Of a stretch of 64,000 bases of DNA, positions 1 to 64,000 are shown one piece after another. The DNA comes from an uncultured Planctomycetales bacterium (lineage in GTDB: Bacteria > Omnitrophota > Gorgyraeia > Gygaellales > Profunditerraquicolaceae): assembly GCA_964354795.1 (NCBI GenBank), contig CAYHBB010000014.1, forward strand, positions 17,249 through 81,248. The letters are read 5' to 3'. Both the position numbers and the translations under genes were made by a program. How positions within the stretch are numbered: the stretch's first letter is position 1; the number at the start of each line of letters is the position of its first letter. The notes below the pieces were generated by a model, which worked only from the letters and a program-made list of their open reading frames with translations, did not search any database and was not told the DNA's origin.

Positions 1-850
1 CTGAAGTCATACGCTCAACCACAAAAGCGCGGAAAAAATCTCCAAACAAAGGAAACCCAAAAAGAAAACCCTCAAACTGGCGCTGGCCTTCTTTGGTCGC
101 TATATATTTACGCAATAGCCAAACCGCTACGACCGCTCCGCCGATCATAAACAAAAAGTAGCTTCTCATAAACATACTTACCGTGATAAGCACCTTGGTC
201 AAAGCGGGAAGCTCGACATTAAAACCTTTAAACAGTTCCGCGAAAGTAGGGATAATATTTATGGTCATAAACAATAGCGCTCCAATACAGGCCACAAGCA
301 GAATAACAGGGTATATAAGCGCTGAGATGATCTTGCTTTTGAACGCGGCATCGCGCTCCAGGTACCCGGCTAAGCGGTTTAAGACTACCGCCAGGTTTCC
401 GCTTGCCTCACCGCTCTCCACAAGATTCACCCAAAGCTCAGAAAAGACTTTAGGATGCTTTGACATCGCTTCATGGAAACTTAAGCCCGCCTCCATCTTC
501 TTTTGCAAATCAGCCAGCACCGTATAAAGCTGCTTGCTGGAAACCTGCTGTTTGATAATATCAAGGCTCTTTAAAATGGTTACACCCGCGCCCAGCAATG
601 TCCCCAACTGGCGACAAAAAAGCACCAGGTCATCGCTATTAGCCCTGCCATGTTTAGTTCTTAATTTGGCTTTTACCGCGGTGGCTCCGCTCATTGCCGA
701 AAGGTCTACTTTGGCATCAGTAGTGATACTGATAACCAGGAGATCCTTGGACTGAAGCAAGTTGATCACCTCTTCAGAGGTCGCGCCTTCTTCAAGGCCG
801 CTACGCTTTTCTCCTTTTTTGTCACGGGCAATATAATAGAATTTCGGCAT
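1..850 (-). CDS. pilC: Type IV pilus / T2SS inner-membrane platform protein PilC/GspF. Only the N-terminal part is in the window; the gene starts at 850 and runs off the window start.
   Basis: Manual minus-strand translation from the ATG at 850..848 gives MPKFYYIARDKKGEKRSGLEEGATSEEVINLLQSKDLLVISI...LGAGVTILKSLDIIKQQV, a typical GspF/PilC N-terminus. TAATG overlap with the pilB stop. Not in the ORF track because it exits the window. Confidence 0.8.
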   Translation of the reverse strand, partial: MPKFYYIARDKKGEKRSGLEEGATSEEVINLLQSKDLLVISITTDAKVDLSAMSGATAVKAKLRTKHGRANSDDLVLFCRQLGTLLGAGVTILKSLDIIKQQVSSKQLYTVLADLQKKMEAGLSFHEAMSKHPKVFSELWVNLVESGEASGNLAVVLNRLAGYLERDAAFKSKIISALIYPVILLVACIGALLFMTINIIPTFAELFKGFNVELPALTKVLITVSMFMRSYFLFMIGGAVVAVWLLRKYIATKEGQRQFEGFLFGFPLFGDFFRAFVVERMTS

Positions 851-2568
851 TATTCAGCTCCTATGGTAACAGAAAGCGCTTCTTCTAAAGAGGTAGTGCC
901 CTCTTCCACCTTGCGCAATCCTGATTCATACAATGTCTGCATTCCGGAGGCGCGCGCCACTTCCCTGATCCTCTGGAAAGAAGCCTTCTGGTTGATCAGT
1001 TCCTGTATCTGAGCATTGATCACCATCACCTCGCCTATACAAATCCTCTCCCTGTATCCTAATTGATTACACTTTGGGCAACCTTTGGCCCGATAGATCA
1101 ATTCTGCTTTCAATTTGACATGCTTAAGCTGCTCAGGGGTAGGCTCGTATGCTTCCTTACACTCAGGGCAAAGCTTACGCACCAGACGCTGGGCCACCAC
1201 ACATAATATAGAAGGAGCAAGCATGTAAGACTCGATACCTATATCCATGAGACGGGTGACCGCCGAAGAAGCGTCATTGGTATGCAAAGTACTTAACACC
1301 AAGTGGCCCGTAAGCGCTGAGCGGATACAGATCTGCGCGGTCTCTAAATCGCGCACTTCGCCGACTAGCATGACATCAGGATCCTGGCGCAGGAAGCTGC
1401 GCAAGCACGCTGCAAAAGTAAGGCCTATCTCAGGCTTGATCTGGACCTGGTTTATCCCCTCCAACTTATATTCCACGGGATCCTCGACAGTAATAATATT
1501 TTTCGATGGGCTCTTGATCTCATTAAGCATGGCATAAAGCGTAGTAGTCTTTCCGCTTCCTGTGGGCCCGGTCAAGAACACCAGGCCATAGGGGGCATTG
1601 ATGGATTTACGCATATCCTCTAACTGCTTTGGCTCAAACCCCATCCTGGCTAAATCCAGCACTACCTGGCTGCGGTTCAAAAGGCGCATTACCACTTTCT
1701 CGCCGTAAATTGTCGGAATTGTCGAAACACGGATATCTACGGGAAGGTTTTCCATCTTCACCATAAAAGCGCCGTCCTGAGGAAGGCGCTTTTCCGCTAT
1801 GTCTAATTTGGAAAGGATCTTGATACGCGAGATGATCGCCATATGCATGTGCTTTGCCGGCGGGGGGATCTCATAAAGCTTTCCGTCTATGCGATAGCGT
1901 AAGTTTATCCTGTCCTTAAACGGCTCGATATGAATATCTGACGCGCGTTCGTCAATGGCCTGATGAATAATCAGGTCCACTAATTTTACTACCGGCGCCT
2001 CTTCCGCGCGGGCGATCATTTTATCCAGGCTTAGCTCCTGGCCGGACACCTCCACCTCGGATGAGAACTCAACACCAGTGATATCATAACTGGCATTCAC
2101 CGCATCCTTAAGCATAGCGGACTTACCGTAGAAATCCGTTACCGCCTTTGCAATATCAGACTTGGTGGCCACAACCGCATTTACTTCGCAACCGGTAAGT
2201 TTACGCAGATTATCTATGAGGATCAAATCCAGGGGATCTGCTAATGCAACGGTAAGGGATCTGAGTGTGCGGGACAGCGCAAGGACTGAATTCTTTATGG
2301 CGAATTCCTGAGGGATCAAACGCTCAAGGCCCTGGTCATTGGCGGGCTTAAGCATCCCGGTGCCAAGCGAGAAATATGGAATATTGAGCTGCCGGCCGAG
2401 GACCGCCACCAGCTGGTCTTCTTTTACCAACCCCAACTTCACCACGATTTCACCGAGACGGCCACCCTCCTGCCGCTGCGTGCTTATAGCTTTTTCCAGC
2501 TGGTCCGCGCTGATAAGGCCTTCCTGCACCAGAAGCTCACCCAATCTAAGATACTTCTCTTTGGCCAT
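850..2568 (-). CDS. pilB: Type IV pilus assembly / T2SS ATPase (GspE/PilB family)
   Basis: 572 aa. N-terminal GspE_N-like domain, Walker A LTGPTGSGKTTTLYA, C-terminal CPECK...CPKC zinc motif. Confidence 0.9.
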   Translation of the reverse strand: MAKEKYLRLGELLVQEGLISADQLEKAISTQRQEGGRLGEIVVKLGLVKEDQLVAVLGRQLNIPYFSLGTGMLKPANDQGLERLIPQEFAIKNSVLALSRTLRSLTVALADPLDLILIDNLRKLTGCEVNAVVATKSDIAKAVTDFYGKSAMLKDAVNASYDITGVEFSSEVEVSGQELSLDKMIARAEEAPVVKLVDLIIHQAIDERASDIHIEPFKDRINLRYRIDGKLYEIPPPAKHMHMAIISRIKILSKLDIAEKRLPQDGAFMVKMENLPVDIRVSTIPTIYGEKVVMRLLNRSQVVLDLARMGFEPKQLEDMRKSINAPYGLVFLTGPTGSGKTTTLYAMLNEIKSPSKNIITVEDPVEYKLEGINQVQIKPEIGLTFAACLRSFLRQDPDVMLVGEVRDLETAQICIRSALTGHLVLSTLHTNDASSAVTRLMDIGIESYMLAPSILCVVAQRLVRKLCPECKEAYEPTPEQLKHVKLKAELIYRAKGCPKCNQLGYRERICIGEVMVINAQIQELINQKASFQRIREVARASGMQTLYESGLRKVEEGTTSLEEALSVTIGAE

Positions 2569-2589
2569 AGGAAAGTTTACCGAAGGGCC

Positions 2590-4224
2590 TTATTTCTCGT
2601 AGTTGCTGATATATTTATTTATGGTGGCCTGCCTGTTTACTACAGCAGCGTCACCCTGTTCTCTCTGAGGCATCATCGCTTTTGCCGCTCTCATCGGTTT
2701 AGGCCCCTGTACAATTTCAGAAGGCTTTACGTCACGAATGATGTGCGGCGTGATAAATACCAGCAGCTCGCGCTCTTTGCCGGGGGTCTGGGACTTGTGC
2801 CGGAAAGCTGCGCCAATAAACGGCAAGTCTCCCAGAATGGGAAGCTTACTGACTACGGTGGTGGTATCATTACGGATTAAACCGCCAATAACGATAGTCT
2901 CTCCGTCTTTTAGTTTAACTACCTGCTTGGTGCTTCTTTCTTCCGGGTCTCTAAACTGAAAGGTGCCGCTTGCACCCATTTCAAAAGGCTGGCCTGCCGA
3001 AGCTGTGCTGACTTTCGGATAGACAAAAAGCGTTATTTCTCCTGCATCCACATTGATCTGTGGACTGACCCGAAGAATGACACCGGTCCAAGCACGCTCT
3101 GCCGTATTCGTAGTAGTTCCCGTACCACCTGTTGAGGTGGCAGATGAAGTTAATCCAATAGCTTCATTAGTAGCGATCCTAATCTCTGCGGTCTCATTAT
3201 TCAAGGTCATGATCCGCGGACGAGCCAAAATCTTAGTATCAGTTTGCGTAGTCAGAAAGTCGAAAGTTAATGTGCTTCCAATAAGAGTAAAGATTGAAGG
3301 CCCAAAATGAGCCGCATTCCAAGGAGCGAAATCCCAACCGCCACCGAATTGGTCGGCGGCAGGATCAATCGTCCTGCCTTTGCCACTCGTACCATTGTTG
3401 TCTCCAAAAGGCCATGATGTCTCCCTGGTACCGGAAACAGTTAAGCTTGCTAAAGTTGTCGGCCACTGCACACCCAGCTCATCCACCACGTTCTTAGCCA
3501 CATCCAGCATCTCTACTTCCAGCAATACCTGCGGAATAGCCATGTCCAACGCAGCCACAATCTGAGTGATCACTTCCATACGGCTAGGAATATCGGTAAC
3601 AATAAGGCTGTTGGTGCGGTAATCCTCGATCAACGAGCCATTAGCGGAAAGGATCTTCTTAATGGCATAGGTGATCCCTGACTCATCCTCCACCTTCCAT
3701 TTTCCCTTTTCCGTAGTACTGCTATCTGTCGTTGTACTGGTTGTTGTAGTCTCGCTTCCTGCCATCAACGTTGTGTCGCCGGTCAGATTAGTACTCATCT
3801 CTTCCTTCATGGAGGAAGAAGATACTGATGCGTTCTTAAGGTAAAAAACTTTTGTAACTGTCTCAACTGTCGGCTTTCCCCAGTCCTTTACAATAAAAAT
3901 CTTGGCCTGCTTATCCATATTATAGGAAAGGTTATTGGCCTTAAACAGATTATTCATCGCCTCGCTCAAAGGCACCTTATCCATATAGAGGGTGACTTTC
4001 CTGTCTTGAACCCCTTCTGAAGCAAGGAAATTCATTCCCGACTGGATGGAAAATACTTTCAGGACATCCTTAAGGTTAGCGTCCTGAAAATCCATAGAGA
4101 TAGTCGGCTCAACATCCGGATATGGAAGTGTTGCGTCGGCAGACAGCCTTGATACAGGTATAAACATAGCGAGCAAGAAAATAATTAAGCCTGATCTTAA
4201 ATACGATTTCATATTAACCTCCAC
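2590..4224 (-). CDS. pilQ: Secretin (PilQ/GspD family) with signal peptide. Start may be the internal MKSYLR at 4212.
   Basis: 544 aa. Signal peptide, secretin N-domains, Thr/Ser-rich linker, C-terminal secretin motifs GETIVIGGLI...LPILGDLPFIGAAFR...RELLVFITPHII. Confidence 0.85.
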   Translation of the reverse strand: MEVNMKSYLRSGLIIFLLAMFIPVSRLSADATLPYPDVEPTISMDFQDANLKDVLKVFSIQSGMNFLASEGVQDRKVTLYMDKVPLSEAMNNLFKANNLSYNMDKQAKIFIVKDWGKPTVETVTKVFYLKNASVSSSSMKEEMSTNLTGDTTLMAGSETTTTSTTTDSSTTEKGKWKVEDESGITYAIKKILSANGSLIEDYRTNSLIVTDIPSRMEVITQIVAALDMAIPQVLLEVEMLDVAKNVVDELGVQWPTTLASLTVSGTRETSWPFGDNNGTSGKGRTIDPAADQFGGGWDFAPWNAAHFGPSIFTLIGSTLTFDFLTTQTDTKILARPRIMTLNNETAEIRIATNEAIGLTSSATSTGGTGTTTNTAERAWTGVILRVSPQINVDAGEITLFVYPKVSTASAGQPFEMGASGTFQFRDPEERSTKQVVKLKDGETIVIGGLIRNDTTTVVSKLPILGDLPFIGAAFRHKSQTPGKERELLVFITPHIIRDVKPSEIVQGPKPMRAAKAMMPQREQGDAAVVNRQATINKYISNYEK

Positions 4225-4666
4225 TAGGTTTGGTTCCGGCGCCGGATCCAGCAGCCGGTGATGAGATAGCTGATTCTGACCCTTCGAATAAGACGATTAT
4301 ACCTTCTTTCGCAATAGCCTTTATCTTGACGCCTTCTATAGTATCCCCTACTTTTAAGACCTTATTGTTGATGATCGCCTGCGGGAAATTCCCCCCCCAG
4401 ATGACCCCTTGCACCGTAAGCGCCGGCAAAGGCTTCTTTTCTACGGGGTTGACTTCCTCGCCTGTCCCGGACTGCCCGCCTTTACCCATAAAAGGATCGC
4501 GCAACCCTTGAGCCGAATAATCGACCTTAGGCCGAAGCAACTGATCCGGTGATTGCGCCGAAACAGTTTTTTCAGCACCCACAAAGCTCTGCGCAAAACA
4601 AACCACAGAAAAGACCACACTTAAGACCATCGCCACAGACAACAAACAATATTTTGTTTTTCTCAT
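4214..4666 (-). CDS. PilP-like pilus assembly lipoprotein (secreted, 150 aa)
   Basis: Signal peptide MRKTKYCLLSVAMVLSVVFSVVCFA. C-terminal beta-rich segment VQGVIWGGNFPQAIINNKVLKVGDTIEGVKIKAI resembles the PilP C-domain. Located between pilO and pilQ. Confidence 0.45.
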   Translation of the reverse strand: MRKTKYCLLSVAMVLSVVFSVVCFAQSFVGAEKTVSAQSPDQLLRPKVDYSAQGLRDPFMGKGGQSGTGEEVNPVEKKPLPALTVQGVIWGGNFPQAIINNKVLKVGDTIEGVKIKAIAKEGIIVLFEGSESAISSPAAGSGAGTKPSGG

Positions 4667-4670
4667 AATT

Positions 4671-5183
4671 TTATTCTGCCAGCGCTATGGAGGCGATAGT
4701 CACATTAGCCATAAGCCTGCCGGGCTCTCCCTCTTTGCCTGTTGTGATCTCAACCGAATCCACCACATAAACATCCTGAGCGCTTTCTATTGCGCTGATG
4801 AATTTACCCAACGCATGGTAACTTGGAGGAGCTACCGTTAAAACAAAGGGCATCCTGATGAATTCATTTATTTTTACCTCCGGCACCGGCTTGACAGTGA
4901 CCACCCGAATGCCTAGTTCCTTAGCCATATTAGTGATTGTCGCCATGACCAGGCTGGTATCTTTTTTAGTCAGCAGCTTGCGGTAAGCGGCCATAGTCTT
5001 CTCTGACTGATCAATCTCCTCCAGCTTCTTAGACTTATCCTGCTCATTCTTAATATCGCTTGAAAGCTTTATCTTAGCCTGCTCATTTTTCTGATAAAGT
5101 TGGAAAGCGACAACTCCGGCAATGACAACCACGATAAGATTTAACACTAAGTTCTTCTTTTTATTAGTCTGGTCTGATCCCAT
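4671..5183 (-). CDS. pilO: PilO-like pilus assembly protein (single TM, coiled coil, ferredoxin-like domain)
   Basis: 170 aa. N-terminal TM LVLNLIVVVIAGVVAF, charged coiled coil, then a C-terminal domain. Position between pilMN and pilP. Confidence 0.55.
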   Translation of the reverse strand: MGSDQTNKKKNLVLNLIVVVIAGVVAFQLYQKNEQAKIKLSSDIKNEQDKSKKLEEIDQSEKTMAAYRKLLTKKDTSLVMATITNMAKELGIRVVTVKPVPEVKINEFIRMPFVLTVAPPSYHALGKFISAIESAQDVYVVDSVEITTGKEGEPGRLMANVTIASIALAE

Positions 5184-5196
5184 AGTATTTATCCCT

Positions 5197-6747
5197 TTAA
5201 TTAGTTGTACAAGAGATGGAGAACGTGGTCATATTCACCGCGCCCTCACCCTCTGCACGATCAAGCACCAAAAGTTTAATATTTGTAAAATACTTGGTGA
5301 AGCTCGGGTTCTCTTTAAGGCTGGCAATGAATTTATTGACCGCCTCAAACTCCTTCTCGCCATCACCCATATCTGCTAACCCTTTTAGCTGCAGGTCCCC
5401 ACTATCCTTATCTTTTTTGAAGGTAAAGTTAGTCAGCCATACCCCGTCCGGAATCACCCGCGGTATCACATCAAGCGGCTGAGTCAGATAAAGCTGCTTC
5501 TTTACCAGCCCGTCAAGATAGCTAAGGCGGGTTTTGAAAATGGTATCCACCGTAAGCATCTGATCAAAAGTGGCGCCTGGACTTACCGAAGCCACTTTTA
5601 CCTGCTTACTGATTACCTGAGCCAATTCTTCCTTCAGAGGATTGGTCTGAGTCTGGCCGTAAATGATCACCCCGGCACATATCGCTACCCCCAACACAAC
5701 CGCCAGCGGATTTATTTTAAACCCTTTGAAAAGCGTTGCCACATCTATCTGTCCGGCTTTGGCCGGTCCGACTTGCTTACGCGCGCGAGCCGCCAAAAGG
5801 TTCAACTTAATATCGCTGCGGATCGCAGGCGCAAGAGAAGTAGTAAACCCCTTTACGAAGTTAGAATCAAATTGCACAGGCTTTCCGAAATACTTAGACA
5901 AATCAAGAAACTGCGCTGAAAGGCCGGTATCCATTACTGAGGCCTCCAGCTCAGAGCGATTCTCGGGATTTGAAATAAGGAATAACTTCTGGATGCTCTT
6001 GGCCGGGAACTTACGGTGGTAATAATCCAAAGACACGCGGATCTCGGTCTTAAGCTTTTCCATAGCCATACCTACATCCGACTCAACGCCGCGGCTGAAC
6101 TCATCGGGCCCGCCGGCTAAATTAATATCCCGGCTAAAAACCGGAAAACCGTTCTCGAGCACGGTAAAGTTGACCTCATCTTCGCCTTTAAGATCGGCAC
6201 AGACAATACCGACAATGCCCTTATTGCTGATGCCCGATAGCCCCAGCGCCCGGATGAGGCTGAACGCCGAATACTCTATGGACCGAACCTTGATGCCCAA
6301 CTCGCTAGTTATAGTAAAGTAACGCTCAAGAGTCTCTTTCTTGATGCCCATAAAAAGGACTTGATTCCTCTTGTTGACCTTATCAAACTCTAGCTGATAA
6401 TCAGAAACCAGTTCTTCCATTTTAAAAGGAATATACTTCTTCGCCTCAAAAGTAATGGCACTACCTATCTCCTCACGCGGCAGGACAGGGATATCGAAAT
6501 TACGGATGATCAGATCCTTTCCGCAAAGACTAAGCGTAGCCTCTTTGGCGTTGATCTTATTCCTGCGCAACTCATCCTTAAAGAGAGCTACAATCTCAAT
6601 AGTCTTAAGCTCGGTCGGGACCTTTTCTCCCAGCTCTCCCGTAGCAACTGTCGATTGCAACAGCTGAGTGTTGACAACAAGCTTTTTACCGCTGGTTTCT
6701 ACTACGCTAATAACTTTGGGCCCGAAATAGATGCCTAGTGAACTCAT
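5197..6747 (-). CDS. pilM: PilM-PilN fusion: actin-like ATPase-fold PilM followed by a TM and a PilN-like periplasmic domain
   Basis: 516 aa. N-terminal ~330 aa with a PilM/FtsA-like fold; internal TM PLAVVLGVAICAGVIIYG at about aa 335-355; C-terminal ~160 aa PilN-like. Confidence 0.7.
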   Translation of the reverse strand: MSSLGIYFGPKVISVVETSGKKLVVNTQLLQSTVATGELGEKVPTELKTIEIVALFKDELRRNKINAKEATLSLCGKDLIIRNFDIPVLPREEIGSAITFEAKKYIPFKMEELVSDYQLEFDKVNKRNQVLFMGIKKETLERYFTITSELGIKVRSIEYSAFSLIRALGLSGISNKGIVGIVCADLKGEDEVNFTVLENGFPVFSRDINLAGGPDEFSRGVESDVGMAMEKLKTEIRVSLDYYHRKFPAKSIQKLFLISNPENRSELEASVMDTGLSAQFLDLSKYFGKPVQFDSNFVKGFTTSLAPAIRSDIKLNLLAARARKQVGPAKAGQIDVATLFKGFKINPLAVVLGVAICAGVIIYGQTQTNPLKEELAQVISKQVKVASVSPGATFDQMLTVDTIFKTRLSYLDGLVKKQLYLTQPLDVIPRVIPDGVWLTNFTFKKDKDSGDLQLKGLADMGDGEKEFEAVNKFIASLKENPSFTKYFTNIKLLVLDRAEGEGAVNMTTFSISCTTN

Positions 6748-6944
6748 TGTTTATCTCCAGATTTTTGGTCTTTGGATAAGCGCCTCTTGCTCTTGAGCCA
6801 ATTATCAATTTCCTTATGCTCAAATCTCCAGACGCCTCCGACCTTTATCCCGGTAATCTTGCGTTGATGCAGCCAATTATAAATAGTCTGCTTCTTTAAG
6901 CGAAGATAGTCGGCCAATTCATCTATGTCCATCAGCTTTGCCAT
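6744..6944 (-). CDS. Small excisionase-family (MerR-like HTH_17) DNA-binding protein, first gene of the pilus operon
   Basis: 66 aa, MAKLMDIDELADYLRLKKQTIYNWLHQRKITGIKVGGVWRFEHKEIDNWL. Matches the excisionase-type HTH pattern (..TIY.w...G.lpa.K.Gg.WRf....ld.WL). ATGA overlap with the pilMN start. Confidence 0.6.
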   Translation of the reverse strand: MAKLMDIDELADYLRLKKQTIYNWLHQRKITGIKVGGVWRFEHKEIDNWLKSKRRLSKDQKSGDKQ

Positions 6945-6984
6945 ACAGTTCTTTCCTTATCTACTGTTAACTACTGCGATTTGA

Positions 6985-7013
6985 ATTAAACCACAAAGAA
7001 TCACTTTTGTCAA
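6985..7013 (-). promoter_or_regulatory. Sigma70-like promoter for the HTH-pilMNOPQBC operon: TTGACA, 17-nt spacer, TTTAAT on the minus strand
   Basis: Plus tgtcaa at 7008-7013 is the revcomp of TTGACA; plus attaaa at 6985-6990 is the revcomp of TTTAAT; spacer 17 nt; about 35 nt upstream of the HTH ATG. Confidence 0.35.
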
Positions 7014-7139
7014 GTGTTTTTTTATATAATCTTACTCAAGCTTACTTTAGATGCGAAATCGCCGTCGCAAATGAATACATACAATATTATAATATACTTA
7101 CTCAATCTTAACTAGAATGTGGTTTTATACTGTAGAATA

Positions 7140-7547
7140 CTACGGAGTAGTGTAGGTGTAGGTAGACGTGCAGGTAATGCAGGCAGCCACCCCTGGAGAT
7201 GGACAAGCTGGATCGCTATCAGCTCTGATTATTAAGGAAACGCCAGTTATCGAGGCAGGCTTGAAATCATTGACTAAATCCAAGCTGACATTGGCGGCAT
7301 TGCAAGGCGAAGCAGCTCTGCAATTCGTTCCGGCAACCCAGGTACCTCTCCTTAACTGTTCCTGGGCATAGGTAACCGCTGCCTTAGAGGCGTAATAGGC
7401 TTGTATACGGGACAACTGATGGTGTGTAAGGCGGGACTGGTTAGAGATAAGATTCATGACCGCAGTTGCCAAAAGCACGCTCACCAGGATCGTAGCTAAA
7501 ACAATGACTAAGACTACACCTTTATTATTCTTACTTAGTTCAACCAT
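7140..7547 (-). CDS. PilX/GspK-like minor pseudopilin with a Cys-rich C-terminus
   Basis: 135 aa. KNNKG then a hydrophobic helix VVLVIVLATILVSVLLATAVMNL with no Glu at +5. ISNQSRLTHHQLSRIQAYYASKAAVTYAQEQL resembles the PilX N-terminal domain. Confidence 0.5.
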   Translation of the reverse strand: MVELSKNNKGVVLVIVLATILVSVLLATAVMNLISNQSRLTHHQLSRIQAYYASKAAVTYAQEQLRRGTWVAGTNCRAASPCNAANVSLDLVNDFKPASITGVSLIIRADSDPACPSPGVAACITCTSTYTYTTP

Positions 7548-7746
7548 CTTTCCTTAAGGAAATTCTATAGTCTCCCTGGACCTGTTGCAGGATCACGTGC
7601 CCTTCCCTGGCCAGCCAGCCCAGGCTCATCAGGACATTATCCCGCGGCTTATCGATGCCCTTTACCAATACTGCCAGGGCTACCTCTCCGTGCAAATCCA
7701 AATAATGCCAGATCTCTCCCGCGACAATACCAATTTCTGTTATCAT
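7540..7746 (-). CDS. Small winged-helix protein (DUF2582-like), 68 aa
   Basis: MITEIGIVAGEIWHYLDLHGEVALAVLVKGIDKPRDNVLMSLGWLAREGHVILQQ. wHTH-like small protein pattern. 8-nt overlap with the downstream pseudopilin gene. Confidence 0.4.
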   Translation of the reverse strand: MITEIGIVAGEIWHYLDLHGEVALAVLVKGIDKPRDNVLMSLGWLAREGHVILQQVQGDYRISLRKDG

Positions 7747-7792
7747 GAATTACCTCCAATTTTTATTATACGGAAAATAAAAATTATGTCAA

Positions 7793-8014
7793 TTATTTTT
7801 TGTTATAACTTCCGCAGCGCGGGCAAACCGAGATCTTGTCTTCCTTAGTATTTACATAATTATAAGTGCAGACAGAGCAAAACCATATATACTTAGGGTC
7901 CAGTGTAAGGCCCTTGCTTTTTTCTTTTCTACGCATGACAGAAACGCACATTAAGGTAAATACTATAAATACTATATATATAGCTATTGAGCTAGAGAAA
8001 TCTAAGGTGATCAC
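7793..8014 (-). CDS. Small membrane protein with a C-terminal CxxC...CxxC zinc-ribbon
   Basis: 73 aa. TM helix IAIYIVFIVFTLMCVSV, then CSVCTYNYVNTKEDKISVCPRCGS. 4-nt overlap with the upstream TonB-like gene. Confidence 0.4.
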   Translation of the reverse strand: MITLDFSSSIAIYIVFIVFTLMCVSVMRRKEKSKGLTLDPKYIWFCSVCTYNYVNTKEDKISVCPRCGSYNKK

Positions 8015-8652
8015 TTCTTCTCCGACAGGTCGATCTTGACCGTATGCCAGCTGTTAGGAGAGAAACGGTTCTGCTGGATGAACAGGTAATGACTCATGTA
8101 GCGCATGGTCAAAAGGTCTACCTCGGGGTTGCCCGATGAGATCTTGCGCTTTATGGCGATGGCGTTACCCGTATGCGTGGGAATGATCTTGAACATGACC
8201 TCTACGTGCGCCACGTGCCTGTCCTTAAAATAAAGCGTGAACCCGTAAGGAAGTATAGGATGAAATACGATATTGGGTTCACTACCCTTACGCACAAAGC
8301 GCCCGGGTGCGGACTTTTGAACGTAAACGCTCTTAGAGAAACCGCGCCCGTATTCCAGGGAAGGCTTTATGTAGCCTGGGGAGACGGCGACAGCCTCACT
8401 CTTGGCTCTAGGGGTAGCCGTTAATCCTTGAGGCCGTCTGAAAAAATCGCCGATGACTTTTATATTATTAAGGGAATTGCTGCTGAGCTTGTAACGCGCG
8501 GACATCGGAATATCGCTCCAGAAAGAAACGCGGCCGTAACTTTCAGCGCCAGGAAGTTTTTGCCCAAAGGATACGGCCACAAGGCTTAAAACCGCAAGGT
8601 GCCCGACCGCGGAATATACTAAGCTTTTTCTGGAAAGCGCAAGATTCAGCAT
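8011..8652 (-). CDS. TonB-family energy transducer-like protein
   Basis: 213 aa. N-terminal TM with an S-x-x-x-H motif (YSAVGHLAVLSLVAV) as in the TonB TM. C-terminal region ILPYGF...HVAHVEVMFKIIPTHTGNAIAIKRKISSGNPEVDLLTMRYMSHYLF resembles the TonB C-domain. Directly downstream of exbB-exbD. Confidence 0.5.
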   Translation of the reverse strand: MLNLALSRKSLVYSAVGHLAVLSLVAVSFGQKLPGAESYGRVSFWSDIPMSARYKLSSNSLNNIKVIGDFFRRPQGLTATPRAKSEAVAVSPGYIKPSLEYGRGFSKSVYVQKSAPGRFVRKGSEPNIVFHPILPYGFTLYFKDRHVAHVEVMFKIIPTHTGNAIAIKRKISSGNPEVDLLTMRYMSHYLFIQQNRFSPNSWHTVKIDLSEKK

Positions 8653-8653
8653 C

Positions 8654-9055
8654 CTACTCCTGGTTGGTCGCGATAAACACCCGCGTAATGCCTGCTGAGC
8701 GGGCCATATCCCAGATCTTGGCCGCTCTTCCTAAAGAGCTGCTGCGATCGGCCTTGATCAATATTGCGGCCCTGCCCCTAGAGATCTGCTTGAATGCCGC
8801 CTCAAGCTCGTCATCAGATACTACCCGCCCGTTTAAAGAAGCCACATTCTCGGAGCTGACCAGCACTTCGATATTTTCCCGGCTCACCGCCTCGCTGGTC
8901 ACCGCGCGCGGCAGGTTCACCGGCACCGCCGGCTGAGAGACAAACCCTGAGCCAAGCATCACGAATATCAACAACAGGAATGCCACGTTGACGAGCGGCG
9001 CGATATCCATTGACTTAAGCCCGTGCTCAAATTCCATCCTGCCTTTAAATTTCAT
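8654..9055 (-). CDS. exbD: Biopolymer transport protein ExbD/TolR
   Basis: 133 aa, single TM PLVNVAFLLLIFVMLGS, ExbD-type periplasmic domain. Confidence 0.85.
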   Translation of the reverse strand: MKFKGRMEFEHGLKSMDIAPLVNVAFLLLIFVMLGSGFVSQPAVPVNLPRAVTSEAVSRENIEVLVSSENVASLNGRVVSDDELEAAFKQISRGRAAILIKADRSSSLGRAAKIWDMARSAGITRVFIATNQE

Positions 9056-9062
9056 CCCGCGG

Positions 9063-9701
9063 TTACTCCGTTAAAAAATTAACCAGCTCTGTCGATGCGC
9101 GCTCCATCTCCAGAATATAGCGATTTATACGGCTCACCAGATAATTGTAGGCTATGTACACAGGTATGGCTACCAAAAGCCCGGCAATAGTCACCAGCAA
9201 CGCTTCCCAGATCCCTCCTGCCATATCAGCGCAAAGCACCGGGTATAAGCCTTGAGCCTTTGCCTGAATAGCCTGAAAACACCTGGCCAGGCCTATGACT
9301 GTCCCAAGCAAACCTAAGAGCGGAGAAATATGCGCTATGGTCATAAGTACAGGAAGACTTTTTTCTATACGCGGTATCTCATACAAAGAAGCGTCTTCTA
9401 TGGCTTCGATTATCTGGGCCCGCGGCCGGTCGTATTTCAATATCCCGGCTTTGAGAATATTGGCGATAGGGCTATTGGTATTGTCGCATATCTCTAGCGC
9501 CTCTTTTGTCTCGTGGCGTTTCATCTTCTCCATCAAACTGCTTAGAAACTCCTCGGTATTGATCTTTGCCTTATTGAGGTACAGAAATTTCTCGATCACC
9601 ACCGCCAGAGCCAGTACAGAGCACAGCAGGATCGGCCACATCACCGGACCGCCGGATAAAAACAACTTGACCAAAGATATCTTATCTAAACCCATATTCA
9701 T
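9063..9701 (-). CDS. exbB: MotA/TolQ/ExbB proton channel protein
   Basis: 212 aa, three TM segments, conserved C-terminal TM pair (AGGIWEALLVTIAGLLVAIPVYIAYNYL). Confidence 0.85.
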   Translation of the reverse strand: MNMGLDKISLVKLFLSGGPVMWPILLCSVLALAVVIEKFLYLNKAKINTEEFLSSLMEKMKRHETKEALEICDNTNSPIANILKAGILKYDRPRAQIIEAIEDASLYEIPRIEKSLPVLMTIAHISPLLGLLGTVIGLARCFQAIQAKAQGLYPVLCADMAGGIWEALLVTIAGLLVAIPVYIAYNYLVSRINRYILEMERASTELVNFLTE

Positions 9702-9707
9702 TATCTC

Positions 9708-12188
9708 CTATTTTGTCTTGGAGCCAATGCGGTCTATCTGCTCCTGGGCGAATTTCCCTTCCTCCACATTCATGGAGACCACTTTTGCGTAAATATTCAG
9801 CGCCTCTTTGAATTTATCCCTATCCTCGTAGATCGCTGCCACGCGTAAAAGCGCCTTGACCACCAGCACGGTATCCTCAGGGTATACATAGGTGACCTTA
9901 AGATATTCCCCCACCGCCTCATCAGCCTTGCCCTGCGCCTCGCGGACTTCCGCGATCTTCAGCTGTATGCCAGCCATCTCCCGCACCGGGACCGCATCCA
10001 GGCTCTTACGATAAAATTCCAGAGCATCGTCATACTTGTTCATTTTGTAATACACATCTGCCAGCTTAGGATAGATCAAGTGCGTGAGATTCGGAAATGC
10101 CCGGATAATATCAGAATAGGTCTTTATGGCCATCTCATGCAAATCCCGCTTTACATAAATATCCGCGATTGCCACCACTGCCTGCCCGGTGAGGTCAGAC
10201 TTAGTCAGCTCGATGATGCGCTTGAAATTCTCTAACGCCTCATCATGCCTACTCTCCTCTTCATAGCAGGAGCCTAAAGCATAATAGGCGTCCGGTACCA
10301 GGCTGCTTTTGGAGAAATCATGGATGAGCGTTGAGAAATATTTGCGCGCCAGCTGCAGATCCCCCTGACGGTAATAATACTCTCCCAGCCACCACATGAT
10401 CTCCGCGGTAAGGCTTGAGTCAGGATATTTAGAACGCAGGATCTTAAAGCGGGTAATCGCTTCGTTTTCATTACCCATCTGAGAATAACAGTCCGCGATC
10501 TCGTATTCGGCTTTCTGAGTAAGCTCAGGGTTCTGCGGGTAAGATTTGATGATGTCCTTAAAGACGTCGATTGCCTCCTGGAACCTACCCAGGTTATACA
10601 GGCTTGCGCCCAGAAGATACAGCGCCTGAGAGGCCATACTGCTGGACTTAAATTCGTTCTGGAACTTAACAAACTCCTCGCGGCTGGATTTGTAATCCTG
10701 CTTCTGAAAATACGCCGAGCCCAATGCGTAAGCGGCGTCATCGATCAGCTTTGACTGCGCATAATTCTTTTTTAGCGCCTGAAACGCCAGGATCGCTCCG
10801 TCGTAATTTGAATTCCTAAGCAAGGCCAGGCCAGCCTGATACTGCACGTAATCGCTATAGAAGCTGTCCGGATAATCCTTTAATATAGTGTCGTAGGTCT
10901 CCTGTGCCCGCAGGTAATCTCCTGAGTCCTGATAGGCGTCGCCTATCTGGCAGAGCGCGCTGACCTTGATGATCTTGTCGTCGCTATCCCTGACGATCTT
11001 CTTGAACTCCTGGATCGCGCCCTTGAACTCCCCCTGCTTCAGATACACCCAAGCCAGATTATAATGCAGCTTATCCGCCACTTCTCCCGGCACTGACCCC
11101 GCGCCCAATTTAGAGATCGCCTCTTGATAGACTTTAAGAGACGCATCATACTCGGCAAGGCCGTATAAGACCTCAGCCTTTCCCAGGTACGCCTCCATAG
11201 ACACCAGCGGGTCCTGAGCTGTCTGGGATAATTTATCATAAAGAGCCTTTGCCTCATTCAGGCGGTTGGTCTCAGACATCAGGACCGCCTTGCCTAAAAT
11301 CAGGATATCGGCGCTGCGTTTATCCAGAGCCGCCTCTTTTACCTCAAGGAACGCGTTTTGAGCCTCGGTGTAACGCTTAAGCTTAAGGAGCGACCAGGCT
11401 TTCCCCAGCATGGACAAAGCCTGCAAAGCCTCATCGCGGCTGGACTGGATCACCTTGATATAAGCATCCAACGCCTCATTAAAATTATTCAGATCGTATT
11501 CCGATTCGGCAAGATAAAAATACAGGTAGGCAAGCTTTTCCGGATCTTTTGCGTAAAGCTTAAGGTCAGCTCTTAAGCGCTCCTTCAGCCGGTCATAATC
11601 CTTTAAATTATACAGACACTGAATGATTTTAAAAGGCACATCCTGCATCTGGAGACCTTTAGGATACTTTTCTTCCGCGATCTTAAAATACTTGAGAGCT
11701 TCAGAAAACTTGTTATCCTGGAATAACGACCAGCCCAAAGAATAATACGCCGCCGGGACATAGGAAGATTTAGGAAACTCGTTGATAATTGCCTTGTAAT
11801 ACTGGGCAGCGCGGTCAAAATTATTCCCCCTGAACTGCACCTCCGCGATCCAATAATATACGGCGTCTTTAAGATCCGCGGCTTGAGGAAGGCTCAAAAG
11901 GCTCTCAAATTTATTCAGGGCATCCAGAAAGCGGTTCTGCTGAAAATAGCACTGTCCGATAAGCAGGCTGGCTTCTGCCGCTTCAGGAGAATCAGGATAG
12001 CTCTTTTGGAAACGCTCAAGCAGGCCGAGCGATACATCATAGAACCCGTCGTCAAAAGCTTTTTTCGCCACAAAAATGGCCTCTTCTTCCTTTTGACTGT
12101 CGGCTTGGCTTTCAGCGCAGAATACGCGAGAATTACTGAAGGCAAGGATTAAACTGCAGAGAATAATTACTACGAAGCTCTTCTTCAT
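9708..12188 (-). CDS. Secreted tetratricopeptide-repeat protein (826 aa), YbgF/CpoB-style TPR array
   Basis: Signal peptide. About 20 TPR-like repeats (AxxxY/F..G.Y..A...F..) throughout. Confidence 0.8.
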   Translation of the reverse strand: MKKSFVVIILCSLILAFSNSRVFCAESQADSQKEEEAIFVAKKAFDDGFYDVSLGLLERFQKSYPDSPEAAEASLLIGQCYFQQNRFLDALNKFESLLSLPQAADLKDAVYYWIAEVQFRGNNFDRAAQYYKAIINEFPKSSYVPAAYYSLGWSLFQDNKFSEALKYFKIAEEKYPKGLQMQDVPFKIIQCLYNLKDYDRLKERLRADLKLYAKDPEKLAYLYFYLAESEYDLNNFNEALDAYIKVIQSSRDEALQALSMLGKAWSLLKLKRYTEAQNAFLEVKEAALDKRSADILILGKAVLMSETNRLNEAKALYDKLSQTAQDPLVSMEAYLGKAEVLYGLAEYDASLKVYQEAISKLGAGSVPGEVADKLHYNLAWVYLKQGEFKGAIQEFKKIVRDSDDKIIKVSALCQIGDAYQDSGDYLRAQETYDTILKDYPDSFYSDYVQYQAGLALLRNSNYDGAILAFQALKKNYAQSKLIDDAAYALGSAYFQKQDYKSSREEFVKFQNEFKSSSMASQALYLLGASLYNLGRFQEAIDVFKDIIKSYPQNPELTQKAEYEIADCYSQMGNENEAITRFKILRSKYPDSSLTAEIMWWLGEYYYRQGDLQLARKYFSTLIHDFSKSSLVPDAYYALGSCYEEESRHDEALENFKRIIELTKSDLTGQAVVAIADIYVKRDLHEMAIKTYSDIIRAFPNLTHLIYPKLADVYYKMNKYDDALEFYRKSLDAVPVREMAGIQLKIAEVREAQGKADEAVGEYLKVTYVYPEDTVLVVKALLRVAAIYEDRDKFKEALNIYAKVVSMNVEEGKFAQEQIDRIGSKTK

Positions 12189-12210
12189 TTCTTAGCAATA
12201 TAGCACTACT

Positions 12211-15012
12211 TTATTTGCTATTCAATACCTTTCTCAAGGATGTACCCGTATAGGAAGCGAGGACCTTCACCAGCTGCTCAGGAGCGCAGGCAGCCACCAC
12301 CTTACCACCCTTATCCCCTCCCTCAGGCCCGAGATCAACGATATAGTCAGCGCACTTTATCACTTCCAGATTATGCTCAATGACGATAACCGTATTTCCC
12401 TTATCCACCAGCCTCTGCAAAACCGCGAGAAGCTTGGCCACATCGGCAAAATGCAATCCCGTAGTCGGCTCATCAAGGATATACAGGGTCTTGCCGGTAG
12501 AACGCTTGCTTAATTCCGAAGATAACTTGATACGCTGGGCCTCTCCTCCGGACAAAGTAGTGGCAAATTGCCCAAGCTGTATATAGCCCAGGCCAACATC
12601 AAGACAATAGGTAAGAGTATTTTTGATCTGGGGGATATTGGCAAAAAGCTCCAGCGCTTCCTCAACCGTCATCTCCAGCACCTGGGCAATGGATTTACCT
12701 TTATATTTCACGTCCAAAGTAGCCTCATTAAAGCGCAGGCCGCCGCAGACTTCGCATTTCACGTAGACATCGGGAAGAAAATGCATCTCGATCTTTTTGA
12801 TCCCGTCTCCCCGGCAGGCTTCGCACCTGCCGCCTTTGACATTGAAAGAAAACCTGCCCGGCTTATACCCGCGCATCTTCGATTCCGGAAGCTTGCTGTA
12901 GAAATCCCGGATATGGTTAAACACCCCGGTATAGGTCGCGGGGTTGGAGCGCGGAGTCCTGCCGATGGGAGACTGATCCACCACAATTACTTTATCGATA
13001 AATTCGATTCCCTCGATATTTTTATGCAGGCCGGGTTTTTCTTTTGATTTATAAAGTTTCTGGGCGAGTGAGCGGTATAGGATTTCATCGATCAGCGTAG
13101 ATTTGCCAGATCCGGATACGCCGGTAATACAGATGAAATTGCCCAGAGGAAACTTTACATCGATATTTTTCAGGTTATGCTCGCGCGCGCCCTTTATTTC
13201 CAAAAACCTTTTCTCCTGCGGCTGGCGGCGCCTGGCCGGCACATCGATTTTAAGCTCTCTCCTTAAATACTTGGCGGTAAGAGAGCGGGAATCTTTAAGC
13301 AGCTCATCTTTTGTGCCGGAGAAAACCACTTCACCTCCGTGCCTGCCTGCTCCGGGGCCGAGATCCACGATATAATCCGCATTTCGGATGGTTGCCTCGT
13401 CATGCTCTACTACAATCAAAGTATTTCCCAGGTCTCTTAAAGCTTTAAGAGTAGCCAGCAGCTTATCGTTGTCCCGCTGATGCAGGCCGATACTGGGTTC
13501 ATCCAAAACATATAATACCCCAACCAGGCCTGAGCCTACCTGGGTAGCCAGACGGATCCTCTGGGCCTCTCCGCCGGAAAGCGTGGCACTTTTTCTATCC
13601 AGCGTAAGATAATCCAGGCCCACATCGATGCAAAACTTCAGCTTCTGCTTGATCTCTTTTAAAACCTGATGCGCGATAACCTTTTCTTTGTCATTAAGCT
13701 CTAGGCTGTCGAAAAACTGCTGGGCTGCCTTTATCGACATCTGGGTGGATTCCCAGATATTTTTGCCGTTGATCTTGACCGCCAGGCTTTCTTTTTTAAG
13801 GCGCGCGCCTTTGCAGGCTGGACACGGCAGGCTAGACATGAAACGAGAGATCTCTTCTTTCAGATAATCGCTGTCAGTATCACGGAATAATCTTTCCAGA
13901 TGCGGGATCACCCCTTCAAAAGGCTTTCCGTTGACGTGCACATCGCTTCCGTAAAGTATGGCTTTCTGCGATTCCTTACTCAACTGCTTAAACGGAGTGT
14001 CTAAGTCAAACTTCAGAGCACAGGACGACTCGCGTATCAGCCAGCGATAATACAGGATATACCCTCTTCCTCCTCTTTTCCACGGGGCAAGCGCGCCGTC
14101 GTTAATGGATTTCGTCTTATCCGGGATCACTAAGTCCGGATCAAATTCCAGCTTCATCCCCAAGCCGTTACATTCCAAACAAGCGCCGTAAGGAGAGTTG
14201 AAAGAAAATATCCGCGGCTCCACCTCCGCGTAATTTATCCCGCACTTTGTGCAGGCGTACTGCTCGCTGAATACTTGCTCGGATTTCACAGCAGTGCTGG
14301 TTACCAGGACTATTCCCCCACCCACCTTAAGTGAGGTCTCCACGGAATCCGTAAGCCGACTTTTAATACTGGGCTTAATGGTAAGCCTATCCACCACCAC
14401 CTCAATATTATGGGCTTTATATTTGGCCAGCTTAAGTTTAACAGGCAGCTCATAGACTTTGCCGTCCACCCTGGCGCGGATAAAACCTGATTTCTGGATC
14501 TGGGAAGATATATCCCGGTACTCGCCTTTTCTGCCGCGCACCAGAGGAGCCAGTATCTGGATATCGCTTCCCGCGGGAAGGGACATGATCTTTGCGATGA
14601 TCTCCTGAGAGCTCTGGCGCTCAATAGAATGGCCGCACTGGTAGCAATGGATCTTTCCGATACGGGCAAAAAGCAACCTCAGGTAATCGTAGATCTCGGT
14701 CTGGGTGGCGACGGTCGAACGGGGATTGCCGCCGGCACTCCTTTGCTCGATAGCGATGGTGGGAGAAAGCCCGGAAATATACTCGATATCCGGCTTCTGC
14801 AGCTGCTCTAAAAATTGGCGGGCATAGCTCGAAAGGCTCTCCACAAACCTGCGCTGGCCTTCGGCGTAAATAGTATCGAAGGCAAGGCTGGACTTGCCCG
14901 AGCCAGACAATCCGGTGAATACAATAAGCGAATTGCGCGGAAGCTCGAGGCTGATATTCTTAAGATTATGCTCCCTTGCCCCGCGAATAATGATTGATTC
15001 TTTTTGTTCCAT
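12211..15012 (-). CDS. uvrA: Excinuclease ABC subunit A
   Basis: 933 aa. Two ABC modules ([22 protein letters not shown]; [11 protein letters not shown]), zinc-finger Cys clusters, LSGGEAQRI signatures. Confidence 0.97.
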
Positions 15013-15015
15013 GGA

Positions 15016-16632
15016 TTACTTTCTCTTTAAGACTAAGGTTTTACCAAAAGCAGCGGCTTGAGAGAAATTCCCGCTAAAATAATCATAGACTAAAGGAATG
15101 CGCTCTTCATTAGGTATCTGGCGGTTGCCCATTACACAATAGCTATCTTGGACCATTATAGCATATCTTAATCCACTTTTGGTAAGGCGCGCTACTGTCT
15201 CTTTCTGCAATTTATCTGAGATCCCGGAATCAATAGCGTTGGTGAAAATATCAGCACAGCGCCTCTTAGCCAGAAAATAATACTGCGGCTCATGGGGAAA
15301 AACGTAAATCGGCTCATCCTTGCCGGTATTAGCCTGTATCCACTGAGTAGCTTTAGAAATGATCTCAGCCTGTTCCTGCGGCAACCTGGCATCCCCCAGC
15401 CGCTCAAGCCCCGGGCCCAATACTGCAGGAAATCCGATATCTTTGTATCTTTCACTCATATAAAACATGTAATCCGGCGTGAGCTTTGAGAAAATAAGCC
15501 CGAGAAAAAGCAGTAATAGGCAGAATGACTTTAAGGCTAAGGCACGCGCCCCTTCCCCCTTCTTCTTGACGGGAAAGATCAATTTCTGGACAAAATAAAA
15601 TCCTGTCAACCCGGTACCAAGCAATGCCCAGCGAAACTGCGGCCCGGAAACTACCGGCCCGGTAAAGCCGCGCATCCCGATCATAAACATGGCTATCCCG
15701 AAAACCATCATCAAAAGGAATCCGGCCTCCTGCTTTTTTCTATTTATAAAAAGATATACCACGCTCACAGCATATAGTAGAGCCGAGAAAACGAAATCAA
15801 AGCTTGCCGATTGCAGACAGGCAAGCCAGGCGTCTACTGACACATGAAACGGCCGCAAAAAAGGCAGCAAAGCTATCCTAGAAGGATTATTGTAATAGCT
15901 AAAGAAAGCAAGCGGGCTCTTTAGCGTATTCAGCAATACCATCTCCATGGAGGCACCGCGCAAAATAAGATACAAATAAAAAGCTCCTACTATTGATAAA
16001 AACGGCAGAAAAAATGCCGCTATATCACTAGGCCTCTTTCCTTGAGCTTGCCATATATACGCCATAAACATGACTATGGCGATTACACCGGCCTCCTGAG
16101 TGATAAGAAAACATATACCTGAGGACACGCCGAACCAGATAAACGCTGGAATCCCCCCAGATTTAAGCGCGCGAAACAGAAATAAAGCCGGGGCGACCAT
16201 CGCCAAACAACGCACGCCTCCCCACTTGCTCATCCAAAAAGGTATCACGCAGGCAGAAGCGATAAACCAGCAAAAGAACGCCAGCAGTATCCTGCTTTTA
16301 ATCAGCTGGCGACCAAGAAAATATGCCGCGACCAGACTGGCTAAAGAACCAAAGAACATGAAACTGCGCAGTCCCGCCACCGTATTGCCGAATATCTTTA
16401 AGGCAAGCGCCGTTATGTAGGGGAATGCCGGCCCGAAAGTGACAAAAAAATCCTTAAGCGGCACCTGATGAAACTGGATAGCATTTACCCAGGCAAGCGG
16501 ACTCCCCTCGTCCCAACTCAAGAAAAGACCATGCTTGTAATAAGGATGATACGCTAAAAGGATTATAAATAATGGAAAGAGGATATAATCCAAGGACCAA
16601 TAAATAAACTTCTTTGTGTTCGGATTAGACAT
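15016..16632 (-). CDS. GT-C-fold polytopic membrane protein (glycosyltransferase family 39/83-like). The ORF extends to 16665, but the likely start is at 16632 (TGATG coupling).
   Basis: About 12 TM helices plus a C-terminal soluble domain. Adjacent to an ArnT/PMT-like gene and a GT2 gene. Confidence 0.45.
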   Translation of the reverse strand: MSNPNTKKFIYWSLDYILFPLFIILLAYHPYYKHGLFLSWDEGSPLAWVNAIQFHQVPLKDFFVTFGPAFPYITALALKIFGNTVAGLRSFMFFGSLASLVAAYFLGRQLIKSRILLAFFCWFIASACVIPFWMSKWGGVRCLAMVAPALFLFRALKSGGIPAFIWFGVSSGICFLITQEAGVIAIVMFMAYIWQAQGKRPSDIAAFFLPFLSIVGAFYLYLILRGASMEMVLLNTLKSPLAFFSYYNNPSRIALLPFLRPFHVSVDAWLACLQSASFDFVFSALLYAVSVVYLFINRKKQEAGFLLMMVFGIAMFMIGMRGFTGPVVSGPQFRWALLGTGLTGFYFVQKLIFPVKKKGEGARALALKSFCLLLLFLGLIFSKLTPDYMFYMSERYKDIGFPAVLGPGLERLGDARLPQEQAEIISKATQWIQANTGKDEPIYVFPHEPQYYFLAKRRCADIFTNAIDSGISDKLQKETVARLTKSGLRYAIMVQDSYCVMGNRQIPNEERIPLVYDYFSGNFSQAAAFGKTLVLKRK

Positions 16633-17852
16633 CAGGGGATGAGTTGTTGCGCTTTTAGCAGCCAAAAACTTACCGGGTCATAGATACCCTCTTTTACAAA
16701 AAGGGCGTAAAAATTCAAACAATCAAAAACCGCAAAAACTAACACCAGGGATATCAGAAAGACCGCGTTTTTGGCCGAAGAATATCTTTGAGTTATTTTA
16801 ATAAGCATAAATAAAGCGAATAACCTCAGCGGATAATCCAAAATCATCACATAGCGGACATTTTTAGTAAAGAACTCAAAAAGAAATAACAGCGATACAA
16901 AAACAAGGAGGAAATAGGCCACTGCTTCGCTTTTTTCCCGCTCCCGGCTCACCAAATAATAAAAAATAAAACCTAAGGCCAGTATCAATACAAAAGGCGA
17001 TATTAAGAGATAATCGATGATATAACGAAACCATGGGCCTGATCCGTAAAGAATAGCGTAAGGGTTTGTCGGGGGAGAACTGATGATGATCTGGATCAAA
17101 CGCGGCAGATACGGCAATATTCCAAGGACTGCATAGACAATACCTACCGCGCAAAAAGGAATGACCGACGCCCAGAGAAAATCCATGACCCGCACTTCTT
17201 TCTTATAGATAAACCTTGCGCACAAAAGCCAAGAGATAAAAATGAAGGATAGAAGCACGCTAGTCTCTTTGATCAGTATTGCGCAGGCAAAAGCTGAGGC
17301 AAAAAGCAGCAGCTTGGGATTAGTCCGTTTACTTATATAATCAAAGAAAAGCCACAGCGACAAGAGAGAAAATAAATTAGCGGTGGAGTCCATCAACGCG
17401 CGTCGGGACACTGCCATCATAAGCGGCGAGGACGCCAGGAGTATGGATAATAATAACGCGAAAATATTGCCAAAATATTTCCTGCAGAAATAAAAAGAAA
17501 CTATCAGGAAAAGACAGTAAGAGAAAAGGGACAAATTGGCCAGCCCGGCAAAACCGCACCCAAAGGCCTTAAGCCATAGGCCGGATAAAATAATAAAGCC
17601 CGCGCGCAGCGGATTAGGAAAAACCCAGTTGTGAGGTGCGGTGAGATATTCCCGGCATAGCTCTGGAAATCCCGATATCCCTTTTTCCCCTATCGCGTCG
17701 GCATACTTCAGGTAATAGCCCTCATCTGCGCCTGAGGCAAATTCAATTCGCGACAGACTCATGGAGATAACGCTTACTGCCGCGGAAATGATCAATAACA
17801 GCAGCAACACGCTTATTCTTAATGATCTGTCAACAAATAAGCTTTTTGCCAT
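16632..17852 (-). CDS. ArnT/PMT-like (GT39 family) membrane glycosyltransferase
   Basis: 406 aa, polytopic. N-terminal loop with DEGYY, typical of undecaprenyl/dolichyl-phosphate sugar-utilising GT-C enzymes. Confidence 0.55.
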   Translation of the reverse strand: MAKSLFVDRSLRISVLLLLLIISAAVSVISMSLSRIEFASGADEGYYLKYADAIGEKGISGFPELCREYLTAPHNWVFPNPLRAGFIILSGLWLKAFGCGFAGLANLSLFSYCLFLIVSFYFCRKYFGNIFALLLSILLASSPLMMAVSRRALMDSTANLFSLLSLWLFFDYISKRTNPKLLLFASAFACAILIKETSVLLSFIFISWLLCARFIYKKEVRVMDFLWASVIPFCAVGIVYAVLGILPYLPRLIQIIISSPPTNPYAILYGSGPWFRYIIDYLLISPFVLILALGFIFYYLVSREREKSEAVAYFLLVFVSLLFLFEFFTKNVRYVMILDYPLRLFALFMLIKITQRYSSAKNAVFLISLVLVFAVFDCLNFYALFVKEGIYDPVSFWLLKAQQLIP

Positions 17853-18591
17853 CGGGGTCGAATATTCTGAATTTCATAATACCTGACTTCTGCAGCAGGA
17901 ATTGCAAAGTTGTGCCTATGACGCCAAAACCATAGGTAATACTGCGTAAGAAGGAAATTGAAGATGAGGCGCTGGTATAACGCGAAGGCGCGGTGATCTC
18001 TCCTATGCGGAACTTTCGATAAATAGCCTGCACCAGCATCTGATTATCAAAAACGAAATCATCGGAGTTCTCGGCAAGAGCAAGATCCAAAAGCACCTCC
18101 CGGGAAAACGCGCGGTAGCCGGTATGATACTCGGATATCTTCTGCCTTAGGAATATATTCTCAAAGAAAGTAAGCAGCCTGTTGGCGACATATTTATAGC
18201 CTGGCATACCGCCGCGTAGCGCCATGCCTCCCAATATTCTTGAGCCAAGCACTACATCGAACATCCCGGAAGCGATAAGCCCGACCATGGCGGTGATGAG
18301 CCTAGGAGGATACTGGTAATCCGGATGCAGCATCACCACAATATCCGCTTGGGCCTTAAGCGCCTGGCGATAGCAGGTCTTCTGGTTAGCACCGTATCCC
18401 AAATTTTGCGGGTGGACAAAAAATTTAAGATTCAGCCGGCGGGCGACATCTACGGTGCGGTCGCGGCTTGCGTCATCCACAAGAAGCACCTCATCGACCA
18501 CGCCTTTCGGTATATCGCGATAGGTTTCTTCCAGCGTCTTCTCGGCGTTATATGCCGGCAATACGACTATGACCTTTTTTCCTTCAAGCAT
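17830..18591 (-). CDS. GT2 family polyprenol-phosphate glycosyltransferase (DPM1/ArnC-like)
   Basis: 253 aa. VIVVLPAYNAEKTLEETYRDIP...VLLVDDASRDRT...DADLQ-like GT-A signature. Confidence 0.8.
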   Translation of the reverse strand: MLEGKKVIVVLPAYNAEKTLEETYRDIPKGVVDEVLLVDDASRDRTVDVARRLNLKFFVHPQNLGYGANQKTCYRQALKAQADIVVMLHPDYQYPPRLITAMVGLIASGMFDVVLGSRILGGMALRGGMPGYKYVANRLLTFFENIFLRQKISEYHTGYRAFSREVLLDLALAENSDDFVFDNQMLVQAIYRKFRIGEITAPSRYTSASSSISFLRSITYGFGVIGTTLQFLLQKSGIMKFRIFDPDGKKLIC

Positions 18592-18624
18592 ATTGTTATT
18601 ATACCAAAAATAAGGCCCCTGTAA

Positions 18625-18697
18625 ATTTAAGATAAAGGCATTTTACAGGGGCCATATTTTTAAATTCAGCCATCATCCGCCAAAGAACTTTGGCGGA
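18625..18697 (-). terminator. Two strong hairpins downstream of the small duplicated-protein gene
   Basis: Hairpin 18672-18697: catccgccaaag-aa-ctttggcggatg, perfect 12 bp. Hairpin 18625-18664: ggcccctgtaaa...tttacaggggcc, about 12 bp, followed on the minus strand by UUAUUUUUGG. Confidence 0.45.
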
Positions 18698-18707
18698 TGG
18701 GCCTCAT

Positions 18708-18959
18708 TTATTTTTTTTTCTTCTTACCGCCTCTTTTCATCTTGGCGCAGGAAACATCCCCCTGCTTGTCCAAGAAATACAGGTAACCTTCTTTGCGCTT
18801 GATACCGCATTTGGCCACCTTTTTACGCATACCGCCCTTCTTCGTGCCACGTGCCATCTTGGCGCAGGAAACATCACCCTGCTTGTCGATGAAGTAAAGG
18901 TATCCTTTTTCTCTCTTGACGCCAACCTTCATTTCTTTATGTGCCATTGTCCGAATCAC
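18708..18959 (-). CDS. Small, highly basic protein made of two tandem 28-aa repeats, with a poly-Lys tail
   Basis: 83 aa. KVGVKREKGYLYFIDKQGDVSCAKMARG and KCGIKRKEGYLYFLDKQGDVSCAKMKRG. Strong SD GGAGGGAGGTG 8 nt upstream. Terminator hairpins downstream. Confidence 0.6.
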   Translation of the reverse strand: MIRTMAHKEMKVGVKREKGYLYFIDKQGDVSCAKMARGTKKGGMRKKVAKCGIKRKEGYLYFLDKQGDVSCAKMKRGGKKKKK

Positions 18960-18984
18960 CTCCCTCCTTTGAAAATTTTCTTAA

Positions 18985-19797
18985 CTACGTGCCGATACTT
19001 ACCGGCCTTACTATTGCTTTAAGCGTCGCGATCGCGGATAACACCGCCAAATAACTGGTCTTGGGGTTATCCGGATGCAAAACATTTTCCGTGCGCGTAA
19101 AGACTCTTCCCGCGTCTGATACGATCTCTATCTCATGGATATTTCTTTTAACTGACGGCGACGCAATGATACGCACCTGCGTCTTAAGGCTACCTATCCC
19201 GGCCAGGCTCAAAACTGCCGCCACATTGATATTCTGGGGGAAATATTTCACCGCGTCCTTTGCCGGCCCCGAGAATAAAACCGTATCTTTGCGGATTTTT
19301 TCCGGCCGCAGGCCCTTAACTTTAAGATATTCCACGCCCTGAAAAGAAAGCGGATGCTTACGCGTAGTGATCATAACTTTACTAATCTTGCCTACCCCGG
19401 AAGCTTTTAAAGCATCCACCCCGGATATGGCACCGCTTGGAATATAAACTCTGGCATTATGCTTTGATGCCAGGCGCGAAAGTTCTCTGGCGTGATCAAG
19501 CACGCCACCGACGCTCATGATCATCACATCGCGCCCCTTCTCCAAAGCTTTCCTTGCCACCATCCAGGAACACTTTGCCGATGCCGCTTCAATGACTAGA
19601 TCCGACTTCCTGATCAGCGCGTCAAACCCGCAGGATATATTTTTAACCGTAGCCTCCGACAATTTACGCGCCTTGTTCTCGTCTATATCATAAAGAGCGC
19701 AAAGTGCCGCCTCAGACTTTAAATCCCTTGCCACTACTTTGGCAAGCGAGCAACCGATAGCGCCGCACCCTACAATCCCGATCTTCAATTTCTTCAT
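18985..19797 (-). CDS. nadX: L-aspartate dehydrogenase (NadX family)
   Basis: 270 aa. N-terminal Rossmann motif KIGIVGCGAIG, overall similarity to the Thermotoga-type aspartate dehydrogenase family, typical length. Confidence 0.7.
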   Translation of the reverse strand: MKKLKIGIVGCGAIGCSLAKVVARDLKSEAALCALYDIDENKARKLSEATVKNISCGFDALIRKSDLVIEAASAKCSWMVARKALEKGRDVMIMSVGGVLDHARELSRLASKHNARVYIPSGAISGVDALKASGVGKISKVMITTRKHPLSFQGVEYLKVKGLRPEKIRKDTVLFSGPAKDAVKYFPQNINVAAVLSLAGIGSLKTQVRIIASPSVKRNIHEIEIVSDAGRVFTRTENVLHPDNPKTSYLAVLSAIATLKAIVRPVSIGT

Positions 19798-20660
19798 CTG
19801 TTTTCTTTCCCCAAAGGAACCTTAACCACGACGTTATCGATAAGCCGAGTCCTACCGATACGCACGGCTAAGACGATCAGACACTCTCCACAAATCTTCT
19901 TAAGAGGATTAAGCGTTGAGACATCGACAATCGAGATATAATCGATCTTCGCCGACCGCTTCTTACGGATAAGCTGCTTCATGGCGCTTATCACTCTCTC
20001 CGCGTCTTTGAGCCCGTTTTTGATCAGATACTCGGCGAAACTTAATGCCCGCGATAAAATCAGCGCATCCTTGGTTTCATTTACGCTCAAATAAACATTA
20101 CGCGAGCTTAAAGCCAGGCCGCTTCCCTCGCGCGCCGTAGGCACTACCCTGATTTCAACCGGGATATTTAAATCTTGGATCATCTTCCTAATGATCACTG
20201 ACTGCTGGGCATCCTTTGCCCCAAAGTAAGCCGTATCCGGCTGCACGATGTTAAAAAGCTTAGCCACTATGGTTGCCACGCCCTTAAAATGCCCGGGACG
20301 GGATTTTCCGCACAGGCAATCGCTTAATTGCTCTACTGAAACATACGTACGGTAGCCTTCAGGATACATTTGAGCTGCGCTGGGATAAAATATGACGTCC
20401 ACCCCGCTATTCTTACATAGCCTTGCATCACGGCTAAATGTCCGCGGGTATTTGTGAAAATCCTCTTTCGGCCCAAACTGCGCTGGATTGACAAAGATAC
20501 TCACCGCCACCAGATGATTATCTCTACGCGCACGACGGATAAGGCTTAGATGGCCTTCATGTAAAGCTCCCATCGTCGGCACAAAACCTATGCGCCTTCC
20601 CCTGATCCGCGCCTTACGCGAATAATCAGACATCTGCTTTATACCGCGGATAATTATCAA
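19794..20660 (-). CDS. panC: Pantoate--beta-alanine ligase
   Basis: 288 aa. FVPTMGALHEGHLSLIRRAR, HxGH motif, class I aminoacyl-tRNA synthetase-like. Confidence 0.9.
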   Translation of the reverse strand: MIIIRGIKQMSDYSRKARIRGRRIGFVPTMGALHEGHLSLIRRARRDNHLVAVSIFVNPAQFGPKEDFHKYPRTFSRDARLCKNSGVDVIFYPSAAQMYPEGYRTYVSVEQLSDCLCGKSRPGHFKGVATIVAKLFNIVQPDTAYFGAKDAQQSVIIRKMIQDLNIPVEIRVVPTAREGSGLALSSRNVYLSVNETKDALILSRALSFAEYLIKNGLKDAERVISAMKQLIRKKRSAKIDYISIVDVSTLNPLKKICGECLIVLAVRIGRTRLIDNVVVKVPLGKENR

Positions 20661-21064
20661 AGAATCTCCCTCAAGGGCTTCAGAACAAATTGCCGTTCAA
20701 AAACTCTTGGGTGCGGAATGATCAGCTTCTTTGTATCGACCACTGAATCCCCAAAGAACAGAATATCCAGATCTATTGTGCGCGGCCCAAAACGGAGATG
20801 CTTCCTGGGCCGGCCAAGCTGAATTTCAATATCTTGCAGTTTCTTAAGAAGTGTGTGGGGAGTGAATCTGGTGTCGATTTTAAGGCAGGCATTGAGATAA
20901 TTCGGCTGCCCGCAGGGGCCGCCGACAGGTTTGGTTTCAATGATCTTCGATACCTTTAATACTTTAGTGTCCTTCAACTCTTCGATCTTTTTCAAGGCTG
21001 TCCTGATATTTAATTTCTTGTTGCCGAGATTCGAGCCTATTCCTAAATAACAAACCGCCATCAT
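20657..21064 (-). CDS. folK: 2-amino-4-hydroxy-6-hydroxymethyldihydropteridine diphosphokinase (HPPK)
   Basis: 135 aa. VCYLGIGSNLG start, RFGPRTIDLDILFFGD motif. Confidence 0.85.
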   Translation of the reverse strand: MMAVCYLGIGSNLGNKKLNIRTALKKIEELKDTKVLKVSKIIETKPVGGPCGQPNYLNACLKIDTRFTPHTLLKKLQDIEIQLGRPRKHLRFGPRTIDLDILFFGDSVVDTKKLIIPHPRVFERQFVLKPLREIL

Positions 21065-22221
21065 GCTACTTTCTTAAGCCTTTTAATCGCCTCATGTATC
21101 CGCTCTTTAGGCACGGTAAGCGCCATGCGGATATACCCTTCCCCGCTTTTTCCGAAACCGACTCCGGGAGTGGCGATAAGGTTTGCTTTCTCCAGTAGCG
21201 AAGCGCAGAACGCTATAGATGAGGCTTTATTAGGTATTTTAATCCAGGCATAAAATGTAGCTTTGGGGACTTGAGCCTTCCAGCCAAGCGAGCGCAATCC
21301 CGACATCAAGACATCCCTACGCTCCTGATACATTGCGCACATTGAGCTGATATGATCCTGCGGTCCCTCAAGGGAAGCCACAGCAGCCACCTGTATGGCT
21401 GAGAATATTCCGGAATCAACATTGCTCTTGACCTTGGCCAGGGCAGATACTGCCTGCTCGTTTCCGCAGGCCCAACCCACGCGCCAGCCGGTCATATTGT
21501 AAGTCTTAGACAGAGAATGAAACTCTATTGCTACATCCCTTGCTCCGTCAACCTCCAGTATACTCATCGGCTTATAGCCGTCATAGGCCATCTCGGAATA
21601 CGCAATATCGGAGATCACGATCAATTTATTCTTACGGGCAAATTCCACCACCTCTTCATAAAAATACTTCTCGGCTGTGGCTGAGGTGGGATTATTGGGA
21701 TAATTTATGTAGATGATCTTTGATTTTCTGCGCACGCTTAAGGGGATTCTTTTCAGATCCGGCAGAAATCCGTTTGACTCTAGTAAAGGCATAAGATAAG
21801 GCTTGCCTCCGGCCAGAATCGTGCCGCCCTTATACGGCGGGTAACAGGGATCGGGCACCAACGAATAATCACCTTCATTGATAAAAGCCAGGGGAAAATG
21901 GGCAATGCCTTCTTTGGAGCCGATCAGAGGAAGGATCTCCGAATCCGGATTAAGATCGACATCAAATCTCCTCTTATACCAACCTCCAATGGCGCGGCGC
22001 AATGCCGGCATCCCCTGATCAAGCGCGTAACGGTGATTCACCGGATCTTGTGCGGCCTGATACAACGCCTCAATAATATATCTAGGAGTAGGCTGATCCG
22101 GGTCTCCTATGCCTAAATCAATGATATCCCGACCCTCGGCGCGGGCTTTTCTTTTTGCCTTATCGATCTCTAAAAATAAATAAAGCGGTAAAGCGTTGAG
22201 CTTCTTTGAAAGTTTGAACAT
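21061..22221 (-). CDS. dapL: LL-diaminopimelate aminotransferase (DapL-type class I aminotransferase)
   Basis: 386 aa. LPLYLFLEIDKAK...IDLGIGDPDQPTP...PDPCYPPY...NGFLPDL...YPNNPT...SLSKTYNMTGWRVGW; motif-by-motif resemblance to AGD2/DapL. Sits inside a dap operon. Confidence 0.8.
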   Translation of the reverse strand: MFKLSKKLNALPLYLFLEIDKAKRKARAEGRDIIDLGIGDPDQPTPRYIIEALYQAAQDPVNHRYALDQGMPALRRAIGGWYKRRFDVDLNPDSEILPLIGSKEGIAHFPLAFINEGDYSLVPDPCYPPYKGGTILAGGKPYLMPLLESNGFLPDLKRIPLSVRRKSKIIYINYPNNPTSATAEKYFYEEVVEFARKNKLIVISDIAYSEMAYDGYKPMSILEVDGARDVAIEFHSLSKTYNMTGWRVGWACGNEQAVSALAKVKSNVDSGIFSAIQVAAVASLEGPQDHISSMCAMYQERRDVLMSGLRSLGWKAQVPKATFYAWIKIPNKASSIAFCASLLEKANLIATPGVGFGKSGEGYIRMALTVPKERIHEAIKRLKKVA

Positions 22222-22224
22222 TAT

Positions 22225-22335
22225 CTTTCTCCGTTATTTCAGCACAATTCTTTTAGGGACACCCTTGAAATCAAAGCTAAAGGTGTCCCCTTGTTAGGGA
22301 CACCTTTCCGATTGGATTAAAGGGTGTCCCTACTT
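22225..22335 (-). promoter_or_regulatory. Four copies of GGGACACC(Y) in alternating orientation between dapB and dapL, forming mutually exclusive hairpins
   Basis: Plus gggacaccc (22244), ggtgtcccc (22279), gggacacct (22294), gggtgtccc (22324). 1:2 and 3:4, or 2:3 and 1:4, pairings are possible. Confidence 0.35.
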
Positions 22336-23039
22336 AAAACGTCCTGCATCGAATAAAACCCTGCCGGTTTATTGAAAACCCATTTCGCGGCTTTCAGCGC
22401 GCCGACGGCAAATAAATCGCGGGAATGCGCCTGATGCTTGATCTCAATGCGCTCGGAATTACCGCAGAATATCACCGTATGGTCGCCTACAATGTCACCT
22501 AAGCGAATGGCATGTGTAGGTATCTCTTTGCCCGTCGCATTGGTTAGAACCTCTTTTAACTTCTTGGCTGTTCCAGAAGGCGCGTCTTTCTTGGCTTTAT
22601 GATGCGCCTCGACTATCTCAATATTGTAGTCGGGGCCGAGCTTCCTGGCTAATTCCGGTAAAATTAAAAACAGGGCATTCACGCCGATAGACATGTTGGG
22701 CGAAAAAACCACCGGCACAACACCGGAAACCTCTTCCACCTTCTTAAGCTGCGCATCAGTCAATCCGGTAGTGCCCAAAACCAGCGCTTTCCTATATTTA
22801 GCCACATAATCCAGGTGCTCTTCCACCGCCTCAGGAAGAGTAAAATCAATAAGCACATCCGTAAGAAACAATCCGTCCGGACTGGATGAGACTTTGATCC
22901 TGCCCATATCTTTTCCGATCAGGGGAGTGCCTTTCTTCTCAAGGGCAAGAGTGATGTCAAAATCCTTATCCTGCTGCGCCAGTTCAAATATACGCCTGCC
23001 CATCCTTCCGCAGGCTCCCGCTATACCTAGTTTAATCAT
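22317..23039 (-). CDS. dapB: 4-hydroxy-tetrahydrodipicolinate reductase. The ORF extends to 23102, but the likely start is MIKLGIAG at 23039.
   Basis: IKLGIAGACGRMGRRI Rossmann motif, HHKAKKDAPSGTA catalytic motif. Confidence 0.9.
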   Translation of the reverse strand: MIKLGIAGACGRMGRRIFELAQQDKDFDITLALEKKGTPLIGKDMGRIKVSSSPDGLFLTDVLIDFTLPEAVEEHLDYVAKYRKALVLGTTGLTDAQLKKVEEVSGVVPVVFSPNMSIGVNALFLILPELARKLGPDYNIEIVEAHHKAKKDAPSGTAKKLKEVLTNATGKEIPTHAIRLGDIVGDHTVIFCGNSERIEIKHQAHSRDLFAVGALKAAKWVFNKPAGFYSMQDVLSRDTL

Positions 23040-23111
23040 TTTCCCTCCGAAATCTTCAATAAGTATAGGTCGTGTGGATGGGGTATGTGTACTCACAACC
23101 AACCCTCACCC

Positions 23112-23987
23112 CTATATTAATCCGTAATCCTTAAGCTCTTTCTTCAGCTTCTCTAAATTATCCGGCGACATCGGACACATCGGCAAACGCAGATCCGGCT
23201 CGCACAGCCCCATCAACCCCATAGCGGTTTTTACGGGGATCGGGTTTGTCTCGATAAATATCGCCTTGATCAAAGGCAGCATTTTGTAATGCAGGCTTTG
23301 GGCCTTCTTAATGTCGCCTTTTTCAAAAGCCGCCACCATATCAGCCATATCTTTAGGAATGATGTTCGACACTACAGAGATGATCCCTGTCCCACCGATG
23401 CTTAATACCGGCAAAGTCAGGCTATCATCTCCGGAAATCAACTCAAAGCTATCCGGGCACAGCGTCTTCACCCGCGACATCTGATCCAGGCTTCCCGAAG
23501 CCTCTTTGACCGCCACTATATTTTTGCAGTCCTTAGCTAACTGGGCGATAGTCTCCGGCTCAATATTCACTCCGGTGCGCGAGGCGATATTGTATAGAAT
23601 GATCGGTATATCCACGGCATCCGCTATGGCCTTAAAATGCAAATATAGGCCTTTTTGCGTGGGGCGATTGTAATAAGGAGAGACCTGCAAAGAAGCATCT
23701 GCTCCGGCCTTGGCCGCGTGCTTTGTAAGCATGATCGCTTCCTCGGTGGAATTGGACCCTGTGCCAGCAATCACCGGCACTCTCTTTTTAACCTGTTCGA
23801 TAGCGATCTCGATCACGCAGTCATGCTCTTCAAAATTCAAGGTAGCGGATTCCCCGGTTGTGCCGCAGGGGACAATCCCGGATGTGCCGTGCTTGATCTG
23901 GAACTCGATCAGCTCCCTGAATTTCCTTTCATCAACCTGGCCGTTTTTAAAAGGCGTGACAATTGCGGTAATAGAACCTTTAAACAT
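23112..23987 (-). CDS. dapA: 4-hydroxy-tetrahydrodipicolinate synthase
   Basis: 291 aa. GSITAIVTPF...GTTGES...Schiff-base Lys region in a TIM barrel, DapA family. Confidence 0.9.
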   Translation of the reverse strand: MFKGSITAIVTPFKNGQVDERKFRELIEFQIKHGTSGIVPCGTTGESATLNFEEHDCVIEIAIEQVKKRVPVIAGTGSNSTEEAIMLTKHAAKAGADASLQVSPYYNRPTQKGLYLHFKAIADAVDIPIILYNIASRTGVNIEPETIAQLAKDCKNIVAVKEASGSLDQMSRVKTLCPDSFELISGDDSLTLPVLSIGGTGIISVVSNIIPKDMADMVAAFEKGDIKKAQSLHYKMLPLIKAIFIETNPIPVKTAMGLMGLCEPDLRLPMCPMSPDNLEKLKKELKDYGLI

Positions 23988-24010
23988 TATAAGCTCCTTT
24001 AATGAGCAGA

Positions 24011-24128
24011 TAATTTACGGAAGCTCCGAAGGAGCAACGTAAATTATAGGCCATGGATAAAATGACTAGGCCGTCTGCGAATTAACCCCGCAGCCTGCCC
24101 CAAAAATATCGAAGAGATTTTTGGGGGC
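24011..24128 (-). promoter_or_regulatory. Two strong hairpins in the dapF-dapA intercistronic space
   Basis: 24011-24046: taatttacg...cgtaaatta (9 bp) enclosing gctcc-gaa-ggagc. 24097-24128: gccccaaaaat-atcgaagag-atttttgggggc (11 bp, one bulge). Confidence 0.3.
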
Positions 24129-24130
24129 GC

Positions 24131-24931
24131 TTAGGCAAGGGGTCTATATTTCCCTTCATAAACTATACTTGCTTTCCCCTCCAGCCACACATCGCTGAAT
24201 TTATTGTCTGTTCTATTAAAATACACCTTCAATACCTCGCCGCTTCTGGTATGAACAAATACATATTTATTGATCCCCGCCCTCAAAGCAAAAACAAGCG
24301 CCGAAGCAGTGCTGCCAGTGCCACAGGCAAGCGTCTCAGCCTCTACCCCTCTTTCGTAAGTCCTTATCGCGATAGAGTCATTATCCAGCACTTCAATAAA
24401 ATTCACGTTCGTGCCTTTTGGGGAAAACTCCTTGTGATTCCGGATATGCCGGCCAAGACTATGCACATCGATATTCTCTAAGCCGTCTACAAAAATGACC
24501 GCGTGCGGCACGCCGGTATTAATAAAATTAACCCATAAAGACCTGCTGCCTACTTTGACCGGCAAATCTAATTTAAGGCTATGCGGATCGGTAAGTTTTA
24601 TTTTTACTGAATCTCTGCTGACTATTGCCTCAATAATCCCGGCCAAAGTTTCAAGGCGCACATTCTTCTTACCTGTATATAGCGCGGCGCACCGCGCGCC
24701 GTTTCCGCACATCTCTGCCTCTGACCCATCGGCATTGAATATACTCATACGTATGTCGGATTTCTGGGACTTCCCGATCACCAACAGACCATCTGCTCCG
24801 ACGCCGAACTTCCTATCGCACATACTCCTGGCAAGACTTTGATACCCTGACACCTTGACACTTTGACACCCATCTATTACTACAAAGTCATTGCCCGATG
24901 CCACCATTTTGGTAAAACGTAATTTTCTCAT
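24131..24931 (-). CDS. dapF: Diaminopimelate epimerase
   Basis: 266 aa. FTKMVASGNDFVVID...two catalytic Cys regions (NADGSEAEMCGNG; TLACGTGS). Confidence 0.9.
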   Translation of the reverse strand: MRKLRFTKMVASGNDFVVIDGCQSVKVSGYQSLARSMCDRKFGVGADGLLVIGKSQKSDIRMSIFNADGSEAEMCGNGARCAALYTGKKNVRLETLAGIIEAIVSRDSVKIKLTDPHSLKLDLPVKVGSRSLWVNFINTGVPHAVIFVDGLENIDVHSLGRHIRNHKEFSPKGTNVNFIEVLDNDSIAIRTYERGVEAETLACGTGSTASALVFALRAGINKYVFVHTRSGEVLKVYFNRTDNKFSDVWLEGKASIVYEGKYRPLA

Positions 24932-24932
24932 G

Positions 24933-26195
24933 CTAGAATCCGAATTTAAACACGGGGATCACCTCATTACGAATAAGGTCATCAAAAGTCTCTCGTTTCC
25001 TGATCACATAAACTCTATCTTTATCCACCATCACTTCCTGGGCACGTCTACGGGAATTATAGTTGCTGGACATGCTAAAACCATACGCCCCCGCGCTCAT
25101 CACCGCGATATATTCCCCCTCTTTAAGCTTAGGCAACTTTCTTTCTTTAGCGAAGAAATCACCACTCTCGCAAATGGGCCCTACCACATCCACTTTCTCT
25201 AATGGCCTGGCGCTTGCCTTAAGCGGCACAATATTATGATACGCCTCATATAGAGCCGGACGGATCAAATCATTCATCCCACCATCAACGATCACAAACC
25301 TCTTCTTCGGCGTCGATTTGATATACAATACTTTCGCAACCAGTATCCCGGCATTGCCCACAATGAACCTACCCGGCTCCATGATCACTTTAAGCCCGGT
25401 CTTCTTTAGCAAAGGAAGTACTTTCCCGGCATATTTCTCGGCAGTCTGAGGAGTCTCCTTGTTATAGATTATCCCCAAACCTCCGCCGATGTTCAAATAC
25501 TTGATGACCACACCGCTTTTATCTAAAAGTTTGATAAACACGACCATTTTTCTTATAGCCGCCACATAAGGGTCACTTTCGGTTATCTGCGAGCCAATAT
25601 GAATATGCAGTCCAGAGATCCTGACATAATCCAGAGCTTTACGCAAAAGCAGTATCTGGCGGGCGCTTTTTAAGTCAATACCGAATTTATTGGTCAGCTT
25701 ACCCGTGGTGATATATTTATGGGTCTTAGGTTCGACATCCGGATTGATACGGATAGCTACATTAGTGACTTTATTGAGCCTTTTAGCAATACGGTTGATG
25801 TTCTCCAACTCCGGGACGGATTCCACGTTAAAGAACAATATGCCCCTGCGTATCGCCTCTTCTATTTCTCCGTCAGTCTTGCCGACAGAAGCATAAACTA
25901 TTCTTTTTGCTGGGCACCCGACTTTGAGAGCCCGGAATAATTCACCACCCGATACGATATCCAGGCCAGCGCCCTTATCCACCAAAGCTTTCAGCAATGC
26001 CAGATTGGAATTGGCCTTGACTGAGTAGCAGATAAGCGGCCGTATCTTTCGAAATGCGTGCTTGAGCTTCAGGAAATGATCGATTAAAGTCCCGTAACTA
26101 TAAACATACAGCGGCGTACCGTATTTCTCCGCCAAAGCCTGAACACTTACCTGCTCGCAAAACAGCCGATCGCTTTTATACTTAAATTCATGCAT
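24933..26195 (-). CDS. lysA: Diaminopimelate decarboxylase
   Basis: 420 aa. PLP-dependent fold-III decarboxylase (YSVKAN, GGGLGI, EPGR motifs). Confidence 0.9.
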   Translation of the reverse strand: MHEFKYKSDRLFCEQVSVQALAEKYGTPLYVYSYGTLIDHFLKLKHAFRKIRPLICYSVKANSNLALLKALVDKGAGLDIVSGGELFRALKVGCPAKRIVYASVGKTDGEIEEAIRRGILFFNVESVPELENINRIAKRLNKVTNVAIRINPDVEPKTHKYITTGKLTNKFGIDLKSARQILLLRKALDYVRISGLHIHIGSQITESDPYVAAIRKMVVFIKLLDKSGVVIKYLNIGGGLGIIYNKETPQTAEKYAGKVLPLLKKTGLKVIMEPGRFIVGNAGILVAKVLYIKSTPKKRFVIVDGGMNDLIRPALYEAYHNIVPLKASARPLEKVDVVGPICESGDFFAKERKLPKLKEGEYIAVMSAGAYGFSMSSNYNSRRRAQEVMVDKDRVYVIRKRETFDDLIRNEVIPVFKFGF

Positions 26196-27567
26196 GCAGT
26201 TTCTTACTCCATTTAATAAGCTGTACCGCTACAAGTTTGGGATTTGTGCTGCCGTAAGATTTCTTTAAATTTAAAGATTCCCCAGCGCTCAATATCTTCT
26301 TAACATCGCTACCAAGCTCGGAAGAATATCTTTTTAGCTCCTGTGGGCTTAAGGCGGAGATCTTCTTGCCCTTGTCCAGACAACCCCGGACAAGCCTGCC
26401 GACAATATCATGGGCCCCCCTATAGGACACGCCCTTTTTGATCAGGTATTCTACAATATCCACCGAGAACATCGACTCATCCGTCAATTTCGCGGCAACC
26501 GCCTCTTTCTCGATAACGATATTCTCAAACAGCGCCTCAAATATCTCGAGGATATTCTTGGCTGTATCGATGGCGTTAAATACCGGCGGCTTATCCAGCT
26601 GCATATCCCGATTGTAAGACAACGGCAGGCCTTTCATCAGGATCAGCACACTTGAGAGTTCTCCATTTATCTTACCCACCGAGCCCCTGATCAATTCCAG
26701 GACGTCGGGATTTTTCTTATGCGGCATGATGCTTGAGCCGGTACAAAACGAAAAATCAATATCGATAAAAGAGAACTCCTTAGTCGACCAAAGTATCAGG
26801 TCCTCGGCCATCCTGGATAAGTGCACGGACAGTATCGCCAGGTCCGCCAGGATCTCGATGATATAATCCCTGTCGCTGACGCTGTCAATACTATTCTCTG
26901 TCACCTTAGAAAATCCCAATTGCTTAGCAACAAACGTCCGGTCAATAGGTAACCCTGTTCCGGAAAGGGCACATGCCCCCAGCGGCATAATATCTATCCT
27001 TTTAGCCGCGTCCTGTATCCTTTCCTTATCCCTCTCCAAAGCTTCCACATATGCCAGCAGATGGTGCGCCAGTAAAACGCACTGCGCAACCTGCAAATGC
27101 GTGTAGCTTGGGATGATCACCTTGGCGTTAGACTTGGCAAACCTAAGAATAGATTTCTGCAGCAAAGATATAAACTCAACTAATTCCTTAGCCTCTTCCT
27201 TTAAATACATCTTTATATCCAAAGCGATCTGGTCGTTCCTGGAGCGAGCAGTATGCAGCTTAAGTGCGGCTCTGCCAACTTTCTTAAGAAGCAGGTCCTG
27301 AATATTAGAATGAATATCCTCAGCAGTAGGATCAAACTTAAATTTACCGGTTGTCACATCTTTAAGGATAAATCTCAGCCCCCTGACAATTTTCGCCGCA
27401 TCAGCCGACGGAATGATCTTCTTTTTTCCCAGCATCGTGGCATGGGCTATGCTGCCTAAAACATCATACTTCGCCAGTCTTTGATCATAAGAAATGCTTG
27501 AGGTGAATTTATCCACCATCGCGTTAGTCTTTTTCGAAAACCTTGATCCCCACAATTTCTTTGCCAT
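26188..27567 (-). CDS. argH: Argininosuccinate lyase
   Basis: 459 aa. WGSRF..., GSSIMPHKKNPD fumarase/lyase signature. Confidence 0.95.
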   Translation of the reverse strand: MAKKLWGSRFSKKTNAMVDKFTSSISYDQRLAKYDVLGSIAHATMLGKKKIIPSADAAKIVRGLRFILKDVTTGKFKFDPTAEDIHSNIQDLLLKKVGRAALKLHTARSRNDQIALDIKMYLKEEAKELVEFISLLQKSILRFAKSNAKVIIPSYTHLQVAQCVLLAHHLLAYVEALERDKERIQDAAKRIDIMPLGACALSGTGLPIDRTFVAKQLGFSKVTENSIDSVSDRDYIIEILADLAILSVHLSRMAEDLILWSTKEFSFIDIDFSFCTGSSIMPHKKNPDVLELIRGSVGKINGELSSVLILMKGLPLSYNRDMQLDKPPVFNAIDTAKNILEIFEALFENIVIEKEAVAAKLTDESMFSVDIVEYLIKKGVSYRGAHDIVGRLVRGCLDKGKKISALSPQELKRYSSELGSDVKKILSAGESLNLKKSYGSTNPKLVAVQLIKWSKKLHA

Positions 27568-27621
27568 TATTTACTCCTTGCGCAGAAGCGCACACCGGCC
27601 TTTCCTATAAGGCCGGGTGCA

Positions 27622-28803
27622 CTATCTTTTATAAGGCATTCCCCAGATCCTAATAAACCCTTCCGCTAGCTTCTGGTTAAACTTATCTTCCTTACCGTAA
27701 GTGCTAAGCTCTTTTTTATACAGAGAATTCGCCGATTTCCTAGCCACAGCCACACAGCTCCCCTTGAATAATTTGAGCTTAACGCTCCCAGTGACATACT
27801 GCTGCGTAGAATTTACAAATCCATCCAGCGCTTTCTTGAGATCCGAATACCAGAGCCCGTTATAGATCAGGTCGGAATATTTTAAAGATACTATATCCTT
27901 AAAGTGCATGAGCTCTCTGTCCAGCACCACGCTCTCCAGCTCCTTATGCGCGTTGTAAATGATAGTCGCGCCTGGCGCTTCATATATTTCCCGGGATTTT
28001 ATCCCTACCAGCCTGTTCTCGACCAGATCCACCCTGCCCACGCCATGCTGGCCGCCGACTTTATTAAGATAGCTGATGAGGCTCTTTAGCTTCATAGGCT
28101 TGCCGTCGATTTTCTTAGGTATACCCTTCTCAAAATAAATCTCGATATACTTTGCGGTCCCAGGCTGCTTGGCCGGGCCATTAGTGATCATATACGCGTC
28201 TTCCGGCGGCTCCTGCTCGAGGTCTTCCAGAATTCCCGCCTCAATGCTGATGCCCCAAATATTCCTGTCAATACTGTAAGGCTTTTTCTTAGTCACATCA
28301 ATGGGGATCTTATGCCTCCTGGCGTACTCAATCTCTTCTTCCCTGGATTTAAATTCCCACTCCCTAACCGGAGCAAGGATATCAAGCTTAGAATCCAGGA
28401 TCCCTGCAGTAACTTCCAACCTTACCTGATCATTGCCTTTTCCTGTGCAGCCATGGGCCACAGCATCGGCTTTTTCCTTATGCGCGATTTGCACTAGGTA
28501 TTTAGCGATCAACGGCCTGCCCAGCGCGGTGGCTAATAAATACTTACCTTCATATATGGCGTTGGCCTTGATAGCCGGGACAATAAAATCCTCTACAAAC
28601 TCATCCTGCAGGTTCCTGATGTATACTTTAGAGGCGCCCGCAGCCAGGGCTCTGCGTTCAATTGCCGCCAGGTCCTCACCGCTTCCCAATCCCTGCCCAA
28701 GGTCAGCGCAAAAACAAATCACCTCATAGCCCCGCTCTCTAAGCCACTTCACGATGCAGGAAGTATCCAGCCCACCCGAATATGCTAAAACTACTTTTTT
28801 CAT
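27622..28803 (-). CDS. argG: Argininosuccinate synthase
   Basis: 393 aa. AYSGGLDTS PP-loop. Confidence 0.95.
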   Translation of the reverse strand: MKKVVLAYSGGLDTSCIVKWLRERGYEVICFCADLGQGLGSGEDLAAIERRALAAGASKVYIRNLQDEFVEDFIVPAIKANAIYEGKYLLATALGRPLIAKYLVQIAHKEKADAVAHGCTGKGNDQVRLEVTAGILDSKLDILAPVREWEFKSREEEIEYARRHKIPIDVTKKKPYSIDRNIWGISIEAGILEDLEQEPPEDAYMITNGPAKQPGTAKYIEIYFEKGIPKKIDGKPMKLKSLISYLNKVGGQHGVGRVDLVENRLVGIKSREIYEAPGATIIYNAHKELESVVLDRELMHFKDIVSLKYSDLIYNGLWYSDLKKALDGFVNSTQQYVTGSVKLKLFKGSCVAVARKSANSLYKKELSTYGKEDKFNQKLAEGFIRIWGMPYKR

Positions 28804-29723
28804 TATTCCGCTCCCAATAATTTTATCAGTATCGCTTTTTGCACATGCATCCTGTTCTCCGCCTCATCAAAGACCACCGAATTAGGGCTGTCCATAGCCT
28901 CATCGGATATCTCTTCACCCCTGTGCGCGGGCAGGCAATGCATGATCAGACAGTTTTTCTTGGCCAGCTTCATCAAAGTACTGTTAACCTGATAATCCTT
29001 GAATATTTCCTTCCTCTCCTTTGCTTCTTGTTCCTGGCCCATACTGGCCCAGACATCGGTATACAAGATATCGGCATCTTTCACCGCCTGCAAAGGATCG
29101 TTAAAAAGTTCGACCTTGACGCCAAATTTTGCGGCAATAGCCTTGGCGTCGCTCAACACGCCGCTATCCGGCTCATATCCTTTAGGACAACCCACATGCA
29201 TATTCATGCCCGCCTTAGCGCAGGCAAACAATAATGAATTACAGACATTGTTGCCGTCGCCAACGTAGGCCAGAGTTATGCCTTTCAATTTCTTAAACTT
29301 TTCCTTTACGGTATAAACATCTGCCAGGGCCTGGCAGGGATGCGAAAAATCCGACAATCCGTTTATCACCGGGACAGTGGCGAATTTAGCCAGCTCCACC
29401 ACATTTTTATGCTCAAAAGTCCTTAAGACTATTCCATCGACATAACGCGAAAGAGTCTTAGCCACATCCTCGACTGTCTCCCTCACTCCCAGGTTGATCT
29501 CATTAGGAGCCAGGTATATGGAATTACCTCCCAGCTGATACATGCCGACAGAAAAAGACACCCGCGTCCTGTTGGAAGGCTTCTGAAAGATCAAAGCCAA
29601 TGTCTTTCCGGCCAACACCTTGCTGAACTTGGCCTTATTATCTTTAAGCTTATCAGTCAGGCTGAAAATATCTTCGATTTCCTTGGAACTTAAGTCTTTG
29701 ATAGTCACTAAGTCTTTTTTCAT
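28803..29723 (-). CDS. argF: Ornithine carbamoyltransferase
   Basis: 306 aa. SNRTRVSF (STRTR-type) carbamoyl-phosphate motif, HCLP motif MHCLPAHRGEE. Confidence 0.9.
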   Translation of the reverse strand: MKKDLVTIKDLSSKEIEDIFSLTDKLKDNKAKFSKVLAGKTLALIFQKPSNRTRVSFSVGMYQLGGNSIYLAPNEINLGVRETVEDVAKTLSRYVDGIVLRTFEHKNVVELAKFATVPVINGLSDFSHPCQALADVYTVKEKFKKLKGITLAYVGDGNNVCNSLLFACAKAGMNMHVGCPKGYEPDSGVLSDAKAIAAKFGVKVELFNDPLQAVKDADILYTDVWASMGQEQEAKERKEIFKDYQVNSTLMKLAKKNCLIMHCLPAHRGEEISDEAMDSPNSVVFDEAENRMHVQKAILIKLLGAE

Positions 29724-30916
29724 ATGTCCTTTAATACCTCATCCAGTAAATTTATCGCCTTATCGATATCTTTCTTAGTGATATTCAGCGCCGGCATCAG
29801 CCTTAAGACCGTATCATGGGTGCAATTGATCAAAAGGCCCTTCTCCACACACTTCTCAACAATCATTTTTCCCGGCATATTCAATTCCACACCGATCATC
29901 AGGCCCAGGCCCCTCACTTCTTTGATCACGCTGAATTTATTTTTTAGGCCATTTAGCTTGGCAAATAAATACTCGCCCATCTTAGTGGCGTTAGCCAAGA
30001 GTTTTTCTTTCTGAATAGCCACCAGCACAGCAAGCGCTGCCCGAGAGATAACCAGCCCTCCGCCGAAAGTAGAAGCGTGTGTACCCGGCTGCAAGGTGTC
30101 GGCTATCTCTTTTTTGACCACCATCATGCCTATCGGCAATCCGCCGCCCAATGCCTTAGCCAAAGTCATAATATCCGGAATGATCCCGTAGTGCTGATAG
30201 CAAAAAAGCTTTCCTGTCCTGCCTATTCCGGTCTGCACCTCATCAACGATCAAGAGCATCTTCCTCTCATCGCAGATCGACCTTAGCTCCTGCACAAAGC
30301 TCTTATCCGCGACATTGATCCCGCCCTCCCCCTGGATCAATTCCAGCATTATCGCCACTGTCTTATCGTTAATGGCGGCCTTAACCGCCAAAATGTCATT
30401 GAATTTCACCGTCTTGAACCCTTCAACCAAAGGCGCGAACCCCTCCTGATATTTCTTCTGGCCTGTCGCGGTCAGCGTAGCCAAAGTCCTGCCGTGAAAG
30501 GAATTATCAAAAGTGATTATCTCAAATCTTCCCTGCCCGAACTTCCGGGATAATTTGATCGCGCCCTCATTAGCTTCGGCCCCGGAGTTACAAAAGAAGA
30601 CTTTAGCAGGATATGTCCAGTAAACCATTTCCCGGGCAAGCTTCGCCTGGGGGATCTGATAATAGTTATTCGGGATGAATATAAGTTTGTCAACCTGATC
30701 CCTGACTGCCTGCATCACTTTCGGATGGCAATGGCCGAGATTACCCACTCCCCAGCCAGGGAAGAAATCAAGGTAAGCTTTGCTATGAATATCCCAAAGC
30801 TTTGAGCCCTTACCCTTGACAAACACCAGAGGCACCTTGGTGTAAGTAGGCATTATATTTTCGCTATAAGACTCCAGTATTTCTTCTTTAGTCATCTCAA
30901 ATAAATTACCAATCAC
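29720..30916 (-). CDS. argD: Acetylornithine aminotransferase
   Basis: 398 aa. Class III aminotransferase, DEVQTGIGRTG PLP-Lys region. Confidence 0.9.
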   Translation of the reverse strand: MIGNLFEMTKEEILESYSENIMPTYTKVPLVFVKGKGSKLWDIHSKAYLDFFPGWGVGNLGHCHPKVMQAVRDQVDKLIFIPNNYYQIPQAKLAREMVYWTYPAKVFFCNSGAEANEGAIKLSRKFGQGRFEIITFDNSFHGRTLATLTATGQKKYQEGFAPLVEGFKTVKFNDILAVKAAINDKTVAIMLELIQGEGGINVADKSFVQELRSICDERKMLLIVDEVQTGIGRTGKLFCYQHYGIIPDIMTLAKALGGGLPIGMMVVKKEIADTLQPGTHASTFGGGLVISRAALAVLVAIQKEKLLANATKMGEYLFAKLNGLKNKFSVIKEVRGLGLMIGVELNMPGKMIVEKCVEKGLLINCTHDTVLRLMPALNITKKDIDKAINLLDEVLKDI

Positions 30917-30926
30917 TAGTTACCAG

Positions 30927-31781
30927 TTACTTAACTATTTCCGTACCCACGCCCTGGTTGGTGAATATTTCAAGCAATAATCCGTGCGGCGTGCGAGCGT
31001 CTACCACGTGCGTCTTGCCTACCCCCCCCTCAAGCGCGTCAATACAAGCCTTGACCTTGGGGATCATCCCCTGCTGCACTACCTTATTCTCCATCAGTCC
31101 GTTTGCTTCTTTGGTAGTCAGCGTGGAAAGAAATGAATTCGGATCATCGGGATTACGCATGATCCCTTTTACATTGGTCAACAAAACAAATTTCTCCGCC
31201 TTTAATGCCACGGCAATATGCGAAGCTGCCTCATCCGCATTGACGTTATAGGTCAACTTGTCCTTACCTACACCCATGGGAAGCACGACGGGGATCCTGT
31301 CGCTCTTAAGCTCATTTAGAATAGGCTCAGGATTGATGCCGGAAATCTGCCCTACCAGCCCAAGGTCCACCTTGCCCTTCTTCTTATCAGCCTGCACCAG
31401 CTGATGCTCCTTGCCATTTAATCCCACAGCCTTTGCCCCCAGCTCATTTAATTCTTTAACGATCAGATCATTGAGGCTCTTAAGCTCCTCCTCGACCACC
31501 ACCAGTGTCTCCTCGTCAGTAACGCGCATCCCGTCCACAAAATCCGTTTTCTTGCCGCTCTGACGCATGCGGTCGCTTATGTTTGGCCCGCCGCCGTGGA
31601 CCAACACCGGCTCTAAGCCCATGAAATTAAGAAAAACTATGTCTTCGAGAACACTCCGGCGGATCTTCTCATCACCCAAAATACTACCGCCATACTTGAT
31701 CACAACGACCTTCTTATGGAATTTCTTTATATAAGGTAACGCCTCGATTAAAACTTCCGCCTTCTTGATCGCTTCTTCCAT
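30927..31781 (-). CDS. argB: Acetylglutamate kinase
   Basis: 284 aa. VIKYGGS...VHGGGP amino-acid kinase motifs. Confidence 0.9.
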   Translation of the reverse strand: MEEAIKKAEVLIEALPYIKKFHKKVVVIKYGGSILGDEKIRRSVLEDIVFLNFMGLEPVLVHGGGPNISDRMRQSGKKTDFVDGMRVTDEETLVVVEEELKSLNDLIVKELNELGAKAVGLNGKEHQLVQADKKKGKVDLGLVGQISGINPEPILNELKSDRIPVVLPMGVGKDKLTYNVNADEAASHIAVALKAEKFVLLTNVKGIMRNPDDPNSFLSTLTTKEANGLMENKVVQQGMIPKVKACIDALEGGVGKTHVVDARTPHGLLLEIFTNQGVGTEIVK

Positions 31782-31791
31782 CTTTTCCTCT

Positions 31792-32928
31792 CTAATTATA
31801 CTCCGCGTTGATCTTTATATACTCCGGAGTCAGATCCGACGTGTATACGGTCGCTTTAGCGCTGCCCGTATTTAAGAATACCTCTACAAAAATGTCCCTT
31901 TTCTTAAGGGGGCTTACTTTTATCCTGAACAAATCTTCCTTCATATCCACTCTACTTGCTCCTACTGCCGCGACGATCCTGCCGAAATTCGGATTCTCTC
32001 CGTAAATAGCGGTCTTGAAAAGGTTGGAGTTAGCTATGGCCAAAGCAGCTGTCTTAGCCTGGGCCGCGCTCTTTGCCTTATTCACAGTGATCTGAATAAA
32101 TTTAGTAGTTCCCTCGCCATCCCTGACGATCATCTTAGCCAGCTCAAGGCAGACGATATTAAGCGCCTTGGTAAAACCGACAAGATCTTTACCGCTATTG
32201 ATCAATTTATTTTCACTTGAGCCGTTCGCCAGGATCATCACGCTATCGTTAGTACTCATGCAACCATCCACCGTGATGCAGTTAAAACTCACCGACACGC
32301 ATAAATCCAAAGCCTTATCTAAAGCGGCCTGCGAAATATTCGCATCGGTAAATATAAAAGCGAACATCGTGGCCATATTCGGCGCGATCATTCCCGCGCC
32401 CTTTGCCACGCCACAGACAGTCACAACTTTACCGCCGAGGGAAAGCTTAACAGAGATTTCCTTGGCAAAAAGGTCGGTGGTCATGATCGCCTTTTTTGCC
32501 CTGTCTATCCCCCGCTGGGAAAGCCCGCTGACTAGCTGCGGGATACCGTCAATGATCTTTGAAACCTGGAGTCTCTTGCCGATAACGCCGGTAGAGTTGA
32601 TCAATACCCGCTCTTTTTTTATCCCTAGAGCCTTGGAAACAGCTTTCGTGGTGTCCATTGCGTCCTTTAGCCCGGCAGCCCCGGTAAAGCAATTAGCGTT
32701 CCCGGAGTTTGCGATCACCGCCTGAAACACTTTGCTTTTGGCAAGGTGCTGCTTGCTTATCTTAAGGGGCGAAGCCTGAACAGTATTAGTAGTAAACTTG
32801 CAGGAGGCTTTGGCAGGGATCTCGGAATAAAACAACGCCAGGTCGGGCTTGCCGGATTTCTTCAGGCCGCAGGCGATTCCGTTTGCCTTGAACCTCTTGG
32901 GAAGCAGAGCTTTAATAAATACCTTCAT
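31792..32928 (-). CDS. argJ: Bifunctional glutamate N-acetyltransferase / amino-acid acetyltransferase
   Basis: 378 aa. ArgJ family with autoproteolytic-site region ...PNMATMFAFIFTDA. Confidence 0.9.
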   Translation of the reverse strand: MKVFIKALLPKRFKANGIACGLKKSGKPDLALFYSEIPAKASCKFTTNTVQASPLKISKQHLAKSKVFQAVIANSGNANCFTGAAGLKDAMDTTKAVSKALGIKKERVLINSTGVIGKRLQVSKIIDGIPQLVSGLSQRGIDRAKKAIMTTDLFAKEISVKLSLGGKVVTVCGVAKGAGMIAPNMATMFAFIFTDANISQAALDKALDLCVSVSFNCITVDGCMSTNDSVMILANGSSENKLINSGKDLVGFTKALNIVCLELAKMIVRDGEGTTKFIQITVNKAKSAAQAKTAALAIANSNLFKTAIYGENPNFGRIVAAVGASRVDMKEDLFRIKVSPLKKRDIFVEVFLNTGSAKATVYTSDLTPEYIKINAEYN

Positions 32929-33942
32929 TTACAGCAACGCTGTGGTCTCAGGGAACTTGTACATGATGTTCATATTCTGTACAGCCTGTCCCGACGCGCC
33001 TTTCAGTAAGTTGTCGATCGCAGAGATCACTATCACGCTCTTCGCGTCTTCCTTGATCCCGATATCGCAGAAATTCGTGCCCACAACATCCTTGAGCCTG
33101 GGAAACTCCCCCTCACTCTTTATCCGAACGAATGGCTCTAACTTGTAGAATCTTTTATAAAGATTAGTCAAATTCTGCGTCCTGCCTGTTTTCCTGACAT
33201 AAATAGTGCTCAGGAGGCCTTTTTGCAGGGGCAAAATATGCGGCACAAAAGTAACACTGACACTTTTACCGGCAAGCCTGGTAAGAATAGAGTTTATCTC
33301 GGGCATGTGCTGATGGGCATTTACTTTATACGCCCTGAAATCCTCATTCACCTCTAAGAACATCAGCCCCTTCTCAAGTTTCTTTCCCGCGCCAGACACG
33401 CCGGACTTAGCGTCGATAATGATCGATTCCTTATCGATCAAACCAAGGGCGACGAGCGGCGCAAGCGCCAAAATCGCTGAAGTCGGGTAACACCCCGGAT
33501 TGGCCACAAGCTTCGCTTTCTTGATATTCACCCTGTAAAGCTCCGGCAAACCGTAAACCGCATTCCTAAGATTAGCCGCGTCTTTATGTTTAGCATGATA
33601 AAACTTCTCGAATACTTTTATGTTCTTCAGCCGGTAATCAGCGCTCAGGTCAATGACTTTCTTGCCAAGCTTGAGGATCTTGGGCGCGAAATTCATGGAA
33701 ACAGTATGCGGCAAGGCCAGGAATACGAGGTCGCAATGATTTGCGATATCCTTCATATCCGGCTTTGTGCAGGTAAGCTCACACCTTCCTTTGAATTGAG
33801 GAAAAACATCTGAGATCTTCTGGGGCTCATCACTTGTGTTATAAAGCCTAGAGATGCGCACATCAGGATGCTTAAGAAGAACGACTATCAGTTCTTCTCC
33901 TGTATGCCCCGTCGCCCCGATTATCCCTACATTTATTGTCAT
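32929..33942 (-). CDS. argC: N-acetyl-gamma-glutamyl-phosphate reductase
   Basis: 337 aa. VGIIGATGHTGEEL...catalytic Cys in NPGCYPTS. Confidence 0.9.
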   Translation of the reverse strand: MTINVGIIGATGHTGEELIVVLLKHPDVRISRLYNTSDEPQKISDVFPQFKGRCELTCTKPDMKDIANHCDLVFLALPHTVSMNFAPKILKLGKKVIDLSADYRLKNIKVFEKFYHAKHKDAANLRNAVYGLPELYRVNIKKAKLVANPGCYPTSAILALAPLVALGLIDKESIIIDAKSGVSGAGKKLEKGLMFLEVNEDFRAYKVNAHQHMPEINSILTRLAGKSVSVTFVPHILPLQKGLLSTIYVRKTGRTQNLTNLYKRFYKLEPFVRIKSEGEFPRLKDVVGTNFCDIGIKEDAKSVIVISAIDNLLKGASGQAVQNMNIMYKFPETTALL

Positions 33943-34002
33943 ATTTTGCTCCTTAAATTTTCCTGCATTTTACTGCCGGAAAATTACCCCGAAGCCTGCG
34001 CA

Positions 34003-34023
34003 GTCAATTTCGAAGAAATTGAC
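34003..34023. promoter_or_regulatory. Perfect palindrome GTCAATTTC-gaa-GAAATTGAC in the argC leader; candidate ArgR-type operator
   Basis: gtcaatttcgaagaaattgac, 9/9 inverted repeat around a 3-nt centre. Lies between the arg promoter and the argC ATG. TCAAT...ATTGA half-sites are reminiscent of ARG boxes. Confidence 0.35.
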
Positions 34024-34058
34024 AAGCGCCTAGGCGAGGGGTTAAATACATATCGTCC

Positions 34059-34087
34059 ATAATAGTGTAAAATCCGTCGGTAGTCAA
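34059..34087 (-). promoter_or_regulatory. Sigma70-like promoter of the arg-lys-dap superoperon (TTGACT-17-TATTAT)
   Basis: Plus agtcaa 34082-34087 and ataata 34059-34064; 17-nt spacer; about 115 nt upstream of the argC ATG. Confidence 0.4.
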
Positions 34088-34099
34088 GTATTTTCTCGT

Positions 34100-34480
34100 C
34101 GATAATACCAACTAAATATTACTACACAGCGTCTCGCTAAACACTCATGGCGGGTTGGCTTGTCTTGTTTCTCGCTGACTAGGGTTATCGCCTGCCTTGT
34201 CCTGTTTCTCGCGGGGGCGCTCGTTTTGCCCCTGCGAGGCAAAACTTCGCTCGGCCTGCGGACCTCGCTCTCACCTGCAAGTGATAGCGGGTGATCCATG
34301 CCCGCTCGGTTCCTCGGACGCCCCGCTCGAAATCAGGCCAAGTCAGCCGCTAACAACAAGCTTGCTGATAAATGGTAGGTTTAGCGGGTGGCTTGGCTTG
34401 ATCCGAGCACGGCCATAAGCCGCGCGCAGGACAAGCCAAGACAGGACCCGCTAAACCCTAGAGTCGCCCCAGCTTTTTAT
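34100..34480. other. GC-rich, hairpin- and repeat-dense intergenic element of about 380 nt; candidate structured ncRNA of unassigned family
   Basis: GC well above the flanks. Long hairpin 34376-34462 (ggtttagcgggtggcttggcttg...caagccaagacaggacccgctaaacc). Hairpins gttttgcc/ggcaaaac and agcggg/cccgct. Repeated motifs CGCTAAAC (x4), CTTGTCYTGTTTCTCGC (x2), CGCTCG (x5). Bounded by the bidirectional terminator at 34491-34524. Confidence 0.3.
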
Positions 34481-34490
34481 AGAACCGTCC

Positions 34491-34524
34491 AAATAAAAAA
34501 CCCCGCTTTCCAGCGGAGTTTTTG
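34491..34524 (-). terminator. Rho-independent (bidirectional) terminator downstream of rpsI
   Basis: aaaaaaccccgc-tttcca-gcgg-ag-tttttg: hairpin flanked by an A-run and a T-run, 40 nt after the rpsI stop. Confidence 0.55.
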
Positions 34525-34565
34525 TTGTAATCTACTTTTTCTGACGCTACGTCTTTAATTCTCCT

Positions 34566-34961
34566 TTAACGTTTCGTCCACTGGAAGCGTTTGCGAGCGC
34601 CTTTCTGCCCGTACTTTTTGCGCTCTTTTGCGCGCGGGTCGCGGGTCAAATAGCCATTCTTACGCAGCATATCCTTTAGCTCAGAATCAGCCATGACCAA
34701 TGCGCGGGATATCCCCAAACGAATTGCCCCGGCCTGGCCGGTAAGGCCACCACCGTTAAGATTAGCTATCACATCAAACTTAGCCGTGGTATTGGTCAAT
34801 ACCAAAGGCTGCGTGACAATGATCCTGTCAGTTTCCCTCAGGAAATATTTGTTGTACGGCAAAGAATTGACCGTGATAGTGCCTTTGCCGTGCAAAAGCT
34901 GCACCCGCGCCACTGATTCCTTACGTCTTCCGATTGCCGAGAATTTTGTTGCCTGTTCCAT
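34566..34961 (-). CDS. rpsI: 30S ribosomal protein S9
   Basis: 131 aa. ...[12 protein letters not shown]...[19 protein letters not shown]...[17 protein letters not shown]. Confidence 0.95.
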
Positions 34962-35004
34962 AAATTATTTGGCCCTTTCTTTATAGGATAGAAAGGCCAG
35001 CCCT

Positions 35005-35442
35005 TTAGGGCTTGACCTCCAGAACTACCGGATTCTGCGCCACCTGCTGGTGCTTATCATCCGCGTAGATTTTCAATTTTTTCAGTAACTGCCTGCCCAG
35101 CGGCCCGCCGGGAAGCATGCGCCTGATTGCCAACCTCATCACTGTCGCCGGCTTCTTGGCTAAAAGCGTTTCCAGAGTGACTTCACGCAAGCCGCCCGGA
35201 TAACCCGAATAGCGGCGATAAACCTTTTGGGACATCTTTCGGCCGGTGACCTTGATCTTGGCGGCGTTTATGATCACTACGCCGTCTCCGGTATCAAGAT
35301 GCGGGCTGAATATCGGCTTATGCTTTCCGCGCAAGATTACTGCTACTTTAGCTGCAACTCTGCCCAGAATCTTATCCTTAGCGTCAATTATGAACCACTC
35401 TCTCTTGATATCACCTTTTTTAGCAACGTATGTCTTATTCAT
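35005..35442 (-). CDS. rplM: 50S ribosomal protein L13
   Basis: 145 aa. KREWFIIDAKDKILGRVAAKVAVILRGKHKP... Confidence 0.95.
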   Translation of the reverse strand: MNKTYVAKKGDIKREWFIIDAKDKILGRVAAKVAVILRGKHKPIFSPHLDTGDGVVIINAAKIKVTGRKMSQKVYRRYSGYPGGLREVTLETLLAKKPATVMRLAIRRMLPGGPLGRQLLKKLKIYADDKHQQVAQNPVVLEVKP

Positions 35443-35524
35443 TTTTACATTCCTACCTTATAAATAAAGCTCACCAGACATTCTTTGCCCCTCTGATCAG
35501 CCTGTCTAGAACAATAGGTGGTAA

Positions 35525-35552
35525 AGTATAACACAATTAATACCTTAGTCAA
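35525..35552 (-). promoter_or_regulatory. Sigma70-like promoter for rplM-rpsI (TTGACT-16-TATACT)
   Basis: Minus-strand ttgactaaggtattaattgtgttatact, about 75 nt upstream of the rplM ATG. Confidence 0.45.
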
Positions 35553-35638
35553 ATAAAATCTTTATAATTCTTTTTAGGCCGACTAGACCTTTCTGGGCTA
35601 GACCTTTTTTATAGGATAAAAAGTCTGCCCTTTCTGGG

Positions 35639-36418
35639 CTATACCCTTAGATACTTACGGGACATGCCGACAATGAATAGCGGGGTAATAAAAACTCCGC
35701 AAAACGCCTCAATCATGGCAAGAGCCCTGGTAAGGCCTATTGGGTTGATATCCCCATAACCTACAGTTGTAAAAGTTATAGCGCTGAAATACATCGCGCT
35801 GAAAATGTTGGGCCGGAACACCTCATTATCAGCCTCAAGCCTGCCAAACGTATACAAAAACGCCATTGCAAAGATTATCAAGATGGCGAATAAAAACGTC
35901 CTCAGCGGCCGCTCTCCGTAACCCCAGAGCATCGCGGCAAAAGTAAGGCCCAGCCAGTGATATGTTCGCTTTAATATCTCATGCGTCCACTTCTGACCCT
36001 TGCCTGTGCTGATATTATGGATCCTCTTAGGATTAAAAATACTAAACATCAGGTACCTGCGCTGCGACTCCTTGGAAGCGTAAAAACAATCCGAATATTT
36101 CATAAACTCCATATCTTTTTCATAATTGATCGCGGCATACCTGTAGAGCAATGCGGCATACTCATAGTCCCCCGCTTTCTCCGCCTCGGATGCCGCCGAT
36201 TCGTAGGAGATAGCCGCGTTCTGGAGCGCCTTCTCCCCCTGCCTCAGCGCCCAACAGCTTGCCGCGGAAGAGAAGCATAACGACGACTCTTTATGACTGC
36301 CTGCCGCGCTGTAAAGATCACCTGCCTCGCGGAAAGCGTGAAAGGCATCCTCGTATTTTGTCTCGACTAATAAATCGTAAGCCTTCTTTTCAAATACGCG
36401 CGGGTCCTTCTTTTCCAT
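35639..36418 (-). CDS. Potassium channel family protein (2-TM pore domain with TVGYGD filter) with an N-terminal cytoplasmic helical domain
   Basis: 259 aa. C-terminal M1-pore-M2 with FSAITFTTVGYGDINP selectivity filter; N-terminal ~150 aa is helical and soluble. Confidence 0.7.
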   Translation of the reverse strand: MEKKDPRVFEKKAYDLLVETKYEDAFHAFREAGDLYSAAGSHKESSLCFSSAASCWALRQGEKALQNAAISYESAASEAEKAGDYEYAALLYRYAAINYEKDMEFMKYSDCFYASKESQRRYLMFSIFNPKRIHNISTGKGQKWTHEILKRTYHWLGLTFAAMLWGYGERPLRTFLFAILIIFAMAFLYTFGRLEADNEVFRPNIFSAMYFSAITFTTVGYGDINPIGLTRALAMIEAFCGVFITPLFIVGMSRKYLRV

Positions 36419-36421
36419 CGC

Positions 36422-38341
36422 TTAACTTTTCCTTAGGTTCGCCAACACGATAATAGTGATATCGTCATGCTGCGGCGCGCCGGCTGCAAAACGGCCGAGC
36501 TCTTCCTTTGTCATTCCCAATATTCTATCAGAAGTAGCGTTTCCGTGCTCGAAAATTATTCTTTTTACGTTCTCAGATCCAAACTCCTGGGCCTGACGGT
36601 TGCGCGCCTCGGAAAGGCCATCTGTATAAACCATTACCTTGTCGTTGGGACTTAAATCAAATGAAGCGTCAACATATTCCGTTTCATCCATTACCCCCAA
36701 AGGCATCCCGGCACCCAGCTCAATCTCCAAAACTGCGTTGCCGCCCTTACGGTAAACCAGAACCGGAGAATGTCCGGCCGAGGAGACCTGCACCTTACCT
36801 GCCTGCGGGTCGATGATCATATAAAGACAGGTGACGAACCTTCCCTCGAACTTCCCGCATAATTCTTTATTCAGACGCTCCAGCACTTCATGCGCGAAAT
36901 CATACTGAATGGCGAATACTCGAAATAGCGAAATGCTCTGGGCCATGATCAATGACGCCGGCACACCTTTGCCCGAAACGTCTCCGATAAGCACCCCCAA
37001 CTTGTTATCTTTAAGCGACAGGATATCGTACAGGTCTCCGGCAACGAATTTCGCCGGCTGCATAAAACTGGACACGGATATTCCGGAAACCTCTTTTACA
37101 TCCTTAGGAAGGAAGCTCTTCTGAATAGCCCGCGCGATATCCAGCTCTTTCTCCAAAAGCTGGCGCTTCTTGGTTTCGTTAAAAAAGCGGTAAAAAGTCG
37201 AACCGATGTAGGTAAGCGCGGTGATAAAAAGTGGCAAGAACAGGTCTACCCAGAAGCCGAAAAACACAAAAACAGCGACTGCAAAAATAAAATAGGCGCT
37301 GCCTAAGATAATGCTTGAGCCAAAAGCTCTTAAGGGCGTGAAACGCAGGCAAATAAAGAGGCTTAATGCAAAAATCAACAGATTGATAAGCGTATTCAGC
37401 AATAATCCCGCAGGCGTGATAAACCTTCCGGTCAAAAAGCTGTTTAAAACGCTTGCCTGCAGCCCAATCATGGGATAGAGATTCTCCAGCGGGGTGGGCC
37501 GGATATCGAAAGTGCCTGTAGCGGTAAGGCCGATAAAACAAACTTTATCTTTAAGGATAGATAAATCAAGCTGCGGCTTGATACCCTGCTTCTCGTCAGT
37601 ATAAGCCTTAAGAATCCCAATATACGAAAGATGCTTAAAAGATTCTCTCCATGTGCCGGGATAATTGACCATAAAGGAGCCATCCGGCAACGCCGGAAGG
37701 GAATAATTTCCGCCGATAATGATCCTGCCTCTTTTATAGACCGCGCTATTCAAGTCAAGGCCCAGCCGATCCCCGGCCACCTTAAGCGCAAGCTGCGGAT
37801 AAAGCCTGTCTTCGCATTTTATGAAAAGCGGTATCTTGCGAGCCTTGCCGTCGGGATCGACATCCGCGTTAATATAACCCACTCCCGCGCAGGATCCCTT
37901 AAAGATATCGCGCAAGTCCGCGATGACCGCGCTACTCTTTAAAGGAAAACTTCTGCCTTGCGGATTTTCAAGCGCCACCGCCATGTACACATTCCCGGCA
38001 TCTTTAATGGATTTTACAAGAGCATCGTCATAAACGGCAGGCTCGCTGAAAAGCAGGTCAAGAACAATCATTTTCACGCCTTTTTCTTTTAAAACGTCAA
38101 TAAGGCTGGCGTGAAAATCGCGCGATATCGGCCACTCCCCTAAGCTCTTAAGAGTATCGTCAGAGATCTCGACAATTACGATATCGGGGCTGGCCTTAAA
38201 AGCCGGCCTAAGCTTTAGGCGCAGGTCATAAGATATGGACTCGTAATTGTCAAAGACCCTGACCCATGAAAAAAAGAAAATCATCAGCACTGAAGCGCTG
38301 ATGACCCAGATCTTTAAAGGAATGTTTTCTAGGAATTTCAT
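36422..38341 (-). CDS. CHASE2-domain membrane sensor fused to a PP2C-type (SpoIIE/RsbU-like) serine phosphatase
   Basis: 639 aa. N-terminal TM plus periplasmic CHASE2-like domain (DIVIVEISDDTLKSLGEWPISRDFHASLIDVLKEKGVKMIVLDLLFSEP), a 4-TM region, and a C-terminal PP2C domain (GDVSGKGVPASLIMAQ...VYTDGLSEARN...). Confidence 0.8.
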   Translation of the reverse strand: MKFLENIPLKIWVISASVLMIFFFSWVRVFDNYESISYDLRLKLRPAFKASPDIVIVEISDDTLKSLGEWPISRDFHASLIDVLKEKGVKMIVLDLLFSEPAVYDDALVKSIKDAGNVYMAVALENPQGRSFPLKSSAVIADLRDIFKGSCAGVGYINADVDPDGKARKIPLFIKCEDRLYPQLALKVAGDRLGLDLNSAVYKRGRIIIGGNYSLPALPDGSFMVNYPGTWRESFKHLSYIGILKAYTDEKQGIKPQLDLSILKDKVCFIGLTATGTFDIRPTPLENLYPMIGLQASVLNSFLTGRFITPAGLLLNTLINLLIFALSLFICLRFTPLRAFGSSIILGSAYFIFAVAVFVFFGFWVDLFLPLFITALTYIGSTFYRFFNETKKRQLLEKELDIARAIQKSFLPKDVKEVSGISVSSFMQPAKFVAGDLYDILSLKDNKLGVLIGDVSGKGVPASLIMAQSISLFRVFAIQYDFAHEVLERLNKELCGKFEGRFVTCLYMIIDPQAGKVQVSSAGHSPVLVYRKGGNAVLEIELGAGMPLGVMDETEYVDASFDLSPNDKVMVYTDGLSEARNRQAQEFGSENVKRIIFEHGNATSDRILGMTKEELGRFAAGAPQHDDITIIVLANLRKS

Positions 38342-38344
38342 CGG

Positions 38345-39358
38345 TTAGAAAATATACTGCCAACCGCAGTTGACCATACTTTCTGAATACAGCTCGAAAA
38401 GATCATTAGAGGCGTTTTGCCGGTAGGTGTAATAGACAGTCAGAAGATTATGCTTATTCAACTTCTGAGTAATACCAATATTACCCGAGTATAAACCGTC
38501 AACTTCCTTATAATCACCGTTGGTGATCAGGCGGGTAGTATAGAGCTTTCTCATATAGGAGAAGTCAGTGAAGAATAAAGTATTTTTGAGTAGCTTATAT
38601 TCCGCGCGCGCGGTCTGGGTATAGGATTTATAATCATAAAAATCCTGATACTTGGCATTTGAGTTATTGATAGCGAAACTGGATCTTGAGGAAAGCTTTA
38701 ATTTCTTGGTCAGTTGGCTTGAGATCTTATACTCTACGTCAAACCTGCGGTCAGCGCGGGTCTTATCCTGAAGGCTGCCGAGAGTATCCCCCATGGCCAA
38801 ACCATCAGTAAAATCCTTGTATCCGTAATAAAACTGCAGGCGATGATAGGTACGCTTGCTTATGTCCTGCGTCAGGAAGATGTAGCCTTTATGGAAGAGA
38901 AATGTGCTGTCTTCGTTTTTCGGGTAATAGAAAATACCCAGGTCGTAGCCGGTGCCGAGAGTGAATTTACCAAACTTCTTGGTTGGCCCAAGGCGGAAAT
39001 GATTCAGAATATTGGAGGCGTCGGTAATACGGTTGTAATTGAGGGCGTCCAGGTCGTAATCAAAAGTAAACTTAAAGCCGTCGCCCATCGGCTTGGCAAC
39101 GCTTAAGGAAAACATCATCTCCTCAAAGGTATCGCCTTTTCTATTGCTGGTGAGCTTGACGTTGCTGTCATAGCCGCCGAATGTAGCGGCAGTAGCGTAG
39201 ATTTTAAAGCCAGGCTGTGGCTTATACAGTTTTTTTGATTCTAAGAGGGTTTTTTCCTCTACTGCATCCTTTAGCTGAGACTGGGCAAAGGCGCTGCCAG
39301 CAAAAAGAAAAGAAATTATCAGAAAAAAGCTTAAAGATTTAATGATATTCTCGCGCAA
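38345..39358 (-). CDS. Putative outer-membrane beta-barrel protein
   Basis: 337 aa. Signal peptide, alternating-hydrophobic beta-strand pattern, aromatic C-terminus ...GWQYIF typical of OMPs. Confidence 0.45.
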   Translation of the reverse strand: MRENIIKSLSFFLIISFLFAGSAFAQSQLKDAVEEKTLLESKKLYKPQPGFKIYATAATFGGYDSNVKLTSNRKGDTFEEMMFSLSVAKPMGDGFKFTFDYDLDALNYNRITDASNILNHFRLGPTKKFGKFTLGTGYDLGIFYYPKNEDSTFLFHKGYIFLTQDISKRTYHRLQFYYGYKDFTDGLAMGDTLGSLQDKTRADRRFDVEYKISSQLTKKLKLSSRSSFAINNSNAKYQDFYDYKSYTQTARAEYKLLKNTLFFTDFSYMRKLYTTRLITNGDYKEVDGLYSGNIGITQKLNKHNLLTVYYTYRQNASNDLFELYSESMVNCGWQYIF

Positions 39359-39370
39359 CTTTAATCCTCC

Positions 39371-40189
39371 TTATGGTAATTTGGTGACAGAATAACCTTC
39401 AGTCTCCGTGCCGCCGACTGACTCTTGGGTGGTTTCCTCTCTGGTTTCCTGATTTTCCTCACGCTGCTCCTGAGCGATCTCTTCGCGATAATTCTCTCTT
39501 CCCTCATCGCGCAGATCCTGCAAAGCCCCGCGCTCGCCGGCACCATCCCCTTGATCCACTACATCCCCTCCGAGATCTCCGACATTATTCGTAAAATCAT
39601 TCCACTCGGCGCGAGCATCATCGCCAAGCTCAAAAGTATCACCAAGTCTTCCTCCGGCACCTACCTCCAGGCCAAACCCGCTGTCCAGGTCCTCTTCATC
39701 GGTAATATTTCCGTTAGCATCCAGGCCCTGCACATACACCGTATCCTCAAAACAAGAAACCGAAGAATCTCCGTTATTATTGCCCGTCTCCCATCCCGTG
39801 GCCCGCGCTCCGGCAACCGCTGTCGGAGTCTTGATCTGGAACTTCTCCACCTGTTTTAAGTTTTTGATAAGAGTAAAAACTCTGCCCTGCGCAAGATTTA
39901 CTATTCCCGGCTTAAGGCTATCAATACGTATCTGAGAATTTTCCTTCACCGTCACGATATTTTTAAGATCCTCGTCAAATGCCAGAGTACATTCCGCGCC
40001 AGCTTTAGTCTGGACTTGCGCAGCCTTATCCAGGGTGAGATTCTTTTTGGCGTCCTGCCAGTCGCTAACAGCGTTCTTCTTCACCATGACTTCACCCTTA
40101 AAGTCAATGATCTTAGCTGTCTGAGCAAAGACACATACTGGAAAAAGTAATAATAAAGCTAAAATTAAAATTAGAAAATATTTCTTCAT
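39371..40189 (-). CDS. Secreted FecR-domain-like protein with an acidic Asp/Glu/Gly-rich low-complexity C-terminal tail
   Basis: 272 aa. Signal peptide. IIDFKGEVMVKKNAVSDWQDAKKNLTLDKAAQVQTKAGAECTLAFDEDLKNIVTVKENSQIRI resembles the FecR/LipL45 beta-sandwich. C-terminal ~100 aa are D/E/G-rich. Confidence 0.4.
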   Translation of the reverse strand: MKKYFLILILALLLLFPVCVFAQTAKIIDFKGEVMVKKNAVSDWQDAKKNLTLDKAAQVQTKAGAECTLAFDEDLKNIVTVKENSQIRIDSLKPGIVNLAQGRVFTLIKNLKQVEKFQIKTPTAVAGARATGWETGNNNGDSSVSCFEDTVYVQGLDANGNITDEEDLDSGFGLEVGAGGRLGDTFELGDDARAEWNDFTNNVGDLGGDVVDQGDGAGERGALQDLRDEGRENYREEIAQEQREENQETREETTQESVGGTETEGYSVTKLP

Positions 40190-40234
40190 CGTAGACCTCC
40201 CTAATTACTCCGCGAAGGCGGAGGAATCAACCTA

Positions 40235-40879
40235 TTATTTCTTCGCCGGCGGCTTTTCCTTGGTCTTGATCAGGACCTTCCATGGATGCCGCTTTATATC
40301 GTCACTGAATTCTTCGAAATTCTTTGAGGTGGCCTCAAGATTCTTAACTATCTGAGACACGCTGCCCTTATTATCCTCAACAGTGCTATTTAAGTTGATC
40401 ACCAGTTTATTCACCTGAGTCGAGATATCCCTGGTCATGATCTGAGCCTGCTCCAAAAGCGCGTCAATATCCATGTAAGGCTTGCCCTTCAATGTCGCGC
40501 CGGGCTTTAAAAATTCCTTATTGCCAACAGAGGATATCTGGATGAATTTCTCACCCATTAAGCCAAGAGTCTTAATGGAAGCTATCCCGTCCTCACGCAC
40601 CTTAGCTTTATCATCCAACCACAGCTTAAGGGTGATAGCGGTGCCGGCGTCGTCATAAAGGATATCAATGTCGTCGACTTTGCCCACTTCAAGACCGTTA
40701 AGCATCACCGGAGCCTTTTCCTCAAGTCCGGCGATATCATTAAATACAACATAGATATTATAGCCGCCTTTTTTCATGTTGGACTTATTGCTTGAAAATA
40801 TCAGATACCCAAGGCCAAGCAGGCACAATACCACAAACAACCCCACTTTAAACTCATTATTGAAATTCATCTTTTTCAT
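40235..40879 (-). CDS. mlaD: MCE-domain protein MlaD
   Basis: 214 aa. N-terminal TM, MCE domain (YNIYVVFNDIAGLEEKAPVMLNGLEVGKVDDI). Confidence 0.8.
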   Translation of the reverse strand: MKKMNFNNEFKVGLFVVLCLLGLGYLIFSSNKSNMKKGGYNIYVVFNDIAGLEEKAPVMLNGLEVGKVDDIDILYDDAGTAITLKLWLDDKAKVREDGIASIKTLGLMGEKFIQISSVGNKEFLKPGATLKGKPYMDIDALLEQAQIMTRDISTQVNKLVINLNSTVEDNKGSVSQIVKNLEATSKNFEEFSDDIKRHPWKVLIKTKEKPPAKK

Positions 40880-40924
40880 ATTGATCCTTTCTCAATTCCT
40901 CGCTTTTCCAATCCGGGGCAAATA

Positions 40925-41734
40925 TTATAGCCCAAGGGCCTGAATAATGCCTATATCTTCTTTAAAGAAATCTATCGGGCCTTCCGGCTTGCCGTTGATG
41001 AACTGCTGAATGTAAAGATTCTTAGAATTACGGATCTCATCCGGTGTGCCCACCTCGACGATCTTGCCCTTATGCACCATGGCGATCCTGTCGCTAATGG
41101 CGAATACGCTTTGCATATCGTGAGTCACCACCACAGAAGTGATGCAAAGCTTGACGCTCAAGTCTTTGATCAGATGGTCGATCACGCCGCCTACTACCGG
41201 ATCAAGCCCCGAAGTCGGCTCATCGTAAAATACTATATCAGGGTCCAATGCAATGGCACGCGCCAGGCCGACACGCTTTCTCATACCGCCTGATATCTGT
41301 GAAGGAAAATACTTCTCGTATCCGCGTAAACCCACCAGAGAAAGCTTCATCTTAATAATGATATCGATGATCTCATCGGCTAATTTAGTGTGCTCTTTGA
41401 TGGGAAGGGCAACGTTATCTTCTACGGAAAGCGAATCCAGAAGCGCTGAATACTGGAAGGTCATGCCAAAACCTTTCTTTACCTCATCCAGCTGGGCCTC
41501 GGAAATGCTTGCGATATCCTTGCCCTTGATCAGGACGCTGCCCTCTTCCGGACGCAAAGCGCCGGTCATCAGGCGTAGCAGCGTGCTCTTGCCCGAGCCG
41601 GAACAGCCCATAATGACAAATGTCTCTCCGGAATAAATATCCAGGTTGACGTTATCAATGATCTTATTCCCCTGGAAGGACTTGGAAACGTTGCGCAAAG
41701 ATATAATAGGATCGATTTTAATGGCTTCGCTCAT
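40925..41734 (-). CDS. mlaF: ABC transporter ATP-binding protein MlaF. The ORF extends to 41770, but the likely start is at 41734 (ATGA coupling with mlaE).
   Basis: Walker A GCSGSGKST, signature ISGGMRKRVGLARA, Walker B IVFYDEPTSGLD. Confidence 0.9.
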   Translation of the reverse strand: MSEAIKIDPIISLRNVSKSFQGNKIIDNVNLDIYSGETFVIMGCSGSGKSTLLRLMTGALRPEEGSVLIKGKDIASISEAQLDEVKKGFGMTFQYSALLDSLSVEDNVALPIKEHTKLADEIIDIIIKMKLSLVGLRGYEKYFPSQISGGMRKRVGLARAIALDPDIVFYDEPTSGLDPVVGGVIDHLIKDLSVKLCITSVVVTHDMQSVFAISDRIAMVHKGKIVEVGTPDEIRNSKNLYIQQFINGKPEGPIDFFKEDIGIIQALGL

Positions 41735-42522
41735 ACTTTTGAGAAATAGAAAAACGCGGTTAAAATACAATCGGCCAGGATTATCAGGATAAAACTGATG
41801 ACCACGCTTCGGGTGGTCGCCCTTCCCACGCCCTCTGCTCCGCCGCGGGTATTGAGGCCCTCGAAACAGCCGATAAGCGCGATGATCACCGCGAACACCC
41901 CTGACTTGATCAAACCCGTATAGATATCTTTACACTTAAGATATTTGAATGTGGTCTGGAAATACAGATCGGTATTGATATGCAGGGTGCCGTTTCCGAC
42001 TATGTATCCTCCGATGATGCCTGCGATATCTCCGAGAATTGTTAGACACGGCAACATCAGCAATAAAGCAAGGAACCTGGGGACAGCCAGGAACCTCACC
42101 GGGTTGATGGCCATGGTGTCGAGTGCTTCGATCTGCTCGCTGACTTTCATGGTGCCCAGCTCCGCGGCGATCGCCGAGCCCACGCGGCCGGCCACCACCA
42201 ACGCGGTCAAGACCGGGCTGAGCTCACGGCACAAGGCGATGGCAACAAGCGCTGCCACGTAAATGCCCGCGCCCATCTTCTCAAATTGATACGCGGTCTG
42301 CATGGCGATAACGATACCGGTGAATATATCTACAAAGAAAACGATGATGATGGAGCGCACGCCCACAAAACTCATCTGGTAGAAGATTGCCTCACGGTGC
42401 GCGGCCTTTCCCTTAAACGGGCCGATAAAGGTCCAGTAAAGGATGTCCATGAAAAGGATGATCACGCCCTTTACCCACTTCATATAATCTATGACGAATT
42501 TTCCCAGCGAGTTGATCATCAA
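41731..42522 (-). CDS. mlaE: ABC transporter permease MlaE
   Basis: 263 aa, 5-6 TM helices, MlaE/Ttg2B family features (QTAYQFEKMGAGIYVAALVAIALCRELSPVLTALVVAGRVGSAIAAELGTMKVSEQIEAL). Confidence 0.9.
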   Translation of the reverse strand: MMINSLGKFVIDYMKWVKGVIILFMDILYWTFIGPFKGKAAHREAIFYQMSFVGVRSIIIVFFVDIFTGIVIAMQTAYQFEKMGAGIYVAALVAIALCRELSPVLTALVVAGRVGSAIAAELGTMKVSEQIEALDTMAINPVRFLAVPRFLALLLMLPCLTILGDIAGIIGGYIVGNGTLHINTDLYFQTTFKYLKCKDIYTGLIKSGVFAVIIALIGCFEGLNTRGGAEGVGRATTRSVVISFILIILADCILTAFFYFSKV

Positions 42523-42851
42523 AAATCCTTTAACGCGTTCTCCTGCGTATCGAATATCTCAAATAGCTTGTGCAACTTAGTGATCTCAAATACGTTCTTG
42601 ATTTTCTGCTCCATGCTGCAAAAACGCAAGCGCCCGCCGATCTTTTTCAGGCGCTGAAACATCTCTATCAGCGTAGCCAGGCCGGAGCTGTCGATATAGG
42701 TGACTCCTGAAAAGTTCACCGCCAGTTTCTTCTCGTTCTTAGCAATGATCCCATCAAAAGCTTTACGCAACTCAGGAGAATTATTTATATTGACCTCGCC
42801 TTCCAGAAAACAGACTACCGCGCCACCGATCCGCTCTTCTCTGATCTTCAC
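42519..42851 (-). CDS. STAS-domain anti-sigma-factor antagonist (SpoIIAA/RsbV-like; possible MlaB-equivalent)
   Basis: 110 aa. LAVNFSGVTYIDSSGLATLIEMFQRL with the DSSGL phosphorylatable-Ser motif. 4-nt overlaps with both neighbours. Confidence 0.85.
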   Translation of the reverse strand: MKIREERIGGAVVCFLEGEVNINNSPELRKAFDGIIAKNEKKLAVNFSGVTYIDSSGLATLIEMFQRLKKIGGRLRFCSMEQKIKNVFEITKLHKLFEIFDTQENALKDF

Positions 42852-43261
42852 TTTTTACCCCCGTTTTTTAGGAATTTAACCATCTTTATGGTGCGGCCAC
42901 AATCGGAATGTTCAACTTTATCCATCAGCGTTTTGATCAAAAATACCCCCCGGCCATGATTCTTCTCCAAGTTGCTCTTCTCGGTAGGGTTAGGTATCTT
43001 GGTATAATCATATCCCTGGCCCCGGTCCCTTACCTGGATGATCAAACTGTCGCCGGTTATCTCAGCCTCTACCTCTATATGGTGCTCCAGGCTGAATTTA
43101 TTGCCGTGCTTGATGGCGTTAATCAGCGCTTCGTCAAGGCACAGTTTAATGTCAAACAGCTCTTCCTTTGAAAGCCCGGATTTTTCTAATTTTTCTATTA
43201 CCTCCAGGACAAACTGTGGGATCATCTCCAGGCGGGAAGGCAATTTTTCAAAAATATGCAT
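42848..43261 (-). CDS. Anti-sigma regulatory factor-type Ser/Thr kinase (RsbW/SpoIIAB-like HATPase_c)
   Basis: 137 aa. N-box LDEALINAIKHG, G1 RDRGQGYD, G2 HGRGVFLIKTLMD. Confidence 0.8.
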   Translation of the reverse strand: MHIFEKLPSRLEMIPQFVLEVIEKLEKSGLSKEELFDIKLCLDEALINAIKHGNKFSLEHHIEVEAEITGDSLIIQVRDRGQGYDYTKIPNPTEKSNLEKNHGRGVFLIKTLMDKVEHSDCGRTIKMVKFLKNGGKK

Positions 43262-43267
43262 TATGTT

Positions 43268-43471
43268 TTATTTCTTATCAGTCAACTTCTCAGCGATGAT
43301 AGCCAACAGATATAGCGCTATGCCGCAAAATAAACCCTTGGCCAGAAAATACCAGGGGATAGGCTCATTCTCAAACTTACCCTCAAACACTCCATTTCCT
43401 AAAAGAAATGAATAAACACAGATAAGAAAAATAATAATCGAAGCGAAAGAAGCAATTTTTGTGATTTTCAT
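43268..43471 (-). CDS. Small two-TM membrane protein
   Basis: 67 aa, two hydrophobic helices; no recognisable family. Confidence 0.3.
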   Translation of the reverse strand: MKITKIASFASIIIFLICVYSFLLGNGVFEGKFENEPIPWYFLAKGLFCGIALYLLAIIAEKLTDKK

Positions 43472-43546
43472 TTTTACCTCCCTTTAATTTTTGGTTGGTA
43501 TATTATACCACAAATTCATACAGAGAAATATATTTTCGACCCCAAT

Positions 43547-44506
43547 CTATTGCTTACTCCAAATCCTCGTATTAAGATTAAGGTCATCGACTACCCCGAG
43601 AGCCAGCTCTAGGTCATTGAAATATTCCTGGGCAGGACGGATATCCAAAAGCGTCTTAAAAACGCGCGGCTCAAACAAGTTCTTAGGATACGATATGGCT
43701 ACGTAAATCCTTGAACCCACAAAAGACAAGTATATCTGCTTGCCGCTTTTGTTCTTAAAATCCACGATCCTTTTCATCAGGCTGGTAGAGAGGATATACC
43801 GCGCCTCTACCTGATTATCGCCGTAAACCGCGAACAGCTTCTCGAACTCCGGGTCCTCCAGCTGTATCAACTGCCCGCGCATCAGGTTCCAGGATTGCAG
43901 CATCTTTCCGAAATTGCCGAATAGCCGTTCTGCGGTATCAGGCAGGACCACGGTTTTCCCGTCAAAATTCTTATTGAAATCCGCGATCACGAACAACCCC
44001 TTAAATATGGTATTCCAATGGGTCTGCCTGTGGCCGTCTTTGTCTGTGGTCTCGGTTTTATATTCGGCGTGAAGTTCTGAAAACGCGACTTGAGTCTTGC
44101 CCACGATGCCGGATATAAAATCATCCCCGCTGTAGCGATCAGGATGCATCTTGAATATTTCACTGCTCATGAAAATATCCATCGGGATAAAGCCGTCGCT
44201 TCGATAATTAAGGTTGGGGTCGATAAAAACCACTATAGAACGGATGACTTTATCCTTAAACTCCTGGACGTAATCTTTGGTGCAGCCGAATCGGACGATT
44301 AAAAAAACGATCAGTGCGGCAATTGGAAAGATTAACAGCGCGGCGGGGCCGATAAATATGGAAAGAAAACTTAATACCGCAAGAGTGACCAGCAAAGACA
44401 TCCAGACATTGAAAACTATCAGCTTTCTTTTCTGCTCAAGCTCGGCAAGCGGGCCCTGAAGGGAAGCCTCAAAGAATTTATGGAATTCTTCGGCTGACTT
44501 CATCAT
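43547..44506 (-). CDS. Membrane-anchored protein of unknown function (DUF3137-like, LemA-associated)
   Basis: 319 aa. Two TM helices after an N-terminal helix. Gene immediately follows lemA (shared coordinate 44506). Confidence 0.4.
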   Translation of the reverse strand: MMKSAEEFHKFFEASLQGPLAELEQKRKLIVFNVWMSLLVTLAVLSFLSIFIGPAALLIFPIAALIVFLIVRFGCTKDYVQEFKDKVIRSIVVFIDPNLNYRSDGFIPMDIFMSSEIFKMHPDRYSGDDFISGIVGKTQVAFSELHAEYKTETTDKDGHRQTHWNTIFKGLFVIADFNKNFDGKTVVLPDTAERLFGNFGKMLQSWNLMRGQLIQLEDPEFEKLFAVYGDNQVEARYILSTSLMKRIVDFKNKSGKQIYLSFVGSRIYVAISYPKNLFEPRVFKTLLDIRPAQEYFNDLELALGVVDDLNLNTRIWSKQ

Positions 44507-45069
44507 TATTTCTTAAACAGCTCTCCCACGTTTACATTTTTGCGCTCTTCCTCGGGCACCTCAAAGACTTTTTTCTGGGCAAGCCCCATGGAAGAAGCGA
44601 TCATGTTGGTGGGAAACATCTCGACAGCGTTATTATAATCAGTGACCGAGGCGTTATAGGCGCGCCGGGCAGCGGAGATCTGCTCTTCAATTTCATTGAG
44701 TGCAGCCTGCAATTGCAAAAAGTTTTGGCTGGCCTTAAGGTCAGGGTAGTTCTCAAAAGCGATCTTTATTCCACCTAAAAGCTTGGTCATCTGGTTCTCC
44801 AAGCCAACCTTTTCGTCATCAGAAAGCTTTCCGGAAATAGCCTTAGTACGCAGCTCGGTGATCTGAGTAAGCGTGCCTGATTCATATTTCATGTAGGTTT
44901 GGCAGGCTGAAATCAGGTTAGGGATCAGATCAAAACGCTTTTTCAAAAGAGCATCGATAGTCGCGAATACATTAGTGACCTGATTCTTCTTTGAGATCAT
45001 GGTGTTGTAGAGCGCCAGGTACATAAGCACCAGCACAACCACTAGAATTCCTATGCCGATTAATATCAT
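44506..45069 (-). CDS. lemA: LemA family protein
   Basis: 187 aa. N-terminal TM ILIGIGILVVVLVLMYLALYN. LemA-type motifs NQVTNVFATIDALLKKRFDLIPNL...RRAYNASVTDYNNAVEMFP. Confidence 0.85.
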   Translation of the reverse strand: MILIGIGILVVVLVLMYLALYNTMISKKNQVTNVFATIDALLKKRFDLIPNLISACQTYMKYESGTLTQITELRTKAISGKLSDDEKVGLENQMTKLLGGIKIAFENYPDLKASQNFLQLQAALNEIEEQISAARRAYNASVTDYNNAVEMFPTNMIASSMGLAQKKVFEVPEEERKNVNVGELFKK

Positions 45070-45111
45070 CTGCTGCCTCCTTGTTTTACTGCGTTACGGT
45101 GATCGTGGCCC

Positions 45112-45888
45112 TTAATGCACTTTCATGAAGTACTCTTTATGGTCGTTGTTTTCCAGGCGCTTGGTGCGGGCAGTAATGCCCATGAGAACAGGGCTGGAAT
45201 CGCTATAACGGCGCCAGATCTCAAGCTTGGCGTCCCAGAGAGCCTTGCCCATCTTCTCAGAGAACACATCCAGCTCGATTATATCCGTAGGCGGATACTT
45301 GCGGTATTCGCGGACTTTCATCTGCAGCTCCTGGTCAATATTGATCACGTAATAAAACTTTGGCTTGTAGCTCAAAGAGTAATACGCCTCGCCCACCAGC
45401 TTTGAGACCATCTTGTGGTTGTGGTTACCATCATAACCGGCAGGAGAAAATGTGACGATAATATCCGGTTTTTTGTCCTCTATGGTCTCGATAAGCTTAG
45501 GCCTAATGGCCATAAGCATTTTCGGGGTAATAGAGGTGAAGTTGTTATCCAGAAAGATGTAATCGCGCAGATACGTCTTGGTCAGCCAGCGGATAGCCTG
45601 AAGCCTTGAGGGAACGTCGATATTCTCCGCCCTGACATTTGCCACCGAACCCAGACAGCACACATAACAGAAGGTGCTCTTATCCCCCGCGACCAAAACA
45701 AGGGCCCCGGCAACCCAGGCCTCGTCATCCGGATGAGGAAAGATGAACATCACGGTCTTGCCGCTATCTATATCTTTCTGCAATTCTCCGGTGTTCCTGA
45801 ATGTCAACGGCGCCTGTCTAGCAAATGCGCTAGTCATAAATAAACCACTCACTAAGACGCCGATCAACAACAATCTAATTTTATTCAT
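45112..45888 (-). CDS. PIG-L/LmbE family N-acetylglucosaminyl deacetylase (secreted)
   Basis: 258 aa. Signal peptide. MFIFPHPDDEAW zinc-binding motif. ...DGNHNHKMVS second His motif. Confidence 0.75.
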   Translation of the reverse strand: MNKIRLLLIGVLVSGLFMTSAFARQAPLTFRNTGELQKDIDSGKTVMFIFPHPDDEAWVAGALVLVAGDKSTFCYVCCLGSVANVRAENIDVPSRLQAIRWLTKTYLRDYIFLDNNFTSITPKMLMAIRPKLIETIEDKKPDIIVTFSPAGYDGNHNHKMVSKLVGEAYYSLSYKPKFYYVINIDQELQMKVREYRKYPPTDIIELDVFSEKMGKALWDAKLEIWRRYSDSSPVLMGITARTKRLENNDHKEYFMKVH

Positions 45889-45891
45889 GTT

Positions 45892-46665
45892 TTATTTGAT
45901 CACTCCCTTCTCAACCTCCGGAATCACAACTTTTAACGCCGCAACGCGGTCTTCAACATACGGATGGGTCCTGAAATACCCCATCACTTTCCAGTTAGGC
46001 CCCTCTTCTGTCTTGATCTTCTCAAGCGCGGTAAGCGAACTCCAAGGATTAAATCCTGATTTGAAAGAATATTTGGCGCCCAGACGGTCTGCCTCATACT
46101 CGTCTTTACGGCTATAACTAAGTGAGACGAGATTATAAACCGCATCCACTCCCTGCGCTACATTGGAAGCGCTGCCCCCGGAGCTATCCCCAAAGCTGGC
46201 AAAAGCAACGCCCAACAACAACTGATAAGCCATATTCGCCTGCAATTTCTTGGCGATATGCCGGGCAGCCACATGTCCCACCTCATGCCCCACGACATAA
46301 GCCAACTCATCGTCGTTAAGGATCTTCATCAGCCCCTGATTAACGTAAACAAGGCCTCCGGGCAAGGTCATAGCATTAAGCTCTAAATCCTTCAGCACGT
46401 AAAATTTGTAAAGGATATCCTGACGGTCAGAGGCATTAGCCAACCTGCCACCAACTCCACGCAGCCGTTCATTTAAAACCGGGTCATTGGAAAGAGGATG
46501 CTTGCTTAAGAATTCTGGGATGACGCTTTCGCCGATAGAAACTTCTGTCTGGCTGTTAAGAAAGATCATTTCCTTTCTTCCGGTGGCAGGATTATACAGG
46601 GTGGCGCACCCGGATAAAACCAGAAGAAAAATAAGAAGTGTGATGCCCCTAAGCGGCTTTACCAT
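45892..46665 (-). CDS. M48 family zinc metallopeptidase (lipoprotein)
   Basis: 257 aa. Lipobox LVLSGC. HEVGHVAARH zinc motif. ...EADRLGAKY third-ligand region. Confidence 0.8.
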   Translation of the reverse strand: MVKPLRGITLLIFLLVLSGCATLYNPATGRKEMIFLNSQTEVSIGESVIPEFLSKHPLSNDPVLNERLRGVGGRLANASDRQDILYKFYVLKDLELNAMTLPGGLVYVNQGLMKILNDDELAYVVGHEVGHVAARHIAKKLQANMAYQLLLGVAFASFGDSSGGSASNVAQGVDAVYNLVSLSYSRKDEYEADRLGAKYSFKSGFNPWSSLTALEKIKTEEGPNWKVMGYFRTHPYVEDRVAALKVVIPEVEKGVIK

Positions 46666-47009
46666 ACAAGCTGCAGAATAGTCTTTCCTTTTTCGGCGAA
46701 TATCTTGACTGTGAACATCGAACTATCTTTCTTTACTGAAGCGTTAAATCCGGAAGAATCTTCTCCGCCGATGATCAAAAATCCGTTATTCTTAAAATAT
46801 GCCGAATAAAACGCCACAACTTCAGCCAAAGGTTTACTAATAGCAAAGGTCTCTACGCTCGCGTTATCTATCCCCATATCCCCGGAATGCACCGCCCCAT
46901 CGATAAGAGGAAGACCCACTCCAGAAACATTAACTGATTCCGCGGCAAGAACTTTTGACCCAACTATCAAAATCATAACAACACAAATAAATACTGCTCT
47001 TCTGATCAT
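46659..47009 (-). CDS. Small secreted hypothetical protein
   Basis: 116 aa, signal peptide, no recognisable domain. Confidence 0.3.
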   Translation of the reverse strand: MIRRAVFICVVMILIVGSKVLAAESVNVSGVGLPLIDGAVHSGDMGIDNASVETFAISKPLAEVVAFYSAYFKNNGFLIIGGEDSSGFNASVKKDSSMFTVKIFAEKGKTILQLVW

Positions 47010-47016
47010 AGCGAAA

Positions 47017-48102
47017 TCACTCCTGCTGAATCCTGGCCTTTGCTACTTCCTCTTTTATGGAATCAGTGGCATTGGTGATCTGGGTTATCGCGGTCCTGAT
47101 GGTATCGGCCTTAGAGTTAATTTTCTCAAGTATCTGAAATAGCGACTTTATCAAAAGCTTATACTTGCCGACATCCCCCTCTTCTTTTAGGCGGGCGTAC
47201 TGCTCCTGCAAAACATGGGCTATCGGAAAAACATCCTTATAAGTGCAGACAAACACATTGGATTCATTACCTATACTGATGATCTCAGGAGCGATCTCTA
47301 CTGCCGCGGGCGGCGCCACCAGCATACAGTTATCTATGGTGTTGCTGAGATTCTGGTACTTCTGCACACTCTTGATCTCTTTTTTGATCTTTTCAACTAT
47401 TTCTTTTTTGTAAGCCTTCTGCTGATCAAGGTCTAAAGCGGCGTTATATTTTTCCACCAGCTCAAATACATCCGGAAGCTTGGCATCAATGGGGATATAC
47501 TTATTGGCATCCAGCTTCCAGGCAAACTCCACTTCTCCGTTATCAGTCCGAAGATTAGTGACTACTACGCCTGCCTGAATAGAATTATGCAAAACATCCC
47601 GCAGGATCTCTTCACCCACCATGCCGCGCGTCTTGGTTCCGGAAACCGTGCGGGTAAAATTCTGGATCAGGGCCCTCATATCGTCAAGTTGCGCGTTTCT
47701 CTGCCGCTCAACTTCCTGCTGGCCCCTGCCCTGCTCCTGCAGGAATTTCTCAGTAGAGCCCTTCTGCTCATCAAAGAACTTTCTGGTGGTACTCATCAGC
47801 TCCTGAATGCGCTTTTCCTTCTCACCGGCAGAAATCTCGTTTTTCTCGGTTATTTCCTTAAATATCCGGTTATTACTCTCCATCCACTCTTTGATCCTAA
47901 GCTCCCTTTCCTTCTCAAAAGCAGACCTAGAATTCTCCATCTCAGAGAACTTGGCCTTAAACTCCGCTAACTGCATCCCAAGATTAGTTATTGAAGATAT
48001 GTCAACAGGCTGGGCCTGCTTTGCCTTGGCAAAGAAGTACCCCGCGATAAATCCGATAACCGCTCCCGCGACAATTCCAATGATCAAAACAGTGATTTCC
48101 AT
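47017..48102 (-). CDS. rmuC: DNA recombination protein RmuC
   Basis: 361 aa. N-terminal TM, long coiled coil, C-terminal RmuC-type nuclease-like domain (NLRTDNGEVEFAWKLDANKYIPIDAK...). Confidence 0.8.
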   Translation of the reverse strand: MEITVLIIGIVAGAVIGFIAGYFFAKAKQAQPVDISSITNLGMQLAEFKAKFSEMENSRSAFEKERELRIKEWMESNNRIFKEITEKNEISAGEKEKRIQELMSTTRKFFDEQKGSTEKFLQEQGRGQQEVERQRNAQLDDMRALIQNFTRTVSGTKTRGMVGEEILRDVLHNSIQAGVVVTNLRTDNGEVEFAWKLDANKYIPIDAKLPDVFELVEKYNAALDLDQQKAYKKEIVEKIKKEIKSVQKYQNLSNTIDNCMLVAPPAAVEIAPEIISIGNESNVFVCTYKDVFPIAHVLQEQYARLKEEGDVGKYKLLIKSLFQILEKINSKADTIRTAITQITNATDSIKEEVAKARIQQE

Positions 48103-48227
48103 ATAAAGAATTATACCTCTAAATACCTAAATCCCCAAGCGAAATCAGAGGGAAATTTTCTATTTACTAATATAGTATTGGATATATAATGTTATCCTGA
48201 TTTAGCGAAAACTTACAAGGAGAAATT

Positions 48228-48983
48228 ATGGGAAATATCAAGTTGGTACTCTTAAGGCACGGAGAAAGCACCTGGAATAAAGAAAACCGGTTCACCGGCT
48301 GGACGGATGTGGACTTATCGGAAAAAGGCCTACAGGAAGCCTCTGAAGGCGGAGAAGCCTTGAAAAAAGAAGGCTTTGTCTTTGACATCGCTTACACTTC
48401 GGTATTAAAAAGAGCTATCCGCACCCTTTGGATCACCCTGGACAAAATGGACCAAATGTGGATACCAGTATATAATTCCTGGCGCCTGAATGAGCGGCAT
48501 TACGGCGCTTTGCAGGGCTTGAACAAATCCGAAACCGCCCAGAAATTCAGCGAGGAACAGGTACTGGTATGGCGCAGAAGTTACGATACCCCACCTCCGC
48601 CCTTAGAGAAAACTGACTCCCGCTGGCCGGGCAATGATCCGCGTTACAGGGATCTTGCTCCCAAAGATGTACCGCTTACAGAATGCCTCAAAGACACAGT
48701 AGCCAGATTTCTTCCTTACTGGCATGAGACTATCGCGCCTTCCATCAAATCCGGTAAAAAGGTATTAATCGCCGCTCACGGCAACAGCCTTCGGGCACTG
48801 GTAAAATACCTGGATAATGTTTCCGATGAGGAGATCGTAGGACTGAATATTCCAACCGGCATTCCGCTGGTTTATGAGCTGGATCAGAATCTTAAACCCA
48901 TAAAACACTATTATCTTGCCGACCCTGAGAAATTAAACAGCGCTATCGCTTCAGTTGCCAATCAGGGTAAATCCAAAAAATAA
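48228..48983 (+). CDS. gpmA: 2,3-bisphosphoglycerate-dependent phosphoglycerate mutase
   Basis: 251 aa. [29 protein letters not shown]; catalytic His at RHG. Confidence 0.95.
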
Positions 48984-48990
48984 CAATTGA

Positions 48991-50487
48991 TCAATAGCCG
49001 GGAAGGTCTTTTAAAAGCTGCGGCAGGAGCCGATGATAGAGATCTGCTTTGCCGTGACTGTGGCAAAAGTATTTTAGAAACTCTGGGGACCTTTTGTTAA
49101 GCTCATCAAGGTATTTCGGGCCACGGATTTTCTGCCTGGCTTCCCAAACTAACCAATCCTCGAAGATCTGCGAGATCTTTACCCCCGCCTTATCCCGCAA
49201 CGCGTAAAGCGTATTTCCAAACACCTGGCTGTCGTAAAGCCTCTCCATGGCAAACTGAATCTTTCCTACTCTTTTTAGATCCGCCTCAGACATAACGCTA
49301 CTCTTAATCGCCCGATAAGGCGCTTGAGGATGATACTTAATGCCGAATCTAGCAGCGCGCTGGCGTAAAACTGTCCCCGGCAGCAAATTCAAACGAAAAA
49401 TACTCACCTTCGCCGGATGTAAATCGTAAAGCCAATCCAAAGATTTCTTCAGGCCGCTAAAACTCTGAAAAGGCAGGGCATCGATGAGCTGGATCTCATA
49501 AAAAAGCTTGTATTTATTCAGCAGCTGAATGCCCTGAACAAACTTATTAATATTCAGCGGCCGGTTGACAGCTTTTAAAGTCCTGGGATTCGTGCTTTGA
49601 ATGCCGATCTCTATATTGTAGGCGTTTGCCCGATATAAAAGCCTGGCCATCTCTGAATCCACCAGCTCCGCCCTCAGCTCCACATGAAGATTGGTGCCCT
49701 GGTTATGCCTGATAAACAGCTTCAGGATCCGTTTAGCCCTTTTGGAACAGGAATTAAATGTAGCGTCCATCAGATAGACCTCGCGCGGCTTGCGGGAAAG
49801 GATCATCTTAAACTCTTTCTGGACCCGGGAAAGCGGCATAAATCTTAAACCCAGAAACTCCTTATGATAATAACAGTAGTCGCAGCTGAAAGAACACCCG
49901 CGCGTGGTTTCCAAAGGCACATCCACGATATTTTTGTCTTTAAGATTTACTAAGCCCGTTAGATACGGCGAAGGAATAACGGAGATATCCGCCAAGTGCG
50001 GCCTGTCGGAATTGCTGATCACGCATTTTCCCCGGCGAAAAGATATCCCCTTAACCGGGGACAAGTCCGGGTTTTCGGCAGTCAAGCTATTAGCCAATTG
50101 CGCAAAAGCAACTTCTCCCTCTCCCCTTACCACTACATCGATAAATTTGTTTTTCTTAAGTAACTCTTCCGCGCGGGGGCTCGCTTCCGGCCCTCCCAAA
50201 ACTATCCTTATCGAATCGTCCTGGCGTTTTAACTGACGGCAGGCCTGCAGAGTCTTACGGATATTCCAAAGATAGCAGGAAAATCCTACCAGGTCCGGAT
50301 TACAGCTTAAAATCTGTTTAACGATGTCAGGGATGCTTTGATTTTCGTTGAAGACTTTGATTTGTACTTTTAGGGCGGGGCGATGTGGGAATGACTGCTT
50401 TAAAAGAAAACCTTTGAGATAATAGAGTGCCAGCTGTATATCTGTGCCGGTCTCAAGGCATATCGAGCTTAATAAAATTCTCAACAC
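48991..50487 (-). CDS. B12-binding-domain radical SAM protein
   Basis: 498 aa. N-terminal cobalamin-binding-like domain. CSFSCDYCYY (CxxxCxxC) radical SAM cluster motif. Confidence 0.8.
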   Translation of the reverse strand: MLRILLSSICLETGTDIQLALYYLKGFLLKQSFPHRPALKVQIKVFNENQSIPDIVKQILSCNPDLVGFSCYLWNIRKTLQACRQLKRQDDSIRIVLGGPEASPRAEELLKKNKFIDVVVRGEGEVAFAQLANSLTAENPDLSPVKGISFRRGKCVISNSDRPHLADISVIPSPYLTGLVNLKDKNIVDVPLETTRGCSFSCDYCYYHKEFLGLRFMPLSRVQKEFKMILSRKPREVYLMDATFNSCSKRAKRILKLFIRHNQGTNLHVELRAELVDSEMARLLYRANAYNIEIGIQSTNPRTLKAVNRPLNINKFVQGIQLLNKYKLFYEIQLIDALPFQSFSGLKKSLDWLYDLHPAKVSIFRLNLLPGTVLRQRAARFGIKYHPQAPYRAIKSSVMSEADLKRVGKIQFAMERLYDSQVFGNTLYALRDKAGVKISQIFEDWLVWEARQKIRGPKYLDELNKRSPEFLKYFCHSHGKADLYHRLLPQLLKDLPGY

Positions 50488-50488
50488 T

Positions 50489-50983
50489 CTAGCGGTAATT
50501 GCAGAAACTAAGCGGTATAGGAAACTCCAGGGTCCTTAGATGCGCAATCACTGCCTGCAGATCATCCTTTTTCGCGGAGGAGACCTTGATCTTTTCTCCC
50601 TCGATCTGAGCCTGCGCTTTCAGGCCCAGCTCCTTTATAATACCAGTGAGCTTTTTAGCGTTTTCCTTGTCAATACCCATGCAAATCTCGACTTTCTGAC
50701 GCAGATACCCTTCAAAGGCCTTTTCCGGATCATTGAATTTAAGGGACTTAACGGATATACCGCGCTTAGCCATGCGGCCGACCAACATATCGGTAAGGGC
50801 GCGCAGTTTAAAATCGTCATCGGCGATCAGGGTGACCAGCTTTTCCGTACGGTCATAGGCGATCGAGGATTTACTGTTCTTGAAATCATATCTCTGGGCC
50901 AGCTCCTTATTCGCCTGGTTCACCGCGTTATCCATCTCCTGCAGGTCAACCTCGGAAACTACATCAAACGAAAAGTTAGGCAT
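50489..50983 (-). CDS. yajQ: YajQ family (UPF0234) nucleotide/c-di-GMP-binding protein
   Basis: 164 aa. MPNFSFDVVSEVDLQEMDNAVNQANKELAQRYDFKNS... Confidence 0.85.
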   Translation of the reverse strand: MPNFSFDVVSEVDLQEMDNAVNQANKELAQRYDFKNSKSSIAYDRTEKLVTLIADDDFKLRALTDMLVGRMAKRGISVKSLKFNDPEKAFEGYLRQKVEICMGIDKENAKKLTGIIKELGLKAQAQIEGEKIKVSSAKKDDLQAVIAHLRTLEFPIPLSFCNYR

Positions 50984-51170
50984 TCTTTTTTCCCTTCTTC
51001 AATAACAGGCGTACCCCGATAATTATCAGGATACCGCAAAATACCAACGCTGCAATGGATTTTGGTCCCGTGATGTCGTTTACCGGCTTCCCGAAGATAA
51101 TATCAAAAGTACAAACAAATATCGCCCCCAGAATACCGAGCACGATTAAAACAAGAGCTTTTGCCTTCAT
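50976..51170 (-). CDS. Small two-TM membrane protein
   Basis: 64 aa, two hydrophobic helices. SD aaggggg upstream. Confidence 0.3.
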   Translation of the reverse strand: MKAKALVLIVLGILGAIFVCTFDIIFGKPVNDITGPKSIAALVFCGILIIIGVRLLLKKGKKNA

Positions 51171-51187
51171 ATTGCCCCCTTTCAGTA

Positions 51188-51222
51188 AAAAGCTGCACCC
51201 CAGCTTAAAGGTATGCTGGGTG
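51188..51222 (-). terminator. Intrinsic terminator-like hairpin between the pyruvate kinase gene and the small membrane protein gene
   Basis: gcaccccagc-ttaaaggtat-gctgggtgc (9 bp, one bulge), followed on the minus strand by UUUUUU. A T-run also follows on the plus strand. Confidence 0.4.
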
Positions 51223-51300
51223 CGTTCTTTTTAGAACGGAACACTGGCCTATCCTATAACCCCACAGGGGTAGCCCTTCCTATACCTTTTAAGGAAGGGG

Positions 51301-52320
51301 CTAAGGCCAGGTGTATTGCTCTGTAAACTTAATTATCTTATTCATCATATCCACGCACTGCGCAGGATGCGCGCCTACCGCGGTCTCAGCTGAAAGCATC
51401 ACATAATCCGACCCGTCAATAATGGCATTGGCCACATCTGAAACCTCTGCTCTGGTAGGCCTGAGATTCTCAGTCATGCTCTCCAACATCTGAGTGGCGG
51501 TGATCACGAACTTCTTCGCCCGGTTGCACTTTCTGATTATCGACTTCTGTATCAAAGGCACCTCGTATATAGGCAGGGAGACTCCCATATCACCCCTTGC
51601 GACCATGATCCCATCGCAGACCCTGATTATCTCATCGATATTTCTTATACCATCCCTATTTTCAATCTTAGCGATTATCTTAGGTTTATACACAGAATCA
51701 CTGAAGTATTTTTTGATGGCCTGAATATCATCTTTATTCCTCACGAAAGACTGAGCGATATAATCGATTTTCCGCTCCATGCAGAAATCAAGGCCTTCCT
51801 TGTCTTTTGTCGTCAGCCCTTTAAAGCTAAAATTTACCCCCGGCATATTGATGCCCTTACGCTCCTTGATCACGCCCCCAACCACTACCCTGGCCTTTAA
51901 ACCTTTCTTTTCGCGCCCTTCCACGATAAGAGCGATATTCCCGTCATCAATATAAATATGCTGGCCTTTTTTGATCAATGCCAGCGAACCTGCGTAATCA
52001 AAAGGAATGACGCTTCCTTCTCCTAAGATATTTTTCTGAGTGAGCCAGAGCGCCTGCCTTTTCCTGACCTCAATAGGCTTGCCATTTTCAAGCCTGCCTA
52101 TCCTAATACGGTAGCCTTCCAAGTCTCCCAATATCCTTATGTGCCGCCGATATTTCTTATTTAACCCCCTCACAATATTTATCTTCTCATGGTGCTCTTT
52201 AAAGCTTCCGTGTGAGAAATTCAATCTTACCACATCCATACCGCGTCGCATCATCTCAAGCAATACGCCTGCCCTGTCTGACGCAGGGCCCAAGGTACAG
52301 ATTATCTTAGTTCTTGGCAT
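51301..52320 (-). CDS. pyk: Pyruvate kinase, short form (barrel domain only; the C-terminal alpha/beta domain is absent)
   Basis: 339 aa. MPRTKIICTLGPAS...MVARGDMGV...ITATQMLESM...SAETA, then ends about 30 aa later. Confidence 0.8.
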   Translation of the reverse strand: MPRTKIICTLGPASDRAGVLLEMMRRGMDVVRLNFSHGSFKEHHEKINIVRGLNKKYRRHIRILGDLEGYRIRIGRLENGKPIEVRKRQALWLTQKNILGEGSVIPFDYAGSLALIKKGQHIYIDDGNIALIVEGREKKGLKARVVVGGVIKERKGINMPGVNFSFKGLTTKDKEGLDFCMERKIDYIAQSFVRNKDDIQAIKKYFSDSVYKPKIIAKIENRDGIRNIDEIIRVCDGIMVARGDMGVSLPIYEVPLIQKSIIRKCNRAKKFVITATQMLESMTENLRPTRAEVSDVANAIIDGSDYVMLSAETAVGAHPAQCVDMMNKIIKFTEQYTWP

Positions 52321-52325
52321 CTTTA

Positions 52326-55300
52326 TTAAGCGGGAATCTTACGCGAATCTTTAACTTCTAGCATCTTGTGATATTCCTGCAGCGATTTGGGCAAATCATG
52401 CTTTTTCTTCACTGAATCGATCCCGTCCACCGTTGCCCGGGCCGCGGCCATAGTAGTCACGTAGGGGATCTTATGCTGGATAGCAAGCATGCGGATATAG
52501 CTGTCGTCATGGACGCTCATCCTGCCGATAGGAGTATTAATGATCAGGTTGATCTCCTTATTCTTTATGGTATCGGAGATATTCGGCCTGCCCTCGTGCA
52601 ACTTCTTGACCAGAGTGGAATCCACTCCCTTTTCCTTAAGGTATCGATGAGTGTTTTCCGTAGTAAAGATCTTAAATCCCAATTGCACTAACTTTGAGGC
52701 TATCGGGAAAAGATTCTGCTTGTCCTTATCCGCTACCGTGATCAAAACATTTCCCTCAAGGGGAAGTTTGGTGCCCACTGACTCTTGAGCCTTATAAAAC
52801 GCCACCCCGAAATCCTCGCCTATGCCCATCACCTCTCCGGTTGCCCGCATCTCGGGGCCCAAAATCGGATCGACTTCCGGGAACATGTTGAAAGGAAACA
52901 CCGCTTCTTTAACCGTGACATATGGGATCTTACGCGAAATCAGCTCCGTAAAGTCGCTGATCTTTTTGCCCAGTATAAGTTGAGTGGCAATGCGCGCCAG
53001 CGGGATACCCATGGTTTTCGCCACCAGCGGCACAGTGCGGGAAGCGCGCGGATTGGCTTCCAGTATATAAACCTGATCATCGCAAATGGCGTATTGAATA
53101 TTGATCAGGCCCACCACTTTTAACTCCACCGCGATTTTTTTCGTCCACTCGTCAATGGTCTTTAAGTGCTCTTGCTTGATGCTGCGCGAAGGAATAGTAC
53201 AGGCAGAATCCCCGGAGTGGATCCCCGCGTGCTCAATATGCTCCATCACCGCGGCCACAAACGTATCTTTGCCGTCGCAAAGCGCATCCACCTCGCATTC
53301 AATAGCATTATCCAGGAAACGGTCGATCAGCATAGGATACTCGGGTGAGACCTGTATCGCCTCTTTGGCGTATTTGGTGAGCATCTTCTCATCGTAAATC
53401 ACTTCCATACCGCGGCCGCCCAAAACAAACGAAGGCCTGACCATCGCCGGATAGCCAATTCTACCGGCAATAGCAATCGCCTCATCCAGGGAGCCCGCCG
53501 TGCCTCCTTCGGTCTGTCGGATGCCCAACGCTATCATCTTCTGCCTGAACAACTCGCGGTCCTCAGCAAAAGCGATTGATTTAGTGCTTGTGCCGATGAT
53601 CTTCACTCCGTTTTTCTCAAGCTCCGCGGCGATATTCAAAGGCGTCTGGCCGCCGAACTGCACGATCGCCCCAATCGGCTTTTCCTTTTCCCATATCGTT
53701 AGGACATCCTCAACCGTCAATGGCTCAAAATAAAGCTTATTTGACGTATCGTAATCAGTCGAGACTGTCTCAGGGTTACAGTTGATCATGATGGTTTCCA
53801 ACCCCGCATCACGCAGGGCAAAAGCCGCATGCACACAGGTATAATCAAACTCAATACCTTGTCCGATACGATTCGGCCCGCCGCCCAAGATCAATATTTT
53901 CTTATTACCGGAAACCGGGACCAGGTCCTCACCCGAAGTATAAGTGGAATAATAATACGCGGCATCTTTCACGCCGCTGACCGGCACAGGTTCAAAACGA
54001 GCGTTGCCCATCAGCTTCTTCCTTCGGCCGCGCACATCCGCCTCTTTTACCTTAAATATCTTGGACAAATATCTGTCGCTGAAGCCCCACTCCTTGGCTT
54101 TACGCAAACTCGCATCCGACAGCCCCTGCCACCCGGTGGCCAGCATATCCTGTTCAAACTCCACCATCTCTTTCATTTCTTTGATAAACCACTTACCGAT
54201 AAAGGTAAGACTGTAAAGCTCCTCTACGCTAGCGCCCTTGCGCAGCGCTTCATACATCAGGAACACGCGCTCGCTGGATGGATTTACCAGCCGAGACTTC
54301 AGCTCTTCCAAAGACAGACTGTTGAAATCTTTGGCAAACCCCAAACCATATCTTCCGGTCTCAAGCGAGCGGATAGATTTCTGGAACGCTTCCTTGAATG
54401 ACTTGGAAATGCTCATCACCTCACCCACTGCCTTCATCTGCGTGCCCAGGACATCTTTTGCCTGGCGGAATTTCTCAAAGGCCCAGCGCGCGAATTTGAT
54501 CACTACATACTCACCCCACGGCTCGTATTTCTCTAAGGTCCCTTTTCTCCAGTAAGGCATTTCATCGAGGGTAAGGCCCGCGGCTAATTTCGTGGAGACG
54601 CGAGCAATGGGAAAACCCGTGGCCTTGGAAGCCAAAGCCGAAGAGCGCGAAGTGCGGGGATTTATTTCTATAGCCACCACGCGGTCATCCTTAAGATTAT
54701 GCGCGAACTGAATATTTGTCCCCCCCACCACACCGATAGCATCCACGACCTTGTAGGAATAATCCTGCAGTCTTTTCTGCAACTCCTGAGGCACGGTAAG
54801 CATGGGAGCAACGCAAAAACTGTCTCCGGTATGCACGCCCATGGCGTCGATATTCTCGATAAAACAGACGGTGATCTTCTGGTTCTTCTCGTCGCGCACC
54901 ACCTCAAGCTCCAACTCCTCCCAGCCGATGACCGCTTCTTCGATCAGCACCTGATGTATAATGCTGGCGTTGAGCCCGCGGTTGACAAGAGTAGAGAAAT
55001 CTTCGTTATTATAGGCGATACCTCCACCGGTCCCGCCCATCGTATAAGCCGGACGGATGACCACCGGATAGCCCAGTTCCTGCGCCGCCTTCTGGGCCTC
55101 CTCTAAAGTATTGCAGGTCTGCGAGCGCGGCACAGGGATACCCAGTTTTTTCATGGTATCCTTGAACGCCTCGCGGTCTTCTCCTCTTTCAATGGCATCA
55201 GCTTTTACGCCGATGATCTTGACCCCGAATTTATCCAACACTCCCGTCTTATGCAAAGCAGAAGACAGGTTCAATCCGGTCTGGCCGCCCAAATTAGGCA

Positions 55301-55559
55301 GTAGCGCATCCGGCCGCTCTTTCTCGATTATCTTAGTCAGGCTCTCAACGGTAAGCGGCTCAATATAGGTGTTATCCGCCATACCTGGATCGGTCATAAT
55401 GGTCGCGGGATTGGAATTCACCAACACGATCTCATACCCCTCCTCACGCAGCGCCTTACAAGCCTGGGTACCGGAATAATCGAATTCACAGGCCTGCCCT
55501 ATGATGATGGGGCCTGAGCCGATGATTATTACTTTTTTGATGTCTGTACGTTTCGGCAT
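52326..55559 (-). CDS. carB: Carbamoyl-phosphate synthase large subunit
   Basis: 1077 aa. Two ATP-grasp halves, oligomerisation domain, MGS-like C-terminal domain. Confidence 0.97.
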   Translation of the reverse strand: MPKRTDIKKVIIIGSGPIIIGQACEFDYSGTQACKALREEGYEIVLVNSNPATIMTDPGMADNTYIEPLTVESLTKIIEKERPDALLPNLGGQTGLNLSSALHKTGVLDKFGVKIIGVKADAIERGEDREAFKDTMKKLGIPVPRSQTCNTLEEAQKAAQELGYPVVIRPAYTMGGTGGGIAYNNEDFSTLVNRGLNASIIHQVLIEEAVIGWEELELEVVRDEKNQKITVCFIENIDAMGVHTGDSFCVAPMLTVPQELQKRLQDYSYKVVDAIGVVGGTNIQFAHNLKDDRVVAIEINPRTSRSSALASKATGFPIARVSTKLAAGLTLDEMPYWRKGTLEKYEPWGEYVVIKFARWAFEKFRQAKDVLGTQMKAVGEVMSISKSFKEAFQKSIRSLETGRYGLGFAKDFNSLSLEELKSRLVNPSSERVFLMYEALRKGASVEELYSLTFIGKWFIKEMKEMVEFEQDMLATGWQGLSDASLRKAKEWGFSDRYLSKIFKVKEADVRGRRKKLMGNARFEPVPVSGVKDAAYYYSTYTSGEDLVPVSGNKKILILGGGPNRIGQGIEFDYTCVHAAFALRDAGLETIMINCNPETVSTDYDTSNKLYFEPLTVEDVLTIWEKEKPIGAIVQFGGQTPLNIAAELEKNGVKIIGTSTKSIAFAEDRELFRQKMIALGIRQTEGGTAGSLDEAIAIAGRIGYPAMVRPSFVLGGRGMEVIYDEKMLTKYAKEAIQVSPEYPMLIDRFLDNAIECEVDALCDGKDTFVAAVMEHIEHAGIHSGDSACTIPSRSIKQEHLKTIDEWTKKIAVELKVVGLINIQYAICDDQVYILEANPRASRTVPLVAKTMGIPLARIATQLILGKKISDFTELISRKIPYVTVKEAVFPFNMFPEVDPILGPEMRATGEVMGIGEDFGVAFYKAQESVGTKLPLEGNVLITVADKDKQNLFPIASKLVQLGFKIFTTENTHRYLKEKGVDSTLVKKLHEGRPNISDTIKNKEINLIINTPIGRMSVHDDSYIRMLAIQHKIPYVTTMAAARATVDGIDSVKKKHDLPKSLQEYHKMLEVKDSRKIPA

Positions 55560-55570
55560 GAGTGACCTCC

Positions 55571-55611
55571 CTGTAAAAAAATAAGCAACCCTCTAAATTC
55601 TCGAGAGTTGC
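55571..55611 (-). promoter_or_regulatory. Terminator-like hairpin plus U7 tract in the carB 5' leader, abutting the SD
   Basis: Minus-strand GCAACUCUC-GAGAAUUUA-GAGGGUUGC, then UUAUUUUUUUACAGGGAGGUCACUCAUG. An upstream promoter TTGACT-17-TACAAT sits at about 55690-55720. Confidence 0.35.
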
Positions 55612-55744
55612 CTAAAAGATTTCTGGTGTGGTTTTACCGCTAAAAGCATCGAGCCCTAACCTTTGTAACTGATTTTAATGTTTGTCCTATTGTATTCAGC
55701 TAAGCCCTGTCAGTCAAGGAAAATAAAGGGGACGGTTCTAATTT

Positions 55745-56152
55745 TCAAACCTCTCCCGGCTGCACTCTGGCCCTAAGAGATTTTTTCTGTGAATGCCGGC
55801 GCTTTGCCTCTAAGATCTTCAGCTTGGCCCGGCGGGATCTCTTACGCTTCTGCCGGCGGATCTTCTCGATACGCTTTCTTTCCGCGGAAAGCCTGCCCAG
55901 GATACTAGATTCGATCTTGCTCAACAAAATCCGCCTGGCCAAAAAGCGGTTCTGCGCCTGCGAGCGTTCCTGCTGACATTTTACCTCTATGCCGGTGGGC
56001 AGATGGTGCAAATACACGCAGGTCGAGACCTTGTTCACGTTCATACCGCCCGGGCCCTGAGAGCGGATAAACTTTTCTTCTATATCCTCTTCCCGCACCC
56101 CGAGCCGCGACATCAGTTCATACAATGACTTTTCTTTATCAATACTAACCAT
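55745..56152 (-). CDS. ArfB/YaeJ-like peptidyl-tRNA hydrolase-domain protein with GGM in place of the catalytic GGQ
   Basis: 135 aa. RSQGPGGMNVNKVSTCVYLHH..., then a basic C-terminal tail, as in ArfB. The Q-to-M change was verified from the DNA (ggc ggt atg aac). Confidence 0.7.
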   Translation of the reverse strand: MVSIDKEKSLYELMSRLGVREEDIEEKFIRSQGPGGMNVNKVSTCVYLHHLPTGIEVKCQQERSQAQNRFLARRILLSKIESSILGRLSAERKRIEKIRRQKRKRSRRAKLKILEAKRRHSQKKSLRARVQPGEV

Positions 56153-56165
56153 CTTAAATGCGTAT

Positions 56166-56636
56166 TTACCTTACTTCCCAATGTGCGGGGACCCATTTTC
56201 CGGAGGCATTACGATGCCCGGAAATCCAGACTCGCGACTTGCTTTCTTTGATTTCTCCACCTTTCCAATGGCTGGGAATCCACTTACCATTTCTCCAATG
56301 TCCAGAGACCCAGGTCTTTCCCTCCACTACCCTTACATTCTTCCAGTATCCGTGAACCCATTTCTCATTCGCGCCCCAGTGAGCAGGTACCCACTCCACT
56401 GCCTCAACAGAAGAGCACTCCACCTGCTTCCAGTGGCCGGATATCCATTTACTATTATTGCTCCAGTGTCCAGGAACCCACTCCCATGGAGAATTGCTGT
56501 CCGGAAGCTCTACCTTTACCCATACTCCATTGACATAGTTCCCTGGCCCATCAGGGACAGAATCAGCGAAAACAGGCACATACAACAGAAACGAAAATAC
56601 AACCAGCAATAGCACCATCTTCACAACTTTTTTCAT
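56166..56636 (-). CDS. Secreted WxxGxW-repeat protein
   Basis: 156 aa. Signal peptide. At least 8 tandem copies of W(V/I)xGHW about every 12 aa. Confidence 0.6.
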   Translation of the reverse strand: MKKVVKMVLLLVVFSFLLYVPVFADSVPDGPGNYVNGVWVKVELPDSNSPWEWVPGHWSNNSKWISGHWKQVECSSVEAVEWVPAHWGANEKWVHGYWKNVRVVEGKTWVSGHWRNGKWIPSHWKGGEIKESKSRVWISGHRNASGKWVPAHWEVR

Positions 56637-56661
56637 CTTACCCTCCTTCTAGAGTTGATCC

Positions 56662-57105
56662 CTAAAACCAAATCCGCCTTTTTAAAATAAGGACAAGGCA
56701 ACCAATCACGATCTGAATCACGGCAAAGATCTTCAGGTGTTTTATAGGCACCTTGGCGAACCACTCAACAAACTTATTATACAGCTTTTTCTTAAATACT
56801 AAGTAAGCCTTGATAGAACCAAAAATAATCACTAACATCAAAACAATAGCCAAAATACCGCTCAATTTCCCAGCCAAGCCAGTCAGGATCCCGACAATGT
56901 AGATCACCGCCAGAAGCAGCATAAACTTAGCAGGCCCAAAACCCATGCCAGTAAGTTTCCTACGCGCCCGCTCCGGCTTCCACAGAAAAAACGCTCCGGT
57001 AATGATCAAAAACCAGGCCAGGATAGTGATAAAAAACACCGTCTTGCCCAGCAAAAAATTGAGTAGCTTTAAAAACAGGCTTTTAACGTACAAAATCACG
57101 GTCAT
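56662..57105 (-). CDS. Integral membrane protein, four TM segments
   Basis: 147 aa, hydrophobic helices; no recognisable family. Confidence 0.35.
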   Translation of the reverse strand: MTVILYVKSLFLKLLNFLLGKTVFFITILAWFLIITGAFFLWKPERARRKLTGMGFGPAKFMLLLAVIYIVGILTGLAGKLSGILAIVLMLVIIFGSIKAYLVFKKKLYNKFVEWFAKVPIKHLKIFAVIQIVIGCLVLILKRRIWF

Positions 57106-57734
57106 GGATATCCCACTGTCTGCGTAAGTATGATTTTCTGCGTAGGCTTAAGGTTCATCTCTGCACCAAGTACCTTCTCATCAAACCACCCCCGCACTAC
57201 TGTGGCCAAGCCAGCAGAAGCGCAGTATAAATACACATTTTCACTGATATATCCTGTGTCTGCTGCCGAATAAAACTCGAACTGATCGCCAGAATCTTTC
57301 GCGCGAAGGGAATCTGCCACGTATATGAGGTTTACCGGAGCCTTCGCCACAAAATCCTGTTTACCTGTTACAGCACGGATATCTTTGGCAATGACCGGCT
57401 CAAGAATGTTTTTAAACGCGTCATACAAATACAACCCTGACTCCATAGCCACATAGATATCTATCTCCTGGCAGTTATGCGCAGTAGGGGAAGTCCTTTG
57501 TTTTGATTCCGGCCTGTTCACTCCCGCTGCTGCCCACAGTAGATCCGAAAGCACCTGTATAGGCAAAGGCTTACCGCTAAATTCCCGGGAAGATTTTCTA
57601 TCCTTCAATGCCTGCATCAAAGGCTTCCCCCCGCTCATATCCGGCTTGGGTAGCTGGATAGTCTTTGCTTCTTGCGCAAATGCCGTTACTGTCAACAGTA
57701 CCGCCGCAATAATAATAGGAATCGTTTTTTTCAT
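57102..57734 (-). CDS. Secreted nitroreductase-fold (SagB-type dehydrogenase-like) protein. The ORF extends to 57791, but the likely start is MKKTIPIII at 57734.
   Basis: Signal peptide. LSDLLWAAAGVNR...nitroreductase-fold motifs. Confidence 0.55.
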   Translation of the reverse strand: MKKTIPIIIAAVLLTVTAFAQEAKTIQLPKPDMSGGKPLMQALKDRKSSREFSGKPLPIQVLSDLLWAAAGVNRPESKQRTSPTAHNCQEIDIYVAMESGLYLYDAFKNILEPVIAKDIRAVTGKQDFVAKAPVNLIYVADSLRAKDSGDQFEFYSAADTGYISENVYLYCASAGLATVVRGWFDEKVLGAEMNLKPTQKIILTQTVGYP

Positions 57735-57750
57735 CACTTTATCTCTCCTC

Positions 57751-60700
57751 CTACTTCCCTTTATGCGATAGGCAAGTATTGATTTTCTCAATGTAGAGAA
57801 GTATTTCTTTTCGGGCTAGCCCATAAATTTTCTGGTCAAGCAGGCTTGTCAAAAACTCACTCATCTCTTTTCTATTCCCATACACCCCCATATCTATGAC
57901 AATATCCCGCTGTGTCTCGGGATCCTGTCCGGGAAACAATCTTTTTAGCATTGAAAAAGCGCTTTCTGTATTCATCTGGATAAGCGATTGAAAATAACTT
58001 CTTTTGATCTCCCGGTCATTGTTTTGAATAGCTTTTTCATAAAGAGGAAGCTGCTGTTCATCTTTTATCCTTTTCATTATATCCAAGGCAAGCAATACCC
58101 TCTTCTGTGCCCCTGAATCAATAAGCATTTCTATGAAAGGCGCGGTTTCGGTTTTAAATTCCTTAAGTATATCCAGCAATTCCAGGTTCTGCAGGTACCA
58201 TTCGAAAAGCAGCGAGCTCGATTGCCTTGTTTCCAATGTCTCAATAAAATAAAGGATCCCTTCCGGCATCATCTTTTTAAAGAGGGAGATGACTAAAGCA
58301 TTCTTGCTGGCATCAAAGGCGACTTCATCAAGAATACTTGCTAGTTGAGCGCATAGAGAAAATATGTCTATGCCTTTCAGGGCTTCTTTAGCCGGTTGCC
58401 TCCTCCAGATAAACCCTCCCGAAGCGTTAAGGTCTTCTTTTAGCGTAGAGATGACCCTATAGATATCCCAATAATTGCTGAGTTCCTGTAAGCGAGAAAT
58501 AATTGCCCCCGCATCCATTGCAAGCGATTCATAAGCTTGCTGATCATTTTCAACATGGAGCGCCTGAAGAAAAAGAGCAGTGATTCTTTTCATGTAAAAA
58601 TCCGCAAGGTGCGCGGGAATGATCTTTATGATCTCCGACAAGGTAACGGCCGTATATATCTTTGCTTCCAGCTCGCTGCTTTGTAAATTCAAAAGATATT
58701 TATCCAAAATCTGCTCTGCAAGAGCGCTTTCATTTATTACAAAAAGTTCATTAAGGGTGGGTTTAAGATTTTCTATGACCCCCATAGCCAGAATGGTCCG
58801 GGGATCAGCGTTCAGGTATGTGTTGGCTCTCTTGATCACAGGATAGCGCAGAAAATCATGGGAATCGATAAGCCACGTAAAGCAGACATCCGACATCCCC
58901 AAATTTATCAGGGCATCTTTCAATTTTACGGCGATTGTTTCTTTTTGTTGGGAATCTTTCAGGCATACCTTGACCATTTCCCTAATATCCAAGATCGCTG
59001 TTATATGGCGGCGGTATTCATCAGTAATTACCTCCACCAGCACGTCCGGCGAGAAATGGGAGATCGATTTGGCAAAAAGATCTGTTTCCGCTTCATCGAA
59101 AACCTTTAATTTTTTGATGACCTTGGTCTCTTCTTTCTCGTCACCAACCTTAGCGCCACCTTCCTTCGGCAGGGGAATAGCCTCTCCGATAGCTCTTTTT
59201 ATCATGAATTCCTTGATGAATTCCTTATGCAGCTGCCTCTTTTCTTCTTCGGAATAGACTTTTTTGTAGAGCACCTCATCGATATTTATGGCGTTGATCT
59301 TATGATCAAGGAGGATCTTTTTCCATTGTTCCTTTTTTTCCATCGATAGTTTGGGATTAGAAAGAAGGCCGATAAATGCCTTGATCTCATCAGCCAAGAC
59401 AGTACGATGAAAAGTAATGCTTCCGATATTAGCCATGCTCATAATGGCAAGGATAGTCTTTGTAAGTATATCTTCCGACTGGAATGACCGATGGAGTTCC
59501 TGCCCGTTTATCAAAAGCTTGATATCTCCGGATGGACAGCTAAAGGTAAGTATATGGTGGGCCGTAAAAAATTCTTTAAAGCATCTGGCCAAACTATAGA
59601 CCATCTTAGTGGTGATCTCATTAGGCATCTGGTACATCTGCATACTTTTTATCGCTGAATTAAAAGAGCTGATGATCTCCATTATCAGCGGCCAGGTCTC
59701 TTTTTTTATCGGCTCATGGCGCTCCTTCTCTTCCCGGTCGTTAATGGCATTTTCGATGACCTTTTCCGCCTCCACGCTTGAAAAAAGGTTTTCGATATAG
59801 ACGACCGCCTGATGGGCATAGTTTTTTGTCTTAGCTTCAAGATTTGCCTTGTTGAAATGGAAGGCTAGCTCCGAGCTTATCTCTTCGGTATTATTCTTGA
59901 ATTCATGCTCAAGGGTGGTAGCGATATCAAGGTGGATCTTTTTTTTCTGCTCGGTATCGATGCTCTCATAAAGAACCGAACGCAGGGAATCGTTATTGAA
60001 GAAAACCTCGTCTTCGGCCTGATTTTCTCCGAGCTTTAGGATATTTTTTTCTGAGACGCGGGAAAGGATATCCTGCAGGTGCCCGTGGTTTATTTTTTTA
60101 AGCTTAGAAAGAAAATCAAACTTAAGGTTACTCCCTATGCCGGAAACAGCCAAAAGCAATTCTTTTTCTTCGGCCCCTAGGTTTTGCAACTTGCTGATAA
60201 GCAGCTCCCTTAAGTCTCTTGGAAGCCGGCCTGTGTCAATTTGGAATACCCAATGAGGATATTGTAGATAAATGTTTTTCCTGTCCCAAAGGTATTGTAT
60301 TAACTCGACAATGAAAAGGGGGCTGCCTTCGGTAGCGCCGAAGAGTTCGCTGGTGAATCTTTCAGGGATATCATGGCCGCTAAAAATTCCCTTTATGACT
60401 TCTCTGGTCTCTGCCTGGTCAAAAAACGGCAGGGTTATGTGGGGCACGATCTCAAACTCCGAGATCTCCGACAGCAGCGAATCAAGAGCTGAATCGCTAT
60501 CGTGCGTTTTTGAAGACGGGTGGCTGGTGCTTCCTAATAGGACAAAAGGAGTCTGTTTTTTAGACAGGATTATGAAACTAAATATTTCTGAGCTTGCGGT
60601 ATCGATCCAATCAAGATTGTCCACGATAATAAGCGGATTTATCTGGGTGAATATGCTTTCGCAAAGGTCCGCAAGCCCGTGGAATAGATTGAGCCTCACC

Positions 60701-61638
60701 TCGGCATCCCAATGGTTCACGTGAAGATGAGGCACAAATAATCTTTTTAATTTCGGCAACGCGGAGAGCGCGGTTTTTAATTTCGGCGAAAGTTCCGATA
60801 CCGCCTTTTGGCATATTTCGACATGCTCGTATGCAAGGCTGCATATGATATCTTCCAACAGGCTGTAAGGTTTTTCTTTCTGCTGTTCGCCGCAGACAAG
60901 AAGGAATGTTTTTAAGTCCTTCACCTTTGCCCGGATGGATATCTCCTGGAGCATGCGGCTTTTGCCGCAGCCCACCACTCCATTTATGATAATAAGCTTA
61001 TAGCTTTTCCCTCCAAAAAGAAACTTCTGGATCTGTGCTAATTCGTTTGCTCGGTCGACAAATGGCGCCTCAGCAATATTCTTTTGGATCCTTTTTTCTT
61101 CCCTGGTCTGGGCAAGGATCTCGTTGGCAAAGGTGAGCTTGTTTTTACCGAGCCTCTTTGATGAATACAGGGCTTCATCGGCTTTTCCTAACAGTTCTTC
61201 CTGGGTTAACCCGTCATGAGGGAATTCCACGATCCCTATACTCATGGTCAGGCTTAGGCTCTGCCTGGAACCAGGGAGGATGAATTCATAATTAGCGACA
61301 TCCTGTCGTATCTTGTCCCATATGACGCCCACATTTTGCCTGTCGCAGTTTTTTAGGATCACCACAAATTCATCGCCGCCGTAGCGGGCAATTACCGCTT
61401 CGGTATTCTGCAATCCGCGCTCCAAAATCACCGCGAATTCCTTAAGCACGAAGTCTCCGCTTAAATGGCCGTAGGTGTCATTAATATCTTTAAAATGGTC
61501 TAAATCGGTAAGGATAAGATAAAAAGGGCTGGCGGCGCTATGGGAAAGCGAGAGTATCTGTCCGATACTCTCGCGAAAACCCCTGCGGTTATAATGCCCG
61601 GTTAATTCGTCAACTAAAATCAAATCTTTGATAATCAT
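57751..61638 (-). CDS. Giant multidomain signalling protein: N-terminal GGDEF diguanylate cyclase, STAND/AAA_16-type P-loop NTPase, and about 900 aa of helical (HEAT/TPR-like) repeats
   Basis: 1295 aa. GGDEF domain with an intact RYGGDEFVVIL and DLDHFKDINDTYGH. Walker A IINGVVGCGKSRMLQEI at about aa 215. The remainder is alpha-helical repeats. Confidence 0.8.
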   Translation of the reverse strand: MIIKDLILVDELTGHYNRRGFRESIGQILSLSHSAASPFYLILTDLDHFKDINDTYGHLSGDFVLKEFAVILERGLQNTEAVIARYGGDEFVVILKNCDRQNVGVIWDKIRQDVANYEFILPGSRQSLSLTMSIGIVEFPHDGLTQEELLGKADEALYSSKRLGKNKLTFANEILAQTREEKRIQKNIAEAPFVDRANELAQIQKFLFGGKSYKLIIINGVVGCGKSRMLQEISIRAKVKDLKTFLLVCGEQQKEKPYSLLEDIICSLAYEHVEICQKAVSELSPKLKTALSALPKLKRLFVPHLHVNHWDAEVRLNLFHGLADLCESIFTQINPLIIVDNLDWIDTASSEIFSFIILSKKQTPFVLLGSTSHPSSKTHDSDSALDSLLSEISEFEIVPHITLPFFDQAETREVIKGIFSGHDIPERFTSELFGATEGSPLFIVELIQYLWDRKNIYLQYPHWVFQIDTGRLPRDLRELLISKLQNLGAEEKELLLAVSGIGSNLKFDFLSKLKKINHGHLQDILSRVSEKNILKLGENQAEDEVFFNNDSLRSVLYESIDTEQKKKIHLDIATTLEHEFKNNTEEISSELAFHFNKANLEAKTKNYAHQAVVYIENLFSSVEAEKVIENAINDREEKERHEPIKKETWPLIMEIISSFNSAIKSMQMYQMPNEITTKMVYSLARCFKEFFTAHHILTFSCPSGDIKLLINGQELHRSFQSEDILTKTILAIMSMANIGSITFHRTVLADEIKAFIGLLSNPKLSMEKKEQWKKILLDHKINAINIDEVLYKKVYSEEEKRQLHKEFIKEFMIKRAIGEAIPLPKEGGAKVGDEKEETKVIKKLKVFDEAETDLFAKSISHFSPDVLVEVITDEYRRHITAILDIREMVKVCLKDSQQKETIAVKLKDALINLGMSDVCFTWLIDSHDFLRYPVIKRANTYLNADPRTILAMGVIENLKPTLNELFVINESALAEQILDKYLLNLQSSELEAKIYTAVTLSEIIKIIPAHLADFYMKRITALFLQALHVENDQQAYESLAMDAGAIISRLQELSNYWDIYRVISTLKEDLNASGGFIWRRQPAKEALKGIDIFSLCAQLASILDEVAFDASKNALVISLFKKMMPEGILYFIETLETRQSSSLLFEWYLQNLELLDILKEFKTETAPFIEMLIDSGAQKRVLLALDIMKRIKDEQQLPLYEKAIQNNDREIKRSYFQSLIQMNTESAFSMLKRLFPGQDPETQRDIVIDMGVYGNRKEMSEFLTSLLDQKIYGLARKEILLYIEKINTCLSHKGK

Positions 61639-61692
61639 ATTTTATTTACGAGTACGAGGATTTTAAGAAGATTCCCAGATCTCCGGCTACCT

Positions 61693-62496
61693 TTAATCAA
61701 CAATTTTAGCGGTCAGAAACATCTCCACTTTCTTATTCTCCCCGCTGGATTTTCCTGACAAAAGCCCCTTCTTGGAGCGCCCCTTCTGGACCTGGGCTCC
61801 CCCTATAGCGACAGTATCTCCGTCATTAAGCATTACCTGAGTTATTATCGACCTCTCAGAAGGAGTGCCGGGTTTTTCCATACTGCTAACCGTTGGCCTT
61901 AAGACCACATTGATCGAGCCGTCATTATTTACGGTGGGCAAAACTTCTAACATACTGCCTATCGGCTCTCTTACGGGTGTTATGATCTCCGTGCCATTGC
62001 TGAATATTACGAATTCGGTACCGATCACCTCGTCAGTAGTGACCTGCAACGCTGCCGGACGATTGCTCAAAGTCCGCACCATCATGCTGGTGCGGGTGCT
62101 GGCCTCTTTGCTTTCCTTGATCAGCTCCACTATCGCCATAAACTTTCCCTGAGGGATGATGACCTGGTTGTAACTGACGCCGATATCCCGCAAGAATTTT
62201 TCGCTAGCCTCTATGACCAGAACTTTGATCTCTACCTGTTTCTCCCGGATATCTATGCCCTTGATCACCTGGGCAATGCGCTCGATATTCTCCGGACAAT
62301 CAAACACGATCAGGCTGTTAGAGTTCTGATCAAAACTTACCTTGCCTTGCTCGCTTTTTAAGCTGTCCGCCACCTCAAACAGGGATTGCGCGCTTCCGTG
62401 CTCGATCTTGAGCACCTTGAGCTCAGGCTCGCAGGCATGACAAAGAATTACCGTAAAAGAAATTACCAATACGATAAAGCTAATTATTCTTCGCAC
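61693..62496 (-). CDS. Minimal secretin-family protein (secretin N-domain plus compact secretin domain)
   Basis: 267 aa. Signal/TM. N-domain (...NSNSLIVFDCPENIERIAQVIKGID). Secretin domain start QVEIKVLVIEASEKFLRDIGVSY; LEVLPTVNNDGSINVVLRPTVSS; ITQVMLNDGDTVAIGG; terminal VEMFLTAKIV. The VPxLGDIPxLG motif is degenerate. Confidence 0.5.
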   Translation of the reverse strand: MRRIISFIVLVISFTVILCHACEPELKVLKIEHGSAQSLFEVADSLKSEQGKVSFDQNSNSLIVFDCPENIERIAQVIKGIDIREKQVEIKVLVIEASEKFLRDIGVSYNQVIIPQGKFMAIVELIKESKEASTRTSMMVRTLSNRPAALQVTTDEVIGTEFVIFSNGTEIITPVREPIGSMLEVLPTVNNDGSINVVLRPTVSSMEKPGTPSERSIITQVMLNDGDTVAIGGAQVQKGRSKKGLLSGKSSGENKKVEMFLTAKIVD

Positions 62497-62505
62497 GCAT
62501 CCCCC

Positions 62506-63261
62506 TCATTCCCCCTTATGGATCTCCACACGATCCCTACCAGCTGCTTTGGCCCGATAAAGCGCGGCGTCTGAAATCCTGATCAGATCTTCTTTAACAA
62601 AATCTTTGCTGTTGCCGTCAAAACACCCAATGCCGATACTTATGGTGACCACGCCCTTACTGGGATTGACCTTCTTTGCGTGACTGAGCAATTTCTCAGC
62701 CAGAACTTTTGCGTTTTCTTTACGCGTATCCGGAAGCAGAATAACAAACTCTTCTCCTCCATAGCGAGCAGCCAGATCGACTTCTCTAGGAACACGCTTG
62801 AATACATCCGCAAGCCCCGTCAAAATCATATCGCCCTCGAGGTGACCAAAAGTATCGTTAAATTTCTTAAAATAATCGATATCTATCATCAAAAGCGAAA
62901 GCGGACTTAAATTCTTTTTAGAACGTTCTATCTCTTCTTCGAGCTTTTGCATAAAATATTTATGGCCAAACAAACCGGTCAGGCCATCGCGGATCGCCTC
63001 ATCCAATAGCGTTTTATAATGCCGCTTATCTTTAAAATAGACAAAATTAACGATTTGACGCTCCAGCGGTTTGCTGAACTTTATGGCGGCATAGAAGAAA
63101 ACAAGGATAGTGATACCGGATACGCAGGAAGCATTATAATAGTCAAGGCGCATTAGGCCTTGATACATCCTAACCAAAAAAATATGTAATGCCAGGATCA
63201 GTCCTACAAATACAAGTGCTATAAGTATAATTTTATCTGTTGCCTTATTCTCTTTTTCCAT
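62506..63261 (-). CDS. Membrane-anchored GGDEF diguanylate cyclase
   Basis: 251 aa. Two N-terminal TM helices. GGDEF domain with RYGGEEFVILL. Confidence 0.85.
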   Translation of the reverse strand: MEKENKATDKIILIALVFVGLILALHIFLVRMYQGLMRLDYYNASCVSGITILVFFYAAIKFSKPLERQIVNFVYFKDKRHYKTLLDEAIRDGLTGLFGHKYFMQKLEEEIERSKKNLSPLSLLMIDIDYFKKFNDTFGHLEGDMILTGLADVFKRVPREVDLAARYGGEEFVILLPDTRKENAKVLAEKLLSHAKKVNPSKGVVTISIGIGCFDGNSKDFVKEDLIRISDAALYRAKAAGRDRVEIHKGE

Positions 63262-63763
63262 TTTTCAATTTCTCCCAATGGATCACTTCTTTCAAGCCTC
63301 TCTTCTGCGCGACATGGAAACTTTCTTTGGACTTAGGGTAGCCTAAAGCAACCAGGCTCACTAATCTATATGCGGCAGGTACATTTAATAATTCAGCTAC
63401 TTCAGCGCAGTATGGTTTCTTGTCTCCGGCAACCCAGCAGGAACCGATGCCTAAGGAAGTCGCGGCAAGCAAGATGTTGCAGGTAGCGGCGCATCCGTCT
63501 TCCAGATAATATTTTGTATCGGCGCAGAATACCGCGATACAGGCTTTTGCCTGGGCCAGGAACCTTGCGTTCTCCGCTAAATCACCTAGTTCTTTTAAGG
63601 TAAGCGCCTGGGTAATTACAATAAACTCCCACGGCTGGACATTCCTAGCGGTGGGGGAAAACCTGGCCGCATCAACAATCTTTTCCAAAACATCTTTTGA
63701 TATCTGCTCGTCTAAATATTGCCTGACACTTCTTCTTGTTTTAAGGATTTCTAAAGGATCCAT
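63245..63763 (-). CDS. Nitroreductase family protein
   Basis: 172 aa. LEILKTRRSVRQY...PTARNVQPWEFIVI nitroreductase signature. Confidence 0.85.
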   Translation of the reverse strand: MDPLEILKTRRSVRQYLDEQISKDVLEKIVDAARFSPTARNVQPWEFIVITQALTLKELGDLAENARFLAQAKACIAVFCADTKYYLEDGCAATCNILLAATSLGIGSCWVAGDKKPYCAEVAELLNVPAAYRLVSLVALGYPKSKESFHVAQKRGLKEVIHWEKLKNGKRE

Positions 63764-63792
63764 CTCATTCGCTCCTTTTCCAGAACGTCCCC

Positions 63793-63999
63793 TTATTCCT
63801 TCAATTTAAATTCGAACGGTTTTGAGAAGACGAGCTCCGGGACGCCGGTCGCCGAATCGATTTTCCCATCCCGCAGATAAAACTTTACCGATATTGCGCG
63901 TTCATCAATATCGACTACCGCGGTATAAAGCGTCCTTAGCGGCAGGGCGTGATACCCCCCTTCAGTCGCTTCGTTGACACAGCCATACACCAGGCTCAT
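63793..63999 (-). CDS. Hypothetical protein. The gene may extend beyond the window end; the candidate start is 1 nt from the edge.
   Basis: 68-aa ORF MSLVYGCVNEATEGGYHALPL...; no recognisable family; truncated by the window boundary. Confidence 0.2.
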   Translation of the reverse strand: MSLVYGCVNEATEGGYHALPLRTLYTAVVDIDERAISVKFYLRDGKIDSATGVPELVFSKPFEFKLKE

Positions 64000-64000
64000 A

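Follow-up and report, generated by a model that had tools for sequence, protein, structure and literature searches.

A candidate Tol-like envelope module beside type IVa pilus genes with their own predicted promoters in Omnitrophota

Results

Gene content of the locus

The stretch of DNA analysed here (hereafter the window, 64,000 nucleotides) carries on its minus strand a run of genes extending from uvrA to a type IVa pilus (T4aP) operon. The seven minus-strand genes listed in a preliminary description of this DNA, from a TPR protein gene to a pilin gene, were all found, with unchanged coordinates. The features of the locus are the following, with the evidence for each in brackets:

12211..15012, minus strand, uvrA (ORF and translation; UvrA Pfam domains on orthologs)
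9708..12188, minus strand, TPR protein, 826 aa (TPR_6 1.6e-66, TPR_16 2e-64, YfiO 4.4e-20)
9063..9701, minus strand, exbB, ExbB/TolQ-like stator A subunit, 212 aa (PF01618, 1e-28)
8654..9055, minus strand, exbD, ExbD/TolR-like stator B subunit, 133 aa (PF02472, 3.6e-20)
8011..8652, minus strand, X213, TonB/TolA-like transducer candidate, 213 aa (SxxxH transmembrane (TM) helix, gene position, modelled C-terminal domain)
7793..8014, minus strand, ZnR, bitopic zinc-ribbon protein, 73 aa (sequence; weak zinc-ribbon Pfam matches)
7765..7792, minus strand, predicted sigma-70-type promoter TTGACA-16-TATAAT (12/12 consensus match)
7540..7746, minus strand, DUF2582 winged-helix (wHTH) protein, 68 aa (PF10771, 2e-11)
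7140..7547, minus strand, candidate PilX/GspK-class minor pseudopilin, 135 aa (GspK N-terminus 4.9e-7, ComGG 1.5e-3)
6985..7013, minus strand, promoter-like TTGACA-17-TTTAAT in the 195-nt gap before HTH_17-pilMN (sequence)
6744..6944, minus strand, HTH_17 (excisionase-type) DNA-binding protein, 66 aa (PF12728, 1.2e-14)
1..6747, minus strand, T4aP operon (Pfam, sequence, translation), comprising:
5197-6747, minus strand, PilM-PilN fusion (Pfam PilM_2, PilN)
4671-5183, minus strand, PilO (Pfam PilO)
4214-4666, minus strand, PilP-like protein (T2SSB)
2590-4224, minus strand, PilQ secretin (Secretin, Secretin_N, weak STN)
850-2568, minus strand, PilB (sequence and ortholog Pfam annotation)
849 and below, minus strand, PilC, incomplete as it exits the window (N-terminus translated)

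The order uvrA–TPR–exbB–exbD–X213–ZnR, then wHTH–pilin, then HTH–pilMNOPQBC is kept across the phylum Omnitrophota. On the upstream side, 22 nt separate uvrA and the TPR gene, which adjoin in 56/56 loci. The exbB and exbD genes are neighbours separated by 7 nt, and X213 comes directly after exbD, the two overlapping by a median of 4 nt across loci. In the window, the last 4 nt of X213 are shared with the start of ZnR (median overlap across loci, 8 nt), and ZnR comes after X213 in nearly every sufficiently long locus (80 X213-ZnR junctions scored). The DUF2582 and pilin genes have 8 nt in common in the window, which is also the median overlap (-8 nt), and the HTH_17 gene shares 4 nt with the pilMN start. 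Short intergenic gaps are the norm in the source genome.

The stator is TolQ-like and, in the window, lacks the canonical membrane aspartate

The profile searches bore out the exbB and exbD assignments of the preliminary description, as well as those of the TPR and wHTH proteins, the latter being confirmed as DUF2582. Both stator subunits scored above the gathering threshold: 100.1 bits for MotA_ExbB (PF01618; cut-off 22.9) and 72.8 bits for ExbD (PF02472; cut-off 25.4). The ExbB-like protein scored higher with the TolQ model (106.6 bits) than with the ExbB model (62.4 bits), both under cut-off; the same preference was found in 7/7 orthologs, and TolQ was the top NCBIfam model in 8/8 proteins tested. 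The TolQ equivalog TIGR02796 was not reached at 106.6 bits (cut-off 221), nor was the TolR equivalog TIGR02801 (41.4 bits; cut-off 127.3). Among the PADLOC defence models only ZorA gave a match (E 0.0019, 15 bits), the other proteins giving none; this match reflects generic MotA homology, and a Zorya-type anti-phage system was rejected.

The transmembrane helix of the window ExbD bears an asparagine (APLVNVAF, residue 23, codon at about 8987-8989) in place of the canonical aspartate. This aspartate is presumably the protonatable and essential residue of the B subunit (ExbD D25, TolR D23), the equivalence of Asn23 with the E. coli residue being read from the motif P-x-x-D-V with the TM segment left unaligned by BLASTP. 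At this column (79 ungapped of 80 aligned sequences, window included) Asp is present 61 times, Asn 16, Gly once and Ser once, the Asn being shared by the window and 15 other species. Where A subunits of this 5:2 motor family have conserved polar channel residues in TM2 and TM3 (Thr, Thr, Glu), the window ExbB keeps T134, T171 and E166, and it has Ile, Val and Val at the family-consensus positions T136, T170 and T181. Across the family, a non-Asp ExbD co-varies with losses in ExbB, at T170 (10/18), T136 (8/18) and E166 (4/18), compared to at most 3/59 for the same residues when the ExbD Asp is present. In two loci (L077 and L084) the acidic residue is gone from both the ExbD TM helix and ExbB position E166.

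Since the window ExbD has Asn and not the essential membrane Asp, proton drive of this copy is doubtful, and the label of PMF-driven motor that it had been given is undercut; the stator of most Omnitrophota, which keeps the canonical Asp, is probably proton-driven. With polar channel residues of its ExbB lost as well, the window-lineage copy may be a static scaffold or may use a non-canonical ion path. The substitution, its co-variation with the ExbB losses, the two doubly substituted loci and the intact, syntenic state of the genes would all fit a degenerate or structural TolQR-like scaffold which has kept X213, ZnR and the TPR protein as partners and conducts no protons, a reading that we consider possible but rather unlikely. 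Indeed, ExbB T134, T171 and E166 and the S14 and H18 residues of X213 are retained, exbB and exbD have stayed intact and conserved, with 95.8% and 90.2% identity to their counterparts in L005, which implies selection, and a non-canonical ion pathway may be in use.

The wHTH–pilin pair has its own conserved predicted promoter

The ZnR and wHTH genes are separated by 46 nt, a gap filled by the 12/12 promoter, which comes right after the stop codon of ZnR, leaves 18 nt to the start of the wHTH gene and is followed by GGAGG. A match of at least 11/12 is present at this boundary in 54 of 64 related loci (84%) versus 0.3% of shuffles, and a 10-11/12 match is kept upstream of DUF2582 in 8/8 rearranged loci in which the upstream genes differ. 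Similarly, an 11/12 match in the gap before the HTH_17 gene was found in 49/60 loci versus 1.7% of shuffles. At the uvrA-TPR junction, no match of at least 11/12 was found in any of the 56 loci. As judged from these consensus matches, the wHTH–pilin pair is predicted to have its own promoter, and the single operon reaching through the pilin gene that had been proposed for this locus is therefore not supported. The separation is one of promoters: no terminator-like site was predicted between the motor genes and the pilin gene in the window, and read-through may occur.

The two gene groups are also separable in the phylum. Motor, pilin and T4aP genes adjoin in nearly all Omnitrophota loci; however, the motor module stands without T4aP genes alongside in L010/L085, L026 and L036, uvrA-TPR is followed directly by DUF2582-pilin-T4aP, with the exbB-ZnR block missing, in L118, L145, L151 and L158, and T4aP loci without X213 and ZnR are found in L125, L127 and L136. 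The rearrangement breakpoints sit at the ZnR-DUF2582 boundary. The TPR gene stays beside uvrA even in loci without exbB-ZnR, and the adjacency of uvrA, like that of other housekeeping neighbours, to the motor genes is as conserved as that of the motor to the pilus genes. Because the pilin gene has its own conserved promoter, the motor and pilus modules are long-standing neighbours but probably not one machine.

These data bear on the proposal that a PMF-driven Ton/Tol motor, encoded in one operon with the pilin, energises pilus dynamics, secretin gating or pilus-tied outer-membrane transport, the TonB-like C-terminal domain acting on PilQ or the pseudopilin. The near-universal adjacency, the L079 locus, in which the T4P cluster comes directly after ZnR despite rearrangement, the weak STN (secretin/TonB N-terminal) domain of PilQ and the lack of predicted terminators between the units are consistent with it. 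A precedent exists as well, and the pairing, described at first as unusual, is not without parallel: in P. aeruginosa the ExbBD-TonB homologues PocAB-TonB3 are required for T4aP, and a contact between the TonB3 C-terminal domain and the PilQ N-terminal (N0) region has been suggested (PMC5285504). The Poc genes, however, lie away from the pil operon, whereas the Omnitrophota module is adjacent to it, and homology between X213 and TonB3 is undetectable. The independent promoter, the loci having only one of the two modules, the equally conserved housekeeping adjacency and the missing ExbD Asp make the one-operon proposal improbable to us: the adjacency that it started from is conserved across Omnitrophota, but the functional coupling lacks direct support. 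We attach a similarly low probability to X213 and ZnR being a new class of Tol/Ton-like transducer, specific to Omnitrophota, that physically couples a TolQR-type stator to the T4aP machine. Such coupling, for instance via the PilQ STN/N0 region, would place, gate or retract pili in ultra-small, host-attached bacteria, and the lineages with an Asn-type ExbD would be a natural variant, not proton-driven or otherwise coupled.

The pilin candidate resembles GspK and PilX at its N-terminus

The DUF2582 protein is very highly conserved (median 76.5% identity across the phylum), and the product of the overlapping pilin gene evolves very fast: the window pilin is 47% identical to its L005 counterpart, compared to 81-98% for the neighbouring genes. 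Its N-terminus (MVELSKNNKG followed by VVLVIVLATIL) has a short basic leader ending in Gly10, at least 90% conserved, and then a hydrophobic helix without Glu5. This is the prepilin type of the GspK/PilX/ComGG kind, and cleavage is predicted after Gly10. The window pilin scored 29.6 bits with GspK (NF037980; cut-off 130), over the N-terminal 60 aa only, and did not match PilX_N (PF14341). Among 30 family members, GspK was matched by 29, ComGG by 17 and PilX_N by 13 (best 2.8e-6), and several homologs carry the JGI name PilX. The name PilX-like thus stands at the family level for the N-terminal ~60 aa, but not for the rest of the protein, and the cut-offs were not reached. As in those systems, the gene has T4aP assembly genes as neighbours; in contrast to them, it is located away from other pilin genes and coupled to a cytoplasmic DUF2582 wHTH gene, the family is short (110-165 aa versus about 300 aa for GspK) and the small, Cys-rich, fast-evolving C-terminal domain matches no known family.

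X213, the TPR protein and ZnR

X213 comprises a TM helix with the motif S14xxxH18, a variable linker of ~95 aa and, at the C-terminus, a conserved domain of beta-beta-alpha-beta order. None of the 77 tabulated sequences differs at S14 or H18; in an alignment of 35 sequences, H18 is invariant and S14 at least 90% conserved. The linker, with 8 Pro in ~95-97 residues, is predicted to be disordered (pLDDT below 50), and neither a Pro-rich (TonB) nor a long helical (TolA) periplasmic spacer was found. Searches with X213 and 35 relatives returned 0 Pfam or NCBIfam matches, leaving TonB_C (PF03544, PF13103; TIGR01352) and TolA domain III undetected, a PDB sequence search with X213 returned 0 matches at E<=10, and hhalign against a TonB C-terminal alignment gave a probability of 0.3%. 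An exhaustive profile search from X213 stayed inside about 300 proteins with no link to the huge TonB family. On these searches X213 belongs to a closed orphan family, restricted to Omnitrophota and with no known relatives. The modelled C-terminal domain weakly resembles those of TonB and TolA. The SxxxH helix and the stator-linked gene agree with the term TonB-like; the profile searches gave no match.

An ordinary TonB-ExbB-ExbD system powering TonB-dependent nutrient transporters, its TPR protein being an accessory of the kind encoded in many ton operons of Bacteroidota, is very unlikely: the ExbB-like protein consistently favours TolQ over ExbB models, X213 has neither a sequence-detectable TonB_C domain nor a Pro-rich linker and its family is unconnected to that of TonB, and no TonB-dependent receptor is present in the cluster or among the scanned window proteins.

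The TPR protein has a signal-like hydrophobic segment at its N-terminus and ~8 TPR modules of the YbgF/CpoB/BamD type, and is predicted to be periplasmic. It scored 267.7 bits with the domain model TIGR02795 (tol_pal_ybgF; cut-off 90.1), as 8 tandem stretches, and also exceeded the BamD cut-off; the full-length CpoB model was not reached (104.5 bits; cut-off 383). ZnR combines a TM helix at its N-terminus with a zinc ribbon in the cytoplasm, CxxC-x17-CxxC, whose Cys motif is conserved.

Discussion

The reading that we favour, and hold to be somewhat better than an even bet, is that of a Tol-like envelope module beside separately promoted type IVa pilus genes, the two forming distinct units and not one operon. 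The first unit (12188 to 7793), possibly co-transcribed with uvrA, would be the envelope module: X213 would engage an inner-membrane TolQ-like/TolR-like stator through its SxxxH membrane helix, its flexible linker would span the periplasm and its C-terminal domain would presumably dock an outer-envelope partner via strand addition, like TonB and TolA. The giant CpoB/YbgF-type TPR protein would serve as a periplasmic scaffold, and ZnR as an accessory on the cytoplasmic side. The second unit (7746 to 7140) would consist of the DUF2582 regulator translationally coupled to the minor pseudopilin; under its own consensus promoter, it would functionally belong to the downstream T4aP operon, itself under a third promoter.

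As in Tol-Pal (tolQ-tolR-tolA-tolB-pal-cpoB), a TolQ-like A subunit and a TolR/ExbD-like B subunit are directly followed by an SxxxH bitopic partner, a periplasmic protein is built of YbgF/CpoB-type TPR modules, and the module lies among housekeeping genes. Unlike Tol-Pal, neither TolB nor Pal is found in the cluster, its conserved neighbours or the scanned window proteins, all equivalog scores are under cut-off, X213 has neither the long helical domain II nor a sequence-detectable TolA domain III, the 826-aa TPR protein is encoded first, there is an extra TM and zinc-ribbon gene, and the window TolR-like protein has Asn for the essential Asp.

The same parts, namely a large periplasmic TPR protein, TolQ-like and TolR-like motor subunits and a bitopic TonB-like protein, occur in one cluster in the Agl-Glt core complex of Myxococcus and its relatives, described as a widespread unit whose function outside gliding bacteria is unknown (PMC3169522), and attachment to host cells and movement on them have been proposed for Omnitrophota (PMC10066038). 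That the module is a counterpart of this complex, transmitting force across the envelope for surface movement, perhaps on host-cell surfaces, or for another envelope task, is nevertheless the least probable of the readings considered here: the score with the GltC model is as low as 17.5 bits, there is a single ExbD/TolR-like gene instead of two, X213 lacks an FHA domain and its family is restricted to Omnitrophota, no Glt outer-membrane parts are present, and the zinc-ribbon partner is unique to the Omnitrophota module.

Gene layout and protein identities

All seven minus-strand ORFs of the preliminary description, which read them as one operon from a TPR gene to a pilin gene, were recovered in the window at their positions, downstream of uvrA:

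12211-15012, uvrA, upstream neighbour, 22-nt gap to the TPR gene
9708-12188, minus strand, TPR protein, 826 aa
9063-9701, minus strand, ExbB-like protein, 212 aa
8654-9055, minus strand, ExbD-like protein, 133 aa
8011-8652, minus strand, X213, TonB/TolA-like candidate, 213 aa
7793-8014, minus strand, ZnR, TM segment plus zinc ribbon (CxxC-x17-CxxC), 73 aa
7540-7746, minus strand, wHTH protein (DUF2582), 68 aa
7140-7547, minus strand, PsPil, pilin-like protein, 135 aa

The junctions from the TPR gene to PsPil measure 6, 7, 1, -4, 46 and -8 nt. A 195-nt gap lies 3' of PsPil, followed by genes for an HTH_17 protein, a PilM-PilN fusion, PilO, a PilP-like protein, the PilQ secretin, PilB and PilC, the last running beyond the window edge. 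The close spacing of the seven genes is nothing special in this genome; the minus strand carries about 64 of the 69 ORF-called genes of the window, and for 50 of 60 same-strand neighbours the spacing is at most 50 nt (median 4.5 nt).

Pfam and NCBIfam profiles agreed with the exbB, exbD, TPR and wHTH assignments, the Pfam matches being MotA_ExbB (1e-28), ExbD (3.6e-20), TPR_6 (1.6e-66) and DUF2582 (2e-11). The TPR protein contains eight YbgF/CpoB-type modules (NCBIfam TIGR02795, 267.7 bits, cut-off 90.1); it exceeds the BamD model and falls short of the full-length CpoB model. For the ExbB-like protein the TolQ model outscored the ExbB model by about 40 bits, both under the equivalog cut-off, and the same preference, always below that cut-off, was seen in seven diverse orthologs. 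ZnR matched no Pfam or NCBIfam family. As neither TolB nor Pal was found among the window proteins scanned, and as all equivalog scores are sub-threshold, assignment to a true Tol-Pal system is weakened. PADLOC detected no defence system, on which basis an anti-phage reading of the module was rejected. Searches against Rfam gave no family, either for the window or for four loci.

X213 belongs to an orphan family of probable transducers

The gene following exbD had been called TonB-like. By alignment, X213 starts with a TM helix bearing an S14xxxH18 motif, both residues being unchanged in 77/77 tabulated sequences; a variable linker of about 95 aa follows, predicted to be disordered and, with 8 Pro, not Pro-rich, and then a strongly conserved C-terminal domain of about 85 aa. 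No TonB or TolA link emerged when X213 and 35 relatives were compared with Pfam and NCBIfam, nor did the X213 profile reach TonB/TolA among PDB sequences; hhalign gave no link to an enterobacterial TonB C-terminal alignment, an alignment so narrow that sensitivity is reduced. When 1.84 billion representative proteins were searched exhaustively with the profile, again no connection to TonB or TolA appeared; there were 300 matches at E<=1e-3 (228 at E<=1e-30), the best 150 of the 300 all measuring 174-259 aa. Among 454 homologs, none has a Pfam domain and the named ones are all "hypothetical protein" of Candidatus Omnitrophota; the window is part of a 97.6-kb NCBI contig, and public records name ExbD and leave X213 "hypothetical". 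Since the profile search gives only these 300 matches, with the best 150 within this length range, X213 forms a closed orphan family separate from the very large TonB/TolA family, and it cannot be classed in either TonB or TolA. The motif, gene position, topology and a weak fold match nevertheless make it very probable that X213 functions in the manner of a TonB/TolA transducer.

The wHTH-pilin pair is preceded by a conserved predicted promoter

Co-transcription of the motor with the pilin gene had been proposed, independent promoters and terminators between them being named as evidence to the contrary. Between ZnR and the wHTH gene, the 46-nt gap contains, on the coding strand at 7792-7765, TTGACA-16-TATAAT, with GGAGG and ATG following; across the 15 kb scanned this is the sole 12/12 consensus match. 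A match of at least 11/12 was found in this gap in 54/64 non-redundant Omnitrophota loci versus 0.3% of shuffles, and in the gap between PsPil and HTH_17 in 49/60 loci versus 1.7% of shuffles (in the window, TTGACA-17-TTTAAT at 7013-6985); at the uvrA-TPR junction such a match occurred in 0/56 loci. In eight loci the gene 5' of DUF2582 is not ZnR (its place is taken by the TPR gene, a divergent exbD, an unrelated gene or one for an IS200-like transposase), and the predicted promoter was retained in all eight, at 10-11/12. The wHTH-pilin pair (unit 2) clearly has its own conserved predicted start signal, which argues against co-transcription as proposed. Because no terminator-like hairpin was predicted between the units in the window, some read-through from unit 1 (TPR gene to ZnR) into unit 2 may still occur.

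A dispersed intergenic element of about 60-80 nt, ...TTAATTCGC-[~12-nt stem]-loop-[complementary stem]-GCTCATTAAAAAA, occupies the ZnR-DUF2582 gap in other loci (L009, L012, L017, L020, L024, L031, L032, L049, L051 and L061) and also occurs at L010:2925-2986; the window has no copy. Its stems vary between genomes with complementarity kept, five exact pattern matches are oriented gene-wise, and no Rfam family matches. A REP/MITE-like element is one possible identity, an unusual terminator another.

Motor block and pilus genes are syntenic and separable

Among 80 X213-anchored loci (one genome per species), the order uvrA-TPR-ExbB-ExbD-X213-ZnR-DUF2582-PsPil-HTH17-PilMN-PilO-PilP-PilQ-PilB was colinear wherever the contig was long enough, and continued upstream into dapB, panC and folK-type housekeeping genes. 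The exceptions were L010/L085 and L036, with unrelated metabolic or glycosyltransferase genes after ZnR; L026, with such genes after X213 and no ZnR ORF called; and L079, with a differently arranged T4P cluster after ZnR. DUF2582 was taken as a second anchor in metagenomes, PsPil having no sufficiently conserved stretch, and 50 loci were informative upstream. X213 and ZnR were both present in 40 of these, and L111 retained ExbD and X213 with ZnR not detected. The exbB-ZnR block was absent from L118, L145 and L158, where uvrA-TPR is directly followed by DUF2582, and from L151, where the TPR gene alone was seen; in these four, PsPil and T4aP genes follow DUF2582 where the contig continues. A divergent ExbB/ExbD pair with the Asp present, and neither X213 nor ZnR, was found in L125, L127 and L136; L115 has an IS200-like transposase gene within the gap, L142 an unrelated upstream region, and PsPil is missing from L092, L106 and L108.

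Since the motor occurs without adjacent pili in some loci and pili without the motor block in others, the two are separable in both directions. The breakpoints fall at the promoter boundary, and the T4aP genes are no better conserved as neighbours than uvrA is. The neighbourhood of motor and T4P operon in the preliminary description is conserved across Omnitrophota, but the single-operon reading is not supported; the module offers a clean comparative example of motor-pili synteny that is very strong and yet does not equal an operon. The TPR gene is kept in L118, L145, L151, L158, L125, L127 and L136, and because these loci lack the exbB-ZnR block or X213-ZnR, the TPR protein may be independent of the motor.

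Natural Asn variants of the ExbD transmembrane Asp

In the ExbD, TolR and MotB families the TM helix contains an Asp that is essential (E. coli ExbD D25, TolR D23). The Omnitrophota consensus for this motif is APLIDIVF, and the window has APLVNVAF (codon at about 8987-8989). Among 79 ungapped sequences, the column holds Asp in 61, Asn in 16 (the window included; among the others are L005, L007, L014, L023, L026, L028, L041, L042, L049, L050, L065, L068, L073, L074 and L084), Gly in 1 and Ser in 1. The equivalence of the Asp and Asn positions is based on the family alignment and motif, because BLASTP alignments of the window ExbD with E. coli TolR and ExbD do not reach the TM helix. When ExbD is of non-Asp type, ExbB loses the polar TM residues T170 (10/18), T136 (8/18) and E166 (4/18), each lost in at most 3/59 when the Asp is present; L077 and L084 have no acidic residue left in the ExbD TM or at ExbB E166. 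Neighbour-joining placed the non-Asp lineages on the deep, long branches and gathered the Asp sequences in one large clade; with midpoint as the only rooting, the tree is compatible with change in either direction.

The Asn in ExbD and the co-varying ExbB losses make the label "PMF-driven" doubtful for the window's own copy. In Asn lineages the complex might, tentatively, be a non-motor scaffold, which is compatible with the Tol-like role proposed below. This series of Asn-type ExbD/TolR proteins with matching ExbB changes could show what an unprotonatable 5:2 stator does.

The pseudopilin and pilus-side genes

PsPil begins with MVELSKNNKG|VVLVIVLATIL, in which Gly10 is nearly invariant and Glu5 is lacking. 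Its first ~60 residues match GspK (4.9e-7), several homologs are labelled PilX by JGI, and family members match GspK (29/30), ComGG (17/30) and PilX_N (13/30), all under full-length cut-offs; no relatives are known for the Cys-rich C-terminal half, and the PilX/GspK-like assignment holds for the N-terminal part only. PsPil is 47% identical to its counterpart in the closest genome (L005), all 13 neighbouring proteins being 81-98% identical, which marks the gene as a local hotspot where sequences diverge or alleles are replaced and fits a surface-exposed pilus component. Its gene overlaps that of the extremely conserved DUF2582 protein by 8 nt (median across loci also -8), and the two are predicted to be translationally coupled.

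The HTH_17 protein (6744-6944) heads the pilMN operon at a position conserved across the phylum. It scored 69 bits with the MADS "MAD1" HTH model (cut-off 80; PADLOC mad1 match 1.3e-10), probably generic excisionase-type HTH similarity only. A second, short secretin-like ORF (61693-62496, 267 aa, Secretin and Secretin_N domains) is flanked by GGDEF diguanylate cyclase genes at 57751-61638 and 62506-63261, one of them encoding 1295 aa with an AAA_16 domain.

A proposed Tol-like trans-envelope module

Omnitrophota are uncultivated nanobacteria thought to be host-attached. The module, of Tol/Ton-like type, is specific to the phylum and includes an orphan transducer along with a Zn-ribbon partner; it is syntenic with T4aP genes, separately promoted from them and evolutionarily separable. 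We favour, with moderate confidence, the reading that unit 1 is a Tol-like trans-envelope module and that unit 2, which pairs the wHTH with the minor pseudopilin, is part of the T4aP system. The analysis establishes what the genes are, their predicted promoters, their synteny and their separability, and from these we infer the envelope role and docking mode of unit 1. The SxxxH helix of X213 would be gripped by the TolQ/TolR-like stator, and the conserved C-terminal domain of X213 would reach a partner in the outer envelope; in the periplasm the giant CpoB-type TPR protein would serve as scaffold, and ZnR would act on the cytoplasmic side. In function the module is comparable to Tol-Pal with CpoB and to TonB-ExbBD.

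The model first proposed, in which the motor energises the pilus, is not without parallel: the ExbBD-TonB homologues PocAB-TonB3 of P. aeruginosa are linked to T4aP, and TonB3 was suggested to contact the N0 part of PilQ (PMC5285504). The window PilQ gave an STN match of 25.1 bits, below cut-off. Given the separate predicted promoter and the two-way separability, we consider the pilus-energiser model unlikely; were the motor to act on the pilus, the locus would represent the poorly understood PocAB-TonB3 effect on T4P in a form hard-wired into the genome. A classical Ton uptake system would share ExbBD and a TonB-like motif, and is improbable beside the TolQ preference and the lack of any TonB match. 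Slightly less probable still is an Agl-Glt-core-like complex, which shares the architecture of TolQR-like, TonB-like and TPR proteins (PMC3169522).

The main Omnitrophota survey highlights near-universal type IVa pilus clusters, co-located with an F-type ATPase, and mentions neither TonB nor the neighbouring Tol-like module (PMC10066038). No account of this module in Omnitrophota, ExbB/TolQ included, was found in the literature searched. The module adds the orphan TonB/TolA-like transducer family with its conserved Zn-ribbon partner, for which there is no Pfam model; this family and the natural Asp-to-Asn stator variants are the main value of the module.

Genes around uvrA

Relative to L001, L003 and L085, where a short gene (79-80 aa) lies directly 5' of uvrA, the window has three inserted genes, at 15016-18591, that separate uvrA from a conserved 83-aa gene. 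One encodes a GT2 glycosyltransferase, and the other two encode polytopic membrane proteins resembling PMT_2-type glycosyltransferases. The 83-aa protein (18708-18959) matches no Pfam family and carries two copies of a KREKGYLYFxDKQGDVSCAKM motif. Related genomes have a gene of similar size (79-83 aa) upstream of uvrA, and the translated L010 copy has the same motif.

Follow-up and report, generated by a model that had tools for sequence, protein, structure and literature searches.

The GC-rich stretch between rpsI and argC in the window (the whole 64,000-nucleotide stretch of DNA that was analysed) consists of two head-to-head copies, one complete and one reduced to its stem, of a structured element that we call E, and is not a single RNA gene. 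E is multi-copy and dispersed, is present or absent at a given site, has no promoter or terminator and no adjacent partner gene, and keeps its fold by compensatory changes. With slightly better than even confidence, we regard it as a REP/ERIC-like interspersed repeat of conserved structure, with a nest of copies at 34128-34457; it is probably non-autonomous and mobile in the manner of REP, ERIC, and MITE elements. E is absent from Rfam, and full-text literature searches on the RNAs and repeats of Omnitrophota/Omnitrophica gave no description of the family.

As the sequence-only reading had claimed, the stretch is non-coding and strongly structured. Its GC content is 0.545-0.60 across 34100-34499, compared with 0.43-0.50 in the flanks, and it is crossed by spurious ORFs of 44-73 aa only. 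The segment 34090-34490 folds far better than its shuffles on both strands (z = -4.9 on the minus and -4.7 on the plus strand; none of 100 shuffles equalled either). Its parts are given below; matches are those of the covariance model R1, and the segments of the complete copy, all on the minus strand, were placed by the group A alignment A4 with pair counts on A5.

34059..34107, minus strand: argC promoter block (CGACGAGAAAA, then TTGACT-17-TATTAT), from the promoter scan
34128..34183, minus strand: duplicated 3'-arm fragment (GCGAGAAACAAGACAAGCC...) and lead-in to the promoter, from direct repeat D1 and the L001 alignment
34184..34354, minus strand: complete E copy, ~171 nt (R1 match 34177-34358, 170.4 bits, E-value = 1e-52, full model)
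34184-34217, minus strand: P1 3' arm of this copy
34218-34223, minus strand: CGAGCG
34224-34244, minus strand: P4 hairpin, loop UCGCAGG
34245-34254, minus strand: CCGAGCGAAG
34255-34264, minus strand: P2 3' strand
34265-34270, minus strand: GAGCGA
34271-34294, minus strand: P3 hairpin
34295-34307, minus strand: invariant loop GAGCGGGCAUGGA
34308-34316, minus strand: P2 5' strand
34319-34354, minus strand: P1 5' arm
34355..34378, no strand: spacer of 24 nt between the 5' ends of the head-to-head copies, with the palindrome CAAGCTTG
34379..34457, plus strand: mini E copy, internally deleted (R1 match 34376-34459, 49.6 bits, E-value = 2.5e-14)
34491..34526, no strand: rpsI intrinsic terminator with the hairpin CCGCTTTCCAGCGG, from the sequence and the terminator scan

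The nest spanning 34128-34457 contains the full copy on the minus strand, the deleted copy on the plus strand, and an extra 3' arm, so that what had been proposed as one unit or RNA gene of about 380 nt resolves into an opposite-strand pair plus a 37-nt arm duplication. The long imperfect hairpin pointed out in the earlier reading was confirmed at 34378-34457 and is the plus-strand mini; it retains the two P1 arms together with their conserved termini UUUAGCGGGUGGC...GACAGGACCCGCUAAA, with a 4-nt loop in place of 101 core model positions. The mini is nearly identical in the related locus L001, and independent minis of the same size are found in L030 and L068. The 3' arm was doubled by a 37-nt tandem duplication (D1, a direct repeat at 34156-34175 and 34193-34212) that is specific to the window genome: the pairwise alignment with L001, where the distal arm is the sole 3' arm, has a 37-column gap, and nhmmer gave a weak match to the arm fragment at 34157-34178. 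The two reported copies of CTTGTCYTGTTTCTCGC were confirmed and lie 37 nt apart. CGCTAAAC, reported as three direct copies and an inverted one, does cluster here and has the one inverted copy, but its direct copies number two; these are its sole three matches in the 64-kb window. Similarly, CGCTCG occurs in four exact copies and not five, the fifth being the near-match CGCTCT, but the clustering stands, with four of the 19 matches in the whole window lying within 112 nt here, and the four positions coincide with GAGCG modules of the complete copy. A repeat search found no other E copies elsewhere in the window, where R1 matches only these two.

Both proposed boundaries, a bidirectional terminator and the arg promoter, were located by scans. 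The terminator hairpin at 34503-34516 has an A-run on one flank and a T-run on the other (a T-run on both sides, depending on the strand), and thus termination is possible in both directions; it forms the rpsI-side limit of the nest and is kept in related loci. On the argC strand, the sigma-70-like TTGACT-17-TATTAT at 34087-34059 belongs to a block that is conserved across Omnitrophota loci (blastn, most of 80 loci; spacer sequences) and that forms the argC-side limit of the nest, outside the repeat.

E is about 165-175 nt long, a discrete element whose ends are sharp, and it folds on one specific strand. A terminal stem of ~35 bp (P1), with regularly spaced G.A mismatches, closes a three-way junction in the consensus fold. 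One junction arm (P2-P3) carries the invariant internal loop GAGCGGGCAnGG / GAGCGA, and the other (P4) carries the loop CnCGCnGGGG. Because single-sequence folding is unreliable for the outermost helix, it was taken from the alignments and the covariance model. The covariation analysis in relatives that had been proposed along with the earlier reading was run and gave a strong result. Standard pairs occupy 94.4% of the sequence-by-pair cells, compared with 62% in shuffles and 32-49% in slid controls. Compensatory changes occur at 33 of the 35 E pairs, with a covariation score of 0.604 against 0.150, and also in model-free alignments, at 29 of the 35 group A pairs and 20 of the 40 group B pairs. 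Pairing is strand-asymmetric (116 G-U versus 39 A-C), and the tandem G.A modules (GAGC...GCGA) are conserved in 99 and 107 of 113 copies. The unpaired core nucleotides are invariant across two phyla and genomes of 33-67% GC, an invariance that is partly due to the search pattern used for collecting the metagenomic copies.

Copies sharing a contig have diverged, with an inner identity of 0.58-0.84 and an arm identity of 0.3-0.7, L129 excepted; genome-specific homogenisation of the arms held in L129 only and is not general. The three L129 copies differ in the sequences of P2, P3, and P4, and all still pair. The P1 arms of ~35 nt make up terminal inverted repeats. The termini are conserved in group A (UUAGCGGGUGGC / GACAGGACCCGCUAA), and in group B the arms covary freely. 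The P2 helix is wholly different between the window and L001, a relative with 94% ArgC identity, and both versions recur in other genomes' copies, a pattern suggestive of exchange among copies.

Searched against 1.35 Mb of related and metagenomic DNA, R1 gave another 126 significant matches. Ten of the 80 argC loci had 15 matches, and a search of the window together with 99 metagenomic loci gave 113, of which 111 were outside the window (match GC, 0.39-0.79). One locus was tested for each group, and on it group A was assigned to Omnitrophota (NuoD of L179, 86-87% identity to proteins of Omnitrophica MAGs) and group B to Aminicenantes (RpsI of L193, 85% identity to a protein of an Aminicenantes MAG), two phyla that are unrelated. 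E was found in many unrelated intergenic spacers and in both orientations. The neighboring genes are of unrelated housekeeping types (EF-G, TGT, nuo subunits, thioredoxin, and ABC transporters), together with peptidase, histidine kinase, GH1, FtsEX, and PLP enzyme genes, and share no common pathway. The orientation of E relative to flanking genes is near random, the downstream gene lying on the same strand in 41 cases and on the opposite strand in 30, and the upstream gene in 33 and 34, respectively; antisense copies are found inside operons, for example in L149 and L179. Some contigs have E in nearly every spacer. L129 has three copies in 6 kb, and L154, L169, L095, and L118 each have two within 1-2 kb. 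The E core pattern had no match in viral contigs, and blastn with two family members gave no plasmid match. The idea of a gene specific to this locus thus gave way to a multi-copy repeat that is dispersed, lacks its own promoter and terminator, and lies in near-random orientation to its neighbors.

Presence and loss could be followed at the rpsI-argC site. Most relatives have a spacer of ~140-200 nt; a scattered subset has one of 300-660 nt. A complete copy on the rpsI/argC strand lies between the two genes in the window, L001, L007, L022, L032, and L042; in L008 and L010, E lies on the other strand. The site is empty in L018 and L006. At the position where the near-identical L007 holds a full copy, L008 and L010 have footprints only (TTAACGGG|ACCCGTTA). 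In-place inversion was considered for the opposite orientations in L007 and L008 and was rejected, because the copies are only 79% identical and L008 has a footprint at the L007 position; these two facts point instead to differential loss from an ancestral head-to-head pair. Adjacent E pairs are head-to-head in all seven cases, with 13-40 nt between the 5' ends, and arm-only minis of ~80-90 nt arose repeatedly (L030 and L068). In its spacer, E is joined by Y and Z, which are further families of palindromic repeats, in a mosaic-like arrangement. No direct repeat that would mark a target-site duplication was evident beyond the terminal stem in ~75 copies, a sample in which the ends are approximate and the one closely related set of filled and empty alleles, L007/L008/L010, shows footprints in place of clean empty sites. 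Local self-alignment for partial inverted copies in the flanks gave nothing informative because the paired copies are too diverged. The earlier reading had held that absence from relatives would suggest junk or a repeat remnant. The orthologous spacer is indeed empty in most relatives, but E itself is conserved and covarying.

Signals of a gene of its own and of a partner were sought around the copies. The frequency of -10 hexamers was <=6% at every offset, the same as in the control, a terminator T-run was present at 18% (control, 19%), no sequence information was found upstream of the E 5' end TAGCGG beyond position -5, and the AT profile upstream of the copies gave no promoter signal. With no fixed-distance promoter and no own terminator, the copies do not fit the class of independent small-RNA genes. 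Clustering of 408 neighboring ORFs, with Pfam/NCBIfam searches on recurrent neighbors and on genes between two copies, returned housekeeping and miscellaneous functions only. No transposase, reverse transcriptase, nuclease, or RAYT/Y1-like gene was near the copies in the loci examined, no parent insertion sequence with E ends was among the neighbors of the nhmmer-detected copies (84 matches), and none of the copies had a gene for IscB, TnpB, or IS110 nearby. The Rfam scan proposed from the sequence was run, and no family matched. Rfam 15 had no match in the whole window at gathering scores, and at an E-value <= 10 there were only chance microRNA-like and leader-like matches in 33900-34620. Among related loci, 12 searched at gathering scores gave one tRNA, 10 at an E-value <= 1 gave tRNAs only, and four further loci at an E-value <= 1 gave chance matches only. 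Hammerhead, twister, twister-sister, pistol, hatchet, hairpin, HDV-like, and glmS ribozymes had no Rfam match in the window copy (E-value <= 10) or in the loci (E-value <= 1).

Among known systems, ERIC/IRU elements are like E in being imperfect palindromes of 100-200 nt that are multi-copy and intergenic, including inside operons, in either orientation; they are likewise present or absent at orthologous sites and conserved beyond the genus, with no transposase known. Compensatory substitutions have been reported in ERIC and point to selection on a folded transcript. ERIC is, however, a simple long hairpin, whereas the core of E branches at a three-way junction and contains invariant loops and tandem G.A modules; E also spans two phyla and 33-67% GC, follows the head-to-head rule (7/7), and has no sequence similarity to ERIC. 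REP/BIME/REPIN elements are also intergenic structured palindromes with strand-specific single-strand folds, whose foot is conserved and whose stem varies (like those of E minis); they form inverted doublets and mosaic clusters with other repeats, as E does with Y and Z, and can fill most spacers in some genomes. A REP is, by contrast, a palindrome of 20-40 nt that begins with a conserved tetranucleotide at its 5' side, occurs in hundreds of copies, and is specific to a species or genus, while E is branched, ~170 nt (165-175 nt) long, and has a conserved complex core; REP has the RAYT transposase, but no Y1/RAYT-like gene adjoins E copies in the loci examined.

Bacterial MITEs (Correia/NEMIS, RUP, and Nezha) resemble E as small non-coding, dispersed elements with inverted-repeat ends, insertion polymorphism, deleted derivatives retaining the ends, and nesting with other repeats, and E has the terminal inverted repeats, many copies, insertion polymorphism, and internally deleted derivatives by which MITEs are recognized. 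A target-site duplication was not evident in ~75 E copies, and no parent insertion sequence with matching ends is known. The interior of E is conserved and covarying and its group B arms covary freely, opposite to the usual MITE with its conserved ends and free interior. The RNAs associated with mobile elements (HEARO/IscB omega RNA, IS605-orfB motifs, and IS110 bridge RNAs) and orphan motifs such as Acido-Lenti-1 are, like E, structured, 150-300 nt long, multi-copy, and patchy across phyla, some standing alone without a protein gene, but E has no match to their Rfam families. Guide-bearing omega and bridge RNAs differ from E, whose 5' and 3' ends pair with each other to close the structure.

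If E is an interspersed repeat, its folded single strand, as DNA or RNA, would spread or recombine, some trans-acting factor would recognize the folded strand, and hairpin-mediated deletion would cause E to decay into minis and footprints. Against mobility weigh the absence of a visible target-site duplication in ~75 copies and of a transposase, reverse transcriptase, or RAYT-like gene near the copies in the loci examined; the orientation differences at one locus are explained by differential loss. With a strong terminator on one side and the argC promoter on the other, the window copy probably serves neither rpsI nor argC. The odd GC-rich structured spacer can thereby be annotated with no missing housekeeping RNA, and a covariance model and consensus now exist for a repeat that enlarges intergenic regions of Omnitrophota and Aminicenantes, two abundant, uncultivated groups whose annotation is poor. 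It is unusual for interspersed repeats to have a branched core that is conserved, tandem G.A motifs, and covariation that spans phyla. E is either a selfish element propagated through a demanding single-strand fold, which would imply a recognition enzyme, or a new functional RNA class among repeats. Concrete leads on the copying and loss of such elements come from the exact footprints, the minis that keep only the arms, and the rule that adjacent copies stand head-to-head.

The second of these, in which E forms a new functional class of structured RNA with several diverged paralogues per genome, is a minority reading that we nevertheless take seriously. A shade more tentatively, E may be an undescribed RNA class common to Omnitrophota and Aminicenantes, with a core made up of the three-way junction, the invariant loops GAGCGGGCAnGG / GAGCGA and CnCGCnGGGG, and recurring tandem G.A modules. 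Of the window copies, the one on the minus strand would then be a working gene, and the mini on the plus strand would be a dead relic. Such an RNA might act as a self-cleaving ribozyme, as a protein-binding or sponge RNA, or as a mobile element at the RNA level. E could be a candidate self-cleaving or self-mobilising RNA or the RNA partner of a protein, and its repeat-like spread would follow from that activity. The structured motif Y lies consistently 5' of E and on the same strand in seven loci, three of which are unrelated contexts, so that a larger RNA with E and Y as a two-domain unit is conceivable. The covariation speaks for this class and counts against a selfish repeat, as old diverged copies on one contig are still paired, which looks like purifying selection on each copy and not like neutral decay; the differing P2, P3, and P4 sequences of the three L129 copies all pair as well. 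Strand-specific pairing and conserved tandem G.A are typical of functional RNA as well. However, folded single-stranded DNA tolerates G.T and tandem G.A mismatches too, and the strand asymmetry is therefore no proof of RNA. The invariant internal- and hairpin-loop nucleotides in two phyla and over a wide GC range likewise favor this class and run counter to a mobile repeat, although they partly reflect the search pattern. Against a functional RNA stand the failure to find a promoter or terminator at a fixed distance or any information outside E, the near-random orientation to genes and operons with antisense copies in L149 and L179, and the 13-40 nt between head-to-head 5' ends, too short for two promoters. 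The window copy is placed between a strong terminator and the argC promoter, and a copy per spacer in some contigs is repeat-like and not gene-like.

A cis-regulatory RNA, either a 5' leader or riboswitch of argCJB or a 3'-UTR stabiliser or attenuator of rplM-rpsI, is highly improbable and has been largely refuted. It draws on the complete copies on the rpsI/argC strand in the window and the five loci named above and on the concentration of 13 of the 15 matches from the 80 argC loci in this one spacer. However, the conserved argC promoter is downstream of E and the rpsI terminator upstream, E is on the opposite strand in L008 and L010, and it is missing at the site in most relatives. In 120 metagenomic loci, nearly all with an E copy, ArgC was found in none and RpsI in L193 only. 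A riboswitch or cis-leader class was likewise rejected on the downstream strands (41 versus 30), the position of the argC promoter, and the unrelated downstream functions.

A divergent tmRNA, RNase P RNA, or 6S RNA, to which only the overall size and high degree of structure correspond, is refuted and keeps practically no credence, since ARAGORN found no tRNA or tmRNA gene in the window, Rfam gave no match even at an E-value <= 10 to tmRNA, to the type A/B RNase P RNA core (also searched at gathering scores), or to 6S RNA, E has a three-way junction and no rod with a central bubble, and the region holds two opposite-strand elements of a multi-copy family (up to three copies per 6 kb, L129) that is absent here in most relatives. 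The earlier failure to recognize tmRNA and RNase P RNA motifs was borne out, and the suggestion of a 6S-like RNA was not.

We are confident that the GC-rich stretch at 34100-34480 is made up of copies of a dispersed repeat family whose structure is conserved; this family is new to Rfam 15 and without description in the literature searched. The repeat unit, E, is a folded element of about 171 nt, present here as one complete and one deleted ("mini") copy. Both were matched by R1, a covariance model built from group A, the E copies resembling the window copy. The E region lies in the 623-nt rpsI-argC spacer, and all genes around it are on the minus strand:

35005-35442, minus strand, rplM (Ribosomal_L13)
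34566-34961, minus strand, rpsI
about 34491-34526, after rpsI, rpsI terminator, a canonical hairpin with a T-run
34376-34459, plus strand, mini E copy (R1, 49.6 bits, E = 2.5e-14)
34177-34358, minus strand, complete E copy, outermost pairing 34184-34354 (R1, 170 bits)
34156-34175 and 34193-34212, 37-nt duplication of the 3' arm, from comparison with L001
34087-34059, argC strand, sigma-70-like argC promoter, TTGACT-17-TATTAT
32929-33942, minus strand, argC
31792-32928, minus strand, argJ
30927-31781, minus strand, argB

The sequence-only reading had proposed a single RNA of about 380 nt, which was not borne out, as R1 resolves the region into a complete copy and an opposite-strand mini, with the arm duplication in addition. 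Its description of the region was largely accurate. The GC content is 0.545-0.60 across 34100-34499 versus 0.43-0.50 on either side, and 34090-34490 is strongly structured on both strands, with z = -4.9 and -4.7 relative to dinucleotide shuffles. The ORFs that cross the region are all short, and the long hairpin is present. This hairpin of about 40 bp is real and is the plus-strand mini, in which a 4-nt loop replaces 101 core positions and the arms of the terminal stem (P1) alone are left. Two motif counts had been set too high: CGCTAAAC occurs in two direct and one inverted copies, not three and one, and CGCTCG occurs four times exactly within 112 nt (19 times in the whole window), not five. 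The region also holds a direct repeat of 17-20 nt with copies 37 nt apart. The window copies stand head-to-head with about 24 nt between their 5' ends. In L001, the closest relative among 80 argC loci (ArgC identity 94%), the mini is nearly identical and there is an additional solo arm fragment; in the complete copy, the two genomes are set apart by compensatory changes and a swap of the entire P2 helix (GGAACC/GGUCC against GCCCC/GGGGC), each version of which is found in copies of other genomes.

Read on the minus strand of the window, E is predicted to fold into a three-way junction between P1 and two arms. P1, a stem of about 35 bp, contains G.A mismatches at regular intervals, and its termini, UUAGCGGGUGGC / GACAGGACCCGCUAA, are conserved. 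One arm consists of P2 and then P3, interrupted by an internal loop that does not vary, GAGCGGGCAnGG(U)U / (A)GAGCGA, and the second arm, P4, has the cap CnCGCnGGGG. The module GAGC...GCGA, with tandem G.A / A.G between G-C pairs, occurs 3-4 times per element and accounts for the CGCTCG repeats. Pairing is strand-asymmetric (116 G-U/U-G versus 39 A-C/C-A) and the central tandem G.A pairs occur in 99 and 107 of the 113 copies; therefore, one particular strand is the folded one. The asymmetry fits RNA, but folded single-stranded DNA tolerates the same mismatches, G.T and tandem G.A.

An ArgC search with one genome per species yielded the 80 loci (L001-L080), of which nearly all belong to MAGs of Candidatus Omnitrophota. 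In 68 of them rpsI is next to argC; the usual spacer there is 140-200 nt long and consists of terminator and promoter only, and some scattered loci have an expanded one of 300-660 nt. A profile built on the conserved core of about 160 nt detected copies in a minority of rpsI-argC spacers, in either orientation, and, in L032 and L010, also in another spacer unrelated to this one. Because copies occupy few orthologous spacers and also an unrelated one, E is a repeat, and the idea of a locus-specific RNA gene does not hold. In the clade of L007, L008, and L010 this spacer has become a nest; those of L018 and L006 are without E. The L007 spacer holds E(+), and that of the near-identical L008 contains E(-), a further repeat (Y), and a mere footprint, TTAACGGTGATAAACCTTGACGCCGCCCGTTA (L008:401-440), at the position of E(+) in L007. 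L010 has an exact footprint, TTAACGGG|ACCCGTTA (spacer about 3868-3885). Both footprints retain only the outermost 8-bp stem of E, exactly where L007 has its full copy, and look like hairpin-mediated deletion. As the copies of L007 and L008 are just 79% identical, the best explanation for their opposite orientations is that an ancestral head-to-head pair underwent differential loss.

A degenerate core pattern, AGCGGGCANGG...GAGCGA...CNCGCNGGG, gave at least 120 matches in metagenome contigs and none in viral contigs. The copies come in two flavours, group A and a group B that shares the interior only and has different terminal stems. Covariation analysis in relatives, which the sequence-only reading had suggested, revealed compensatory changes in both groups: with RNAalifold on plain MAFFT alignments, 29 of 35 pairs in group A and 20 of 40 in group B. 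Of the 80 argC loci, 10 held a total of 15 R1 matches, and the window plus 99 metagenomic loci held 113, with a GC content of 0.39-0.79 in the matches and 0.33-0.67 in the loci. In the 113-sequence alignment, which was fitted to R1, 94.4% of sequence-by-pair cells are standard pairs (62% in shuffles, 32-49% with slid partners), 33 of 35 pairs show double-sided changes, and the covariation score is 0.604 versus 0.150 in shuffles; the model-free MAFFT alignments of both groups give the same helices. Judged by protein identity, the high-GC group A locus L179 (NuoD 86-87% identical to Omnitrophica MAG proteins) was assigned to Omnitrophota and the group B locus L193 (RpsI 85% identical to an Aminicenantes MAG protein) to Aminicenantes/Acidobacteriota. 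Should the one locus tested in each group be representative, the E family would be common to two unrelated phyla of similar habitats.

Y is a second palindromic, structured repeat family of about 185 nt, a long hairpin with conserved motifs such as UGCUGCGGUUUACG and UUCUAAUG; 11 of its 28 aligned pairs show compensatory changes, and it had no match in Rfam. Absent from the window, Y precedes E on the same strand, 30-110 nt to its 5' side, at seven loci, three of them outside the rpsI-argC spacer in unrelated contexts:

L135:43-231, Y beside E
L032:3516-3691, Y beside E
L081:2556-2743, minus strand, Y beside E
L008:207-388, minus strand, Y beside E
L010:3658-3847, minus strand, Y beside E
L086:217-380, minus strand, Y beside E
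L022:3459-3657, Y beside E

Y also occurs without E in L019, L048, L012, L068, and L011. A third palindromic repeat, Z (TATAGGTATCTGATTGTTTTCTCGC ... ACTATCAGATACCTATA; L052:1832-2091, L113:262-449, parts in L050, L012, and L135), was seen in the rpsI-argC spacer of some genomes and, 92% identical, in an unrelated metagenomic contig.

On balance, we favour E as a REP/ERIC/MITE-like interspersed element, which would spread, recombine, and decay via a folded single strand recognised by some factor. On this reading, E at rpsI-argC is probably inert, as the rpsI terminator insulates it and it sits upstream of the argC promoter. Its neighbours are unrelated housekeeping genes, no protein family recurs beside the copies, and orientation relative to flanking genes is nearly random, with some copies antisense inside operons, as between nuoD and nuoE/F in L179. 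No -10-like signal was found at any offset tested around E, no T-run enrichment downstream, and, more than about 5 nt outside its 5' end, no sequence information; thus, the unit is sharp-edged and lacks expression signals of its own. Adjacent pairs are head-to-head in all seven cases (the window, L001, L042, L124, L155, L175, and L179; p of about 2e-4 by chance at 1/4 per pair, counting the window and L001 once). Arm-only minis of equal size with different covarying stems occur independently in L030 and L068, and some contigs (L129, L154, L169, L095, and L118) carry a copy in nearly every spacer. The L179 pair (7703-7901) lies between nuoD and a fused nuoE/F gene of a nuo operon, on an Omnitrophota contig of about 60% GC, the fuller copy being antisense to the operon. 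Inverted pairs were also seen around single genes or gene pairs (L169:2127-3892, L095:463-1662, L118:2443-4594, and L147:5384-7033), encoding a GH1 glycosidase, an AbiEii-like nucleotidyltransferase, FtsE/FtsX, and a DUF3800 protein, and may either have arisen by chance in genomes dense in repeats or be cassette-like.

The main rival, less likely but possible, is that E belongs to a novel class of structured RNA with a function, perhaps catalytic or itself mobile. Where one contig holds several copies, these are old (inner identity 0.58-0.84, arms often just 0.3-0.7) and still retain every helix, folding is specific to one strand, a two-domain RNA could underlie the ordered Y-E pairing, and the unpaired core is invariant over the GC range, an invariance that, for the pattern motifs in the collected copies, is partly an ascertainment effect. 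These features are not expected of a neutrally decaying MITE; neither target-site duplications nor a transposase were seen at or near E copies. The two readings overlap, because a selfish element that needs its fold to propagate would combine repeat-like genomics with RNA-like covariation. A local cis-regulatory role is effectively excluded. So, at a still lower probability, is a housekeeping RNA at this locus: the Rfam scan proposed earlier matched no known family in the whole window at gathering scores and gave only chance microRNA-like and leader-like matches in the region at E <= 10, and ARAGORN found neither tRNA nor tmRNA, so that the tmRNA, RNase P RNA, and 6S RNA ideas fail.

The argC promoter block itself, CGACGAGAAAA followed after a few bases by TTGAC(T/G)-17-TATTnT (34059-34107, minus strand), lies at the same position in most of L001-L080 and is kept across Omnitrophota even where the remaining spacer is not conserved; the CGACGAGAAAA box, which precedes the -35, may serve as an operator or UP-like element. 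Elsewhere in the window, 18720-18802 and 18837-18919 are the two copies, 80% identical and 117 nt apart, of a direct repeat of 83 nt, and 22254-22332 is an inverted repeat (TAGGGACACCCTT...AAGGGTGTCCCTA) whose arms of 36 nt are 81% complementary and separated by 7 nt; its sequence is unrelated to that of E. At 35588-35648, in an AT-rich region just upstream of rplM, two copies of a 20-nt direct repeat, CCTTTCTGGGCTAGACCTTT, lie 41 nt apart and could be part of an rplM leader.

Follow-up and report, generated by a model that had tools for sequence, protein, structure and literature searches.

Gene content and organization of the locus

On the minus strand of a 64-kb stretch of DNA (the window), between positions 35639 and 43261, we identified by Pfam searches and by reading of the gene junctions nine tightly coupled genes, all present in the order K-S-E-F-D-R-O-P-C: an RsbW-like kinase (K), a STAS protein (S), the permease MlaE (E), the ATPase MlaF (F), the MCE protein MlaD (D), a FecR-domain protein (R), an outer-membrane barrel (O), a CHASE2-PP2C phosphatase (P) and a K+ channel (C) (Table 1). 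A preliminary description of this DNA had already proposed nine coupled minus-strand genes, with a kinase, a STAS protein and a PP2C phosphatase among them, and both proposals hold: the three proteins have the expected Pfam domains and intact motifs, and the junctions range from a 4-nt overlap to a 45-nt gap. The kinase and STAS genes overlap by 4 nt (GTGA), the stop codon of the STAS gene overlaps the mlaE start by 1 nt (TGATG; 4 nt with a TTG start) and mlaE overlaps mlaF at ATGA, while the remaining gaps measure 45 nt (F/D and D/R), 12 nt (R/O) and 3 nt (O/P and P/C). No second STAS protein, RsbW-like kinase or PP2C was found in the window. At the DNA level the window is approximately 90% identical to a Candidatus Omnitrophota MAG (L007).

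Table 1. Features of the locus, in order of transcription (positions in the 64-kb window).
Feature	Position	Strand	Evidence and remarks
Promoter-like extended -10 (TGgTATAAT)	43501..43512	-	Consensus match only, read from sequence; upstream of small ORF and operon
Small protein, 67 aa, two predicted membrane helices	43268..43471	-	Strong RBS (GGGAGG); stop 6 nt before kinase ATG
RsbW/SpoIIAB-like serine kinase, 137 aa	42848..43261	-	Pfam HATPase_c_2, 3.8e-28
RsbV/SpoIIAA-type STAS protein, 110 aa	42519..42851	-	Pfam STAS, 3.1e-21
MlaE permease	41731..42522	-	Pfam MlaE, 4.5e-82; NCBIfam TIGR00056, 260.9 bits vs cut-off 212.2
MlaF ATPase, 269 aa, SGGM signature	40925..41734	-	Pfam ABC_tran, 6.2e-32 (ORF 40925-41770)
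MlaD (MCE) protein, short, 214 aa	40235..40879	-	Pfam MlaD, 3e-18
FecR-domain secreted protein, acidic C-terminal part	39371..40189	-	Pfam FecR, 1.2e-8; signal peptide
Outer-membrane beta-barrel, 14-strand, BBP2_2-like	38345..39358	-	AlphaFold2 pLDDT 82; no Pfam match
CHASE2-sensor PP2C (SpoIIE/RsbU-type) phosphatase, 639 aa	36422..38341	-	Pfam CHASE2, 2.6e-47; SpoIIE, 4.4e-46
K+ channel, TVGYGD, soluble N-terminal domain of ~150 aa	35639..36418	-	Pfam Ion_trans_2, 2.3e-14

The small ORF that precedes the kinase gene has neither a Pfam nor an NCBIfam match, and its homologues are found only in the closest relatives (L007, L008 and L013); it may be the first, lineage-specific gene of the operon. 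The promoter-like element is located in the 285-nt gap after a DUF3137 gene.

The core of an MlaFED transporter is encoded in one operon, namely MlaE, an SGGM-type MlaF ATPase and an MCE-domain MlaD, the latter with NCBIfam MlaD/MCE matches that fall below cut-off. Translation of MlaF likely starts at the ATG at 41734 and not at the TTG at 41770; the top hits in the PDB are MlaF from A. baumannii, P. aeruginosa and E. coli (2.8e-69 to 3.4e-58), and its C-terminal extension ends in the helix FFKEDIGIIQALGL. MlaC and MlaA had no Pfam match among the scanned ORFs of the window, in agreement with MlaABC being mostly confined to Proteobacteria.

The kinase and the STAS protein

The kinase has the features of the RsbW/SpoIIAB type, i.e., a HATPase_c_2 domain, an N-box (E..NA..HG) and G-boxes (D.G.G and GRG) that are conserved in an alignment of 72 orthologues, a length of around 140 amino acids and a gene beside, or fused to, that of a STAS protein. 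It stays below equivalog level in NCBIfam, with 60.7 and 66.8 bits for the RsbW models (cut-offs 155 and 145) and 48 bits for the SpoIIAB model (cut-off 135).

In the STAS protein we noticed the motif Y52-I-D-S55-S56-G-L, in which Ser55, at the start of helix alpha2, is the predicted phospho-acceptor; the stretch YIDSSGLAT is invariant, with D54-S55-S56-G57 kept in alignments of 34 and of 80 orthologues. Sequence matches in the PDB are TM1442, SpoIIAA and RsbV, and the NCBIfam model TIGR00377 (ant_ant_sig) is matched with 75.2 bits, above its cut-off of 53.45. The AlphaFold2 model (pLDDT 91.5) superposes on TM1442, SpoIIAA and TM1081 with TM-scores of 0.81-0.86, and on RsbV with approximately 0.77-0.85.

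We also considered whether this protein is an orthologue of MlaB. The respective NCBIfam model (NF033618) scores it at 24 bits, below the cut-off of 90, and the predicted structure contains the C-terminal beta5 (residues 98-100) and alpha4 (residues 103-107), whereas MlaB is a minimal STAS protein without both elements. MlaB is absent from the top 50 structural matches of the model, and the profile-to-PDB match to MlaB has an E-value of about 1e-3, restricted, for E. coli MlaB, to alpha2-alpha3. By sequence and fold the protein is thus of the RsbV/SpoIIAA type and not an MlaB orthologue; as with MlaB, its gene is located within the mlaFED operon, here directly upstream of mlaE.

RsbW/SpoIIAB kinases usually have a cognate sigma factor encoded in the same operon, and none was found here. 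No Sigma70 domain was detected by Pfam in the scanned ORFs of at least 130 amino acids across the window, and a phmmer scan with sigma factor probes covered a 1077-aa ORF (52326-55559). A group-3 sigma factor is absent from the window and from 86 related loci, in which the sigma factors seen are RpoD (twice) and one ECF sigma factor, at differing positions. The absence of a sigma factor claimed in the preliminary description is therefore borne out for the ORFs of the window and, as regards group 3, for the related loci.

Conservation in Omnitrophota and beyond

A search for co-occurrence of these genes in other genomes revealed that the arrangement is no one-off. Every one of 80 non-redundant Omnitrophota loci from GTDB (one per species) shows the order K-S-E-F-D where the contig allows it to be read, with flanking genes that differ. 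The median S-to-E junction in these 80 loci is 2 nt, and the stop and start codons of the STAS gene and mlaE overlap in most of them. The kinase gene adjoins the STAS gene upstream in 73 of the 80 loci, and in four more the two are fused in frame, at least three of the fusions being independent. Alongside this STAS-anchored set we ran a metagenome scan anchored on MlaE and blind to STAS, which retrieved a STAS gene directly upstream of mlaE in 59/64 loci and both kinase and STAS genes in 42/47; linkage to mlaE thus amounts to 100% in the STAS-anchored and 92% in the MlaE-anchored set. More than 130 independent contigs, which stem from many samples and were built with many assemblers, have this same gene order. 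These data support the kinase/STAS/phosphatase module as a conserved, co-inherited part of the MlaEFD operon in more than 100 Omnitrophota loci. A single SAG contig (L052/L053) is chimeric, with a palindromic structure.

Outside the main clade, STAS-MlaEFD was identified in three divergent lineages with other MlaD types; the kinase is present in two of these loci (L095 and L097) and no kinase gene is adjacent in two others (L091 and L096). Since STAS-MlaEFD recurs with and without the kinase, the STAS protein, and not the kinase, is the constant Mla partner. The nearest STAS relatives outside Omnitrophota lie in ordinary S-K-PP2C clusters without Mla genes (L092). In mirror-tree comparisons the STAS protein has its strongest partial correlations with MlaF (0.29) and with the kinase (0.27), which is weak evidence, F-D, a non-contacting pair, also reaching 0.25; those of the kinase with MlaE, MlaF and MlaD range from 0.05 to 0.11 (0.05 for both K-E and K-D). 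Of the five core proteins, the kinase shows the lowest conservation, with a median identity of 43%.

Presence of the STAS protein and the C-terminal helix of MlaF

Five MlaEFD loci, spread over at least three separate lineages, lack the STAS gene, and they also lack the kinase and the phosphatase. In four of the five the C-terminal helix of MlaF is missing, and the STAS-bearing sister loci keep the C-terminal tail. Overall, the helix is found in 111 of 114 loci with STAS versus one of four without it (Fisher p = 2.9e-4, uncorrected for phylogeny and based on four or five STAS-less loci). The kinase/STAS/phosphatase module is gained and lost together, and its absence coincides with that of the MlaF C-terminal helix.

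For the E. coli proteins it has been described that the helix of the MlaF C-terminal extension (CTE) docks in the MlaF/MlaB groove, that Thr52 of MlaB, the equivalent of Ser55, occupies the middle of the interface between MlaF and MlaB, and that the T52E replacement weakens binding (PMC7367683). The extension is not specific to MlaB, since Veillonella MlaF has a short CTE though there is no MlaB. MlaFED operates without any STAS protein in most bacteria (PMC10665443), and STAS is therefore dispensable for transport as such.

The CHASE2-PP2C phosphatase, its probable accessories and the K+ channel

The phosphatase is of the RsbU/SpoIIE type, with metal-binding aspartate motifs and an N-terminal sensor, and its motifs GDVSGKG, YTDG and DDIT are all present. 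Among the 47 loci with at least 7 kb of downstream sequence, its gene is located in the same cluster in 41 and is not within 10 kb in six.

Genes for the FecR-domain protein and the barrel accompany the phosphatase gene in 33/41 loci and are absent from the loci without it (0/6). The preliminary description had listed both as parts of the Mla operon; as they are found solely alongside the phosphatase gene, they are better read as travelling with the CHASE2 sensor, and are probably its accessories rather than Mla components. FecR-CHASE2 adjacency has been described in Burkholderia and Pseudomonas (PMC5192318). The barrel protein carries a signal peptide and ends in ...YIF, with phenylalanine as the last residue; its model matches CymA, OmpG and FadL in Foldseek (TM 0.5-0.6), its homologues carry PF10082, and the median O-to-P gap across loci is 5 nt. 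The K+ channel, previously described as a member of the operon, is indeed co-transcribed here, its gene following directly after that of the phosphatase, yet it is no core component: among 49 loci that contain the phosphatase gene, 10 show this placement, all of them members of the closest clade, and the channel is specific to the closest relatives.

A putative phospho-switch acting on the transporter

The kinase, the STAS protein and the phosphatase co-occur, are in part fused (kinase-STAS) and are gained and lost together; their presence in an Mla operon, with no sigma factor nearby, suggests that phosphorylation switches the transporter itself. Based on gene content, intact catalytic motifs and evolutionary coupling, we hypothesize, with somewhat better than even confidence, that these loci encode a lipid ABC transporter of the MlaFED type that has a phospho-switch of its own, in which the binding and gating steps are inferred. 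Like MlaB in E. coli, the unphosphorylated RsbV-like STAS protein would bind MlaF at its helical subdomain, and the C-terminal helix of MlaF would pack against this pair, which would set transporter assembly or ATPase activity. The RsbW-like kinase would phosphorylate Ser55 at the centre of the interface, or sequester the STAS protein, either of which would free it from MlaF, and the membrane-bound CHASE2-PP2C would dephosphorylate the phosphorylated STAS protein upon an extracytoplasmic signal; in most lineages the barrel in the outer membrane and the FecR-like protein in the periplasm, both encoded in the operon, probably relay this signal. The output of these steps would therefore be post-translational control of envelope lipid transport and not transcription.

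Alternatively, this could be a conventional partner switch whose target, such as a sigma factor, diguanylate cyclase or other regulator, is encoded elsewhere, and the mla genes would be merely co-transcribed as part of the same envelope-stress response. HsbA, SypA and BtrV are examples of partner switching that bear on unlinked targets. Such targets are known for Gram-negative partner switches (reviewed in PMC8256260), the kinase and the STAS protein are RsbW- and RsbV-like in sequence and fold, and the Mla-free clusters of the closest non-Omnitrophota STAS relatives fit as well. We nevertheless regard this explanation as unlikely, given the K-S-mlaE order with its stop/start overlap in most loci, the linkage to mlaE in both sets, the kinase-less STAS-MlaEFD of L091 and L096, the joint absence of the module and of the tail helix from MlaF and the lack of a group-3 sigma factor in any of the 86 loci. 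The L091 and L096 loci also speak against a switch centred on the kinase, which, acting on the transporter as an anti-sigma factor does on sigma, would bind and inhibit MlaF or MlaE until unphosphorylated STAS protein, by sequestering it, frees the transporter. In canonical partner switching it is in fact the kinase that contacts the output (RsbW-SigB, SpoIIAB-SigF), and kinase, STAS protein and phosphatase are all present and intact here; the E. coli precedent, however, is STAS-MlaF and not kinase-MlaF, the residual co-variation of the kinase with the transporter proteins is low compared with that of the S-F pair, and the kinase is the least conserved core protein, so that we give this possibility still less credence.

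That the STAS protein is a constitutive, MlaB-like structural subunit, with the kinase and phosphatase acting on other substrates or loosely associated, appears improbable: the DSSG acceptor motif is invariant, kinase-STAS gene fusions exist, the three switch proteins are present and absent together and the catalytic motifs of the kinase and the PP2C are conserved. It would be compatible with the requirement of E. coli MlaB for MlaF stability, with MlaB phosphorylation not being known, and with lineages in which STAS-MlaEFD has no adjacent kinase or phosphatase. Chance adjacency or an assembly artefact is effectively refuted by the identical order in the independent contigs, even though the loci derive from MAG, SAG and metagenome assemblies, with the palindromic contig mentioned above among them.

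If the phospho-switch proposed here is correct, envelope lipid transport would be turned on and off by protein phosphorylation of a transporter partner and not by control of transcription, and the Omnitrophota operon makes the open question of MlaB regulation directly testable.

Comparison with known systems

We found no published description of a kinase/STAS/CHASE2-PP2C switch in an Mla operon. With E. coli MlaFEDB (Thong et al., 2016, PMC5016091; Kolich et al., 2020, PMC7367683) the locus shares MlaE, an SGGM-type MlaF with a C-terminal extension, a short MlaD, a small STAS protein encoded in the operon, a Ser/Thr residue where MlaB has Thr52 and the co-occurrence of the MlaF terminal helix with STAS. 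The Omnitrophota STAS protein is of the full-length RsbV/SpoIIAA type, whereas MlaB is minimal (Kolich et al., 2020). Its gene precedes mlaE, whereas mlaB is at the end of the E. coli operon, and, unlike in E. coli, neither MlaC nor MlaA was seen in the window. The locus also differs in encoding its own kinase and phosphatase, and we know of no described Mla system that does so.

The Bacillus switches RsbU-RsbV-RsbW-SigB and SpoIIE-SpoIIAA-SpoIIAB-SigF likewise combine a PP2C, a phosphorylatable STAS protein with the DSSGL acceptor motif (fold similarity TM ~0.85) and a GHKL serine kinase. In contrast to them, a sigma gene is missing from the operon and its vicinity, the kinase gene precedes the STAS gene (K-S, compared with S-K-sigma), the phosphatase carries CHASE2 as its membrane sensor and ABC transporter genes follow the STAS gene. 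Partner switches whose output is not sigma include Vibrio fischeri SypE-SypA, Pseudomonas HsbR-HsbA, Bordetella BtrU/V/W and Chlamydia RsbU/V/W; in these, as proposed here, the phosphorylation state of the STAS protein is read by an output other than a linked sigma factor, and, to our knowledge, no ABC or MCE transporter has been described as a target of any of them. A review of partner switching has no mention of MlaB or lipid transport (PMC8256260).

In the Burkholderia BiofilmReg and P. aeruginosa PA4035-like operons (PMC5192318) a secreted FecR-domain protein is also encoded beside a CHASE2 membrane sensor; there, however, the output domain is a histidine kinase and not a PP2C, and in our locus a 14-strand barrel gene lies in between and a LysM domain is absent from the FecR protein. 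The SLC26/SulP transporters, in which the STAS domain and a secondary transporter form one polypeptide that is not part of a kinase/phosphatase switch, resemble the proposed system in that a STAS fold regulates a membrane transporter.

Gene content and organization of the operon

All nine genes attributed to the operon in the preliminary description were recovered, by Pfam matches, translations and, for the outer-membrane barrel, an AlphaFold2 model, and their characteristic motifs are intact (see the table). The tight coupling proposed for these genes is also observed: the kinase/STAS, STAS/mlaE and mlaE/mlaF junctions are overlaps (GTGA, TGATG and ATGA, respectively) and the remaining gaps are of 45, 45, 12, 3 and 3 nt. 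The mlaF gene likely starts at the ATG at 41734, overlapping the stop codon of mlaE, and not at the TTG of a longer ORF. The small ORF upstream of the kinase gene is preceded by an extended -10-like sequence (TGgTATAAT), recognized by its resemblance to the consensus, and is kept only in the nearest relatives (loci L007, L008 and L013). The operon is flanked by unrelated housekeeping genes, coding for DUF3137, LemA, PIG-L and M48 peptidase proteins upstream, and for rplM, rpsI and arginine and lysine biosynthesis downstream; no second STAS, kinase or PP2C gene was found in the window.

The MlaD protein resembles that of E. coli in being short, a type described as almost restricted to Proteobacteria (Grasekamp et al.), and the window yielded neither MlaC nor MlaA.

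Features of the operon and of related loci (coordinates are those of the window or of the locus named)
Feature	Sequence	Coordinates	Strand	Length (aa)	Basis and remarks
Operon, nine genes in the same direction	window	35639-43261	-		Pfam and translations
RsbW-like kinase, HATPase_c_2	window		-	137	Pfam
STAS protein	window		-	110	Pfam; YIDSSGL in translation
MlaE	window		-		Pfam
MlaF, ABC ATPase	window		-		Pfam; SGGM in translation
MlaD	window	40235-40879	-	214	Pfam
FecR-domain protein	window		-		Pfam; signal peptide in translation
Outer-membrane barrel	window		-		no Pfam match; signal peptide; 14-strand beta-barrel by AlphaFold2
CHASE2 + SpoIIE/PP2C protein	window		-		Pfam; motifs GDVSGKG, YTDG, DDIT
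Ion_trans_2 (K+) channel	window	35639-36418	-		Pfam; TVGYGD
Small ORF	window	43268-43471	-	67	two predicted membrane helices; strong RBS; 6 nt upstream of kinase gene
Segment missing in L007	window	38477-40234			corresponds to L007 12766-12782
Kinase-STAS fusion	L018	4907-5656			
Kinase-STAS fusion	L057	9557-10333			
Kinase-STAS fusion	L058	607-1347			
Kinase-STAS fusion	L084	9593-10333			
Second STAS paralogue	L003	16276-16665			adjoins the module

Type of the STAS protein

By sequence and by predicted fold, the STAS protein is of the anti-sigma-factor antagonist type. It scores above the cut-off of the antagonist family model TIGR00377, and its sequence matches in the PDB are TM1442, SpoIIAA and RsbV (E 4e-19 to 2e-12), against a match to MlaB of 24 bits, or E ~1e-3. 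Its AlphaFold2 model (pLDDT 91.5) superimposes on TM1442, SpoIIAA, RsbV and related antagonists with TM 0.77-0.87 and retains beta5 and alpha4, the elements absent from MlaB, a minimal STAS (Kolich et al., 2020; PMC7367683). The protein is therefore no orthologue of MlaB, and any MlaB-like function would represent a separate recruitment of a STAS protein.

Conservation within Omnitrophota and beyond

We identified 335 close homologues of the STAS protein, those with a named source being labelled Candidatus Omnitrophica. A scan of GTDB, with one genome per species, detected a relative in 370 species. The best 80 were examined as non-redundant loci; nearly all of these are labelled Omnitrophota, with some uncultured Planctomycetes and a few named just 'bacterium'. 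The kinase gene is immediately 5' of the STAS gene in 73 of the 80 loci and fused to it in frame in a further four, its position falling beyond the contig end in the remaining three. mlaE is the next gene after STAS in 78/80, the other two being contig ends, and the median gaps are of 1 nt (kinase-STAS), 2 nt (STAS-mlaE) and 3 nt (mlaE-mlaF). A CHASE2-PP2C gene is present in the cluster in 41 of the 47 loci with at least 7 kb of downstream sequence. Since the neighbouring genes differ between loci, the module itself is the conserved unit. The initial scan was anchored on STAS, and we therefore repeated it in metagenomes with MlaE as the anchor: a STAS gene is directly 5' of mlaE in 59 of the 64 loci where 400 nt or more precede mlaE, and kinase and STAS are both present in 42 of the 47 where 900 nt or more do. 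The co-occurrence of kinase, STAS, mlaEFD and CHASE2-PP2C genes, for which the preliminary description proposed a search, is thus no one-off; it extends across the phylum and forms a coherent whole.

The four kinase-STAS fusions (246-258 aa), each in a different species, represent at least three independent events, and similar fusions (243-260 aa) occur among the database representative proteins (P0168, P0181, P0200, P0219, P0236 and P0261). No fusion of STAS to MlaE or MlaF was found among the 150 best representatives, whose long matches are multi-STAS or kinase-STAS proteins.

To look beyond the main clade, we searched 1.8 billion representative proteins with a profile and then inspected the genomic context of matches. 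Besides additional operons of the Omnitrophota type (L087-L090), we identified STAS-MlaE-MlaF-MlaD (407 aa), with neither kinase nor phosphatase genes within 8 kb, in a MAG labelled Planctomycetota (L091), and, in a further lineage, kinase-STAS-MlaE-MlaF-MlaD (332 aa)-ABC_trans_aux (L095 and L097), with the identical gene set minus the kinase in their relative L096. Identity to the window proteins is ~50% for MlaE and MlaF and 33-46% for STAS, and DSSGIATLVE is kept in the STAS protein of all four loci. The association of STAS with MlaEFD, with or without a kinase, therefore recurs across a deep divergence.

A second STAS paralogue was noticed in several loci. It is more divergent and lies just 3' of the phosphatase gene, on the minus strand, in L065, L067, L073 and L082; it is located upstream of the kinase gene in L011, L019, L044 and L045, and adjoins the module in L003. 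This paralogue could serve the kinase and the phosphatase as an extra substrate, or compete for them. One single-amplified genome (AM-311-K22, contig JBHPFV010000032.1; L052/L053) carries the operon twice, inverted, as a palindrome, in all likelihood a chimera produced when the single-cell genome was amplified.

The C-terminal helix of MlaF and loss of the STAS gene

The window ATPase is a true MlaF. It has a C-terminal extension ending in an amphipathic helix, FFKEDIGIIQALGL, also referred to as the FFKEDIGIIEALGL helix, and more distant MlaF orthologues have the tail FFQQKDDYLEQLTK, which resembles GDYHADLL of E. coli. In E. coli, the corresponding helix (Tyr261, Leu265 and Leu266) inserts in the groove between MlaF and MlaB, and MlaB Thr52 lies centrally in the interface, its T52E substitution weakening binding (Kolich et al., 2020; PMC7367683). 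Ser55, the predicted phospho-acceptor of the window STAS protein, occupies the position equivalent to Thr52.

Among the 118 loci with complete mlaF, the tail is present in 111 of the 114 with STAS, and MlaF ends right after GPIxxG in three of the four without it (Fisher p = 2.9e-4, uncorrected for phylogeny and with only these four STAS-less loci). MlaF likewise ends after GPIxxG in L178, also STAS-less, so that the terminal helix is missing in four of the five STAS-less MlaEFD operons of the same family (L127, L133, L163, L173 and L178). Neither kinase nor phosphatase genes were found within 6 kb in these five loci, i.e. the components of the switch are co-lost as they are co-inherited. In the MlaF tree, the STAS-less loci are placed in at least three positions, with nearest neighbours having both STAS and the C-terminal tail. 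This link between STAS and the helix suggests what the latter is for. In mirror-tree partial correlations, STAS is, as expected, most correlated with MlaF (0.29), followed by the kinase (0.27), but this evidence is weak, since the non-contacting pair MlaF-MlaD reaches nearly as high a value (0.25).

The FecR-domain protein, the barrel and the K+ channel

The barrel model (pLDDT 82) has CymA, OmpG and FadL as its nearest structures, and homologues of the protein bear PF10082 (BBP2_2). The FecR-domain and barrel genes, proposed as members of the Mla operon, are indeed part of it in the window, but they track the phosphatase gene and not Mla: they were observed in 33/41 loci with phosphatase and in 0/6 without it (p = 2.8e-4), and the median gap between barrel and phosphatase genes is 5 nt. 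FecR-domain proteins also adjoin CHASE2 sensors in Burkholderia and Pseudomonas (PMC5192318). On the grounds of this restriction and precedent, we interpret both proteins as belonging to the CHASE2 sensor, as accessories that may relay a signal from the outer membrane, rather than to the lipid path. A role as a bridge from MlaD to the outer membrane was considered and rejected, both being present only in loci with phosphatase, absent in 14/47 MlaEFD loci and missing in L007. The latter, with ~90% DNA identity to the window, lacks exactly the FecR gene and all but the last ~130 nt of the barrel gene, which remain before the phosphatase gene, and keeps everything else; this gap, with clean ends, is either a recent deletion or a difference in MAG assembly. 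In nine other loci (L031, L034, L035, L129, L151, L153, L158, L164 and L167), the FecR-domain gene is repeated in tandem, with 2-4 copies separating mlaD from the barrel gene.

The K+ channel gene, judging from its 3-nt gap, is predicted to be co-transcribed with the phosphatase gene. It stands as the ninth gene of the window operon but is not a general component, as it follows the phosphatase gene in 10 loci, of the closest clade only. The N-terminal domain of the channel is soluble, with ~150 aa, and has no Pfam match.

Putative regulation of the lipid transporter

The components described here are of known kinds, namely an RsbU/V/W-type switch, an MlaFED core and a FecR-CHASE2 pair; precedents also exist for a STAS protein that acts on MlaF, in the form of MlaB, and for partner switches whose output is not a sigma factor. 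We know of no established regulation of Mla/MCE lipid transporters, nor of cultured model organisms in the phylum Omnitrophota. We propose that unphosphorylated STAS would bind MlaF and set transporter activity, that the kinase would release it from MlaF by phosphorylating Ser55 or by sequestering STAS, and that the CHASE2-PP2C protein would reset STAS upon an envelope signal. Three indirect lines bear on whether STAS acts on the transporter: the lack of a linked sigma factor, the joint absence of STAS, kinase and phosphatase, and the correlation of STAS with the MlaF tail. This explanation, as a whole, is the one towards which we lean. By analogy with the stabilisation of MlaF by MlaB, binding of STAS would more likely activate than inhibit the transporter. 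A fuller relay can be envisaged, in which the barrel and the periplasmic FecR-like protein would report the envelope state to the CHASE2 sensor, its PP2C domain would remove the phosphate from the RsbV-type STAS, STAS would dock on MlaF together with the MlaF C-terminal helix, switching lipid transport, and the RsbW-like kinase would reverse this docking. That these four steps jointly provide post-translational control of MCE/Mla in Omnitrophota and some related lineages, as an envelope-to-cytoplasm phospho-relay, is a plausible but tentative proposal.

The same genes could also form a partner switch with an unlinked target, and near relatives of the STAS protein occur in ordinary STAS-kinase-GAF-PP2C clusters without Mla (L092, Gemmatimonadota). 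Another near relative adjoins dnaG-rpoD (L093). Nevertheless, as the preliminary description had it, no sigma factor accompanies the operon: no Sigma70 domain was detected in the scanned window ORFs of at least 130 aa, and SigF, SigB, RpoD and RpoE probes identified none in the window or adjoining the operon. The same scan of the window and 86 loci gave no group-3 sigma factor, its hits being two RpoD (L063 and L068, 322-325 bits) and one ECF sigma (L022), at unrelated positions, which served as positive controls. We regard an unlinked target as rather unlikely. A kinase-centred variant, in which the kinase that accompanies STAS in most loci would itself bind the transporter, seems more doubtful still, because the kinase is missing in L091 and L096 while STAS stays, making STAS, not the kinase, the constant member. 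A constitutive, MlaB-like role could suit such kinase-less loci; in these operons, however, the STAS protein carries a canonical acceptor serine and is encoded together with a dedicated kinase and a phosphatase that senses the envelope, and we consider this role very improbable.

Phospho-regulation of MlaB "remains to be determined", the question having been raised for Thr52 once MlaFB was solved (Kolich et al., 2020; PMC7367683), and a phylogenomic survey found MlaB to be mostly proteobacterial and left kinases unmentioned (PMC10665443). Our literature search returned nothing relevant on a partner switch in an Mla operon, phosphorylated MlaB or regulation of Mla in Omnitrophota, and no description of the combination of switch and Mla operon. 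If STAS does act on MlaF as we propose, it would provide the first natural example of a phospho-regulated MlaB, proposed but never found in E. coli, and the first partner switch with an ABC transporter as its output, extending partner-switching from transcription to direct transporter control and suggesting that the state of the outer membrane and lipid transport are linked by feedback in Omnitrophota. The operons supply a defined set of proteins in which the idea of MlaB phospho-regulation can be tested in vitro.

Other features of the window and of related contigs

The window also contains type IV pilus/type II secretion genes (850-6747; ATPase, secretin and PilM/N/O-like), a second, short secretin-like gene (61693-62496) and two GGDEF proteins, one of which (57751-61638; 1295 aa) includes an AAA_16 domain. 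An unusually high AT skew (0.27) was observed at 16001-18000, over a 549-aa ORF without Pfam match and a PMT_2 glycosyltransferase gene, a probable consequence of T-rich coding sequence for membrane proteins on the minus strand. In a related Omnitrophota contig (L005, 1766-4765), GyrA carries an intein (PF14890 inside DNA_topoisoIV).
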